DNA of 64,000 bases, taken from positions 149,091 to 213,090 of the forward strand of contig NMRA01000415.1 of the NCBI GenBank assembly GCA_002633005.1, written 5' to 3'. A program made the position numbers and the translations under genes. The DNA is from Phoronis australis. Taxonomy: Eukaryota; Animalia; Phoronida. Within the stretch, counting starts at the first letter, position 1. Every line of letters begins with the position of its first letter. The notes under the pieces are model-generated. The model was not told the origin of the DNA and ran no database searches. It saw only the letters and a program-made list of their open reading frames with translations. Shown piece after piece: positions 1 through 64,000 of the stretch.

Positions 1-63
1 TGCTGAAAACTGGCGAGAAACTTCTGTTTCAATGTAATGTTTATCGTTCAGTATGTGGTATAA

Positions 64-237
64 ATAGATTATTACAGTCATGTTCTCAGTCTTTATCCTT
101 CTTATCTAGAACCCCCTTGGATTTTGAATTATTGGCCAGGGGTGGGGGGGGGCATTAGCCCCGAGGGCAATAATTCTCCAAAATCCACTCGTGCTCTAGA
201 TTACGTGGGATTATGACTTCGCAGTGTAATAATCTAT
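64..237. repeat. Short imperfect palindromic (MITE-like) element
   Basis: Inverted ends ATAGATTATTACA (64) / TGTAATAATCTAT (to 237), with nested inverted TCTAGA..GGATTTTG / CAAAATCC..TCTAGA. Confidence 0.5.
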
Positions 238-3200
238 ATTCAATGAGAAGAAATTTGGTCAACTCTGTAATGACAAACATATATCAGGATGGGGTAACCA
301 TATGCCTAGAGATGTGAAACAGCTAGAACTACACACGCTTTTTATCAACAAAATTCCTCCACATTCCATTATCCTGGTTGCTAGTAGTTACCCTAGTTTT
401 TAATTTCACCCAACGATAGAGAGTTATATCCACATAAACATTGGCCAACACACATCCTAACACAGCTGGGATCACTAACTGAGGTCATACAGCCACCTCT
501 GACCAGTTTTGAATTTTGATAATCAATCAACAAAGAGGTTCTTAGTGTTAACTTAGTAAAACTGTACAACAACTCAGCACTGAAACTGTCCAGTTTCAGT
601 TCCATATAGCTATCAGATATGGAAAAACAGCATGTAGATAATTTAACACTATCTATGGTTTCAGTTTCAGTTTCGATAAGGTTGATGTAGGACTTTGTAT
701 TTTAGTTGCTTGGGCTTGTGACCAAAAATACTGAACAACTGTTGTTATCAGTGTGATGTGTTACGGTAACCGTGGAAACATAGTTTTGTGGAATAAAATT
801 TATTGTATCTTATTATTTCTAAGCCAGATTTATCATTCTTGTCAGTCCAATGAGCTTCCAAAGCTGCTGTCGGTGTGTTAAAAGAGACAGTCATGCTTAC
901 TTGTCCACTTCACATGGGCATCCAAATGTTGAACAGGGCGGTTGAGCTAGAGACTCTAAATTTTAGTCAGGGTGTCCAGTTGCAGGCCCCAACAATCTCT
1001 ATATGAAGGCCTAAGTGTGCTCAATGGACGAGTGAGATTCTGCTATTTATTTCCAGTTCTTTTGTTTCCGGGAAAAATTGTCTTCCTTTGATGAAATAAA
1101 CCATTCGGACAATACATAAATTGTTATGAAAAGTCAATTCTGTTCCGAAATTTTCAGATGTCCCAACCCAACCCAGATACTCAATCAAGATTTAATTTGC
1201 ATTTCCCTGGTCAAAAAATGCCCGTATACCAGCACATCCGCAGACTTTGATTTTGGTTCAAATTTAAAATCAATTATTGTACACTTTTCCAGGTTACAGA
1301 AATTGTGAAATCCAGGTCAAAATTGTTAACACAGAGGTCGTTACATCAAACACCGCATCCCTTACGTCACAAAATGTTTAAGTACTAGTCCACGAGAGCA
1401 CCAACCATGAGCGGCAAGGTGGGGGTCAGCCGATTTTCACCAAATTTGGCACATATGTAGTCCTATGGGATCTATAAACAGCGGTAAAATATTTCCTCAA
1501 AATATTGCGTTTTTCTAAAGTTATAGGTTCAAACACATTTTACGGTTTCGCAGCCATGTTTTCACGGTATAAAAACTGTCCAGTTTTAACTGTTCATATT
1601 TTGCCTTGAATGAAAGCTATTGCCAAACATTGTCTTTGTGACAGGTACAAAAGAACTTAAGGTATTTTTGTACAGAAAATTGACATAATTATGAAATTCC
1701 ACCGACGTCTGCTATACCATGTGTCAAATGGGTGACCCTATACAAAGAAGCTAGACTACGTATCTGGTCAAAAATCGATTCACACTGAAATATCCAAAAA
1801 TCATGAGAATTTAAACTCTTGATCCACCTGCCACAGTTGTCTGGTTAAGGCCACCATTGCTAAGCAAACACACACGTACCAATTCATAGCAAAGGCTCGC
1901 AATAATTTGTATTTTATCAATTAACACATCATATTAAAGTTTCAGTGCAAATCAACCAACCACTGCCACTCAAACAGAGAAATTACAAACCAATATTCTT
2001 TATTTTCGATGAACTTGGCTCCCTTTTCCCGCAGCTCTTTCTCAATGCCTATTTGCGAGTAAAACTCAATGACTTGATTGACCAGCTCTGGATCATGCTG
2101 GATGGCCAGTATTAATTGCTGAAACTCCGTCAATTTTTCCATTGCTCCTACAAAAACAAAATTTCAACATAACCAGGGATCAACATCAGCGAGTAAACGT
2201 ATGAAACACGAGTGGAAAAAGTAAACAGGAGTATAGAAATTTGACCTGTGCGGGCACAGACGTTCGACGTGTTTTGGTGGCTAGATTTTACAAGCCTAAA
2301 TCCAGAAATACAAGTAGCAAATACAGCTTAGATGGCCTTCGCAAGTCCAGTGCACTTCGGGTGCCAGACTGCATGCCTGCAATCTTTCTTTTTCAGACAC
2401 ACAGAGGCAATTATATACCACCAATACAGCCATGTACAGACTGAACCATTCCACAATCCAGCTGACACACATATTTAACTATCAAAAAACGTTGTCGGGG
2501 AGATTTTCTGTGATGCCACTAAAACAGTGCTGTGGCTTTTTTGAGCGACGCGGCTTAATGGCTTAACTTCACCTCGCTAGTTTCCAAATTTCAGGTCGAT
2601 TCCTTGAGGCCGCAGATGTTTTAACTTCCTTCCAACTAGAACAAATATTTCGGTAATCAAATCTTTTTTGAGCAATCTTTCGTTCAGTTGCCCAAATTGC
2701 AACTGGCCATTACCGTGCCTGCCAGGATAAGCGCACACAGTGTTAAAAATGGCCAGTTGCCAATTTGAGCACAATTAAAAGGACTGCTCGAAAAAGTTTG
2801 ATTACGGAAGCATATCTTAGAGTTCAAAGGAATTAAAGATTTCGATGGCCTAAGGTGACCCTCTATGTGCAAAAGTAGTTTCTTTAAAGCAAGGTGACAA
2901 TTTGGAGGCTTGAGGCATAATTCGCTGAAAAGCTTATAATTAAGGTTCTTAAAGCGCATGAAGTCCCTATGAGTGCATCACATCTGTACAGTTAAGTAGA
3001 GACTGTGGCACTGTCTACGAATAATCTAGATGATGTGTTCGCAATATGGCCACGGTGGGCTGGTAATAGGAGTCGGTAAATAAACACTGCCTGGGCCTGG
3101 CTGCGCAGGACCTAACCTTGGTACAAAGCTGTAAATAAATATACAGCTTTGCACCAATGCGGGTAAAAAAGTGGTAAGATAAAATCTGACACAAAATTAT

Positions 3201-3757
3201 TGTCATTAAAAACTACAGCCTTCCTTGAGTAAATTAAATTATTTAACGGTGTTGGCAAAAATGGCGTTCTACCGTTATTCAGGTGCTAAAGTTGTGGAGC
3301 GATCTTTAGTGACGGCTTTCGCCGCCATGAAATTTTGCGTCACCTATTGGCCAGTTTCTTTTTTCGCCGATTCTTCAATCATCTGTAGTTCTTTCACAAG
3401 GTTGCGTACACATCACAAAAAATTATCAGAACTGGTTTCATTTCATTAAAATTTTTTAGAATTTTGGTACCGAAAAAATGAATTTCAGAAGCAATTTTGT
3501 TGCTGCCAAGCTATCATCATCTCCCGAGAGATGTCGCAAAAAATTTAGGAAATGGCGTGTGCGTGTGACACGAGCGTACTGTTTTCAAAACGACGAAATA
3601 CTTATCATTGTTAGAAAAGGCAGAGAGTTACGCAAGAAAATGACGTTTATTGCATTGTTTTTCACTTAAACGGCTGTAACGGGCAAGGTGAGTGTCGGTT
3701 GACTCCCAGATTTTGCATGCACACCGTCCCGTCTTTAGCTTTACATGTTGATACAAG

Positions 3758-4276
3758 TGTTGTAGACGTGCTTCCGGTGAATTATATGAGCCTCTGTTAG
3801 CTACTCGCTAACGGGCAATTGCCTATTAGCTGAATGGTTAGCACGCTTGCCGGTTTTATGGGGGTCGCGGGTTCGATCCCCGGGTCGGGTGATCTCTTGA
3901 TCGGCTATTACTACAAATGGCGTAGTCGGCAAACGGATGATCTACCGATGAAGCACTGCCAACTAGTACCCACGGACCTCGGGACAGCGCGCGTGGAAGG
4001 TTCCAGGAGTCAAGGACCTGTATGAGAGACGACGTGTGTTCACCTGTGTTGTGGTGGTAAAGGTACCAAGGGACATTGATGACCTGTATGCGAGACATCC
4101 TGGTGTTCACCTTCCTGTCGCGTGCCCGTTCCGTAGGAAAGGGGGGAATGTTGTAGATGTACTTCCGGTGAATTATATGAGCCTCTGTTAGCTACTCGCT
4201 AACGGGCAATTGCCTATTAGCTGAATGGTTAGCACGCTTGCCGGTTTTATGGGGGTCGATCTCGGCTATTACTACA
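3758..4276 (+). mobile_element. Non-autonomous miniature LTR retrotransposon (TRIM) with tRNA-like LTRs (Helenus-like)
   Basis: LTR1 3758-3915 and LTR2 4149-4276, both TGT...ACA. PBS TGGCGTAGTCGGCA at 3918-3931 (complementary to a tRNA-Ser 3' end). PPT AGGAAAGGGGGGAA at 4135-4148. 4-bp TSD CAAG at 3754-3757 and 4277-4280. The 233-bp internal region has no gag/pol. Confidence 0.9.
3821..3890 (+). promoter_or_regulatory. tRNA-derived segment with Pol III A and B boxes inside LTR1 (not a functional tRNA)
   Basis: A box TAGCTGAATGGT with D-stem GCT/AGC; B box GGTTCGATCC in T-arm CGGG-TTCGATC-CCCG. Anticodon and acceptor arms are degenerate. Confidence 0.75.
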
Positions 4277-4951
4277 CAAGTTTCACGGCGCGGTGACGAG
4301 CAGAACTACACTGGCTGCGTGCAATTTCGGGTCTTCATTAGTTCATACAGGTAGCTGGCTGGCTACGCAGGACCATAACTAACTGTCGTACCGTGATGTG
4401 GCTCACTTAAGAAAATTCACTAAGCAATTTCGAATCAGCGATGTAATGTAAAAATATATAGTATGGTAAATGCAGTCGTATTCCAAAAAAATTAAAAGTT
4501 CTTGAGGAAAACGATGCATACCAACCAACCAGGTTTCAAAGCAGTCCACAGTAGTACAGTCAACAATCACGTTTAGCTTCCTTGTTAGTGTTGACATTCA
4601 ACATTAATCAAGAGATTCCAGAATCTTAAAATAATTTTACAAATATTCTTTGTTCTACGCAATATTTATCCAGATTACACAAAAAATAATTAAAAAAAAT
4701 ATTGATTGTTAAATTTTCTAAATTAAATCATACCTAAAATAAAAATATCATAAACTAATTTTTGTTTTGACATTATATTTTCGGTTGCTTTTTCTTGGAA
4801 ATTTTACTCGAACATTTCCGTAAGATACGGAAAGAAGCGAACATAAGTCGCACAAGTTTTGCTACGTCACCGTTTTCGGGAAAATGGTTGCGCCTGTGAT
4901 TCAAATATTTCCTCGGCTAACATCGGAATACTAGCCAAGTTATGAACAGAG

Positions 4952-7900
4952 ATGACATCAACTTTGGTACGTAGTTAGTTAAAATAACAAATTGGTGTGA
5001 ATCAAAGCAAGGTATGGGTTATTGTTTACAATCCGACTCCATTAATGTACACCCATGGTATCAGTATTTTCTGAATCCTCTCGTCATGCACATTTCAAAA
5101 ACGAGTTCCACGACAGTAGCATTTTCACTGGCATAAATGCCATGAATACAGTCGAGAGGTGTCGCAAAGCGACGTGAACGTGAATTTATTACGAATTTAT
5201 AATACTACCTCGTACATGCCATAGTAGCTAGTTTTGTATTACTGCAGGTTCACTAGCTAGCCCTCTAGAAGTACTCACCACTTAAAACACAGCTATTCAA
5301 CTCAGGCTTCAGTAAAACCCAATCCAGGTGCCCATCCCTGACATCCTGATTGCTTGCTGAAAGACTGCCAGCAGGGTTCCCGCCAGCAGTATAAATAAAA
5401 GAAGCATCCGGGGAACCATAAAACTGACAAATCACAAGACACCACCGAAAGATAAAGGACGAATGATGTTGACGATTACAACACTAGTATTTTACACAAA
5501 CACAGAAAGCCTGTGGCCCCTTGTTAATTCTTATTTAGTCAGACATCAAAAACATTTTATTTTGATACTGACGATAGGGTTCTCAATCTTTCTTCTTCAA
5601 CGTATTTATATTTAGCGCCTCTAGCAGATATGTACAATGATAACTGGACACCTTACCTGTACTCAGTTATTCAGTTCACGTTTAGTTTCACGTTCACGTG
5701 AAAATATAGCTGTTGGGTTTAAGAAACTCATTTTTGTTACTGTAATGTGCCTGAGTCAACACGTGCAATTACGTATGCCATGCGTCATAACTCACGGTCA
5801 CATCGCTTTGTAAAACCCATCTAATACTAGCCAGCCAGCGGCACTAGTCGGAAGAAGCGGTCCCACCTTAAACTTCTTTAATTTAGGAAAAAAAAACTTT
5901 AAGCTGTCCGTCATTCAGTTGCCCAAATTGGAACTGCTCATTATTGCTCTGCACTTGCCAGTGGATGTGAATCTTTTGCTTAGTCATCTTAAGCAAGGAT
6001 CTGAACCAAAGATGCTGCCTCGGGCAAATACTGGTCTTTGAAGTACATATACAAAATTTATAAGTACCCCATCCTACTCCTATAGTCGTATGTCATAACA
6101 AGACTGTTCCACCTGTCATTACAGGGTTACAGTGAGCCGGTGCCCCTGGATGAGTTACCTTCTGATGCTGATTCCAGGGACAATGATGCAAGATTATGGG
6201 TTGGCAACATGGATACCAGGGTAACAGAGTAAGTAAGCTGCGAAAACTTGAAGCCCAGCACCATGATTTTCTTGCAACATACCTCTGGGAAGAAATCCAG
6301 TTATGACAGGACTTGCACATCATTTTTTCACACCCTTATCTTCCACTTTGTTCTCATTCAACAAAATCGTTACCATAAACATTCTAGGGTGTGGAACAGT
6401 CTCCAAAATTTGAGACACTGAAGTTCAAGCTGGAAATAAATTTTCTTTTGTGCAAATTGGGACAATTTTGACGTTCATCGCATTTTTTAAATATGCCGGG
6501 ACATTGTGTTAGGGCTGTTCCAGCAAAATCTGTGTGGGAGGGGGGGAAGGCAACTGAAATAAAAATTTATGGGTGGTTGCGTTTGATTTAAATTCAAAAT
6601 GGCTGGTGTTCGTACTTCAAAAAAAATTAAAATTTACAGGTTTGTTGTTGTTTCATTGGGCCATAAATGTTTGATGGTGGGTAATTTTAGTAAATTTTAT
6701 AAACAATCCGCACAGAATCAAAAACTGGAACAAAAATGCAACTTGCAAAAAGTTCCGACTTTTTCACTCCCTCCGATCTCCTCATCGGCATGCCCATAAC
6801 ACCATTTAAGCACAGGTGCTCGAATTTCTCGATGGCTTATAACCATATATAAGAAACATATGTTTTCTTAGTAATGAATGACGTTAGTGGTGATGGAGGA
6901 ACAGATAAACTCAAGTGCCTGTGCAGTCAACCACAAAAACAAAAAAATTACGGGTGGTTGCATTTCAAACTTATAAAAAATTACGGGTGGTAGGCTGAAG
7001 AAATAAATGAAAAATATGGGTGGTGGGTGCGAAAAAAAGGTGCCTTCCCCCCCTCCCAAACAGATTTTACTGGAACAGCCCTAAGTAAATCAATGAAACT
7101 AGAACATCTGTAGCCTATACAGTATCACATTAATCCCAAAATTTTGGACGTGGCAAATTTTCTGTCTTATAATTCCTGAATTTGGATCAAAATTCCCATC
7201 GGCTTGAAGCTTTTCGTTCATGGTCCGAAATTTTTTTTCTTCAAATCTAAGGAATAAATCGGCCTTCTGTCAAAAAATGAACTTTTGATTTTGACCACTT
7301 CATGGTATTGGTGTCGAATACTTGCTTCATGGAATTGGTGTCTACTTTTTCCTTGGTCATAGAGGTGTACTCTGGTCTTTGGAACATCCGGCGACAGGGC
7401 CGTGACTGATTACACTGCAGTGGAACTCTCCTTTGTCCCTGAGATAAGAAAGCACGTGAGCTTGTTTTGAAAATCAGGCATATGTTCGTGTCTCTCATTG
7501 ATGTTGACAACGCGAAGAATTTCAGATCATGCATCCACGGGTATTTATCCAGTTTATCAAATTAGCTTTTTCACGTCGAATTTGCTGCCGACAGCACAGC
7601 AGCAATACTGGTCAGTTATTGCATGCACTGATATGGTCTCAAACAAACAATAACCAACCTTCATCTCTAATTAAGCCCAGAAATTACGTCTCATCGGAAT
7701 GAGGAACAACTTACAGTGGCTATAAATTTCCATACCGTCGCAGAAAATAATTTTTATTTGGTCTCTAGGCTCACGTTAGACTTTCAAAGATGTTAGCCAA
7801 AATGGCTAATGCATCTAAAAACCTTTAGCCATTTTCAAAAATTATTAGCCAAACGCATTCCCTTTTTCCAACCCACGCTATGGATAAAAGTGATGACCGA

Positions 7901-10890
7901 ACTTTTTATTTTTCATGTGATGCACAGGTCCTTTTCACAATGTTCCATAAGTTAAGATGTTTGCCGAAAAAAGCAAATGAACTTCATTCATAGGTCAGAT
8001 GACGGGCCCGAAATGGAGCATTCGAATTAAAATGACGAGCGTTGGTACTAAAATATATTAAAATATCCACGTATCGAGCGATGCGCTCTTTCTCAAGGGT
8101 GTGCTACAAACTGCTGAAAATATGTGGATAGATCTAAAATAAAATGACACAGGGGACCACATAGTGACATACAATAAACGTGAACATTCTGAACACAACA
8201 GGACATAGCAACTACCAGTGGGGTAGGGAGAGAGGGAGAGAGAGAGAGATACCCAAACAGAGACATATGCAGCTACTGGAGTCTATTCACTAGACTTGTA
8301 GACTCCAGTAGCTGCGTACGTCTCTGTTTGGATCTCTCTCTCTCTTTCGTCATACGTAGGCCTACCCCACTGATAGTTGCTACCACTTAGCCGACCCAAG
8401 TGCCGACCACAGAGGCGACTCAGCAGACGGCTCCTAGCCGACCGTTGTTGGTCGGCTGCTGGTAGGCTAGACGACCGGTCGACGGCCGGTCGTCGACCAA
8501 TTTTCGTGATGTGTGCTGTATGTCCTGTTGTGTTCACATTGTTCACATTTATTGTATGTCACTATGTGATCCCCTGTGCCATTTTATTTTAGATCTATCC
8601 ACGTTTTCAACAGTCTGTAGCACATCCTTGAGAAAGTGGGCATCGCTTGATACGTGGGGATATTTTAATATATTTTAGTACCAACGCTCGTCATTTTAGT
8701 TCTGGTAGTTTTACTTTTTTGTGAGCCTTATTTGAATGTATGTCAGAGAATAGTAGTTATTTCAGATTCAACATGCTGAAGATACTTCAAAAGTACGGAG
8801 CACTCAAAAGACTGGACTTTCTGTACAACAGAGTTGGCCCTGATAAAGGCAAACCCCGTGGCTATTGTTTTGTAACCTACACCTGTAAGGAGGATGCAGA
8901 GAGGGCCAAGAAAGCTTTGAATGGCAAGGTTGGTTTTGTGGATGTATTATTTTCTGTGCTGGTGGTAATTTATGCACGAGGTCATCCAAACCAGAGGATG
9001 TTAGACTACGTTTCTCACGCAACAACACGTGAGTGAAGGTCAAGTATGCTGGATACTTCACTAACGCAATCTAGTGCCAAAATGATAGCTACTGAAATGA
9101 TTGGTAGGTGAGGTTGGAATGTTGATTTATGGGGTAGACTTCATGATTTATGGGATAAACTTCATGAATTATGGGATAGCATTTATTGTTTCGATGATGA
9201 ACATTTTTTGTCGCAAGTGCAAGGTGGCGGTGAAACTTGAGATTTTGAATTGAGGACTGTTGTGGTGACCCCTTAACTACATTTTACATCTTGTGTAAAA
9301 GGATACCAAACACAGTTTTGGCCTATTATACATACTAAAAATGACTTTCCCATCCAGTTCTTTGAAGTAAATTAATGCTCTGTACCCTCGACAATCCTCA
9401 AAAGTTTGGAGGAAAATTTGAAAGTTCCCTTTGAAGTCTGCTAAAGTTGCAAGCGTGACCTACGCTTATAGCGAATTACACGGCAACTGTGGGGAAAGAC
9501 CATAACGTCCAATCTGTGACACAGGGAGTATAAGTTTTTCATTGATTCCCACCCTAAACTTAGAAGATTAATGCCAACGATGCACCACCAGGTGGCAGAA
9601 CAAAGATTGCTCGAAATCATCAAAACGAGATTTAGTATCCTTTAAAGCTGAAGTTAGCCTTACAAGGTTTACTTTTTTCAAGGTGGTTCTGTCCAAGAGG
9701 TTATTTGTCAAGGAGGCCCACATCCAGACTGAGGTAAGTTTAATACCTGTACTATGATGCAAAACATCGGTGCCTAGTATACACGTATGTTAGTCTTTAA
9801 ACTCAAAGCTACAAGGTGAAGCACCAGTGCTTTTCCTTCACTTCTAACTGTTGCAGCTACCTTGTGTCATCGCATTCTTGTCTTCTCGTACCTTACATGA
9901 AGCTAGAAACATATCGTTTTCACTGCACTGTAGGTCGGTGTATATCAACACTTTGCAGTGATCATGTTCCTTAAAGCCACACTCCCCAGACTTTTCCATG
10001 CCTTACAAAAATAATCGCACATAATAGTTATGAGATGAAAAGAGCATCATGTCTGTTCCCTATTCCCAGCTCTTAACGTCAACTCGGTACACTAATATTG
10101 GATGAGCTGTTGATGTCAGACACAAAGCAAGCTAAGGGAAGTCCAGTTCGCAGTGTCTTGCTGCAGCCATCACTAACACTAATTCCTGACCTATTCAGCA
10201 TACGATATGGCGGACGAGTGAAATTTTATTTTGTCAATTTTTTTCTGAAAAAAAAGATTAAGAACATTTCGGTTTGTTGCGGACTTGGTTTTAAGTTGTT
10301 GTCATAAAACAATAATTGGTAAAGTCTCCATTATGTGCAGCATGGTAATAAGCTTTGAAACACGGGAACAGGGATATTTTAGGCATTATATTTATGGAAA
10401 GTACGTGGAGAATTTCCATACTAGTCAAAGCTGTTGTCTGTACATGACGTCATGTGGCCCGAATCTTCTAGGTTGTCTATTTATAGCACATGCTGTTGGT
10501 AAGGTGTCGTGTTTATCTAAGGTTTATCTATCTTGTTTGTGACTTCTCATTTAAGGATATTTAACCTTGATGGTACTCCTTTAAAACTGGTAATGTACTG
10601 ATATATAATTGTATGTACTAATAACATTAGAAATCGTTATTTAGGGACCTGTAAAACAGGAAATAAAACCTGCGTCATGCTCTGTCAGTGCAGAGGACAA
10701 GATCAAAGCAATAGAAGCCAAACTGAAGAGTATGGAGAAGTCGAAAGAGGAATTTTCTATTGCTCAACAGAATCTCCCTGTGGTGGTTAGGCAGAGAGAG
10801 ACACCTGGTGCACATAGGCAGAACTCTGACAGAGTGACATCTGGTAGACACTCAGGACATCATCCATATAAAAAGGCTGTGGATAGGTGA
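4952..10890 (+). CDS. RBM18: RNA-binding protein 18 (single RRM), about 192 aa, 5 coding exons
   Basis: Exons 4952-4966 (MTSTL, tentative), 6125-6228 (RLWVGNMDTRVTE, RNP2), 8766-8928 (FNMLKILQKYG...KPRGYCFVTY, RNP1), 9683-9733 (VVLSKRLFVKEAH), 10645-10890 (EDKIKAIEAKLKSM...HPY..stop). All introns are GT-AG with compatible phases. The motifs match RBM18 as recalled (RLWIGNLD, PRGYCFV, KIKAIEAKLK). Confidence 0.9.
6512..7081. mobile_element. MITE (570 bp) in an RBM18 intron
   Basis: About 40-bp TIRs GGGCTGTTCCAGCAAAATCTGTGTGGGAGGGGGGAAGGCA / TGCCTTCCCCCCCTCCCAAACAGATTTTACTGGAACAGCCC, flanked by TTA and TAA (TA duplicated). No ORF. Confidence 0.85.
8024..8702. repeat. Long palindrome (about 260-bp arms) with a 136-bp TA-flanked insertion in the right arm
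   Basis: Left arm 8024-8285 is the reverse complement of 8299-8382 plus 8521-8702, with scattered mismatches. The GC-rich insert 8383-8518 lies between duplicated TA. Confidence 0.9.
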
Positions 10891-11760
10891 CAGCACTGTA
10901 GTCTCACTTTATTTATTTATTTTTTATTATGAAATATTATTGTTTAATCTGTTCTTGTCAGTGGCTATGATTGGTTTACTTTAATCAATGTTGGTGCTAT
11001 AAATGAGATTACTGCTGCTGCACATTTGTACTCGAGATCATCCACAGGAAACTTTGTTGGGCTTTGCAATGTTTTGAATGAGTAAAATCGTGGCTGAGGG
11101 ACGGGCCACACAGGCTGGCACCACATCAGAGGAGGGAGGCAGTGGCACCAATATGAGGCGAGAGTGTCCCAAGCATTAGTGGCCTGGCACAAAACTAGGC
11201 AGCAACCAGGGAGTGGCACCGCTACGTCTGCAGTGATATTCCTAGCTAAGTGACAGTGTCACGGCATGACGGATACAATCCGCAATGTAGTGAATTCACC
11301 TTGGTGCTGAGGGCCATGAAACTCACAAATGAGATGACGTCACTGTTGTTGCTGCACCAAATTCTCAGTTACCTCACTGACTGCACTGCATCAATTGTGA
11401 ATATTCAAAGTACCTAGTTATTTCTCAAATTTTGAAAATGGACAATGTTTGTCTTTCTTGAAAGTTGCATGTTTGACTGTCACACACTGTTTACAACTGT
11501 ATTGATGATGAGTCTTGTAGTTTACACATCCAACTGTTCACTTGCTGGTCATGAGTGGCCAGTGATTCTGTGAGACAACAGACCCTCTGAAATGATGTAG
11601 TCTTACCATGCTTCAAAATTTTAAGCATGATTAAATTGATAGCAAGCAATTCACGCCATGACACTAGTCTTATCATTCTTACTTCTTGGTCTTTGATTTC
11701 CCTTCATTTTGAAACTTGCATTATGGGTTACTTTGTTGATAAGCCATAAAGTACTATAAT

Positions 11761-11766
11761 AATAAA
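11761..11766 (+). terminator. Probable polyadenylation signal of RBM18
   Basis: AATAAA about 870 bp after the stop codon, followed by a GT/T-rich tract. Confidence 0.5.
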
Positions 11767-13097
11767 GGCTTTTTGTTTATTATCTGTCTTGTTTTTTGTC
11801 TCACACATGTGGCTGACTGTGCTCATTTTCGAAAACAAAAGCCGAAAATTAATCTTGATGGCAACTCAAATTTCACTAGGTGGCGTTAGTGAAGCACGCA
11901 TCAGGCTGTCTGTATTCAGACAACCGCTGGTACACTTTTTCTATCCTGGAACTAGGAAGGTGTAAGGGAGAGAGGGCGGGGGAGGGGGAGTGCACAACCA
12001 CAGTTTTTATAGGAAACGCTTGAGCAGGGAGTTGATACTTTCCCTTCTAAATCCGCAGTATGCCACCAACCTTACCGAACGTGCGGTGCATCCTGATTCA
12101 TCACTACCAGACCATTGTTTTGGAGTGGAATTCCTTGTATGCTTTTTATGACCCCACATTTGTATATGTGGCCGCAAACTATCACCTTGTGGGGTGCCCT
12201 GTTAGGTTGTCCCCTGTCGGCTTGATACCTAAAACCCCTGGTCTGATTATGATGAAATTTGGCACAAAGGTGTAGGGCATCACTAGAGCAGTTCGTGCCA
12301 CTTTTCAATCTTACCCGCCCCCTGGTGTCTGAGTGCGCGTAATAGATGTGTAGCTCGTGCTTCCTTGAAGCGCAAATTCATCTTGACGTGAGCGGCTTTT
12401 ACTATTTCTAGGAAAATTTGTGTTACAATGTATCTCGCATTTATGGCGACCTGTTGCTGGGAGTACTGGTAAAAAGTAGTAAAAAGACAAACGTTAGTAT
12501 TGAAATCTATTTTAAAATCTCAAAATAGTCTCCATGTTTCGAGTGACACGCTCTTTGTGGTAAATAGTGTGCTGGTCGAAACGTGTGGAATATTTTAATA
12601 ACGATATTCGTCTTTTTACGCTATTACCGTTAGTCAAGGAAAGGTTTTTTAACACTCTTTCTTATGTTACTTTTTTGAGGTGAGGACGCCAAGACGAACT
12701 TCGGAATGCAAAAGTGACATTATACTTTTCCTTTTAAGCTCACGGGGATGCTACTTTGTAATTAAAACTAATACAGCTGTATTTAACCTGCTCAAAATTC
12801 CATTTGATCCAATACATACAAGTGATCGTACACATGAGAAATTATTCATATTTCCCTCGTTCTCTGTCGTATCATGCATTCTTGCCAAGAATAATAAAAT
12901 GATGTGGCTTTGCTATGGGCGCGCTATTCTATCGTTTTCCGCTCGAGCTTAGGTAGCATCAGGAATAGTTCCTAGTAAGATAAAAAACATTTTAAAATTA
13001 AAATCCAGTCAACTAAAACTGCGAATTAAAGTAATGCATGGAACCTGCCTTAGTAATAACCGGCGAACCAATCGAGTTTCGACAAAAGGCTCGGAGG

Positions 13098-13615
13098 CGA
13101 AGCGATACCGAAGCTAGTTTACAGTGAAACAACACGTGTAGGTGAGATAAAAGGTCATATATATTATGACAAACTAAACTCATACAGATATCGATAAATG
13201 TATACACACGTGTTGAACTAGAAAGATAAGTAACAAACAATATGCGGAAGCAACACTGGGACAGCGACATCGGGAAATTAAGTGCAAATAGGGAAGGAAA
13301 GAAAATTGGTTTGGAGGTGGAGGGAAATAGAAATTGCCGGACTAAGAAACCCGAAACTTGGATATAATTATGGACGAGGACCCAGCGTTGCGCCAATCCC
13401 CGTGGTAAACCACTAATCGTAGAACAAAGAAGGTCACAGACCCGAGAAGCTAGCAATATGATAATGAGTACGAAGCAGAAGCCTATAGCTCAGAAGTTAC
13501 ATCAGTAAAATAATTTAAACTGCGAAGCGATTATACCGAAGCTAGTTTACAATGAAACAACACGTGTAGGTGAGATAAATATTATGACAAAGTAAACTAC
13601 TACAGATATCGATAA
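13098..13615 (+). repeat. Pair of about 100-bp diverged direct repeats
   Basis: GAAGCGAT..ACCGAAGCTAGTTTACA.TGAAACAACACGTGTAGGTGAGATAAA...CAGATATCGATAAA at about 13098-13198 and 13523-13615. Confidence 0.75.
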
Positions 13616-15882
13616 AAAGTACAAAAGTTGGAATATGTTGAGCTGTAAAGGTGGGTGACAATCTGCCACAGATGCAGCAAAAGAATGCATCCGCGCCGCG
13701 CCCGGCCATCCAAGTTTGCGCCGCCTTGAGTCTTGCGGCCGTGAGCTGCCTTTGGAAATTTACGAGTCGTGGAGCTAATGCACGGCACTGTCTCCCCCGG
13801 CCTAGTACCCGCCCCGGCCCCGCGACCACCGACCCAGCACCGTATCCCCCGGGTTTCATTTCTCGCCGTTTAGTGTTGTATCATATGATACCGGCCCTTC
13901 ATCGTAGGCCTGACACAACGACAAGGACACGTTTTTCCCAAGACTTGATGGAAACACTCACCAAGGTCTTGTGTATCTAGGAATACGATACCAAAACCGG
14001 GAGCTTCTATACATGTAGTTTCCGCATTGTGACTCACCGGCTCACGTACATGTACATCAATTAGTCTCTGCGGTCCGCGGCCTTTTCAGTCTCGGACGCG
14101 TGGCTGGCAGGTGTCGTAGACCTACATGTAATACCAAAGAGTTGTGACGATTCTCTAACCGCCCCGATGTGCCAACCGGAATCGAAAAAAGTAAACCTAC
14201 CTTTGGTTTTGACTCTTCTTTTCAAGGAGTTAAAATTTCAATAGGAAATTTCTAGCATTGATACGCATCTGAGGCATTTTTAACCTACAGGGAGAGAAAG
14301 ATGAATTCAACTGACAAAATATCGTCAACGTTGCTTGTATAGGCTCAGTGGACCTGGTTTGTTTCTATTTGTGAACGTGGCCGGAATTAGGAAAGATCAC
14401 TTGTTCGGCTGTACGTGCGCTATTTGAAGAAAAGTGACTTTTCTTCAAATAGCGCCCCCCAGGCCCCCCTACCCTTATTGCATTGTGCAATACTGGGACG
14501 ATCTGAGGAATCGGCTGCAATTTCATTCGGGTAGCCCTCAAACAAGCCAAAATTGCCAAAAATTCAGTTGGTTTACAACATTTTTGAACCTGTGGGAAAT
14601 TTACTTTCAAAATCTACTGTGTTGACTTACTGTATGTCGCGCATCGGCAGGCCGTGTTGATTTTATCTATTGCATATTTTGTGTTTTAGGCTCTTTCAGT
14701 TTTCTTAGCCCTTGCATTTCAGTTGCAGTAAAAGGGCTAAAAATACAAGACTGAATAAAATTTCTGTCTTTTGGGCTTCTGATGTGTAATAACTTAAAAC
14801 TTTGAAGGAGGTGAAGATAATGTGACAAGCCTATCACTATGTGTTCTGCTAGGCAAACCCAGTGTGAACTGTGCCCCGTGAGACACGCCGAAGTCGTCAT
14901 TAAGAACCAATGAGTTCCGTTTCCCACGATTAACTTAGACCATAGGCCTATGATGACAATAATTCGACTAATTATGACAGGAACTGGTGAGTTTTGAGAT
15001 CATAAATTGCCGAAAGCAAGGGGTGTACCCCGTAGAACAAGGTTCGTGTGAGAAAATAAAACGAGACTAAACACGACAAGGCTTCGGTGCACTGAGCTGG
15101 AATCTTATGTTGAGTTGGGATAAAGATAACGCTAAAGATAATGCTTTCCGTACAACCATGGAAAATTTCTCGTTGCAACGGTTTTGGCTCGCACGTGTTT
15201 TGCCGTGCACCGATCGAGAACGCTGCTTCACTGGTGCACTGGCAGCTTCATTGCTCTTGCAATCTAATGTCACAGGTTTCAACTCGTCGCTTATCGATGG
15301 ATCTGACACAACAAGGAAACAAAGGCGTAAGTGGCATGACAAAGGAAAATAGAGTTATTACACTGTTTTTGCACATTGTACGTGTGTAATGAATATTGTT
15401 ATTAAATAGTAAAGTTGTGAATCGTAGGAAAGCGACCTGCCAGTGCATCTCTCAAGCTGGTTAACTCCATGTCTACATGTACTAATTTGCGTATCCTTTT
15501 CGAGATAGGCCTACTTGATGTTGCAAGAGGACTTTTATTCACAAACTTTGTTCGGCCTATGAAGATGTGACACCTAATATTACGTGCGTGTCAGCATTTG
15601 CCAAGTTTGAAATTATTTCCTCATTGGCTAATTACCAGCCATAGCTCTGGCAACTCTCGATTATAGTGTCTGTGTTAAATTCTAGGCACGAAGCAATACC
15701 AACTACATGTATTGAAAAATGGTTGTCACTCGACTTTCACCATGCAATCAGCATTGATTTTCGGAACTATTCAGTATTTGGTTTCAATTTAGACTTTCTG
15801 TAACTGCTGATGAATCTGAATAATTGTCCACTCATTGGAAAACCTGGTAGAGTAATTTGTTAATTTACAGATGACGAGAGGC

Positions 15883-15891
15883 TATATATAT
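15883..15891 (+). promoter_or_regulatory. TATA-box candidate for the CTHRC1-domain gene
   Basis: TATATATAT about 70 bp upstream of the ATG at 15960. Confidence 0.4.
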
Positions 15892-15959
15892 GAGACAGTT
15901 ATGACCAGTTCGTACTCTTGACTGTGGAACGGTCTGTTTCCTTCGAGGTAAATCTCGAC

Positions 15960-16724
15960 ATGGAGATACATTTTCGTCTCCTCGTCTTGGTGCTAAGCGC
16001 TCTGCTATCGATTGGCGTCGACGCAGCCAATGCCAAGTCAAAACCGTCGTCTTCGTTTAAGGAGTCCCAAATAGCGTTGAACAAATATCACGATTATATT
16101 TTTGAACAGTTGAATGACAGTACCTCAAAACTGACCTTTGTGGAGAACAAGATCAAAGAATTAGAATCTTTGTTTGAAGACAGGATTACGAAGCTGGAAA
16201 CTAAGCTGAAAGCTAGCTTGACTAGGCAGATTTCAAGAACACCGCACATGGAAGACCTGGAAATGAAAGTAAACGAGCTGAAGTCGCGAACCAGAAACGT
16301 AGCTTACGAATCGTGGTACAGCTACGTTGAAAAGAGCCCCGACTCTGCGAATATGGACATCATCAAAAATATGAAGTTTAATAAGAAGGAAAAGAGCAGT
16401 GACTTGAAGATCGAGTTTTACACAAATTTTGGCTTGGAAGGAGTACAATACAACTGTGATCGAATGTGCACCAAGTATCAAGTCCTTGTCAACGGGCAGA
16501 ATTGTGCAAGTCCAATCGACGCTACTATTTTTATGGAGACAGCTAAAAGCAACACGGAGTTTATAATTCCGTCTACGATGGTTGGAATTTGTCACGGAAT
16601 TCCCAGTGGCGCAGTCGCTATACAAATACGCACTACAAAGTGTGAAGAGGCCCGTTTCGCACTACACACCATTACCGGATGGCGCATGAATTCCAGAATA
16701 ATTGTGGAGGAACTCTTCAATTAA
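15960..16724 (+). CDS. Secreted protein (254 aa): signal peptide, coiled coil, CTHRC1-type C-terminal domain
   Basis: Intact single-exon ORF. Signal peptide MEIHFRLLVLVLSALLSIGVDA; heptad region LTFVENKIKELESLFEDRITKLETKL; C-terminal motifs FNKKEKSSDLKI, NGQNCASPIDA, GICHGIPSG and TGWRMNSRIIVEEL parallel the CTHRC1 C-terminus (NGAECSGPLPIEA, GLCEGI, TGWNSVSRIIIEEL). Confidence 0.85.
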   Translation: MEIHFRLLVLVLSALLSIGVDAANAKSKPSSSFKESQIALNKYHDYIFEQLNDSTSKLTFVENKIKELESLFEDRITKLETKLKASLTRQISRTPHMEDLEMKVNELKSRTRNVAYESWYSYVEKSPDSANMDIIKNMKFNKKEKSSDLKIEFYTNFGLEGVQYNCDRMCTKYQVLVNGQNCASPIDATIFMETAKSNTEFIIPSTMVGICHGIPSGAVAIQIRTTKCEEARFALHTITGWRMNSRIIVEELFN

Positions 16725-18692
16725 AAAGGCGTGATTGGAATGAAATTGTAACCTGTTATTTGACTCGTGATTAAGTTTACTCATGACATGCTCTACTCAA
16801 CCTTTTACGATTACGTAGGACCTTAGAAAATGCCCAAATTTGTCTAACTTCGCAACACTTAGAAAATGTCCAAATCTCTCTAACTTTGCAACATCAAATG
16901 TCAGTAATGTCTGAGTCTGATCAATGAGATTTTTAGATACCACGATGTGTATGCATTGTTCCCCGGCTAAAAGCTTTTAGAATTGTTTTTTAAAATGTCC
17001 CACATTTACATGACTTTATATAATCTTTGTAAAAATTCAAAAGTTGCATAAAACAAAAATGATAGATTAAGAAACTGTATCAACGTTTCTGAGATTTTAT
17101 CTGTAAGTTTTACATCATCGAAATTTGGCCATGTTATTGTATTGCTGTTAATGTACCTTTCCTGTTATCTAATGTACCTTTCTTATCTAACCCTGTAACC
17201 TAAGTGTATGCAGATTTGTATAAAAGTCTGGCAAAAATCCGAACTCTACATGCTTTCTACTTTCAGAAAATATACTGTTACTGAGTCAAAATCTTCAGTT
17301 TTCTACTTCTTTGGATAAATGCGGACTAGCCGATAAGGTTTTCCTTAAAATGCATTTAATAATTACACGCTTCCAGAGTTTGTTTTACAAATTTTCTCTA
17401 TTGTGGGAGGCACAGATAATACGAAATTATATTACCTTTCTTAACATTTGACTTCAAAACCCGAGTTAGCAAATGATCAATTCCATTTTTCATACGCTCA
17501 TAGTCATTTATATTATAGGGGCATCTCCGTCCGTCCGTCAGTCCGGTGTCCGCTGCTGTAGAAGGCCTATCACTAAAACCCTTTGATGGATGTTCGTCAG
17601 TCGCTGACAGTCTGCTGGACGGGTACATTTTCGGACGGATCCGACCTCTGCTGTCCCCCGCTACTTACTTTTTACGTTTTCTTCTGTTTCTACCGAGTTC
17701 CTTGGCTGATTTTCATGAAATATGGCAACTAGTTTTCTATTATGGAAAACATTTCTCGCGGACTCGATGATGTATTCTGTGCTCAATGTCAACGTTTTTG
17801 GAGTTCAACTCCCCACTCGTACGATCCGCCTAAAAGCATATACACATGTATAAAGAGTAGTTTTGATATGTGTGTTCTTGTTGACGACGGCTGACAGATT
17901 GTCAATGATTTTGGCCGTGGATATCACTTTTCCAGACGTGTTTGACTGTTTTTGAGGCGCTCGAAAACGTATTATTTTCAGCCTCGAATTACTTAAATAA
18001 CCGACTTCCATCTAATTTTGTACGTCTTTTGGTTGTGTAGGCCACCGAGAACGATTTCATGAAAAAACAAGACTGAGAAGGGACAATCCTGGCTGAGAAC
18101 CACTAACGCTCAAAATACAGAATGATGTTCGTTTTTCGCAAAAAACTGACTGAACTGGCGGCACAAACTGATTGATTAGCTGATTGATTTCTGAGACTTT
18201 GTTCCAAAGTTGATTAGCGGCAGACAACTGGCCTGCGAGTTGTGATGCCGAACAAAAGAGCACTGGGGGACCACTCACATTATCTGGTCAAGTTTTGATA
18301 TGGGCCCTCTGTTCAAGTTCAGTTTCATGATGACGTACACTCAGTCGCCGTGAGAATGACATGCTGACTGTGACTTCCGGCTTAGAGTCTTGCGCCGACA
18401 AAGGATACATTGGCAACGAATTAGTACACATATAGACTACCTTTTGTAAACTCTTTGTCTCCGCCAGGAGGATCAAGTGAGCTCACGCGCCACGCCCTAG
18501 CTACGTAGCCGGTGTAGCAATGACTGGGAACGGGTCATTTTCACTAAATTATCATGGCCACCGGGCCGGTCTAAGATGTGAATATAATTTTCAACCCATG
18601 AAAAAATGGCGACCCCGGCACGTCGGCGAAAATTTACTGGTCATGTCCGCGCATTCAACGGCAGTGAGGGGCTTGAGATAATTACGACGTTT

Positions 18693-19024
18693 TCCCGTTG
18701 CTCCCAACTTATTCTTCATAGCCCAGCAACAAGTTGGGAAGATCACCCCTGTAGCCAATATCTTACACGACTGATTTAGTCCATTCTGACATGTATGGTT
18801 GGAGGGCCGGCTCTCTTTTTGTTCGATAATTGCTCTAATCTCCGATCAGATAGTATCTAGCCTGACTGGTCTGTGCTGCTAAAAATAAATAAAAGTTAAG
18901 TTACAACATATTTGAACATAAACCAATAGCATTTCTGAATTCCTTGTCAAGTGCTGATCCTGTTTTGTTTTTGAATCACCAAAATCGCCCAACTACAACA
19001 GAAGTTAAGACAATCCATTCTGCC
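18693..19024 (+). repeat. About 335-bp dispersed repeat, copy 1
   Basis: Aligns by eye with 47922-48264 (shared CAACAAGTTGGGAAG, GTTCGATAATTGCTCTAATCTCCGATCAGAT, CCCAACTACAACAGAAGTTAAGACAAT). Confidence 0.85.
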
Positions 19025-19351
19025 AGGTATCAGTAACCCTTTGAAGCCGGGGAGATAATTGGCCTGCTTCTTGTCGTACGAGACAAAAGACTGCGCTGGC
19101 CAGTTAACAAAGGAGCCAGATGTTATCTTGCGTTCAGAACCCCTCACGTCTGGAAAAGTTGCTGTAGGCTTACGACAGAACGCCGTCATGTAAGAAGACT
19201 GTGATACCCGCAGTATTAACTGGGCGGCCTTTCAACAATTGTTCGATAAGCCTGCTTAGCCTATGTCTGGGGGTGACTTCCCTGGCTACTGGCTACTGGC
19301 GTGGGTTAGCTACCGAAGAATAACTTGAAACGACCACCGAGAAGTGGTGAT

Positions 19352-20600
19352 CTAGAAATTGAAAGATATTGAATTAATTTTGAGAAATTGGTCCAAAAGA
19401 ATTTTGACGCCATTCGAGAGGATTACAGTAATCAAGGCGCTAGCGGTTTTAAAAATTGCAAATCTTCTGATATCCTTGCCACAACCTTCGAAACATATTC
19501 GAGAAAAACTGAACTTAGTGTACGTTTTTAAATTCCTCTGGCAAGGTCGCAGTGACAAGATTACGAGCGCTCCCGAGCTGTTTGTAATTATAATGAAGGA
19601 GGTATCAGAAGGATTAACATATTTTCATTCTGTAAGGCTTTAAAGATTAACATGTTAACAAAATTTGTAAACGGTCAGTCAGGCTGCCTGTTTGTTTCAT
19701 TTGATTTTTCCTGAATTTAGAAATTTCGCAAAGCATGGAGTTGACTTTCCAAAGATAAAGTTGCCTAATATTGACAATCACTTCTGGAAAGATTTTTTTT
19801 GAATGTGTAATCTCCTTTGGATATTGTTTGAAGATCAAAAATCAGATAATTTTCTTAACCAACTTTTTATGGTTTACATGTAGCAGTGATCTACAGGCAG
19901 GAGCAAAAAGCATTTTCTACAGGAACTGGTGCAATAGAAGCATTATTAGATAGTCTTTATAAAGGACTTGTTTTCCCCATACGGTAATATTTTGAACTAT
20001 AGACCTATTGTGGATGTTTTAGATATCAAAATGAACTTTATGGAGTACATGCCCTGATAGTCTAATTTCCGTGATATTTAAGTACAAACAGAAATGTGCT
20101 ACTGATAGAGTTGTTAGTTTTGATGCGTATTGTCCTGTTATGCCAACGATTTTAATGAAACTGAAAAGTGGTGGGAGAGGGTGTCAACATATCTGTACAC
20201 AATTGAATTACAGTTCCGAAGTCTCAAAAGCGGAGTCATAATGGGCCAACGAACTGAAAGTAAACACAACTAATTTTTCACGGGAAGATGTTTAACACGT
20301 ACAACAAGAGATCCACGAATTAGGTGGCTTCGGCTCTTGACGAGAATTTTGACTACTAACTCATTTTCAAAAATAATTCAAGTTACGGATGACGACTCTT
20401 GTTCCTTTTGTGGACAATCGAAAGAGACTTTGAAACACTTAGTATTCAATTAGTAGGCTATTGGTCCGTCAAACAGTTGGACAAAAGTTAATAACGAAAT
20501 TCTACTAAGCAAATCCCCAGTGTGTCGGCACTCTATTCTGCAACAACGTTATTTTTGGCTTTTTTGATAAAAAAGAAAAATTTAAACACATTGTTTTATT
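19352..20600 (+). mobile_element. Degenerate L1/Tx1-like LINE 3' fragment
   Basis: Translation LRNWSKRILTPFERITVIKALA..LLISLP (post-RT region of L1/Tx1 ORF2) and zinc knuckle CSFCGQSKETLKHL, with many frameshifts and stops. Confidence 0.75.
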
Positions 20601-20824
20601 ATTCGGGGTAAACAGTTTATGATACCCAAAAGGCGGGGGGCGGGGGCGAGGGGACGGAGAGACCCGAAGGCGCCGCAGAGCAAACCGTTATGCCAAAGCA
20701 TAGGGAGGATTCGTGGTGATCAGGCGATACATATATAGATCAAGAAACATGTATAATAAATTGTTAGCATATAGAAATGTCTATCCCGTCCTGATGAGAC
20801 AACGTGGTACTGCCTGGGTGATTT
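19485..20824 (+). repeat. 1.34-kb direct duplication, copy 1
   Basis: Near-identical to 28144-29481 (scattered substitutions and small indels). Similarity ends after GCCTGGGTGATTT. Confidence 0.95.
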
Positions 20825-21579
20825 CTGGGAGTAATATACATAGGGAGTGGAAACTTCAAGCCCAACTTTCATCGCTATTGTACTATGACTGCCTCGCTAT
20901 TCAAGCTCACAGAGCGAAATAATCGTATTTACTTAGTGCCCGAACCACAGTTCAGCGCATGTCAACACTGTCAGGCATGCGCACTTAATCAACAACATTG
21001 GCAGCCATTTTTAAAAACACGCCCTTTCACGGCATTAGAATCCTTGTGATTCTTGTCGGTGTTGTTATTGAGAATTTGACGATGTTAAAGTTCTGTCATT
21101 AATTGTAAATGCATTGATTGTACTAATTAGAGCACGTAGAATACAACTGACTTGAAATTGTACTTCGTTGTTGTTTTTTTATCTGTTAAAAATCGCCTTA
21201 AAATGGGTCAGTGATGAGCGTTTTTTACTTTCGTGGGCATAAAATCTAGTTTTACTGCGACTTGGGGTCTCAAAATGTTAATCATACGGGAAATTGGTTC
21301 TTTCATCCGTAAAATATCTGATATATACGTTTAGAATTATAGGAGACGTATTTTTCCGAGTTTCGCCGCAGCGTAGTCTTGTTTTGTCGTGTAATTCCTG
21401 CAATTATTTGGCGCAGCACCGGTGGTTTCTTCTACGTCGGCGTTTTTCATTTATAAGCCAATTGGAATATACGTTGTATTCAGAAGTCTTTTCTTTCACT
21501 TTGCTGATTTTTACTGGTTTCTTTTACTTTACTGCATTTTAAAAGCACATTACATCTGTTGTGAGTTAAGAAGTGAATT

Positions 21580-23104
21580 ATGAACAAACACGACGACTTC
21601 GTGAACTGGAGTGACGTAGATTTAGACGCACTGTTGGGCGATTATACTGCGGAGGAGGAAAGCGATGATGAGCCCGATTTCTCAGGGTACGAAATCTCGA
21701 AAAAGAGAAAAGAACCTAGCACTTTGCCTGCTGATGAAACTGCAACATCCACTACCTTCGTTGGTGCTAGTGCCGATGGCAACAAATTTGATTGTCCTCT
21801 GTGTGACAAAAACTATTCTTCCGTCAGTGGGTTTCGTGGACACGTTATTAAGAAGCATCAGCGACCGGATTTGAAAGGTAAATGAATATTGATTGTGAAA
21901 ATGTCGACTTTGGAGTGTTAGGATTTTAGTTGGGAAAATAAGTAGGGAAAATAATCATATCTTACGACAGTGATGCCTTGGGGCCACTGAGTGTAACACA
22001 CGTAGCTTCTAAGTTAGTACCTCTTTGACTTTTCATGATCCATGTCAATTTAAGTGTCAATGTACATTCTCAGGCTCAGTCATGTGGTGTACTTTGCCCC
22101 ATTAATGTATTCATTTTACATTTGCAGCACACAACAACCGAAGACATTCGCTTGGGAAAGAAAATGTTGAACCAGCCATTCCTCGTGAAAATTTTACGGA
22201 GACAGTTGCGCATGCTATACAAATATCATTATGCAAGATTGTGGACTGTCCCTTTAGAAATAGTCCAGCCTCGGTTCATGGGAAAGAGATTGTCCTCATC
22301 GCCAAACAAGTTCAGCTCGAAGGTCAAGACATCAATGCGAAGTTTCAGAATTTAATTTCGAAATTTGCTGCCTTGCTGTCCTCAGCGTTATGTGGGGTAA
22401 CAGTTGAAGGAGATTTTGAGCAGTTAATGCTGGGGTTTCATGATCTGAGGCATGATCCTGGTTTTCTCACTGATATTGGTGTAAACTCGAAGTATGAACA
22501 ACAATTTACCCAAGTGTTCCTGTTCCAGTTATTGGAGGACGTCATTGCGCTTTTGAAGAAAAACACGCAAGAAAAGAACAAGACACACACTGATGCATTG
22601 ACTGAAGATGACAATCTTGTCCTGTGTTACATTGCTGGTTACATGTTAAGAGTATCACCACAAAAGGCACCAAAACACATGAGGGAGGACATGACGTCAC
22701 TTTGTGAGTATCTCACATGCAAAGACATTGAGAAAGAGTATCCACACACTGAATGGATCAGGCGAGTTAGCAGAGGAGGATTAAAGACTCCGTCACTCGA
22801 TTGTTTTCATTTGATTCAATGTTATGAGGTTGTGGCGCGATCCATGGTCGACACTTCTAATCTCAAGAAAACGTCAATGAACATAAACTGTCTTACAGAA
22901 ACTATATTGTGCGATGCAGCTGTGAAAAATCTGTGGGAGAAGCTGGGTAAGGCTGTGATTCTTAACGAAGTGTTAATCAAGATTTTTTTGACTGTTAGAG
23001 GATTCGCTGTTACCAAACTGTTGAGAAAGAAGAACAACAAGAGAGGAGTGTCATCACAAGGTGGTAATTCTTTCCGTAAATCTCTGAAGGAAATGAATTC
23101 CTAA
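21580..23104 (+). CDS. 424-aa two-exon protein: acidic N-terminus, C2H2 zinc finger, P-element transposase C-terminal-domain homologue
   Basis: Exons 21580-21877 (AAAG|GTAAAT) and 22128-23104 (TTTGCAG|CA) join in frame through a phase-1 intron with no stop. C2H2: FDCPLCDKNYSSVSGFRGHVIKKH. CTD motifs: LTEDDNLVLCYIAGYMLR, EWIRRVSRGGLKTPS, IFLTVRGF. Confidence 0.85.
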
Positions 23105-23933
23105 TTGTGACCGAACATTTTCATTTCCTTTTTCTGATGCCAGATTTTGTTGACTACGTTTGTGTAAATACTGTATAGGCTTGTGACTGCAATACATTGT
23201 GTAACTGAATATTCTTTTCATGTTGAGAACGTCAGAAAAATATTTTCGCAACATAAAAACAATGCGACACGCTGGGGTCTAATTCTCGAAGGGACTTGCC
23301 TCTAGCCAGACCTATTTGAAACTTGGTAATTTTACTTGAGACAAACAAATGTGCAATCAAGTCACATTTTGCTTCCATTTTTAGGAGTGGATGTTCAGGC
23401 TTCGTCAAGAATCTTCGAGAAAAACCCATGTAGCTATTCTTTTCTTCGCTTTCATTTTCACTCTAAAATTCAAAGTTAATACTACAGAGAACAATACTTT
23501 ATTACCTACTAAAACAACAACAACCAAATGCTTGAGTACATCTACAGAGACTGCAGACAAAGTTCGCAACTAAATTATCATGTTATATTTAAGTGTAATG
23601 AATCAAGGGGCTGACATACCACAATTTCCAAATAACATGTAGCGATTTATAAATACTTTTTCTTTCAAAAATTGTTGCTATTCTAGGCACAATTACAGAC
23701 TTCAACTCAATTAAAAAAGAAAGATCACTGAATAACCCACATAGAAAAGCAATCACCAATTTCCGAAATCTTGCAAACTTCACTAAGGAATACACGACAA
23801 TAGAATACAAAAATGCAATATTCCCACAGAAGTTTTCAAAGAAAATTCAGTACAAAAACATTTCCAAAAACAACAGTGTAATCACCCTACACATTCATGG
23901 TTTGTGTAAAATAGCATTACCAAGTCTCATAGA

Positions 23934-26570
23934 CTAATGCCTTCTAGGTAGAGGGGTGTCATCAATGGCTGGACAAGAATCCGGACCTACTTGAACATTA
24001 CCTCGCCTATTTAAAGCCAACTCTCCTACTGTTCTAAGTTCAGTCATGATTTGCTGCACTTGACGAACTGTTGGGTTGTCGTTTGCCCCACCTTTGTGGC
24101 GATAATGCCCAAAGTGTTGCTCCAAGGGGTCCTGATTAAAAGCAGAGGTTAATACAAATGGGGCACCACTGTTCAACAAAAACACAGTCAATTCACAAAT
24201 GGATCGAACACTTAACTCTATACCCTCCAGAGTTTGATTACTCAGAAGCATTTTTGCTTTTTCAGCCTTGCTTAGACCAGGAACATTATTTACTGTTTCA
24301 CGCCACTGTCGAAAGTAACCAAGACAATCGTTCAATAGCCACCTTAACCTGTCATCATTCACACTTCTATATGCATCAACCTGTGGGTTGCGACTCCTGA
24401 CACCTTCATCTAAATTTTTCGTGTTCAGACAGTCAAATAACTTATTCATTATAGAGATAAATTGCACGGTTTTACTAACTTCTGCACCATAGTAAAATTC
24501 TAACGCCTTGGCAACAGTGGCACTCAAAATCTGAGCAGCTAAATTCACCTTCATTCTGGAAAAGGGTGTGAGATACACATGAGTTCTGGTTAACTTGGGG
24601 CATAACGTATACAGATTATTTTCACAGTGCTCTTCAAAGAGCCTAACAATATGACGCCATGTTATTTCTTGCCCATTCCACAAGTTTCTTGATCTGATAT
24701 GGCCACCTGAATTGCTGAAACAGTTGCGAGAAGTTTTCAGCAGGTGAGGTGGGTCTGATATGAAATATAGAAAATAATGATCAGGAGACACGGGATTTAA
24801 ACATTTGTAAATAACTCTATCAAGGTGATGATCAGCCCTAACCCTATGTAAATGAAAAAATTTCCTGTTGGGAGAGGCCCCATCACATGTTATAAATATC
24901 ACCCGAAGGTCAAGGTCAACTTCCAATACCTCTATGGCCTTCCATATTATAGGGTATAAAAAGTAGCTAGAAATCCCATCAGTGGCATAATTAGCTAAAG
25001 GAAACTTCAAGCCAGAAGTGGCACCCCTAACCATAACAACGAGAACATAGCGAGCAACAGTAGCTGCCTGATTTTTTAGTGTGTCCCTAAGCTCCTGCAG
25101 TTGATTTCCTACACTATCAAGGTCCACATATCCTATTAACTCCCCACTATGTTTGTCGTAAACCAGGTCATCCTGTACCTTAACCTCATCTTGTAAAATT
25201 CCGACAAACCGCTTATGAGGCACGTCATAACACCCCTGTTTCTTACACGCATTCTTTAAAAGGCCAAGCACGTCGGGTAGTATTCCACACCCACTTACAG
25301 TAAAATGACTGTAATCATATAAGGTGCGCGAACACGGCAGAGAAATAAATCCACTCGACCTCATGGCTTCATAAGCCTTACTCGACTTGGAACGCAAGTA
25401 CAAACACCAGCGTACTATCATGGGGTGCCAACGCATCCCCTTACCCTTATTGGTCTTATTGTACTTAACTTGCTGCTCCCAAAACAGCCGCTGAAAGCTA
25501 TCGTTTTCCGGGAAGGCAGACTCCACCTCGCCCTGGTGGTCACTAACCATACTAAACAATTGAAAACTGTCAGTCTCAGGTAAAACTAAACCCTGAACTT
25601 GAATCAAAGCATCTATCTGCTTTCGCAAACTCTCCACTTCATGATGTAACTGAGTTCGTATTTTCTTGCTTTCGGCAAGTTTTTGCTTAAGTTCTTTTGG
25701 TGTCATATAGCTCTCCCTTTTTCGACTTGAGATTAAGCCCTCTGACGGAGCATTACGACTTCCAGTAGTACACCTAGAGAGGGATTTGCGCAGAGTGGCA
25801 CTATACAGCCTACACCTAGAACATCTTTGGCCTTGCCAGACAAGAAGTTCACAAGCTACATGTCTAATTGTTGATTGACAATTATACATTTCCCGATAGG
25901 CCTGAATTGACGGTGCCTCACTACCTGATATACCACACCCAACAGGAACTAAGAACTGGAAGTCCTCCCTATCGTTACCACGACACACCTCAAACATAGA
26001 CAATCTATTGAGTAACCTACTTATATCACGGACAGACTTATATAATTTGGGTAAGCCAGTCCAAAAATCACTAGAACCAGGCAACATTTTTGTGTGAACA
26101 TTCACATGTGCAGAAAAATCTCTATGTATAGTCACTGAGACGTTCACAGAGGGGTTGATACTTTCAATCAGACTGACATACTGTATACAACTATACTTCG
26201 AGTAGTAAAAATAGCCCTCTGGTGGCTCAAGGTTTTTCACACACTCTCTCAGTTTTTCATAAGCGGAGTCCTTGTACAAAACATCAGTGTCTGTGTCTGG
26301 ACTTACGAGAACTGGGCCACTGTCCAAGATTACATAAAACTCGTCTGCATGATGACCATCAAGGTCCATCTTTTCTTCATGGACGTACCCACTGCCAACA
26401 TCATTGAAATTGGGAATTTCCCAAAACGATGAACCAACTGAAGGATGTGGCAACTGTTCGGGTGGCAGACTCACACATGAATACGGATGTTCAGCATGTC
26501 TCGTGACCACTCTTCCTTTTTTTCTCCTTACTGCGATGCCAAACTTTTTACGTTTTGGCGGTTTTGGCAT
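23934..26570 (-). CDS. P-element/THAP9-family transposase (about 878 aa), lacking THAP and C-terminal domains
   Basis: Uninterrupted ORF. ATG at 26570 lies just after the acceptor TGTGTTTCAG (the ORF-track start at 26612 is TTG). Motifs: WHPMIVRWCLYL..SSKAYEAMR..LPCSRTL (HTH), ILQDEVKV (D1), ITCDGASPN (D2), SDPPHLLK (DxxH), RMKVNLAAQILS (GTP-binding insertion), NQDPLEQHFG (E), GGANDNP. Confidence 0.95.
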   Translation of the reverse strand: MPKPPKRKKFGIAVRRKKGRVVTRHAEHPYSCVSLPPEQLPHPSVGSSFWEIPNFNDVGSGYVHEEKMDLDGHHADEFYVILDSGPVLVSPDTDTDVLYKDSAYEKLRECVKNLEPPEGYFYYSKYSCIQYVSLIESINPSVNVSVTIHRDFSAHVNVHTKMLPGSSDFWTGLPKLYKSVRDISRLLNRLSMFEVCRGNDREDFQFLVPVGCGISGSEAPSIQAYREMYNCQSTIRHVACELLVWQGQRCSRCRLYSATLRKSLSRCTTGSRNAPSEGLISSRKRESYMTPKELKQKLAESKKIRTQLHHEVESLRKQIDALIQVQGLVLPETDSFQLFSMVSDHQGEVESAFPENDSFQRLFWEQQVKYNKTNKGKGMRWHPMIVRWCLYLRSKSSKAYEAMRSSGFISLPCSRTLYDYSHFTVSGCGILPDVLGLLKNACKKQGCYDVPHKRFVGILQDEVKVQDDLVYDKHSGELIGYVDLDSVGNQLQELRDTLKNQAATVARYVLVVMVRGATSGLKFPLANYATDGISSYFLYPIIWKAIEVLEVDLDLRVIFITCDGASPNRKFFHLHRVRADHHLDRVIYKCLNPVSPDHYFLYFISDPPHLLKTSRNCFSNSGGHIRSRNLWNGQEITWRHIVRLFEEHCENNLYTLCPKLTRTHVYLTPFSRMKVNLAAQILSATVAKALEFYYGAEVSKTVQFISIMNKLFDCLNTKNLDEGVRSRNPQVDAYRSVNDDRLRWLLNDCLGYFRQWRETVNNVPGLSKAEKAKMLLSNQTLEGIELSVRSICELTVFLLNSGAPFVLTSAFNQDPLEQHFGHYRHKGGANDNPTVRQVQQIMTELRTVGELALNRRGNVQVGPDSCPAIDDTPLPRRH

Positions 26571-28143
26571 CTTCTGAAACACAGAATGTTGCAATATGTG
26601 AAGTCTCTTCAAAATATTGATCTTTATGTCAAACAGTCACTTTTACATAACTTTTCAATACTTAAAAGTAGACCCATAAAACTATACATTTTGAAATCCT
26701 TGAGGATCCTCAGGGATTTGAAAAATATACATTTTGTGGGTCTATTATCAGGGCTCGATGCTATAAAAATCAGTCCCGGGTAATATCATCAAGGCCTAGG
26801 ATCTTTCATAACCGCCGGGAATCTATTTAGATCTTTTACGATAAAGAACGAGATGCACAATTCCAAGTCACGGTCGTCTGCCGGGAGTGTGGCTTGTGCG
26901 CTAACAACGGCACCGACCAGTGCCGCAGAGCAACATGAGGGATTTTGTCGTGGATATTTGATAATAAGGACATCTTACTTGAAAAATAAATTTATTTTCC
27001 ATCACAAAGTTTGTCAAGTTTGATTGTCTAGGACTTAGTAGAAACACCTGTCCTTTTATCAAACATTATGCTGTGGTCCGAAACTCTCTTCGGCACAGCC
27101 AGAAATTTGCAAAAGTAGCCAAAAATGAAATGCGTTGAAGATCAATTCTGCAGTATCCCATGTTCACGCGACATGCTTATAAGTCATCAGGTGGGCTTTT
27201 CTTGGTTAATGTTCTTTTGAATTTGATTTGGCAACAACCAAATAATGGTCGGATTCATGCAAGTTACTATATACCTGCCAAGAAGTGTATGTTGGAAATT
27301 CTAGGTTGCATTTTACAACTTGATACGACATGGCAAAATCTCAGCTTGAATTTCCAAATTTCAGATCGCAAATGCGACCAGCTGGTCATTATGTCAAGTC
27401 CTGATTATTAATAATTGAAGTTATACAAGAAATTGGATCCTTATTAATGAACATAGGCAGTAACTTTAAGGACATTCACAACTGACAGTAAAATCAAACC
27501 GCTCAGAATGGAGGTGATTGAATAAAGCTGCAACAATAAAGCCAAGAAAAACTTACCTTATTAAGCCCAAGTCAAACAGAACCTTAGTTTCCCCAATTTT
27601 CCCCACTTCTTGAGAGCTAAAGTATTTTGATTCTGAAACAAATATTTAAATTCAGAACAATAATATACAGTTTGGTTTGCAGCAGCTAGCAGCTGACCTA
27701 CATTCGAATTACAATAAAGTCGACAATAGAGTAACAGTCAGCACTTGGTGGTCTGTGACCAGCGGCAGATGTAGGCGGCCATCTTGGATTTCAATCACAT
27801 TATTTCCTTAAACTTTTTTGAAGTTTTTATCAACTAATTAAGATTTTTTGTGATAAAACGGCTCCGTCACACCAAAATATCAATATCACTTTAACTGAAA
27901 TTGCATAAATATGACACTCAACAACGCAAACGAATTTCTGAATAATGTTACAAAATTCACGATTTCCGTGTTGATACAGACGCAGTTAAGGCATTTACAA
28001 TCAATTCCAATATTACGCGCATTTTTTATCTTCGTTTGTAGGAAAAAAACGAAAACAATAAAAAAATGGACTTCGTCACACAGTAAAACAAAGTCAACTG
28101 TTCACGATATTGGTTATTTCAATNNNNNNNNNNNNNNNNNNNN

Positions 28144-29481
28144 CCTTCGAAACATATTCTAGAAAAACTGAACTTAGTGTACGTTTTTAAATTCCTCTGG
28201 CAAGGTCGCAGTGACAAGATTACGAGCGCTCCCGAGCTGTTTGTAATTATAATGAAGGAGGTATCAGAAGGATTAACATATTTTCATTCTGTCAGGCTTT
28301 AAAGATTAACATGTTAACAAAATTTGTAAACGGTCAGTCAGGCTGCCTGTTTGTTTCATTTGATTTTTCCTGAATTTAGAAATTTCGCAAAGCATGGAGT
28401 TGACTTTCCCAAGATAAAGTTGCCCATTGACAATCACTTCTGGAAAGATTTTTTTTGAATGTGTAATCTCCTTTGGAAATTGTTTGAAGATCAAAAATCA
28501 GATAGATTTTCTTAACCAACCTTTATGGTTTAGCAGTGATCTACAGGCAGGATCAAAAAGTATTTTCTACAGGAACTAATGCAATAGAGGCATAGTCTTT
28601 ATAAAGGACTTGTTTTCCCCATACGGTAACATTTTGAACTATAGATCTATTGTGGATGTTTTAGGTATCAAAATGAACTTTATGGAGTACATGCCCTGAT
28701 AGTCTAATTTCAGTGATATTTAAGTACAAACAGAAATGTGCTACTGATAGAGTTGTTAGTTTTGATGCGTATTGTCCTGTTATGCCTACGATTTTAATGA
28801 AACTGAAAAGTGGTGAGAGAGGGTGTCAACATACCTGTACACAATTAAATTATAGTTCCGAAGTTTCAAAAGCGGAGTCACAATGGACCAACGAACTGAA
28901 AGTAAACACAACTAATTTTTCACGGGAAGAGTGTTTAACACGAACAACAAGAGACCCACGAATTAGGTGGCTTCGGTTCTTGATGAGAATTTTGACTACT
29001 AACTCATTTTCAAAAATAATTCAAGTTACGGATGACCACTCTTGTTCCTTTTGTGGACAATCGAAAGAGACTTTGAAACACTTAGTATTCAAATAGTAGG
29101 CAATTGGGCCGTCAAACAGTTGGACAAAAGTTAATAACGAAATTCTAAACAAATTAAGCAAATCCCCAGTGTGTCGGCACTCTATTCTGCAACAACGTTA
29201 TTTTTGGCTTTTTTGATAAAAAAGAAAAATTTAAAAACATTGTTTTATTATTCGGGGTAAACAGTTTATGATACCCAAAAGGCGGGGGGGTGCGAGGGGA
29301 GAGACCCGAAGGCGCCTTTAATTGTCCGAGAGCAAACCGTTATGCCAAAGCATAGGGCTCGGAGGATTCGTGGTGATCAGGCGATACATATATAGATCAA
29401 GAAACATGTATAATAAATTGTTAGCATATAGAAATGTCTATCCCGTCCTGATGAGACAACGTGGTACTGCCTGGGTGATTT
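28144..29481 (+). repeat. 1.34-kb direct duplication, copy 2 (degenerate LINE plus sequence upstream of PPT2)
   Basis: Near-identical to 19485-20824 and starts right at the edge of the N-gap. Confidence 0.95.
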
Positions 29482-29605
29482 GCACCAGCTGGCCCCGCGT
29501 GGCAGGAAATCATCGCGTTATCTGCTGACCTGATGTTCTTTTGTTGCTCCGTTGTGGCGGAAGCTGACCAACCTTTGACCTCACTTGTTGACTTATTTAG
29601 ACACA

Positions 29606-32600
29606 ATGTGGTCGACACGAAAACCCAGACCTTTCTCATTGTTTCTCAGTGTTTTCCTTACATTTTGCGCTCTTGATCCGACTTCTGGGTACAAACCAGT
29701 TATCTACATGCATGGAATTCTAGCATCAGGACATAAAGAAGGAAACCCGTTTACAGATATGGTTGTACAGGTACTTCATTAAATTTGTTTCTCACTACTG
29801 ATAGCGAACAGTTTCACACAGTCACAGGTGATGATGGTTTACCGTATAGGTTCTAAGATACTAAGCTGCTGGAGTTTTATGAATATCCTTCCTCCAACTG
29901 AAGTGGGTTGCTCTATCTGACCCCAGTAGACTGCTTGGAGCAGCTAGAGACGGCGGTTACTGTCTACTCTGAACGATGAACTCAGTAAACGAGGTGTCTC
30001 CAGTAGGCCTAGGCCAAGGGTTATTCTTGGTAAGTTAGAGTTAGAGTGACCAATCACCAATGTCTTCTAGTCTAGGTAGCCCAGGCATTAGAGGTGGTAT
30101 AGTTGCTATAGGAGCTTCATACGCGTGAGGTTTTCAGCGAAGTATGCCTCACACTGACACATAGGGGGACACCTGGCTTAATTAGGAGGCCGTCGATGTC
30201 TTTAATTCCTTCCAGCTCGCACAAATACTCCTGTTATCAAACTTTTTCTTCAAGCAGTCCTTCGTTCAGTTCCTAAAATCTATATCTTGCCATTTTTAAC
30301 AGGTGGTGTGACGTCATACCACCTGGTGGCCACTGCTTGGGTAATCACTCACCCCCAACTTAAGTTTTGCCAATTTTCGGTTTAAGCGCCCGCTGCTTGG
30401 GTAATCGTCCACCCCCTGTCTCAGGGTTTCCGAATTTAAGCACCCAGGGCATTAATCCACGAGTTTACGGTATGTTCTCTCTACAACGGAAAATTCAGAC
30501 TTGATGGGAATCATAAATTCATGGACATATAATTGGTATTAAGTCCTTATTCATGCCATGAAGGATTAATTGTAAAGTCATGAAACGTATGACTACTGAA
30601 CTCACCAGCAGACACTAGGTGCCAAACTATTTGGAGCACCGAGTTTTTCAATAGCCCTGAATTTCCCCTCGAAGGTTATTGTTATCTGCTTGGGAGTCGA
30701 CTTCAGGTACAACAAGTCATGTGACTTTCAAACTGGAGAGTGCATTGGCTGTGTGACTGTATTGAATTTCACACGAATGCACATGAAGTTTATCTCCGAG
30801 GCCCAAAATTTCAAGCTAAAGGAAAATATATGAGGTGTGATCTGAATGGTGTTGAAGCGGTTTTTCAAATCTACAAGATCAAACTCGTTTTCAAATTGAG
30901 TTTTCAAAAATATGGCGGGTGGGCTGAACTCAATGGTTACAACCAAAATTTAAACTCGTTACTGTGACGACAGGCTGTAGAGAGTACTGCATGTTTCTAA
31001 CTTGAGCTCCAAATCCCAGTTTGAATTGGTACATGGTAATTTTCCACTTACCACAGAAATTTTTTTGCCAAATTGTCATTCCTTTCTAGTTTTCAAAGTC
31101 CAATTACTTTGCTGAAAATGATTGGAAACCTTGCCAATTGTTAATAATTTTATGGCATGTACACGACACAGTACAAAACATGGTGAAACATGCTGCCTTT
31201 ACTACAAATTTGTTACCTTTATTTTTATGGAGACATTTGAATCTCACTTGTGATCTTTATCACTGGTAATTGCGTGCTGACTGATACTTCCGGCTTTGAC
31301 TGTCTACTGTATTGTGTTTGTGGTGCACTTCTGAAAATGAAACCATCAATAGATGATCTAAACTGGAACAAGGAAGTTTGAAGAAAGTATACAGTGTAGT
31401 TATTCATCCAGGAGGGGTTGCTCAGTTTTCATCAGGGATTAGGGATTCCTACGTTTTTTATGTTTAATATCCTTTAAAACAAAGTGGTCGTTATATGCAA
31501 TCCTGAGGCTATGAAGTGGACACAGTACAATCCGAGATTTAAATAAGCTATCATCCCGTCATGGTGCGTGGAAGATTTCTATGCATAATAGGTACCTTTT
31601 GCTTAAACTGAAACTATTTTAGTGAATTTCTGAGACGCCTTAATAGGAATTTCAGAGGTTTGTTGCGTTCAGGCATTTCGACCGTTCTGAAGAAGTTAAG
31701 TGGCTATTCTTGGGCAGTCTGCTTTGATCGCTGGTTTCTTGCGTGCCGCTAGGTGGTCAGTAGTCAGCAAGCAGGTTAATTTTCCTCAGGAAATTTTTTT
31801 ACACTGGCATTTCTGATTGGCTAGTCGAATTCTCAACAGGCAGCGCTTTACGCAAACAAACTGGCATGACTGATGGACTGAAGAGTAAATGTGGTCAAGA
31901 GTAAATGTGGTCTGTTGTACAGACAAATCGGTGCATAAAATTTATGTTCAGGAAATGTGAATCCTAGAAATTGTGGTTGCGCCTTTTCGGAGTGCATCTT
32001 TCTACTTTTGTTGATGATACTGTCCTGTATTCATTCAGTGTGAATAACACACGGGTCAAATCGGCGAGATATGTGTTAATTGTGCATATATGTGCTTCAA
32101 GCACGCGGCTATTAAACATTACTGCAGAAACAAAATAGTTGCTGCAACGCCACTTGCATGACAGGGCTGAAAATCGTTCACACTCCGCCATTTTCTCATG
32201 GTGCTTTAAGCTAACCAATGACTGCTGAGGTTACATCAACCAATGCTAAAGCGCGTGCCACTGCGTGATACCTGGTGCTGGCTAGGCACGTAGGGAACCA
32301 GTGAGTCTGCTTTGGTGAAACTGCATTATGGGAAGTTGAATCGTTCAGCCGCTATGTTCTTTTTTTTAAATTTATTTTCATTTCATTCATCCTGGTACGT
32401 TGATGGACACTCTAATTGTAGCCGCACTAGCCAGTAAGATATTTCCTGTCTGCATTATGTACCTATAAAAGTCACAAGGAGTCTTTGTATCAAATTTCTT
32501 AACTTTACAAGTCATAATGTTGGCTTGTGTGACTATAATAACTAGTGTCAACAGTTTGTTCTTGGAGTAGTAAGCTCTGTTGCTTGCGCTTGTGGGGTAC

Positions 32601-35600
32601 CACCAAACATTCAAGATCCAGATCACGCTTATGGCTGGTAAAATAAAAAATGGTTACAATAAACCGTATGATTAGCAAGTTCCACTCGGCACAATTACAT
32701 TTGGAGGGTATTCATTGTAGGATTGTTCCATCGAGACGCGTTGTTTTATTATTTGCAATTTTTTATTTAAATTTGGGACACATGTTCACCATTTTGATAT
32801 AAATTCGGAGTATCAGCTCAGACTAAGTGGGTACAAAATAGGATGGGTGATTACAATTTTTGCTCAGCATAAATTTCTGTTTGTACATTCTGCACAGTAT
32901 ACGGTGACAAGATTTTTAAAAGTCTTTACACTGCAGAAGAACCAGGTATGATTTGCATATACCCTTTTTCCAGATGGGGTGTAAATGTCGGTCATGTTTT
33001 AATTCGCCCTTCGATAGGTATAGATGTGCGATTCAATTCTAGCTCTTGGCATAAACACAGGTTGCATGTTTTCATTTTGACCTGGTATAAATATCGTCCC
33101 ATATTTGGAACCTCAACAACAACACCCACCCCTCCACAAATTATAAAAGCGGATTCTCCATGGCTCTACTCCTTTTGTCTGGTCAACCTTTATTTTGTTT
33201 ATCTGCCCACAACCAGACACCACTATACCACAAGGGGTCAGCACTCAACACCCACTCAGTTGACAAAACGTCCGAGTCAACTCCTCCTGTGACAAAGTGC
33301 CCCCCTCCAGGTTTTATCACTTTGTGTTGTGAATGAATTAACCCTGGTCCTGAATCTTGTTCATGTAATGACAAAAGAGCAAATCATGGCTTGTTCAGGG
33401 GTTTGAATACTGAAACCAGGAAGTGAAGTCTGGTTTCATTACTGTAGTATACATAACTTGTCTAGTTCCTGATTGAACCATTTCACAGGCACGATGATGC
33501 CAGCAAAGCACATCGCTGTGCTCCTTCTTCTTGTTTGTTCCGAGTTGTCTCTGCAGGGGTTGTGTGCGAGAAATGTAATTTACATGCATGGACTCTTCAG
33601 CAACGCCAGGGAGGGACGAATATTTAGAAAAATGGTGGAGAAAGTTAGTGTGACATTTTATTACATTTGGAGAAGTTTCTTCTTATGGGCTTCAATTAGA
33701 AAAATGCATGATTCCTTTAAATTTGAATTGTTGATAGTGATTCTTGGTAAGTAGGTACTAGTCCTTGCTGTGATCAAATGGTGTCGCTGGAATATCTCAC
33801 AAATTTAGGACACCATGTGACAGACAATTGAAATTTTACTTACCTTAAAGTCTTACCATTATTTAAGACACATTGTGGCTGACAAATGAAATTTTGTTTG
33901 CTCATTTTTCCATCGGAAGGTATGTAGCACCAAATGGAAGGTTTTCCATGTTTGTGTTTTGTGCCGTCACGACCAGTATCACCTGATGTTTTGAGAAAAT
34001 TTGGACATTCACAGCAATGTTAGAAGACGTTGAAAATGAAAAAAGGCAGTATTTTTGTCCAAAATTGGTGAGATTTCCATAAAAGGTTAGGGATATTTCA
34101 AACCTTTGTTTTCAAAAATTGACTGTTTTTACAATATATCACATATGTCTAGCAAAATACCTTATTTTCATAACGTGTAGCGAAAAAAAATATTTAGCAG
34201 AAGAGTGAAGAGTTTAATAAATCACGGAAGACTTGGTGAAATCGCAAAAGAAAGTGGGTGTTTTAAAATTACAGAAATTTTGTTTTGAACTTTTGCCAAT
34301 GCTCAGTTAGAAATTTTGACAACTTGTTTTTAAAACAAGATTAGTTTTACTATTTACAATTATTAATTTTTGCTAATTATTATTCATTATCGTTATTATT
34401 ATCTTTCCAAAAACTTACAGTGAATTGAGACAAAAATAATCTCAGGAATTGTCTGTTTTTATTTTTGAAAACTTCTAAAAATGTAAGCTGTAGACTCAGC
34501 ACTGCAGCCTGACATGGTAACTTTGGCACAGAAATGGAATCAGCTGTTGGCTCTGCTACGGAACCGAGAAGTGGTAAAGATGGATTTCCTTAGAAATTTT
34601 GCTATAAGACAGAAAAACATGGATGCTGTAAAATTTTGCCAATTTCGGACAAAGGTAGTTCTCTTGACAAAATTTGTCGTTTTCAATTTTCTAAGGCTTC
34701 TAAGTACATTGTTATGAACGGAAAAATGGTAAAGTTTGAAAGTAATTTCTTTAGAAGTGAGGGTGCAAGACGAAAAAACATTCATGTTACTGTAAAGTTT
34801 TACTGATTCTGAACAAGAATAATTGACAAAATTTGTCTTTTTCATATTTCAAAGGCTTCTAACATTAGTCCCTTTAAGACATCAACTTTTGGCCGGGCGC
34901 AACTGACACGGAGCAAATTGACCCGTGTCAAGCGGCCGTTTATGCACACTTCTCAGTAAATGTGGCAAGACGGAAATTGCAGGATGGAGAGACTGGATCG
35001 CACATGCTCAGGTTTAGAAATGACGAGTGTTGCAGAGACAAAGAATATGTACGTAGGTCATTAGGCAAGCGCAGTAGAGATACTCCTTTCCGCCTTGCCC
35101 CATTTTCACGTTTAGACGACCGTGTAATTGACACTGAGCCAGATGTTCGGGCGCAAATTGTTCTACCTCACAAACGGGTGGCAAAATTTGTCACCGCTGT
35201 GTCAATTTGCTCCGTGTCAGTCCCGTTTACACTCTGGAACAACTTGTTCAGTGTCAGCTGATCCGTGTCAGTTTTTGAAGTGTAAACGGCACTATAGTTA
35301 TGAATGCCAACCATTTCTCAAAATCGTCTGATGGTGGCAATGGTGTAGGTTTTTAATAATGGAAGGTATTTATCTGGTGCTACTTGTACATGTATTTTAC
35401 GAAAAAATGAAATCCGATTTTTTTATATTTTTGGATTACCCTGTTTAACAGTCTTGCTTATTGATAACGATAAGATAAAACTTCACTTGTCCACCATGTT
35501 GTATGATCCTAAATTAGTAAGATTTTCTTTAGTTGTTAAATATTTAACAATTTCCTTTTAGTCTCACCCTGGGACAAACGTCACAGTTATTGATGCATTT

Positions 35601-38600
35601 AACGATGCCAGCAGTCTCGAATCTATCGCGAAACAGGTAGTGAAGATCATCCCTCTTATGCAAGAGGTAATGAAGGCCAGCAAAGATGGCGTCCATCTAG
35701 TCTGTTTTTCACAAGGTAAAGAGATATTTTGTCTCGATTTAGTTTTCATTATTACCGTACCAGCCTTGTAATTTGGGAGCTTCAAAAACGGGCTGGGATT
35801 GTACCGGGGTAGGCTCATATTCGTTGAATGCGTAAACCCGTGATCTGGTATCACGCTTCTTTCATTATTGCATGGGGTGCTAAAATTCAATCACGCAAGG
35901 CCTACAGGTTTCTAAAACATGCATGGATTAACGCATGAATTTGAGTATAAACTGCAAAACAGCTGAAATGGTTAGTTACAGTCTCCATGCAGTGTTGTGC
36001 AAATTGCTTTGTGTACACCTTATTATTTACCAAATAAAAATAGGGGTGGACTTACACTGAATAGGTGCTCGAAAATAAAAACTCAAAAGAGGATGGTCTT
36101 ATTTCCAAGTGGTGCAGTGAATTTTGTATTGACAAATGCACCAAACTCTAAACTTGTCATTGTTCTTAAAAGTGAAATTTCTTAGAATTCAGAGATTAAA
36201 GTTTGGTCCAAATAGCATTAGTTGGTCACTGGTTTGGTCTGTACCCACACTTATTTTGAGGCCTGTGCTCACCAGCCAAAAAAACCCATGCTCACTTCAG
36301 TTTCAGTCAAGGTCCCTTGCAATTAATTTGTTTGGAGATGTTTCTCTCCTCTTCTACAGGTGGCGTTATCTGCAGGGCTGTACTACAGATGATGCCAGAC
36401 CATAACGTTCACAACTTCATCGCTCTAAGTTCGCCGCTGGCTGGGCAGTTTGGGTGTAGGTATTAAAAAAATATGACAATAGTCACTTATAAGGGTTCCG
36501 GATTTTGAGAACCAGTTCTGTGCCTGCTATTCAGTGGGAAAAACTGGTTTTCAAAATCCAGAACCAGTGCAAAATTAACTTACAGTATGACCATTGTTTG
36601 ATGAGGAGTAATATTTGAGTGGTCTTTCCAGGATGTCACTATTATTGTCTGAGACAGTAAATTAAACCTTCTGTTGCTACTGATCCAGGAAGCTTGGAAA
36701 AAACATAAAATCCCACTTTCGTGGTGAGTTAGTGAAACAATTCTAATTCCCAAGGACACAAATCTTAAAGACCCATCCCTGTTTTGTCCAATCACGTTAA
36801 CTAACACAGTAGGGAAAATCTTCTTCACTATAATCGCGCATAGACTAATTAAGTTCCTTTGTTCCAACGGTTTCATAAATACATCAATACAAAAAGGATT
36901 TATGGAAAAAGAAGCAGGGTGTCTAGAACATACAGAGACTCTTTCCAGTGTACTAAATGATGCAAAGAAAAGAAATAAACCACTTTTTGTTGCTTGGATT
37001 GACCTGGCTAACACTTATGGTTCAGTATACCACAACCTCACACAGTTCACACTTGACAGGTATCATCTACCAGAGGCGATCTAACAAATAATCTACACGT
37101 ACTACGATGAATTATTTGTGCGAATACGAACTAAAGAGCGGACAACCAACTGGATACGTTACAGTATTGGCTTATTTCAGGGATGCTCTTTGTCTGTTGT
37201 ACTATTCCTCGCAGCCTTCAACATGGGCCTAGAGATGATCGACAAAGAGAAACAAAATGGTTACAAACTTAAATTTACCAAGCAAACATTCCACCAATTA
37301 GTGTATGCTGACAACCTCACTATTATTCCTCAAATGTCAATCCAGAATACAAAAATGCCCTACGTCCAATAAGAACCAATGAAATTCCTTGGGAAAACGG
37401 TATTCAAAAATCTACAAGACATGGAAATCAGGAATAAACTTGAGACAAAATTAAAAATTTTGCTGGAAATTTTAGACAAAGACAGCACTAACGGTCCAAC
37501 TAAAGCATGGATCTACAACAATGGTGTGGTTCCAAGGATTACTTGGAATTCACAGTGTATGACTTCCCAGTGAGTTTCGCTAAAAAACTTGAACATATAT
37601 GCACAAAATATCTGAAACAATGGCTTGGAATCAGTAAAATGTCAACTAACACAGTTCTCTGCAGATCCAAAGAGCTGATCTTGGTTTAGGCATGACACCG
37701 TAGCCTAAGAACCCATCTAAAGAAGATTCAAGTGGTCAAGTTTCACATCAGCAAATATGCAAACGACCCTGAATCGAGGAAACTTTATATGGGTAAAGTT
37801 AAACAATTTTTCACGTCAAAACGGTGGAATGGCATAATGGAACTTGAAAATAGAGAAATGGATATAGTTCTGAATGAAATTTGTAATTTGAGAAGTCGTA
37901 ATGACAGGAAAGGTTTGGGCTATTACACCAATAATAGGAAATTCATCAAGAACATGACAACTAAAGAACATAGAGCATCTATAACGGAACGTATAAAGGA
38001 AGTCGACGAAAATAAAGTACTCTGACTTATATCTGTATAGCTGTGCCAAATAAGGGTTATGGCTCAGATGGAATGTAGTTATGTCACTTGATGTATCTTG
38101 GAGCAAGAGTCTTATGCATGGAATCCATCTCTCTTGGCATTTAGGTTAAATGGCATACACGATGTACTTCCAACACCAGCAAATTTACATTTATGGAAAC
38201 AATCGCCTTCTGAACGTTGCAACCTCTGCAGAACAGCTAAAGGCACACTTCACCACATCCTCAACAATTGCACAGTAGCATTAAATAATGGTCGCTACAC
38301 TTGGCGACAAGACCAAGTCCTAGCAATAATATTTGATGCTATCAATGAAGTAGTTCAAAACCCTCCGAAGCCTGTAACTGAAACAGCAGATTTAAGTCAA
38401 AGAACGGTTTGTACTTCGGCAATAACAGAACAGAGCCGAAATTCAGAGAACAGGCCCACTTCCTGGCCAAGACCAACAATTGGAAACTAATTAAAGATTG
38501 TACAGAAATGCCTCTTATATTCCCATCTGAAATAACAGATTTGGCATTAAGACCTGACACTGTGCTGTGGTCGATTCAGGCAAAAAGAGCAATTTAAAGA

Positions 38601-41600
38601 ACTTACAATACCAGCAGAAGACAATATAGAATCAGCACACCTGAGAAGAATGAAATACACAAATCTCGTCGAAGAATATGAAAATGCATGATGGGAAACA
38701 GTCCTGTTCCCAGTTGAAGTTGGCAGTGGAGGCTTCATTTACAAATCATTAAAAGAAGCTAATGAATTTCCTCGAGGTCCCCAAAGAAATCAAAAAAACA
38801 AACATACCAAACGGACTCTCAGACAGCTCTCAGATGTAGCTATACGATATATTTATCAAGAAACAACATCCAATTTACGGAATGGCAACTCTCCAACCTT
38901 TCTAAGCCAGTGATTGAAACGCAAAGAAGAGGTGAAACTATTCACAATCGTGACTCAACAGAGAACCCTATACAATCAGCTACTTCGTCATGCGTGATAT
39001 TAAAAAAATATGGCGCACTTTCAACACATCTGAGGCAAACAAGTCAAGACATTTTTGAAATTCATCCTGGTATGGGAATTAGGGATAGTTGGGCCTGTAA
39101 AAGGTCTTAAAACCAGCCGCAGAGCGTCTAAAGCGGCGCACCGTACCAGTGACTGCTGTCAACTCATCGGACACACAACTTTAACATCCTTTGCCGCAGA
39201 GATAATAACTCTTGGGCTGTCTCCGGTTAGTCCATTAATTTTTTAATGATATTTAGGTAAGTAAATAAATGTCCTTCATGCAAAATGTATTTGGAGGATC
39301 TTCAGTGATAAAGAAGTGAACAGGTCTAAATAAAACCGGGGTATCTAAACAACATCGGCTTTATTTCTTATTTGCTGGGGAATGAGCACTTCATTTTCCA
39401 GAGACGTACGAGTGTGCCTGCATCAAAATACTATCTCAAAGGGTGCGTTTTGTGAATTTCTTGAACAGGACTGTGCAAAAAGTATGAACGTAATATACAC
39501 AAAATTAGTCTCTAAATGGGTCAGTTTTTGTCCGAGCTCACTCTTTAAATGGGTAGGTATCCAAACTTTTCGGACAACACCCCTCATTCAAAAATGCCCC
39601 ACCCCCCCGTCTGTGTCAGATACCTCTAGTTCTTGATTGTAGTCACTTTCTTTGTAATTTGATGTTGGTTTCATAAAATGTGACAATGGTGCATTTCTGG
39701 CATGCGCATTTCATGTAAAATGAAGTACTATGTAAAATGTAACAACTTGTTACAATTTTGGGAGAGACCTTTTAAAATAAAATGTAACAATGATGTAATT
39801 TATTTTGTTTCTCTCAGTATCAGAGTGTTCTTAATGCTAGTTACCGCAAGGCACCCACAATTAGAAATCTTTGCTAACAGAAGTAGCGTGTTTATACAGA
39901 GTTTCTCCCATAATTCCATTGTGGCCGGTGAATCACTTCTGTCATTGATGGTCATTTTGTTACTGGCGAAACACGAGCCTTTCAGTATGAAGCAGGACTA
40001 GACAGTCATGACTTAATGTGATATTGATAACATGTGAATGGACCCCATCAGTATCACTTAAGGGCTTATGGCTCTTGACGATGTTTTAATTAAGGGTTTG
40101 TATTGTAATTTGAATATGCATAACGTAGAATTGTCGTGAGGACTTGACAGGGACCTCAGGGGTCTCACACTCCACTGATTCATCCACATTATTTTGAAAA
40201 CGCTTTGCCTAGTCAAACATTGTGTGTCATAAAACAGATAATGATACCTGCAGCTGATGTGGCAAGTAGAACTACTCTCGTTTGTCACATTGGTGTAGAC
40301 TCACAGTTGAACTGTGGTTTTCTGTTGACCCCAGACCGTCCGGAGTTGCACCATATACCAACTCAGGACGGTCTCTCACGACGATTTAGCGTTATGAATT
40401 AAGCCTTTCTTTGGTAATGATTTGTTACTTAGGTGGACTTAGGGTACCGGGTAATGGTGAACAAGACAACAAACAATGACATGCGTTTTGTAGGGGCAAA
40501 CAGTTTAAACTTCATTTGCATTTGTATTTGGTAATGGTCTGATATAGCGTGACCAAATTTTGAGAACCAGTTTTCTCCACTAAATAAGAACGAACATTAA
40601 ACTGGTTCTTAAAATACGGGCACGTTATATCAGACTATTGCCTTTGTATTTTGTTCCTCTGTAAGACATACCATGTCTGCCTATGTTGGAGAATGTTCAC
40701 TGAAACTTTAAAGTTCTGCGAGTATTTAATTATAACTTTACATTGTAATTGTAGTGACCAAATATATAAAACCATACCTGCCCCGCCTTGCTAAGGAAGA
40801 CATCTACAAGTAAGTGTACATCAATTTTTTATTTTTGTGTTTTTTTGTTTTTGTTTTTAATCGCAAACTTCAAATTCTGTGTAGAAAATCACACCTCCAG
40901 GAACACCCACAGGACTAGGTGGGCAATAGTTCGATATAATTTGTCCGTGCTTTGAGAACCATTTTGATGACTGGTATTCTGTGGAGAAAACTGGTTCTCA
41001 AAATCTGTGCACATCATATCCAACTATTACCAGAAAATTTGTGACCACGTAAAATGGTGTGGGGATTGGCATAAGCAGAGAACAGATATTCATGGTTTCA
41101 AAACATAACTGTGTTTGTATTTATAACAATTTAAATAATACAGACAAATTTTCTATTGTGATGTTCTACCATTAAAGCAATGTTTCTCAGTTTGATAACT
41201 CAAGAGCTCATTGTGTGCCCCATGGGAATAAAATTTACTACAATTCAGTCGGCATGCTATTGTGGCAAAAATGCACTCAGATTCGAACTTTCATCTTTAG
41301 TGCTATGTATTTGACCATTGGTGATTGAACTTACATCTGCATTGCACATAGATCATCTATCTTGGTGTACCGAGATTCCAGTTTCACTAGCAAACACACC
41401 TTTTTGTATTAGCAATTAATGAAGGTTTGCCAGCTGCAGTAGCTTTCAATAAAAGCTTGACAGACTTCAATAGAATTTTGTCACACTCTGTCAAACTTGA
41501 GGGAACTTTCTTGCCAGAATTATTCGTTGCAAAAAATGTCAATTTTCTATACTTTAAAGTGATGTTTTTCTGGTTGGTTGGTGGTACTTGTTTATTTGTG

Positions 41601-44600
41601 AAAGGACTTGCGAAGGAAGCCATGGCAATTTTGATAAAATGTGTGGATCTGCACCTCTTGAGATTTTGGCAAAAATTTGACGGAATTGAAATGTATTGTC
41701 GTCTAGAACTGAATATTAATTTGGGGTCTTGTGTATTGAAACTATCGAAACTTTCTTTTACACTGTGCAGTTCAACTCCAGACTGTATTTGTAATTTATT
41801 TGACATCTTTTTGTAAATATTTTTGCTTTTCACAAAGATTTAGTTAATTTTTTGTTATTTATTTGATGTCTGTTGCAGTGGCAAGTTATATTAAACCCCA
41901 TGGTACAGTTAGCATAGAAACACATCAATGGCAATGGTGATTGATTTTGCTGAATTTTAAAATAAATTTTTTATACGTAGGCTCACATCTGATATTTGGA
42001 CAACCATTCAAACTTGGACTTAATGACTCTGATTTTCACATGTGGTATTTTCAGGTTTTTTTACTCAGAATTTGGGCAGGAGATATCTGTTGCCAACTAC
42101 TGGAATGGTAAGACTTTGACCTTTATGAACACATAGCAATAGCATATTTACAGCACTATTGGCAGAATTTTGAAGTTTTAATATTTAATATTCATTGAAG
42201 AATTATTCTAGTTACATCTATTACCAGTTCAACAACAATACAGCAGTACAGAATAAATAAGCTGAGATCAGCATTTATTTCAAAAAGTAAATGAGCTGAA
42301 TGTCCTTTGAATAACATTTTACCTGCAATACTGTTTCAGATCCTCACCATCAGGATCAGTTTCGCAACCCCCGCATCGGTGTGTTCCTTGCAGTCCTCAA
42401 CAACCAGACTACAAACCCAAACAGCCACAGTAAGTCAGTGAGTCTTCTAAAACAATCCTCATGGAGGACTTAAGTTGAGCACTGAGCAACCACTTGTAGT
42501 CAGGGATACAATGTGGAACTCTAAGCTCACCAGGTGGCACTAGTGAAACAGTGATCCTACCTGCATGGGTTGTAGTCACTCAGGTCTTTGTTCATGGATA
42601 TTAAAAAAACGACAGTCCTTTCTTCGTTAACGCCACCTGGTGAATATCAAATCACCGTCTGGATGGTGTTGTTCGTGTATTTATTGTGTCTTGAATTCTT
42701 TGTGTGGATATTATATGGTTTTAAAATTTCACGTGCTTTCTTTTGTTGAGTACAGCTGTTAAGTGAGACAAAGTTACCCTGAGAATACAGGAAGCACTTT
42801 TAATTCAGAGACTCGAAACTCTAAAGATAAGATTCTTTGACGGATCCTCTGACCTCTCCCTAGTTTTTAATAGCATACACAAGCCATGCAGACCACTAAT
42901 TCTTGTCTCCAACTGTGTATTCCTATAATCACTGAACATCGTACACTTGTAGTGAATTGTGATGAACTTTTGACCTTATTAAATGGATTTTTGTACTAAT
43001 GAAATTGTTACTAATTAAATGTACCTTCGGTCAGCGACACTTTGTCAGTGTCTCACAATCTCCGTATCGTATTCACTACTAACTTTTAATTCCGCAAGTC
43101 CACAGACTCTTCCATCACTTTTAAGTCACAGGCTTGTGGGCAGCTACGTTTCAGTTAACATCATACAATAACTCTCCTGGCACTTATCAAGCGCAAAAAT
43201 GATTTCCACAAAAGCCATTTTACCATTTTTAGTAGCTGGTTACCTTTTTGTAAACAATGAGAAAATTAAAAATTTTTGTTTTTTACAAGACTTTACTCAC
43301 TGCAAAGCCCTGCGTGTAGTAGACTGTAAATGTTCTTAACCTTTTGTGAAGAAATTTAAGAAAACAGAATTTCACTTGTCGGTCATAGTGTGTGTTAACT
43401 AAGTGAAGAGTTACTGTAATGTTGACTTACTGATAACGTGGTTTCTGACTTGAAATATTATTTGTTATGACAGAGTACAAAGACAATTTTCTTCGCATCA
43501 AGAATCTGGTTGCAGTCAGTGGGCCAAATGATGGTGTGATCACTCCGTGGCAATCTAGGTAAAGTTTATCGTCTGCTCAAGTGACTTGTTGCAAGAGTCT
43601 TGTTAATTTAATATTAAGTTATCCTGTCAACAGGAGATGATATTGAATGCAGTGTCAGTACTTTTTAGTTTCATACTGTCATGATCTATTAAGTGCCTGT
43701 GAGTATGCTGCCATTTATTATCTTTTGGCAATGAGTAACTCACTGGTCACTAGGTGGTGCTGTTGTATAAGTTAAGGTCTCTCTTTTTGACCTCTGAATA
43801 GAATGAGATTAGAAAGCAGTTCATTTGCATTGTGATTCCATGTCATAAGCGGCCCATCTGATTACCTGAATGCAGGTATTTCCATGGGAAAAACCCTTGT
43901 TTCACTTGTACCACCGAGTGAATTTCGAGTTTCTCATAAAGCAGTTTCCGTCATCCCTAAGTTTAACCTATTGGTACTGCTTATTACATTGATTGAATGA
44001 GTTCATAAGATTAATATGAAAGTCCAAAAATTGTTTTCCTGTCTGTGATGATTGTTGTGTTGAGAAGTGCTCACACTTTGTTCACCAGTGATTGTAGCTT
44101 AGTTTAGAAACCACTACTGTAAAAACTAGCGTGAATATGCAAGAACGAGTCATAGTTTATTTAAGTTACGTTATTTTCTTGTTGTAGTCACTTTGGTATG
44201 TTTGACTCATCTGAAAAAGTCTTGGATGTCAGACAGCAGGAGGTAAGGTCATCATACACTTTGAAATAAGAGATTTGTTGTCTGCTTGCAACTCGTAGCA
44301 CGTGTTTCAAGTTTTTAATTTGTTTGTAAGAAACTGAGACAACTACGGAACACATGCCAGGTCTCTTGAAGCTCAAATGCAGCGTAGATGGCGGTCAGAG
44401 ACTACTGCTGATATAGCTACTGTCATTCACACTAGGTTTAGTGCTCTGTTACACTGAGACTGGTATGTAAAACTGAAAGAAAATCGTCTGATTGTAAGAG
44501 ACTAACATGGCACAGTCTGATTAGGAAACCTATCTAAAGCATTTTATTGGCCAAAATTACCTGTCTCTGCCAGTCCAATCAAGATTCCGAAAATAGGCAT

Positions 44601-44864
44601 GTATGTTTTGAGAACAGATTTCATGTGACAGAGCTCTTATGGTTTAAGTATTTATGAGTGTATTCCTTTTATTGTTCCTTACTCCTAATGTATGATACAT
44701 TATGTGTTTTTCTTCTGCAGTGGTATGTGAAGGACTCGTTCGGATTGAAGACGTTGGACAAGAGGGGTGGGTTTCACATCTACCAGGTGCCCGGCGTGGA
44801 CCACCACCACTGGTACAAGAACCAAACAGTCTTCGACAAATGTATCAGTCAGTGGCTCACATGA
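29606..44864 (+). CDS. PPT2: Lysosomal thioesterase PPT2-like (298 aa using exon 1a), 9 coding exons
   Basis: Exons 29606-29770, 35562-35715, 36360-36455, 40755-40809, 42055-42107, 42340-42429, 43474-43558, 44188-44242, 44721-44864; all GT-AG and phase-compatible. Motifs: signal peptide, [22 protein letters not shown] (Ser nucleophile), [33 protein letters not shown] (Asp), [21 protein letters not shown] (His). Confidence 0.93.
33494..33643 (+). CDS. PPT2: Second, homologous candidate first exon (1b) of the PPT2-like gene
   Basis: [50 protein letters not shown] followed by donor GTTAGT. Phase 0, in frame with exon 2 (35562). Has its own ATG and signal peptide. Confidence 0.8.
34902..35221. 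repeat. 21-bp inverted repeat pair, probably part of a non-autonomous DNA transposon
   Basis: ACTGACACGGAGCAAATTGAC (34902) / GTCAATTTGCTCCGTGTCAGT (35201-35221). Confidence 0.6.
36660..38910 (+). mobile_element. 5'-truncated, degenerate non-LTR retrotransposon with restriction-like endonuclease (HERO/NeSL/R2-group-like) in PPT2 intron 3
   Basis: RT motifs [51 protein letters not shown]; CCHC motif [24 protein letters not shown]; RLE motif LRPD..ELTIPAE..PVEVG. Many stops and frameshifts. Confidence 0.85.
40531..41031. repeat. Two about 110-bp hairpin elements of one family (third copy at about 36478-36570)
   Basis: Copies at 40531-40642 and 40922-41031, each with inverted TTTGAGAACCA / TGGTTCT(C/T)AAAAT and outer GGYAATRGT..GATAT / ATATC..ACTATTRCC. 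Confidence 0.7.
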
Positions 44865-44902
44865 TTCATCTATCATCTGCTCTCCATGAATCATCTCTCT
44901 CT

Positions 44903-44952
44903 CCATGGGTCGTCTGCCTTCCATGGGTCGTCTGCCTTTCATGGGTCGTCTG
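44903..44952 (+). repeat. 18-bp tandem repeat (about 3 copies) in the PPT2 3' UTR
   Basis: CATGGGTCGTCTGCCTT(C/T) repeated. Confidence 0.85.
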
Positions 44953-47921
44953 CGCAAGTTTTATCCAGTGTTTCCTTCTGTTGCTGACGGCCATTTTTGT
45001 TTTAAGTATTCATCTTGAACCTGCAGTCTGCACTGTGCTGTAACAATTAATTTTGAAAGCAAATCGTGCTGTTTATAGCTGAAGTTACGAGCATTCTGGT
45101 GTTACTGTTAAGTCACATCAAATGCATGTATCGTGTGTGCTAACTTCGTTTAGCAGAACCATTGGGGTTATTTCAATTGTAGTTTAAAGGTTTGAGAGCT
45201 ATTTAGATAATGAAACTATCACCCTGGGACATTCCGTTTCACACAAATAGGTGGGTGTCTATTTTGTTCATAGTCACAAAAAGCAAGTCATAAACCATAA
45301 TCTCTCTGCCATTTAACTGGTATTGCTGCTTATAACATGTGATTTAGCATGTTGAAATTGGTGTTAGTAACCACAAAAACATGTCAAGTTGTTCCTTTAA
45401 TTCAAGTTCATTTGAACACTAAATCTCTATGAGACTGTGGTTAAATTTTTATTCTACTAATGAATGTCTCATACTACGCTCTAGAGTTTATCATTGATAT
45501 TTAACTACTCTTATTCATTTATTTTGAGTATTTGAACTTTAGTTTTAATCATGTCAAGTCTTATGGTTCTTATGCCAACCATTCCAGGCTCGGGTAAAGA
45601 ATGGGAGTCTCATACCTTCATCCGCGTCCACATGCTTTCAATGATTGTTATCCAGAGCAGAAATAAGTCTGCAAACATCAAGTGGATTTCACTTGCCTGA
45701 AAACTGAAATTACCGAATCAGAGACGCATACGTTGCATACACATAGCAAAAGTTACAAGACTGTGAAGGGTAGTCACTGACAGTTCCCTTGTTTTTCCAC
45801 ATGGTGTGTGGGGGGGGGACTTGTTCTTAAGTCAGTGACTCCTGTTCAAGATTTTTGACTCCCCATTACTTTGTCATTTACCATTCACGTTGTTTTTTGT
45901 GCACATGTATCAGTTTTACATGTTATTTTAAACAATTTGTTTCCTTATTTTATTTAATAGCATGTGTTAATGGAGTGCAGATTGATTGAAAAGAGTTCAG
46001 CGTACTACCAACAGGTCAAATTTGATTGGTCAATTTTTGTAGTCTGTGAGTCAGTGTTAAAATATGTTGGGAACATTTCCTGTCTACATTCCACATGTTG
46101 TTGCTTACCCATTGACTTTAGTCACTAGTTAGCTTTTACAGTTTATACAAATTTAAAACAACACTTAAAAATGTTCTGGTGATTTTATTCAACATTTCTC
46201 TGATCACTTGCTATTATGTAATTAGTACTGGAAAGGTGATAGCATTGTTCGTAAAACTGTCATTCTCACCGTGTCCCAGAATGGTTCGGTGGTTCAAGAT
46301 GTAAAGCATCTCCGGACAGTGTTACTCAGGGTTGCTGATTTAGCATAATTTGTAAGGAATTGTCAAATTTAACTGCCAAAGTGTAAGGACCAGCGCAGGT
46401 CTACTGATCCAGTATTGCTTTTTTTTAAAAAAGATATGATTGTTAAGTTATGGGGCCTATTCCAATAAAACTGAATTGGCTTAGACAAATCCTAAATGTC
46501 AATTTCAAGATAAAATGTAAATTGTCTTAAGTCTTTTCAAGAAAGATTTCTTAAGTTTGACTTAAGTGTTTTGGGTAAATTTTGTTTTTAGTTTTGACTA
46601 TGTTTTGGGATGTGGAAGACTCAAAGTTTGGAGTTGAGACAAATCTTAGACTTGAATCAGAAATGAACTTAAATCAGTTTCTGGGAACCAGCACCTTGCC
46701 AATATTCATTAAAATAGTCAAAATCCTGGTTTAATATCCTTTTAAGGCAGTTGCATGAGTGGCTCCATGATTTTTCATGCACCAACGCTGGTACTCTAAA
46801 ATTTACAATCTCCCCTGGATATACACCTGTAGCAATGTTTTGGTGACTGATGGAAATACTTTATCATCTGCAGTCCAAACTTGAGTGTAATTTTCAATCT
46901 TTTTTCAGACAAGATTGTGAGATCAAACTGAGGAAGTTGTCCTAAATGCATGATATTTTAGTGAGGTTTTTACAAACCTGTTTCCAAGCCATGTTTGGAA
47001 TTTTTAGATTTGCTGTAGCTAAATGTAATATAGTTCTTTTAAACCGGGCGTGCGTTCAGTAGACGCTAGGACCTACGCTAGTCTTGCTTTTAAACTAGGT
47101 CCTAGCGTTACTGAACGGGAGGCTGTTTTGTCCATAGTATCAGAGGATGAGATTGTGTGTCAGTAACTGTACTGTTAGTATTTCGTTGAAAATTAAAGAC
47201 TCTGATAATCGTCCTGACTTGTTTGTGTTTCTCTGCAATAACATCCTCGCAAAGCAGTACGTACATTATTAAAGTAATCGACAAATACCGTTTTTAATTG
47301 TCATGACAGCCAGTTCTCTTTACAGCAAAAATGACTGGTAATAACTAAAAGGAGGCAACATTCTAGTTAAAGCGTGGCTAAGCCACGTCACAATTTTTTC
47401 CTGTCAATTCTCCTTCATTTTCTGTCATGAGGGGAGACAATAGTGAAGTCGGCTTCCACCCAGCCGTCATGGCGGGGAATTNNNNNNNNNNNNNNNNNNN
47501 NNNNNNNNNNNNNNNNNNNNNNNNNNNNTTCGCCACTGGTCACTGAGTTGTGAAAATGTGCCCCACTACTGGACCTCATGATGTCAATGTTTTGACAAGA
47601 ACAGGGAAGTACGTTGATAGCGTTATTTCAGGTGCTGCAAGAGCCCCAACTACACCCCGCCCCCGAGCTCTTTAAATCGCCATTGTTTTGTTGGCCGCGG
47701 CCTGGGTAAAGGGTGACGCTTTCCAAAATGTGTTATGTCCCAGTCTTGCCGTTACAAATAAGGAGACGTGCTTTGTTTCAGTACCTTGTCGGTGGGAGAG
47801 AAATCGTCGAAGTGGCGACCAGTTCACAGGTCGTTTTTTTAAACCTGAAACTAAACGAAAATTCAGGTATTTTAAAATTCAACTCACCGATATTTCACAG
47901 GCCTATTGCATGACGGCAACA

Positions 47922-48264
47922 TCCCGTTGCCCCCCACTTGTTCGATTCTATAGCCCAACAACAAGTTGGGAAGTTTACCCCCGTAGCCAAGTCTTAATTA
48001 CACGACTGATTAATTCCATTCTGGCATTTATGGTTGGAGCTAGGGCCTGCACTCTTTTGTTCGATAATTGCTCTAATCTCCGATCAGATCTTATCTAGCT
48101 AGCCTGACTGGGCTGGACTGATAAAAATGAAAGTTAAGTTGTAATATATTTGAGCTTAAACCAATAGCATTTCTAAATTCCTCGTCAAATGCTGATCATG
48201 TTCCGTTTTTGAATCACCAAAATCTCCCAACTACAACAGAAGTTAAGACAATGACATTCTGTCC
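47922..48264 (+). repeat. About 335-bp dispersed repeat, copy 2
   Basis: Diverged direct copy of 18693-19024. Confidence 0.85.
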
Positions 48265-49777
48265 AAGGGGACGCACTGGGTTTACATGTAAGTGTGTTTA
48301 TACGAGTCTCCGTCTGGAAAAGTTACTAGTGAACAGGGAACGTGCGAGAATCGTTGGACCTCCCTTCGAGTGATATTTATAAAAACAGGAAAGGGTGGCT
48401 ATGACACATCACTAAAGGGTCTCCTCCTAGGGCTCACCCCTAAATATGAAAAGATAAGAAACAGAAAATGAGCATCAGCATCACGGCCCCTCTCCGCACA
48501 GCCAGGTTCCCAATCAAAGATCATTCGCTGGAAAAACTACTTGAAAGAGAGAAAGAGAGAGAGGCTGAGCGACTTCATTATACCCGCTTTGCCGGAGTGG
48601 GGTCCCTGAATAAATAGATTTTTATATCACTTAAAAATTATATTTTTCAGCGTTTAAAAATCTGAATCAACCTCCTCCAGAAAATCTATGCATAACAAGT
48701 GTTCTTGGATTTTTTGCCGGAATAGAGGTTTCAAGGGGGCCTGAGACGGTCTCATTCAACTAGAAAAAAAAAACGTGGACTCCCTATCAGAAAATGTCTT
48801 GAACGGTAGTTCAAAAATATTTCATTAAATAAAAAATTGTCTACGGTTACACGTTCCGCTGTTTTTCTTTTCTCGGCTGTTTTCGTAGGTGGATTGCTAC
48901 ATGTACACACATGAGCCGCTCCTACCCCGCGTTTCGCAATTGAGGCAAAGACGCTAACAAGCCTCTCTACGGTCTCTGATTGAGGTACACATGACACTCA
49001 ATAGGTGGCGCGGCAATTATATTCCTAGCGGATAATTCTAGAACTAACGCGTTCCTTCTCTTGGTAACGTCGGTTGCGATAAGAGGGGGATATTTTCTGT
49101 CAAATGGTAAGAAGACGTGGGCAATTTTCTTTGACGTAGCGTTGTGGAATTTTATCGCCCGTAAGGATACAAGCGAACTACCAGAAGTTTCAGACCCAGT
49201 TCCCTATCTAACGGAACATATCCTCTGTGTCGGCCCCGTCGGGACCACTCGCCTAGCTATTGTAAATTATAACCTCCTCTTATTTCAGTGCTGTGTGTGT
49301 GACGCTCATGCTGGTCGGATATAAAAGACCTTTGTTTAGACTCATTTAGACTAGGGAACCAGTGAATCTCAGTGGTTCTCTTTGTCCGGAAAAGATTGAG
49401 ATAAACTTCCAGTAGCTTTTTTAACCAAGCCACTAAAGCAAGTACCTTGTGACGTGAATTCATAGACGTAGCGTTGCGTATACATTGCCGTCCGATCCGG
49501 GTTGGGGCATGGTACTGATAGAAAGTTGTATTTGCGCTGGTCAAATATAGTTAGACACTTAAACCGCCTGTAAAGTAGTAGCATGTAGTGGATCCCTGAG
49601 TCTAGGCTATACCCTCACACACTATAATTTTATAAGAATTGTATTGTGCATTTGACAGGTAAATTAGTATGAGGTAGTGAACCGCATTAGTATGGCAGAA
49701 CCTTCAAAGTAAATCCTGATAGACAACTGTCTTATTTGAACACTGAGCCTTTCATTGGTATTTTGGCCCGACTGCTT

Positions 49778-49843
49778 GTGCTGTGCATAGTGGCAAAGTG
49801 ACAAGGCATTGTGCTGTGCATAGTGGCAAAGTGACAAGGCATT
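49778..49843 (+). repeat. 33-bp tandem duplication
   Basis: TGTGCTGTGCATAGTGGCAAAGTGACAAGGCAT x2. Confidence 0.85.
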
Positions 49844-50131
49844 GTAGTTTCTGTGTTTCATATTGTTTCCTTAAATTAACTAAACCAAGTTTTTTGACAA
49901 AACTAGATGACACCAATACAGTGGCTGCAAAGGAATCATAGATTTTTGCTCCGTGGTAAAGTAACCCTTACTTTCACTTTGCACTTCATTATTAGTCGAT
50001 TGACTACATAAATGACTATGACAGAACTGTAATGCTTATTTATTCATCATGTGTTTTCAGGATGAAGAATAGTGAACTTACAACAGACAAAGATGCGAAG
50101 ATATGCTTCCTGCTTTCGACAGTGACCACCC

Positions 50132-50902
50132 ATGCCCAAGATTGGTCGTTCAATAACACCCACAACCCATCGCACCATACCGAACCACCCGATGTATGAC
50201 GACGAGGCTCCCCTATACTCCCCTCCCCCCGTGGCCAGAGTAAAGCCGGAAGCAGAGGCCATTGCTCTGAAGAGCCGTGGCTCAATGGGGAAATGGTTGC
50301 GTGTTGATGACAATTTGGAAGCCAAGTATGAAACTAGCCGGCCGGTGGCACGGGCTCCAACCTCAGTGGCGAGGAAAGGCCTAGAGAAGTCAAGGGGCTG
50401 CATGAGTCAGTATATTGGCGCAGGCTCTGAGCACCGACCCATGAAAGTGCAAACCAAGCATCCGCCGAGAACTGTCAAGTCGGAGGCTGCAGACATTGCT
50501 CAAAACCATAAGGGGAGGGGTATGAATAATCTGTTGACTAAATATGGTGATCTGACACCGTCGGCCCGCCCAGTGCCACGCATGAAACCTGAAGCAGAGG
50601 GCATTGCAGCCGGACATAAGGGGCGGGCCACGGCATCACTGTTCCATAACTATGGGAATGTGGGCGTGTCTTCTAGAATACCCCGTGTGAAGCCTGAGGC
50701 AAATGACATCTATGAGAAGTACCAGAAAGGAACGGGAATCAATAGACTGATTCACCAAGATGCCACTAGGCGGAGTGCCCGACCAGCCAGTTGCCCTAAC
50801 AGGGAGAGCCCGTGGGACTCTCGACCGAAGAGCCCCCAGGAGAGGAAACTAGAAAGCTATAACAGAAGGAATGCATCAACTTTAGTGACTAAGTGGGAGT
50901 GA
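50132..50902 (+). CDS. Uncharacterised basic 256-aa protein with about five PRVKPEA-type repeats
   Basis: Intact ORF, more GC-rich than its flanks, downstream of acceptor GTGTTTTCAG (50060). Repeats ARVKPEAEAIALKSRG, RTVKSEAADIAQNHKG, PRMKPEAEGIAAGHKG and PRVKPEANDIYEKYQKG are diverged in DNA but conserved in protein. Confidence 0.8.
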   Translation: MPKIGRSITPTTHRTIPNHPMYDDEAPLYSPPPVARVKPEAEAIALKSRGSMGKWLRVDDNLEAKYETSRPVARAPTSVARKGLEKSRGCMSQYIGAGSEHRPMKVQTKHPPRTVKSEAADIAQNHKGRGMNNLLTKYGDLTPSARPVPRMKPEAEGIAAGHKGRATASLFHNYGNVGVSSRIPRVKPEANDIYEKYQKGTGINRLIHQDATRRSARPASCPNRESPWDSRPKSPQERKLESYNRRNASTLVTKWE

Positions 50903-51788
50903 CTAAGTGGATGTGACTAAGTGGGAGTGACTAATGGATAGTGACTTACGCAGGGCTGCAATCTGTGATATTGCTTTTCTAGCAAGAAACTCTGTCCACA
51001 TAAGGGACTCCTGAGGAATTTCCATTGCACTAACTCTGAGCTTGGTGATATTCCACTTGTGAGAACCGTAGGATGTGCCAGTGTACACGCAGTGCAGTTC
51101 ACAAGTATTTAGTTTATGACTTCTCTCTGAGATTCACAACAGCTTTGAATGAAACGTGAAGTTCACATAAACCCTCCTACAGTAATCTCAAGTGAAAATT
51201 TCAACTTAATTTTAACTTGCTGTGCAAGTTAAGGTGGTCATAAAGTTAACACGTGGATACCCTGCTTTAATAGTTAAAAAGTACATACTCTAGCATTATA
51301 TTTCTCACTGCCTCGCATGCTGTAGTGTCTTGCTGTTTATGTGTATGGTGTGGCTGCATTTCCTTCCTTGCCTCATCTTGCCATGAAGCCACTGTAATTC
51401 TTCACCAAATTTACCACGCAATATGACAGACAAGTAAAATTTTATTTTGTCAAAATTTGCATTGAAGTGATTAGCAACTGTTTGATCTATTGTTACATGT
51501 AGCTTGGGTTGTATTCTATAGGCTTTGTAAAACGTAATCAACATGTTTTAGCTAATTATGCTGTTATAAATCTGTGCTTTGGTTTGGTGTTATAGAGTTA
51601 TTGGACCTTCTTACGCTCCATGTGTTGGTCAGATCACGTGACCTATAGTTAAGTCTGAAAAGGTGTCTGTCTCTCACTGGAGCTTGGCTTTCTGATGACT
51701 CAGTGTGGAGGCGCTCTGGTACTTGCACTGCCAAGATTAGGTAAGATGCCTCTTAGTATGTCTGATAGGAATTGGTTAATATACCCGT

Positions 51789-51862
51789 GGTCCCTGTAGT
51801 TTAGTAGACTATAGCGTCTGCACGGTAAGCAGAAAGTCTGCGTTTGAACCGCAATCAGGTCA
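51789..51862 (+). pseudogene. Degenerate tRNA-like sequence (tRNA pseudogene or SINE head)
   Basis: A-box-like TAGTTTAGTAG, anticodon arm TCTGC-ACGGTAA-GCAGA, B-box-like GTTTGAACC. The acceptor stem is poor. Confidence 0.5.
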
Positions 51863-54800
51863 GATCACTTTTCAGGCTTCGTAATTATAGGTGGTGTGGT
51901 GTGACTGACCTGTGGCTTATTACAGGACTTATGGTTGTTAAGTATCGCAATTAGTTTTTGAAAAATACAGAATTATCGATGTGTGTTACTGTTGGGGCCC
52001 TGCTTTTTGATAAAAATATAAGAACACATTTCTGTCGACCAAAGGCATTTTAGTGTCAAAATAGCCCAGGAATTGTAGTGTTGTAAGTTAAGAGAATTTT
52101 TTAGGAAAAAACTGAATAGTTGGTTACGCATAGAAATAATTTCCAATGTTGCATTTTCGTTTTTCAAGGGCTTATGAAGTTGTTGTGAATGCCCGTATAT
52201 TTCCAAAATAGTGTCTGACGTTAGTTATGTTAGACTTTGATTGTACAAAATCAATACAGGTAGTGCCACCTATCTTTCATGGAAGAAGTGATAAAATACA
52301 ATTCGTTGTTGAGATTTTACCGTCAGTCAGATTTTTGCATAACTTGGACACAGTTCGTTGGAGCAGTTGGTCTTGACCATATACACCCAGTCTTACACTT
52401 TCATATACGTTGTATTTCGTCATACTGGCATGAAATCTCTTTGTCCCGTTTATCTACTTAACTGTATCTATTACTGTTAGTTGTCCAACACTAATGAAGC
52501 TACATGTACATGTATGTGGTTTAAATTTAGACACTGTGTACTTAGTGCCACCTGTTGTGACGAGTGAGGGTGTCTCTTTAATTCAGAACATTGGAAAATG
52601 CCAGAAATTATGTTAAAAATTTACGGTTTTTACACATTTCTTGAAAGAATAATTCGAAATTTTCCATAGTTTAGACATTGCTAACTTCAAATGACGTTTC
52701 TCACTTGTTTCGAAATAGCAGACAGGGTCACTGAGAAAAAAATAAATATGTTATTGGCCAGTATCTGGTTTGTTTGCTGTAAGTTTTGATAGTTTCACAT
52801 GGTAGTATGTTAAAAACATTCCAGACACCCGGAGTGTATCTAAACAATTTGAAAATGTTTCGAAGATACAGATACTTTGCTGTAGTTTGCTGTCAAAGGT
52901 AACGAACTGAACATATATTGTTGTTAAACTTCATGTTTCTTGTGCACATCTTCCGACGCTACTTCTCAAGTTGAAACTATTTCATAGTTTTGTGTTTTAC
53001 TGTAATTATTGTAAGAAATTATTGTATGGCATTGTATAATATTTGAATATTTTGTCACGATTATTATTGCTGTGGTAGGGTCTACGGTCGAGTGATTTTT
53101 AAAAAAGATAAAGACACAGATGTTGACGTATTGTTTTCTTATCAGGAGTTTGATTCCAGGAACCCATTTATTAGAGTACTGCGTTTGGTGACATTGAACT
53201 GCGATATCGTTGGAAGGCTATTGTTATGTGCCTATTGTACATTTTTCTTTCCAGTGAATTGTCTTCGAAAATTTTGCTTTGACATTGATTGCGGCACCTC
53301 GTTTACTTTAAGGCACCGTAAAATATTAAGGACTTGAATAAAACGTCCAAATGGCCAAGACGTGTTTTAGTTCCCGCTGATGCACAAAAGATGTTTTCAA
53401 TGGCTAAAATATTTAGTCCCTAGCTTTTTGCCTCACGCCAATGTGAAGTCCTGGCGTAAACGGCCATATTTCCAGACGACACCAAATCCAGGACATTTAT
53501 TGCACCGGGCAAAATGCCAAATGTCCGCCGGGAAGATTAGATGATTACAACTCAGTGAGGCTATCAATCATCCTCACAGAAAGTTAGTCATTATTCTGAA
53601 AAAGTAAATGATTGCTCTGTAAGTTAAAGAATAAAAGTTTAGAAAAAGCTAAACGTGTTTTCATGACAAGCAATAGTGTTTTGATGTACTTACAACTGTT
53701 GTATGACAAAGGCACCGCCGATCATCTCGGTGGTATAGCTTTCGCTGGCCACTGATGGTTAACGGCTGTTACGTGCTTTTGGTGCACACGGCCGAGCACT
53801 AAAAAGGGGGTACCTATCTATTTCTGTCAAATCATTTTCCATGAAACATATCCATGGACCCGAAGTCTAATCTTCATACTTAAAACATAACTCGAAATCA
53901 TGTTGGGTACTTTGCATTCTAATTTCGTGGGGACTCGAGACAAGTGTCCTTTTTCTTTGTTGGAGTATTTTATAGTTTATGTTGATGAGAGTCTAGTCCA
54001 GGTTAGCACTCGATGACCCCTGTATTCGAGCTACGAACTTGAATAATATCGTGAGTTCAGTTGCACAAAAGTAGAATGAGAAATGTCAAAAATAAAGTCC
54101 AATTCAGTTGCGAGTACAAAGAATACACCCCGAGCCCTGATGCCACGACAAAAAAGCATTACCCTTTAGCTCAAAGAAAAGTTCCTTTTCAAGAGGGTGT
54201 TATTCTCATGACAGTTCACTGTCGGGTCGCACAGGAAATTCTTTACTATGGTCTGAAAAAATCTAATCCTGACGAATTTTTGGGTGCTCAAGTGTTGAGA
54301 TCGAGTCGTAATCGATATAGTTTAATTTCGAAATGTAGCTGCTGTTATCAGCAGAATGCACCAGAATTCAAGACATTGTTGTTAGAGGAGGGTCCTTTAT
54401 CTCCCATTGGATACCCCAACTCCCATGCTGCTGTGCGCATGCCTTTAGGAAACCCCTGAAATGCCTCAATACGTGAAAGGAGCAGAGATCCTATCATGCA
54501 CGAATTGGTGGTAGAGAGAGGTGTATACCTGTTCCTTAATTTTACCTCTAATATCAGACAAGGTTTCGCCGTAGAAGTATGGCAACAAATGTATTTCTTG
54601 TCAAAACTGGGATTAAACAATCAGATCTCTGTACAATTTGCAGAATAGAGCCAGAAAGTACATGTACAGCCCATCTCTACTGAGATTAGAATGGCGACCA
54701 TCAACTGCTAGTCTGCAATCGGTCACTGGCGTGCTTTCCGTAGACGCGAGAGCCTCGCGAATACGCGAGAACACGCAAGATTACGGTGTATTGCCAGTAA

Positions 54801-56189
54801 TGTACGTGATCCGCACTATGAAATGTTTTCGCGAGATCAATGAGTTAACGGTACTCAACCCCGACCACGCTACTTGATTCACTCAGGATCGCTCATTAGG
54901 CAAGCACTTGCGAAGTAACAGTTTTTCATCGGGAGAAAGACTGTCTGCTGGTCTATCACGTGGTTGCAGGTCTCGTCATGCGTAGTTGTCAAATAAACTA
55001 GTATATCTTCAATCACCATGATTAAATTTGCATCAATATTTTCATAAAAGAAGTACACAACATTTTAATTTCAGCTGGACGACAGTGCTCTCAGGAGACC
55101 TCAACAGCCGGTGGATTGTAAGCAAAAGTTTTGACTTTTTACTTAAAAGTAACACATTCAACGTTTTGATGAATCCTATATGATTCACTTAATATTATAG
55201 ATCTCGTTGTTCCTTTATGTCTCGTAATTCAACGGCAAAGGGCAGCAACGTTAGGAATTGGAGCCCCCCCATATTGAATGCTGGGTGCGCGCATGATCAT
55301 CATTCTTTGACTTCACTGGCTATTTGTGTTTTCTTTCTTTTGCTGTCTCAATTTTGCAAGAAGATTCGACACTGGCTTTCATCTGCAGCAACAATTTGTT
55401 TACACCTGGCTGACACGCCACATGGAACAACTCCTGGGTGAGGCTTAGTTTAGAACCCCTTGTTTTCAGGGATGTCTATTTCAAAAATATCTAGTAAGGT
55501 TTACTTTCACGCCGTGGGTAACATGTTCGTTGAAGCTCGCCTCACAATAATTTCAGTGGACTTGTTTCCTAAAATGAAAATAAAATAATTTGTGAAAATA
55601 CATGTATTTATAACTAAAATAGTATGCTTGATGTACGTGCAGTTCTCCTGGCGCTTTAATGGTAATAATATGCTATATTGTTTAGTTTTGATACGGCAGT
55701 AACACAGTAATGACGCAAAATGTACCACTCCTATTTTGTAACCTTCTTCACGTTTTCTTAATAAAGAGCTAATTGTTGTTCTACACACCACGATGCGTTC
55801 CTGATCGCTTATCATTGCCTTCTCGATCGCTTCTTTCAAAAGAAAAGGGTTGGAAATTCAGAGACCCTGACAAGACTACGAAAAACAAGCGTTGCGTTAT
55901 AATTTCAGACGTCACTTCTTCATAAATTCATGACAAATTTAGTGATATAGTGCCAAGAATGACTGCAGTTTGCCAAAATGACGTATAAATCACCTTCCGC
56001 TCATGCAATAGCATCGGTTAACTTAACTTTTCTCCAATAATTGGAACAGACAATAGCCAAACCTCTACCTGTCCTTCCTCAATGTGTTACGCCTTGAACT
56101 CGTGTATCTGTTTGCACGTTGAAAGTAAAAACAACGAAAACTCATCAAATTTACACACCTTGTCTAGCTTCGCTACTCGCGCCAAATTT

Positions 56190-56243
56190 CGTTCTCGATC
56201 GCCTTCCGGGCGTTCTCGATCGCCTTCCGGGCGTTCTCGATCG
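56190..56243 (+). repeat. 21-bp tandem repeat (about 2.5 copies)
   Basis: CGTTCTCGATCGCCTTCCGGG repeated. Confidence 0.85.
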
Positions 56244-56739
56244 CGGGTTGGCCGGAATGTTGGATGGTACTGGATTTATTTCACGACTGTGAGTTGCCAG
56301 TAACAAGCAGTACTGTTTTTTTAAGAAATTTTAGTATATTCTCTCGATTCATGAAACTATTCAATTCTGTGTTCTTAACTATTGGAATGTTGTATTTCAC
56401 GAAAGATTATTTCCTAAAAGTTGCCATAATGATATAGATCAGAATTCAACATAGGCTGGCACAATCATTGCTTAAGGGTATGCAAAGGAGTGAATTTCCT
56501 AAGAATGTATAAGGTTTTGTATCGCCGTGAAACGGAATGCATAATTTAACATTATCTTAATATACATGTATATCTTGCTGTTTGCATGCAGTCAAAAGCG
56601 CAGTCACTTTATTTTCCTAACACAGCGCCTAAAACGAAAAGTGTGGATTCTTTGAACATTACGTCTACTTGCACAAATTTTCACCATTGTGGCAAAAATG
56701 ACTTCACACTCTCGAGTTCATTAATGCATATTGCGTGTG

Positions 56740-56764
56740 TGACGTCAAGGTATTGATGACGTCA
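56740..56764. promoter_or_regulatory. Two perfect CRE palindromes just upstream of the long acidic ORF
   Basis: TGACGTCA at 56740-56747 and 56757-56764; ATG at 56781. Confidence 0.45.
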
Positions 56765-56780
56765 TTATTCATATTTGAAT

Positions 56781-59700
56781 ATGGCAGTACCCATCAGGGT
56801 ATTAGCAGACTTGATGGTCTTTCTAATGGCGTATATATCAGCGTTTGTGAATATTATCAAGCGACATATAGTATCAATCACAAAGAATCTCTTAGACATC
56901 ACAATAATTTCCGTCATGTTGGGAGATTTTGAAGATGATGACTTGAGCGAGGAATATGAAGATTCAAGTATCGTTTTGACTAAAGTAGATGAAAACGAAC
57001 AGACCATAGCTGTTCACTATGACTATATTGAAGACATTCTCGACGACATCCCAGAAACACCACACGGGCATCAGGAAAATACAGCAGCTGCAACCATCAA
57101 TTCAGAAACAAAACCCAACACATGTTTTATTCTTCCTACTGCTACAGTAGGTAGCAAAAGCGCATTGCATCAGAAGAACAACTTCAAGGAAAATAGTGAA
57201 ATTGCCAACGAGTTTGGCGCTATGCAACTGCAGGGAAAATGTAAAGAGATAACAGAAGGTATACTTGAAGTTCAAGGACTGGAATGCATTGCTGACTCGA
57301 CTGCTAACGGAGAAACATGCATGCTTGATACCACCGAGAGCAAGAACGGACGCCTTGCTGATGTTACCGATGAAATGGACAGGTATGTAAATGACATTAA
57401 AAATAGCAATGTTGGACGGGAGATAAATGGTGCAAATGGCGACGAAGGAAACGAACAAGCTGTTCTCAATGTAAATGACAGAAACAATGCTCATGATGAA
57501 AATGATGAAGACAAACGTGACGATCCATGTAATGAGGGTGATCTCAGACCTGGTATTATATATGAAAGAAGTGATCATGGGTCCGACGCTTCACAGGACT
57601 ACCGTGATTCTATACATGAGGCAGTATGTGATAATGGTGACCCTGACCATAATACTTCGAAAGGAAATGATGGTCTATGCCATGATACTCCGTATCGAAA
57701 GGGCGGTCTTCACAATGATACTCAGTATAAAAATGGTGATCATGACAACAATATTTTGCATAAACATGGTGTGACCCAGCAAGACACTCCGTATGGAAAA
57801 GGTGGTCCAGACAATGGCATACCATATGAACACGGTGATCCTCAGGAAGATACTCCGTATGGAAATGTTGTCCCAGAGCATAACGCGTATGAAAATTATG
57901 ATCCTCTGAAGGATACTGCTCGTGGAAAAGGTGATCCAAGACATGATACTTCTTGTAAAAATGGTGATGCAGAAAACGATACTCCGTATGGAGATGATAA
58001 TACAGGGCATGATACCCTGTATGGAGATGGTCACCCAGTGTGTCAGAATTCAAATTTGAATATGGCACTGAAAGTACCCATTAGGGTAATAGCAGACTTG
58101 ATGATCTTTTTAAGGGCGTGTATATCATCGTTTGTGAATGGTATCAAGTCACATATAGTACCATTCACAGAGAACCTCTCGGACATTACAACAGCAATAA
58201 TTTCCGTCATGCTGGGAGATTTTGAAGATGATGACTTGAGTGAGGAAAACGAAAATTCAAGTATCACTTTGACTAAAGTAGATGAAAACGGACAGACCAT
58301 AACTGTTCACTATGAATATGTTGAAGACATTCTCGACGACATCCCAGAAATACCACAGGATCATCAGGAAACTACAGCAACTGCAATCATCAATTCGAAA
58401 ACAAATCTCAAACCATATATTCTTCCTACTGATACAATGAATAGCAAAAGCGCATTGAATCAGAAGAACAACTTTAATGAAAACAGTGAAATTGCCAACG
58501 AGGTTGGCGCTATGCAACTGCAGGCAAAATATAAGAAGAAAACAGACGGTATACTTGTAGTTCAAGGACTGGAGCACATTGCTGACGCGACTGCTAACAG
58601 AGAAAGATGCATACTTGATGCCACCGAGGGCACGAACTGCCGCCTTACTGATGTTACCGATGGAATGGACAGATACGCACGTGACATTAAAAATGTGAAT
58701 GTTGGACGAGTGATAAATGGCTCTGGTGGGGACGAAGGAAACGAACAAATTATTCTCAATATAAATGACAGAAACAATGCTCATGATGAAAATGATGAAG
58801 ACAAGGTTGACGATCCATGTAATGAGGGTGATCCCAGACCTGGTATTATATATGAAAGAAGTGATCATGGGTCCGACGCTTTATACGACAACCGTGGTTC
58901 TATACATGAGGCACCGTGTGATAATGGTGACCCTGAGCATTATTCTTCGGAAAGAAATCGTGGTCCATGGCATGATACTCCGTATCGAAAGGGCGATAGT
59001 TACAATGATAGTCAGTATAGAAATGGTGATCCCGACAACGACATTTCATGTGAAAACGGTGAGACCCAGCAAGATACTCGGTATGAAAATATTGTCCCAG
59101 AACATGACACTGTGTTTGAATATGGTGACCCAGTAAGGGATACTGCGCTTGGAAGAGGTGATCCAAGACTTGATACATCACGTGGAAATGGTGACACAGT
59201 AATTGATATTCCGTATGGAGACGGTGATCCAGGACATGATACCCCGTATGGAGAAGGTTATCCAGAGTGTCAAAATTCAAATTTAAATATGGCACTGAAA
59301 GTACCCGTTAGGGTTTTAGACTTGATGATCTTTTTAATGGCGTATATATCAGCGTTTGCGAATATTATCAAGCGACATATAGTACAATTCACAGAGAACC
59401 TCTCGGACATTACAACAGCAATAATTTCCGTCATGCTGGGAGATTTTGAAGATGACTTGAGTGAGGAAAACGAAGATTCAAGTATCACTTTGACTAAAGT
59501 AGATGAAAACGGACAGACCATAACTGTTCACTATGAATATATTGAAGATATTCTCGACGACATCCCAGAAACACCACGTGGGCATCAGGGAACTACTGCA
59601 GCGGCCGCCACGAGCATAGAGTCAGACACAAAGCTCAAACCATGTCTTCTTCCTAGTACTACTACTGTAGATAACAAAAGCACACTGAATCAGAAGAACG

Positions 59701-60875
59701 ACTTCAATGAAAACATTGAAATTGCCAATAACGTTGGCGCTATGCAACTGCAGGCAAAATGTAAAGAGAAAACAGAAGGTATACTTGCAGTTCAAGGACT
59801 GGAGCACATTGCTGACGCGACTGCTACAGGAGAAAGATGCGTACTTGATGCCACCGAAAGCAAGAACGGACGCCTTGCTGATGTTACCGATGAATGGGAT
59901 ATGTACGTAGCTGACGTTAAAAATAGCAATGTTGGACGAGTGATAAATAGTGCAGTTGGCGACGATGGAAACGAACAGACTGTTCTTAAAGTAAATGACA
60001 GAAACGACGCTCATGATGAAAATGATGAAGACAAGCGTGACGATCCATGTAATGAAGGTGATCCCAGACCTGGTATTATATATGAAAGAAGTGATCATGG
60101 GTCTGACGCTTCACACGACAACCGTGCTTCTTTACATGAGGCACCATATGATAATGGTGACCCTGAGCATAATACTTCGAAAGGAAATGATTGTCTATGG
60201 CATGACACTCCATATCGGAAGGGCGGTCTTCACAATGATACTCAGTATGGGGACACTGACAACGATATTCCATATAAAAACGGTAATCAACAGCAAGATA
60301 CTCCGTATGGAAGTGGTGATCCACGGCATGCTACTTCGCCTGGAAATGGTTATCCAGGAAATGATACTCCGTATCAAGATGGTGATCCAGGACGTGATAC
60401 TTCAGATGGAAATGGTTTTGCAGGGCATCATACTCAGTATGGAAATCTTGATCCAGAACATGGTGTCCAGTATGAAAATGGTTATCCTTACCATTATACT
60501 CCTTATGGAAGTGGTAATTCTAATCGTGATACCTCAGGTGGAAACTTTGATCCAGGATATTATACTGCATATGGAAATTGTGTCCCTGAGCATGATGACA
60601 ACAACGGACTTGTAACTGACGTTATCAATAGAGACATTGTCGATGCTTCTTATGGCAACGAGGGAGGTGTCGATGACCTTACTGGTGGTAGAGGCCACCT
60701 CACTTCTGTCAATAATGAAAGCGTTAGCGTGAGAAAAGAATATACTGATGACGATCAAGGGTATCTGAAACAAAAGAAAAATCGTAAGAATAAGTCTCCG
60801 TCACGAACAAACGACGAGAAAAGATTATCCTGGTGGCGACGCCTATTGTGTTGCGCCCCCTCACCAGAGGACTGA
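56781..60875 (+). CDS. 1364-aa acidic D/E/N/G/H-rich protein of three tandem units with internal 11-aa GDPxHDTPY repeats
   Basis: 4.1-kb uninterrupted ORF. Units start at ATGs 56781, 58062 and 59289 (427, 409 and 528 aa); each opens with a hydrophobic segment followed by LGDFEDDDLSEE. Indels between units keep the frame. C-terminus KQKKNRKNK...SWWRRLLCC. Confidence 0.8.
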   Translation: MAVPIRVLADLMVFLMAYISAFVNIIKRHIVSITKNLLDITIISVMLGDFEDDDLSEEYEDSSIVLTKVDENEQTIAVHYDYIEDILDDIPETPHGHQENTAAATINSETKPNTCFILPTATVGSKSALHQKNNFKENSEIANEFGAMQLQGKCKEITEGILEVQGLECIADSTANGETCMLDTTESKNGRLADVTDEMDRYVNDIKNSNVGREINGANGDEGNEQAVLNVNDRNNAHDENDEDKRDDPCNEGDLRPGIIYERSDHGSDASQDYRDSIHEAVCDNGDPDHNTSKGNDGLCHDTPYRKGGLHNDTQYKNGDHDNNILHKHGVTQQDTPYGKGGPDNGIPYEHGDPQEDTPYGNVVPEHNAYENYDPLKDTARGKGDPRHDTSCKNGDAENDTPYGDDNTGHDTLYGDGHPVCQNSNLNMALKVPIRVIADLMIFLRACISSFVNGIKSHIVPFTENLSDITTAIISVMLGDFEDDDLSEENENSSITLTKVDENGQTITVHYEYVEDILDDIPEIPQDHQETTATAIINSKTNLKPYILPTDTMNSKSALNQKNNFNENSEIANEVGAMQLQAKYKKKTDGILVVQGLEHIADATANRERCILDATEGTNCRLTDVTDGMDRYARDIKNVNVGRVINGSGGDEGNEQIILNINDRNNAHDENDEDKVDDPCNEGDPRPGIIYERSDHGSDALYDNRGSIHEAPCDNGDPEHYSSERNRGPWHDTPYRKGDSYNDSQYRNGDPDNDISCENGETQQDTRYENIVPEHDTVFEYGDPVRDTALGRGDPRLDTSRGNGDTVIDIPYGDGDPGHDTPYGEGYPECQNSNLNMALKVPVRVLDLMIFLMAYISAFANIIKRHIVQFTENLSDITTAIISVMLGDFEDDLSEENEDSSITLTKVDENGQTITVHYEYIEDILDDIPETPRGHQGTTAAAATSIESDTKLKPCLLPSTTTVDNKSTLNQKNDFNENIEIANNVGAMQLQAKCKEKTEGILAVQGLEHIADATATGERCVLDATESKNGRLADVTDEWDMYVADVKNSNVGRVINSAVGDDGNEQTVLKVNDRNDAHDENDEDKRDDPCNEGDPRPGIIYERSDHGSDASHDNRASLHEAPYDNGDPEHNTSKGNDCLWHDTPYRKGGLHNDTQYGDTDNDIPYKNGNQQQDTPYGSGDPRHATSPGNGYPGNDTPYQDGDPGRDTSDGNGFAGHHTQYGNLDPEHGVQYENGYPYHYTPYGSGNSNRDTSGGNFDPGYYTAYGNCVPEHDDNNGLVTDVINRDIVDASYGNEGGVDDLTGGRGHLTSVNNESVSVRKEYTDDDQGYLKQKKNRKNKSPSRTNDEKRLSWWRRLLCCAPSPED

Positions 60876-61870
60876 GAGTTCACTTGGGACTCTACTACAA
60901 TTACAGTACCGGTTGGGGGAATAATTATTCTAATATATGTGCCGTGGAGTATTTGCAGAACTTTTACATTTTGAAGTGCATTTCTGTGTATTATAAGCAT
61001 ATAATACAAGAATTTTGCGGCCATTTGGTTTTACGTTGTTTGAAGTCATGTTTCGCATGGTGTTGACTCCTGTTAGTAAGGACACTTTGTGTGGAGGTAA
61101 CCGTATTTTGCCGCATGACTGGTTCTCTCAACCAAATTTTGTGCGTCATAGCCTTTAACGTTGACATAAATTGAGACTGCAGAACGGTCAAACTCAGAAA
61201 GGGGTTTCTAAAAAACTGCCGTCTCTCACAACGTCTCCAGAGAGTTATATGCCCTTTGTGATATTGCCTCGGGCCAGCCTCCGGCTCTGATGCGTGCAAG
61301 GATTCACCATCATAAGTCTGCAATGATTCATTCAATAAATGTTTGAATTCCTCCGACGACAGGTAAAGAAGTTTCCAATGAACAACTGGAAATATACATG
61401 TAGGTCACAATTTCCGCCAAAATCTTCAGAATATGAAGTTAAAAACGACACCAAATCTATTTGATTCCGTGTGAAATCGGCATACACACCCGATTTAAAA
61501 TCTGCCCCCGCACCTTCACGGTGGTTCTGTCCAAGATTTCATAGCGCCAAAACTTCGTTAGAGACCGTCCCGAGTTGGCAAGTCGGGGCGGTCTGGGATC
61601 AAGAGAAAAACCACAGGGTAAATCTGTGGTCGACAGATCTATTCGGTCGATTACATTTTATTGCCCGTGAAGGCTGCCTGAAGAAATATGACTCGCGCGT
61701 TTGTATTTTCGCCTTTTTCAACGACATCTAAAAGATTCATTAACAAATTCCTCGTAAAATTCTGAAAACAAGCGTTTTTCTCCCACGAAAATCGATGAAG
61801 TTTTGGCCGAGATATTTCACTTTCAGTACATGCTAGCCCTGCACACTCAGAGAATCGTCACACAAGATTA

Positions 61871-63137
61871 CTACCCGGGAATGCGGTCATGAGCAAGAGT
61901 GGCAAATTCATTTAAGGTAGTACATTGTCTCATTACTGATGGCAATGAGTTCCACAGCAAAGTATCTTTATGGGAGATTGAGTTACATCCGTAAGTCATC
62001 GTATTAAAGCGTTTCACATAGAGACAGTTTTCAACTCTGAGACCGTATCCAGACTCTCTAAATTCAAGCTTTCCTGACAAAGGACAGGGTCCAATAATAT
62101 GAACATTTTTAAATACTTCAATAGATAAACATTTCATCCACCAACTAGTTAGAGAGCAGCTCCTAGCCTTAACTAAGAGTTGTGAGTAGCTGGACTCGCT
62201 GACATTGAACACAAATTTTAAAGCACGGTGTTGTATCTTTTCCATTTTCCTACTTTTCTGTATTCCACATAGGTGCCAAACGAGGGGGCAGTGATTAAAG
62301 TAGGTTCTTATAAATGCATAATATAAGCTTACTGTTAATGCCTAAAACATTTCGAAGACGGAACAAGGCATTCATCTGTCTAGAAGCTTTTTCGCAAATA
62401 ACATCAACGTGCTCATGGAATTTTAACTGGCTGTCAAGTTGGACACCCAGCAGCTTAACGGACTCTTCACACTTAATCATAGTATCACCAGACATGAGAT
62501 ACCTATCATTATTTTGTACACGATTCCTAGAAAAGATGATTGACTTAAATTTACCAAGGTTTACAGCCATTCCATTAGAGGAGAACCAATCCATTGCCAT
62601 TTGCCCAGATACCTTGAGGCTGAGGCGAACTGCAGATAAAGAGGAGCCTGCTTGCAACAGGGTATTGTCATCAGCGTAATTATATAACTTACAGTGACCA
62701 CTTATAGCGTAAAATATATCATTGATAAAAATGTTGAATAACATGGGGCCTAAGACAGACCCTTGAGGAACGCCCTTGGGGACATTTAACCAGTCACTGA
62801 CAGTGGAGCCAATTTTCACTCTCATCCTTCTATCATTGAGATAGGATATTATGAGGTTACAGGTATTCAATGTGCAGCCATAGGCTTTTAGTTTGGCAAC
62901 AAGGAGCTCATAGGGTAGGCAATCAAAAGCCTTAGACAGATCAATTAGTATGCACCCAGCAAATAAATTATTGTCCAGAGCTAACCTTACATCTTCAGTT
63001 CGGCGCAACAAGACATCCTGGCAAGAAAAACCTTTACGGAAAGCACATAAATTTTCATTTAAAATTTCATCAAAATGTGCTTTCAATTGGTCTAGAATAA
63101 GTCGTTCAAAAACTTGGTTGACACCAACTGGTCTATA
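61871..63137 (-). mobile_element. Degenerate CR1/L2-group LINE reverse transcriptase fragment
   Basis: YRPVGV..FERLI, IDLSKAFDCL, KGVPQGSVLGPMLF, YADDNTL, KLLGVQLD, EKIQHRALK; frameshift near 62295. Confidence 0.9.
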
Positions 63138-63139
63138 AC

Positions 63140-64000
63140 AGGATTTATGTCACTCTACAGAACTTGTTTCGCTTGAACTTTTAGACCGCGTTTGTTCCCA
63201 TCTTGATAATGACATGAATCCCCTGGTCATCTTCCTAGATTTCTCGAAAGCTTTCGACACAATAGACCACCAAATACTCCTGCAAAAGATAAATCACTAT
63301 GGTATAACTGGAGTTGAATATACACTGATTAAAAGCTATCTCTCAAACCGCACCCAATATGTTTCACTAAGTGATACAACTTCCAGTTGGTTACCAATAT
63401 CTACCGGAGTTCCCCAAGGGTCTGTCCTTGGCCCACTTCTCTTCCTAGTTTACATAAATGATCTTTCGTTTTCTTCTCCCATGGACACACTTCTTTATGC
63501 TGATGACACTTGCCTCGTCACACCTTACAAACTGACTGAATCTTCCCAACACACTTTACAGCAATCAACCACCATCAACAACAACCTTAAATCTATTTCA
63601 GACTGGTTTTCGGTGAACAAACTTTCAATTAACACATCAAAAAGTAAATTAATGATCTTCCACTACCCCCAAAAGAAAATTGCAAAATGTATTATTCCCA
63701 CCATCTATATAAATAGCAAAACAATAAATCATGTGAACAGTTTTCCTTTCCTTGGTATTACTGTTGACAAAAACCTCTCATGGTCCCCCCACATTAACCT
63801 CATCTGAAACAAACTTAACAATCTCAGTGGACTCTTATACAAATTGAAATCTTATCTTCCTCTTCCAGCTCTCAAGTTGATATATAATTCACTTGTCCTT
63901 CCACATTTAAACTATGGCATTACTACTTGGGGTTTTGGCAACACTAAGAAACTTCAAACAGCCCAGAAAAGAATACTTAGGAATATATCAAATTCCAGTT
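63140..64000 (+). mobile_element. CR1/L2-group LINE reverse transcriptase fragment of a different family, running off the window
   Basis: HSTELVSLEL, FLDFSKAFDTIDH, GVPQGSVLGPLLF, YADDT, FLGITVDKNLSW. Premature stop at 63805-63807, then IYNSLVLPHLNYG. Confidence 0.9.

Follow-up and report, generated by a model that had tools for sequence, protein, structure and literature searches.

Our analysis of a 64,000-nucleotide stretch of the Phoronis australis contig NMRA01000415.1 (the window) identified a P-superfamily transposase whose C-terminal domain (CTD) is encoded by a separate gene on the opposite strand, and this layout recurs at related loci. With a probability of roughly 0.58, we regard these elements as a two-gene P lineage in which the separate CTD protein likely docks on the transposase–DNA complex and acts as a positive accessory that raises the efficiency or fidelity of integration. 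The features of the window are the following:

20825..20858, plus strand: left element end with a CTGGG-type TIR and the internal family motif GGGAnTGGAAA, recognized by TIR pattern match
21580..21877, plus strand: partner exon 1, ATG at 21580, with an acidic DFVNWSDVDLDALLGDYT motif and a C2H2 zinc finger
21878..22127, plus strand: predicted partner intron, 250 nt, GT..AG, phase 1
22128..23104, plus strand: partner exon 2, with a helical N-terminal extension, the homologue of the P-transposase CTD, and a basic SFRxxL tail
23105..23933, no strand: spacer of 829 nt that separates the two stops and contains both 3' UTRs
23934..26570, minus strand: P-superfamily transposase without CTD and THAP, 878 aa, D/D/DxxH/E intact
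26574..27556, minus strand: intron in the 5' UTR of the transposase, 983 nt, GT..AG, spliced in RNA
27557..27633, minus strand: non-coding exon of the transposase mRNA (9 reads of RNA run X7 with a loose end behind 27634)
28124..28143, no strand: N gap of the assembly, candidate site of the right element end
28144..29481, plus strand: duplicate of the left flank 19485–20824 (93.8%) that runs on without the element

The transposase contains the complete catalytic motifs (LQDE at 459, TCDG at 561, SDPPH at 605, and QDPLE at 813), and its ORF ends 61 aa past the catalytic glutamate. A Pfam search returned TNP-like RNaseH_N, GBD, and RNaseH_C (PF21787, PF21788, PF21789) above the gathering cut-offs, with no match to Tnp_P_element_C or THAP (PF05485), and among PDB entries chain A of 6P5A was matched with E 9e-15 in an alignment that stops at chain residue 553. 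The CTD motifs Y[ILVM][ASCT]G[YFW] and GGLxxP are absent from the 878-aa protein and from all minus-strand frames downstream of it, up to window position 1. These data confirm that the minus-strand ORF is a P-superfamily transposase without CTD: it has the split RNase H, the GTP-binding insertion, and the DxxH of a P-type DDE enzyme, and it has neither the CTD within the core polypeptide nor the N-terminal THAP domain of the canonical P/THAP9 type. The gene is transcribed (depth about 25–35 in X7), and splicing of its RNA was seen only within the 5' UTR, where the joint 26573–27557 is covered by 2 reads of X5 and 4 reads of X7 and is also present in contigs of X1–X3. A further upstream exon, a motif of which is absent from the window, joins 27557..27633, and the spliced exon upstream of the transposase contains an in-frame stop. 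The 5' UTR intron also harbors a high-copy host repeat near 27140–27390. Beyond the stop codon of the transposase, RNA reads continue through the 3' UTR to about 23430 in X7, and no joint to a same-strand 3' CTD exon is among those listed for RNA reads and contigs.

The partner gene carries the CTD that is missing from the transposase, which is confirmed by profile and fold comparisons. A profile of the partner family matched the CTD chain of the Drosophila P transposase (6P5A_B) with E 2.8e-6, the next match having E 4.2, and 24 of the 149 members of the family match Tnp_P_element_C in Pfam with E<=0.1 (2.3e-4 for the strongest). The AlphaFold2 model of the partner (pLDDT 89) is all-helical and superposes on the P CTD with all 118 of 118 residues (VIA Z 9.1, rmsd 3.1), a Z score in the range below about 13 that can be generic for helical bundles; Foldseek gave a probability of 1.00 and a TMt of 0.74 with an E-value of only 0.26. 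The homology is detectable with the family alignment only: the single sequence found nothing significant in Pfam and PDB, a word-indexed search with it gave none among 673 candidates, and its single-sequence fold was unusable (pLDDT 39). In the exon 2 product, the helical extension spans about residues 19–155 and the CTD homologue residues 155–302, followed by a basic tail in which R316 is present in 96% of the aligned members and K and R make up 29% of the last 35 aa. A complex prediction of core residues 370–878 with partner exon 2 scored 0.00, with alignments unused and the partner fold uncertain.

If spliced, the partner product has 424 aa without internal stops, with the C2H2 finger at 72, YIAGY at 267, RGGLxxPS at 315, and FLTVRG at 386. 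Splicing itself is a prediction: the contigs of X1 and X3 cross the intron unspliced, and no joint for 21878–22127 is among the listed read joints of three RNA runs, in which cover is thin there. Homologues share the N-terminal acidic motif and the finger of exon 1, and at locus L012 the donor of the partner is likewise of phase 1 and equally placed. Partner transcripts are scarce and for the most part of the antisense strand in the three RNA runs, and the transposase is well expressed in X7. Each strand of the spacer contains a single poly(A)-signal hexamer, at about 23503 (minus) and about 23710 (plus), and therefore the 3' UTRs of both genes would overlap. A preliminary description of this DNA had claimed a fully catalytic transposase that ends about 60 aa past the glutamate without CTD motifs, and, some 830 bp away, a convergent P-CTD homologue with the YIAGY, GGLxxPS, and FLTVRG blocks, and all of this agrees with our results; its intact, spliced 424-aa partner gene holds for the ORF, and the splicing stays predicted.

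The two-gene layout is found far beyond the window. Among 120 related transposases, the catalytic-Glu motif QDxxE is present in 107, all of which end 43–77 aa after it without a CTD, and PF05485 was matched in 2 of the 120. The partner represents a stand-alone protein family with 148 matches. Loci were collected with the transposase as the query, as the partner alignment varies too much to scan for them. Of the 24 loci that extend 2 kb or more downstream, 22 have a convergent tail-to-tail partner, a count that includes several copies of one element. The loci with room but no downstream partner are L001, whose contig is cut upstream, and L070, which is decayed; at L002, the partner lies upstream and is divergent. 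The partner is under purifying selection and co-inherited with the transposase: the trees of both proteins are congruent (n=20, including 19 dereplicated pairs outside the window; Mantel rho 0.78, reached in 0 of 5000 permutations), and partner dN/dS values are 0.15, 0.11, and 0.20; of 6 pairs, 2 were saturated, and the near-identical L034/L047 gave about 0.9. The partner gene occurs in multiple, dispersed copies (4 scaffolds in Mytilus edulis, 3 in Batillaria). Accession numbers did not reveal adjacency of the two genes in named genomes: those of a Ptychodera pair differ by 424, and none matched as a pair in Mytilus or Haliotis. Relatives were absent from the 39 pattern matches in viral contigs, and the partner-alignment search for fused core and CTD forms gave 0 of 6960 candidates, which is weak evidence as only 841–2400 aa were covered.

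TIRs of about 30–40 bp enclose both genes in 10 loci, and 7-bp TSDs surround both genes in 7 of the 10 two-ended copies (none in L010, L033, and L041); in addition, a 7-bp TSD was read by eye at L081. Several of the 7-bp flanks begin with GT and end with AC. The family thus has the TIRs and the 7-/8-bp TSD of the P superfamily, and the window copy shows the left end only. This end is the sole window match to a TIR pattern derived from the termini of relatives; at 20825, loose ends of RNA reads start whose flank differs (4 reads in X5, 38 in X7), a contig of X3 begins there, and the duplicated flank diverges at the same point. The right TIR was not found within the window and is probably hidden in the N gap 28124–28143, past whose left border (28123) a contig of X1 extends by 242 nt. 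The duplicate at 28144..29481 is likely an uncollapsed empty-site allele. Linkage within shared TIRs, congruent trees, and dN/dS below 1 had all been named as checks in the preliminary description, whose 8-bp TSDs have to be corrected to 7 bp.

These data also decide on a local accident, i.e., an inversion or the chance adjacency of a transposase cut short and a host gene unrelated to it, which could be suspected as the right TIR and the TSD of the window copy are unassembled. Such an accident is refuted by the recurrence in 19 dereplicated outside pairs, the enclosure by TIRs and TSDs, the congruent trees, the 22 of 24 convergent loci, and the dispersed copies in Mytilus edulis and Batillaria, and we give it practically no credence. 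The exon of the zinc finger, which the preliminary description had also held against an accident, is optional in the partner family. An action off the catalytic complex, by chromatin targeting or transcription control of the end promoters via finger and acidic motif, appears improbable to us. The C2H2 finger and the conserved acidic-aromatic N-terminal motif of many homologues would suit this role, as would a transposase without THAP domain; however, no zinc-finger exon was found in the compact loci L026, L034, L051, L081, and L082, where the partner ATG adjoins the TIR, the CTD half is the best conserved part (mean top-residue frequency 0.42 versus 0.26 in the extension), and the CTD-less transposases P0260 and P0266 retain a THAP-like domain.

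A more serious, if still unlikely, alternative is that the partner serves, in detached form, as a negative regulator that attaches to the transpososome or to the ends of the element, dampens integration, and limits harm to the host. In HEK293 assays, fly transposase and human THAP9 retain excision and integration after deletion of their CTDs, and THAP9 integrates about 60% better without it (bioRxiv 10.64898/2026.08.31.747927); an autoinhibitory role has been proposed for the THAP9 CTD. These results fit a dispensable or inhibitory domain and argue against an obligate subunit; as CTD-less P transposases are still active, the partner would more likely be an accessory or a brake. Truncated repressors are already among the products of the P element in the fly (excerpts of PMC7776569), and the convergent, overlapping 3' UTRs could add antisense control. 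[quoted passage not shown]

Our preferred reading is the positive accessory. In the fly P structure, the CTD is attached by a flexible, disordered linker, is placed between the RNase H and the GBD of the other subunit, and contacts transposon and target DNA via a basic helix (excerpts of PMC7776569). The split point would correspond to this linker, which ties RNase H to CTD in the fly enzyme, and the partner, presumably supplied in trans as subunit or regulator, would physically rejoin the transposase. Docked on the transposase–DNA complex, it may help to hold transposon ends and target DNA, with its basic C-terminal tail contacting target DNA and its extra helical extension of about 140 residues replacing the covalent tether; it would promote integration efficiency or fidelity without being necessary for catalysis. 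Separate promoters at the two element ends could permit independent dosing of both parts. A bolder version, which we consider somewhat less likely than not, is a large, old, unrecognized split-transposase branch in which a separate DNA-binding CTD subunit switches integration on, and in which the fused fly and THAP9 forms might be derived by fusion of partner and core. The branch so conceived is spread over molluscs, annelids, hemichordates, and echinoderms.

The P element is the textbook single-gene transposon, and we found no published description of a two-gene P layout in the literature, with Repbase outside the search. P would become one more superfamily whose machinery has two components, apparently by way of fission or fusion. 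The CTD role is contested, as cryo-EM places the domain on transposon and target DNA and the 2026 preprint sees it as dispensable or inhibitory, and a natural lineage with a separate CTD gene allows a direct test of this role, in which a single gene is supplied or left out. The layout also explains a family of unannotated invertebrate "C2H2-type domain-containing" proteins, many invertebrate "THAP9" annotations would be half-systems, and a titratable second subunit could serve controllable transposon tools.

P-superfamily transposition is a GTP-dependent cut-and-paste process with 17-nt 3' overhangs. With Drosophila P (87 kDa; 6P5A/6PE2) and vertebrate THAP9, the window family shares the RNase H core, the GTP-binding insertion, D/D/DxxH/E, TIRs of about 30–40 bp, and the YIAGY and GGLxxPS blocks of the CTD. 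Unlike in these systems, its CTD lies on a separate, opposite gene that has a helical extension and, optionally, a C2H2 exon, the window transposase is THAP-less, and TSDs have 7 instead of 8 bp. Transposase and accessory gene are combined in one element in Harbinger/PIF, with a Myb protein, and in maize MuDR (mudrA/mudrB), and RAG2 has a kelch/PHD fold. Within the P superfamily, Galileo also has a 7-bp TSD, with the consensus GTANTAC, which several flanks of our family resemble in their GT...AC borders, and it differs by one THAP-bearing transposase and long TIRs, with no second gene described in the excerpts of PMC4168063. RAG1L/RAG2L transposons have two convergent genes (PMC7204232), and Kolobok0 encodes, beside its transposase, KolX with a P2X7-ballast fold (excerpts of PMC9587614). 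Identity with Kolobok0/KolX was rejected, as the transposase is P-type and the partner is all-helical and CTD-like, with no conserved Cys in exon 2, unlike KolX with its 7 conserved Cys. RAG1L/RAG2L, Kolobok0, Harbinger/PIF, and MuDR thus resemble the window family in combining transposase and accessory gene per element, but their partners have unrelated folds, whereas the partner described here is a homologue of the superfamily's own transposase domain.

The two genes at issue stand tail to tail in the window:

26570..23934, minus strand: transposase ORF of 878 aa with the motifs LQDE, TCDG, SDPPH and QDPLE
21580-21877 and 22128-23104, plus strand: exons of the partner gene, separated by a predicted 250-nt GT..AG intron and encoding 424 aa without internal stops

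Their stop codons are 829 nt apart, which agrees with the preliminary description (about 830 bp), as does the transposase itself, said there to carry D, D, DxxH and E and to end about 60 aa past the catalytic Glu without YIAGY or GGLxxPS. It ends 61 aa past this residue, and YIAGY- or RGGLxxP-like motifs are absent from all minus-strand frames downstream of it, to the window start. Pfam gave three P-type core domains, all above cut-off, and no match to THAP or Tnp_P_element_C, and the top PDB match is chain A of the Drosophila P transposase structure 6P5A (E 9e-15), a match that stops at chain residue 553.

Judged by sequence, this truncation is common to a clade and not private to the window copy. 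Among the best 120 of 362 transposase relatives (E<=1e-10), the named ones being from molluscs, hemichordates and echinoderms, 107 carry a QDxxE motif, all of which stop 43-77 aa after it and lack YIAG in their tails, in a ranking that may favour such proteins since the query itself has no C-terminal domain (CTD). A GN motif is present in 101 of these 107 and a PLxKR-like end in 81; the remaining 13 relatives are either fragmentary or carry a variant of the motif. The partner profile had no scoring match among the best 120 (best E about 0.75).

The CTD missing from the transposase had been assigned to the plus-strand gene, and profile and modelled fold both identify the partner as a P CTD. Single-sequence Pfam and PDB searches with its exon-2 product gave no significant match. 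A full HMMER search returned 148 relatives (E<=0.001) of 124-480 aa, none of transposase length, and the resulting 149-sequence profile matched 6P5A chain B, the separately modelled Drosophila CTD, with E 2.8e-6 (runner-up E 4.2); Tnp_P_element_C was matched (E<=0.1) by 24/149 family members. With the partner's AlphaFold model (pLDDT 89), Foldseek gave 6p5a_B a probability of 1.00 and a target TM of 0.74, but an E of only 0.26. VIA-align ranked this chain first of 48,161, placing model residues 155-302 onto chain residues 617-734 (rmsd 3.1, 118/118 residues) with a Z of 9.1, by itself middling for helical proteins; the structural match counts because the sequence-profile match agrees with it. 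In the partner the core of the CTD is kept, as is a conserved basic tail (SLRxxL), and model residues 19-155 form an additional helical region without clear match.

Three RNA runs were sampled, at about 18-19% of each. The transposase strand is covered (depth about 25-35 in run X7), and its single listed splice joint is a 5' UTR intron (26574-27556), so that no same-strand CTD exon is spliced onto the transposase. In contigs of runs X1-X3 this joint recurs at the depth of the coding region, from which these runs are probably RNA. The intron contains a host repeat of very high copy number at 27140-27390 (contig depth 1000-7600). Reads cover the partner at a depth of about 0-4 per strand, mainly antisense. 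Of the claim of an intact spliced 424-aa gene, the open frame stands and the splicing is a prediction: no partner splice was seen in the three runs at this cover, and the intron is retained in X1 and X3 contigs. We infer splicing because a phase-1 donor lies at the same place in locus L012 and because gene models join the zinc finger to the helical part. This finger is optional: it is present upstream in L012, L048, L060, L066 and L075, but none was found in compact elements (L026, L034, L051, L081 and L082, for example).

The two-gene architecture is observed directly in other copies, which were fetched with the transposase alone (80/157 metagenome and 3/3 genome-contig loci). A partner match occurs in 34 of these 83 loci, and none of the 57 with catalytic motif and stop codon has a YIAG tail. 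The expected tail-to-tail recurrence was found in 22/24 loci with at least 2 kb downstream (24/29 at 1.5 kb), several tail-to-tail loci being copies of a single element; of the two roomy exceptions, L070 is decayed and L001 lies on a contig that begins within the transposase. Congruent trees and dN/dS<1 had likewise been anticipated. After removal of 9 near-identical copies from 29 pairs, the trees were largely congruent (n=20, Mantel Spearman 0.78, 0/5000 permutations), and partner NG86 dN/dS was 0.15 (L026/L034), 0.11 (L026/L047) and 0.20 (L006/L021), with two pairs saturated and about 0.9 for the near-identical pair L034/L047. Further linkage support comes from protein clusters P0001 (partner) and P0154 (transposase), found on contigs of equal size (345107, 564037 and 57825 nt), and from P0010 and P0181 (512687 and 158827 nt). 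Eight of ten partner clusters looked up are named (Ptychodera, two Owenia, Mytilus, Batillaria, Haliotis, Pecten, Tegillarca), and near-identical partner copies lie on several scaffolds in Mytilus edulis (4) and Batillaria (3).

In L002 (4371-8617), the window's sister in both trees, the partner is upstream and divergent, not convergent, and gene orientation can thus change within the lineage. L012 (3179-11213) has a 4.3-kb spacer between the genes and a partner intron of about 2.3 kb whose phase matches that of the window's partner intron.

Shared TIRs with 8-bp TSDs had been predicted; the TIRs were found, and the TSDs are 7 bp. TIRs of about 30-40 bp enclose both genes in ten loci (elements of 4.5-9.7 kb), seven of which have exact TSDs (L026, L027, L028, L034, L046, L047, L082) and three none (L010, L033, L041); at L081 a 7-bp TSD was read by eye. 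One family is represented by six copies at different sites, with identities of 98.6-99.8%, and two-gene elements have therefore moved recently. TIRs start with CATAG or CTGGG and share GGGAnT(A/G)GAA. Searched with a pattern built from these ends, the window gave a single match, at 20825. RNA reads whose flank differs mark this boundary too, and here the duplicated flank (19485-20824 / 28144-29481), which would be an uncollapsed empty allele, diverges. The window element's right end is absent from the assembly (gap 28124-28143).

The element's first 245 bp or so (20825-21070) are covered more deeply, by diverged reads and contigs whose flank differs; these probably stem from non-autonomous derivatives or from other copies, some of them transcribed. 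On contigs titled prokaryotic MAGs (Nitrospirales, Nitrosopumilus), L081, L082 and L083 carry P elements of eukaryote type whose frames are fragmented, with microsatellites in L082; binning probably placed host contigs in these MAGs. In L081 there is a second element, in opposite orientation.

Other features of the window are:

6509-7084, 8024-8702, 40529-41032: MITE-like elements, inverted repeats of 45-89 nt
15894-16721, plus strand: 276-aa ORF, signal-peptide-like start and CTHRC1 C-terminal domain (E 4e-16)
19350-20700, 28144-29360: decayed LINE 3' fragment with weak zf-RVT match, present twice because the flank around the gap is duplicated
29579-29782, plus strand: short frame, no Pfam match
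38092-38487: zf-RVT fragment
56760-60872, plus strand: acidic 1371-aa ORF, built of three units of about 1.2-1.3 kb that themselves contain 33-nt (11-aa) repeats; no Pfam match above cut-off
61874-63804: two reverse-transcriptase fragments back to back on opposite strands (RVT_1 E 3e-25, 9e-24)

The short frame resembles the start of a lysosomal thioesterase, and the element may lie in or just ahead of a host gene.

As described in PMC7776569, a flexible disordered linker ties the CTD to RNase H in the fly strand-transfer complex, and the CTD has RNase H on one side and the GTP-binding domain of the second subunit on the other, touching transposon and target DNA, with a basic helix that reaches out to the target. 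Because of this placement on a flexible linker, it is plausible that a separate partner protein would supply the CTD in trans. According to a preprint, fly transposase without 567-751 still excises and integrates, as does the vertebrate relative THAP9 without 681-903, the latter up about 60% (bioRxiv 10.64898/2026.08.31.747927), which argues against an obligate role. These results support the alternative of a partner that would act as a brake on transposition, a role we consider rather unlikely. The fly CTD placement, together with the partner's CTD core and basic tail, favours the partner as a positive accessory subunit, with a probability of roughly 0.6.

The preprint confines the CTD folds to homologues of DmTNP and THAP9, and the words "stand-alone" and "standalone" are absent from it (bioRxiv 10.64898/2026.08.31.747927). 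Searches of full-text literature gave no description of a two-gene or split P element; a second ORF may be annotated in Repbase, Dfam, subscription journals or supplements. The two-gene P variant is real, conserved and mobile, and has parallels in Harbinger and MuDR.
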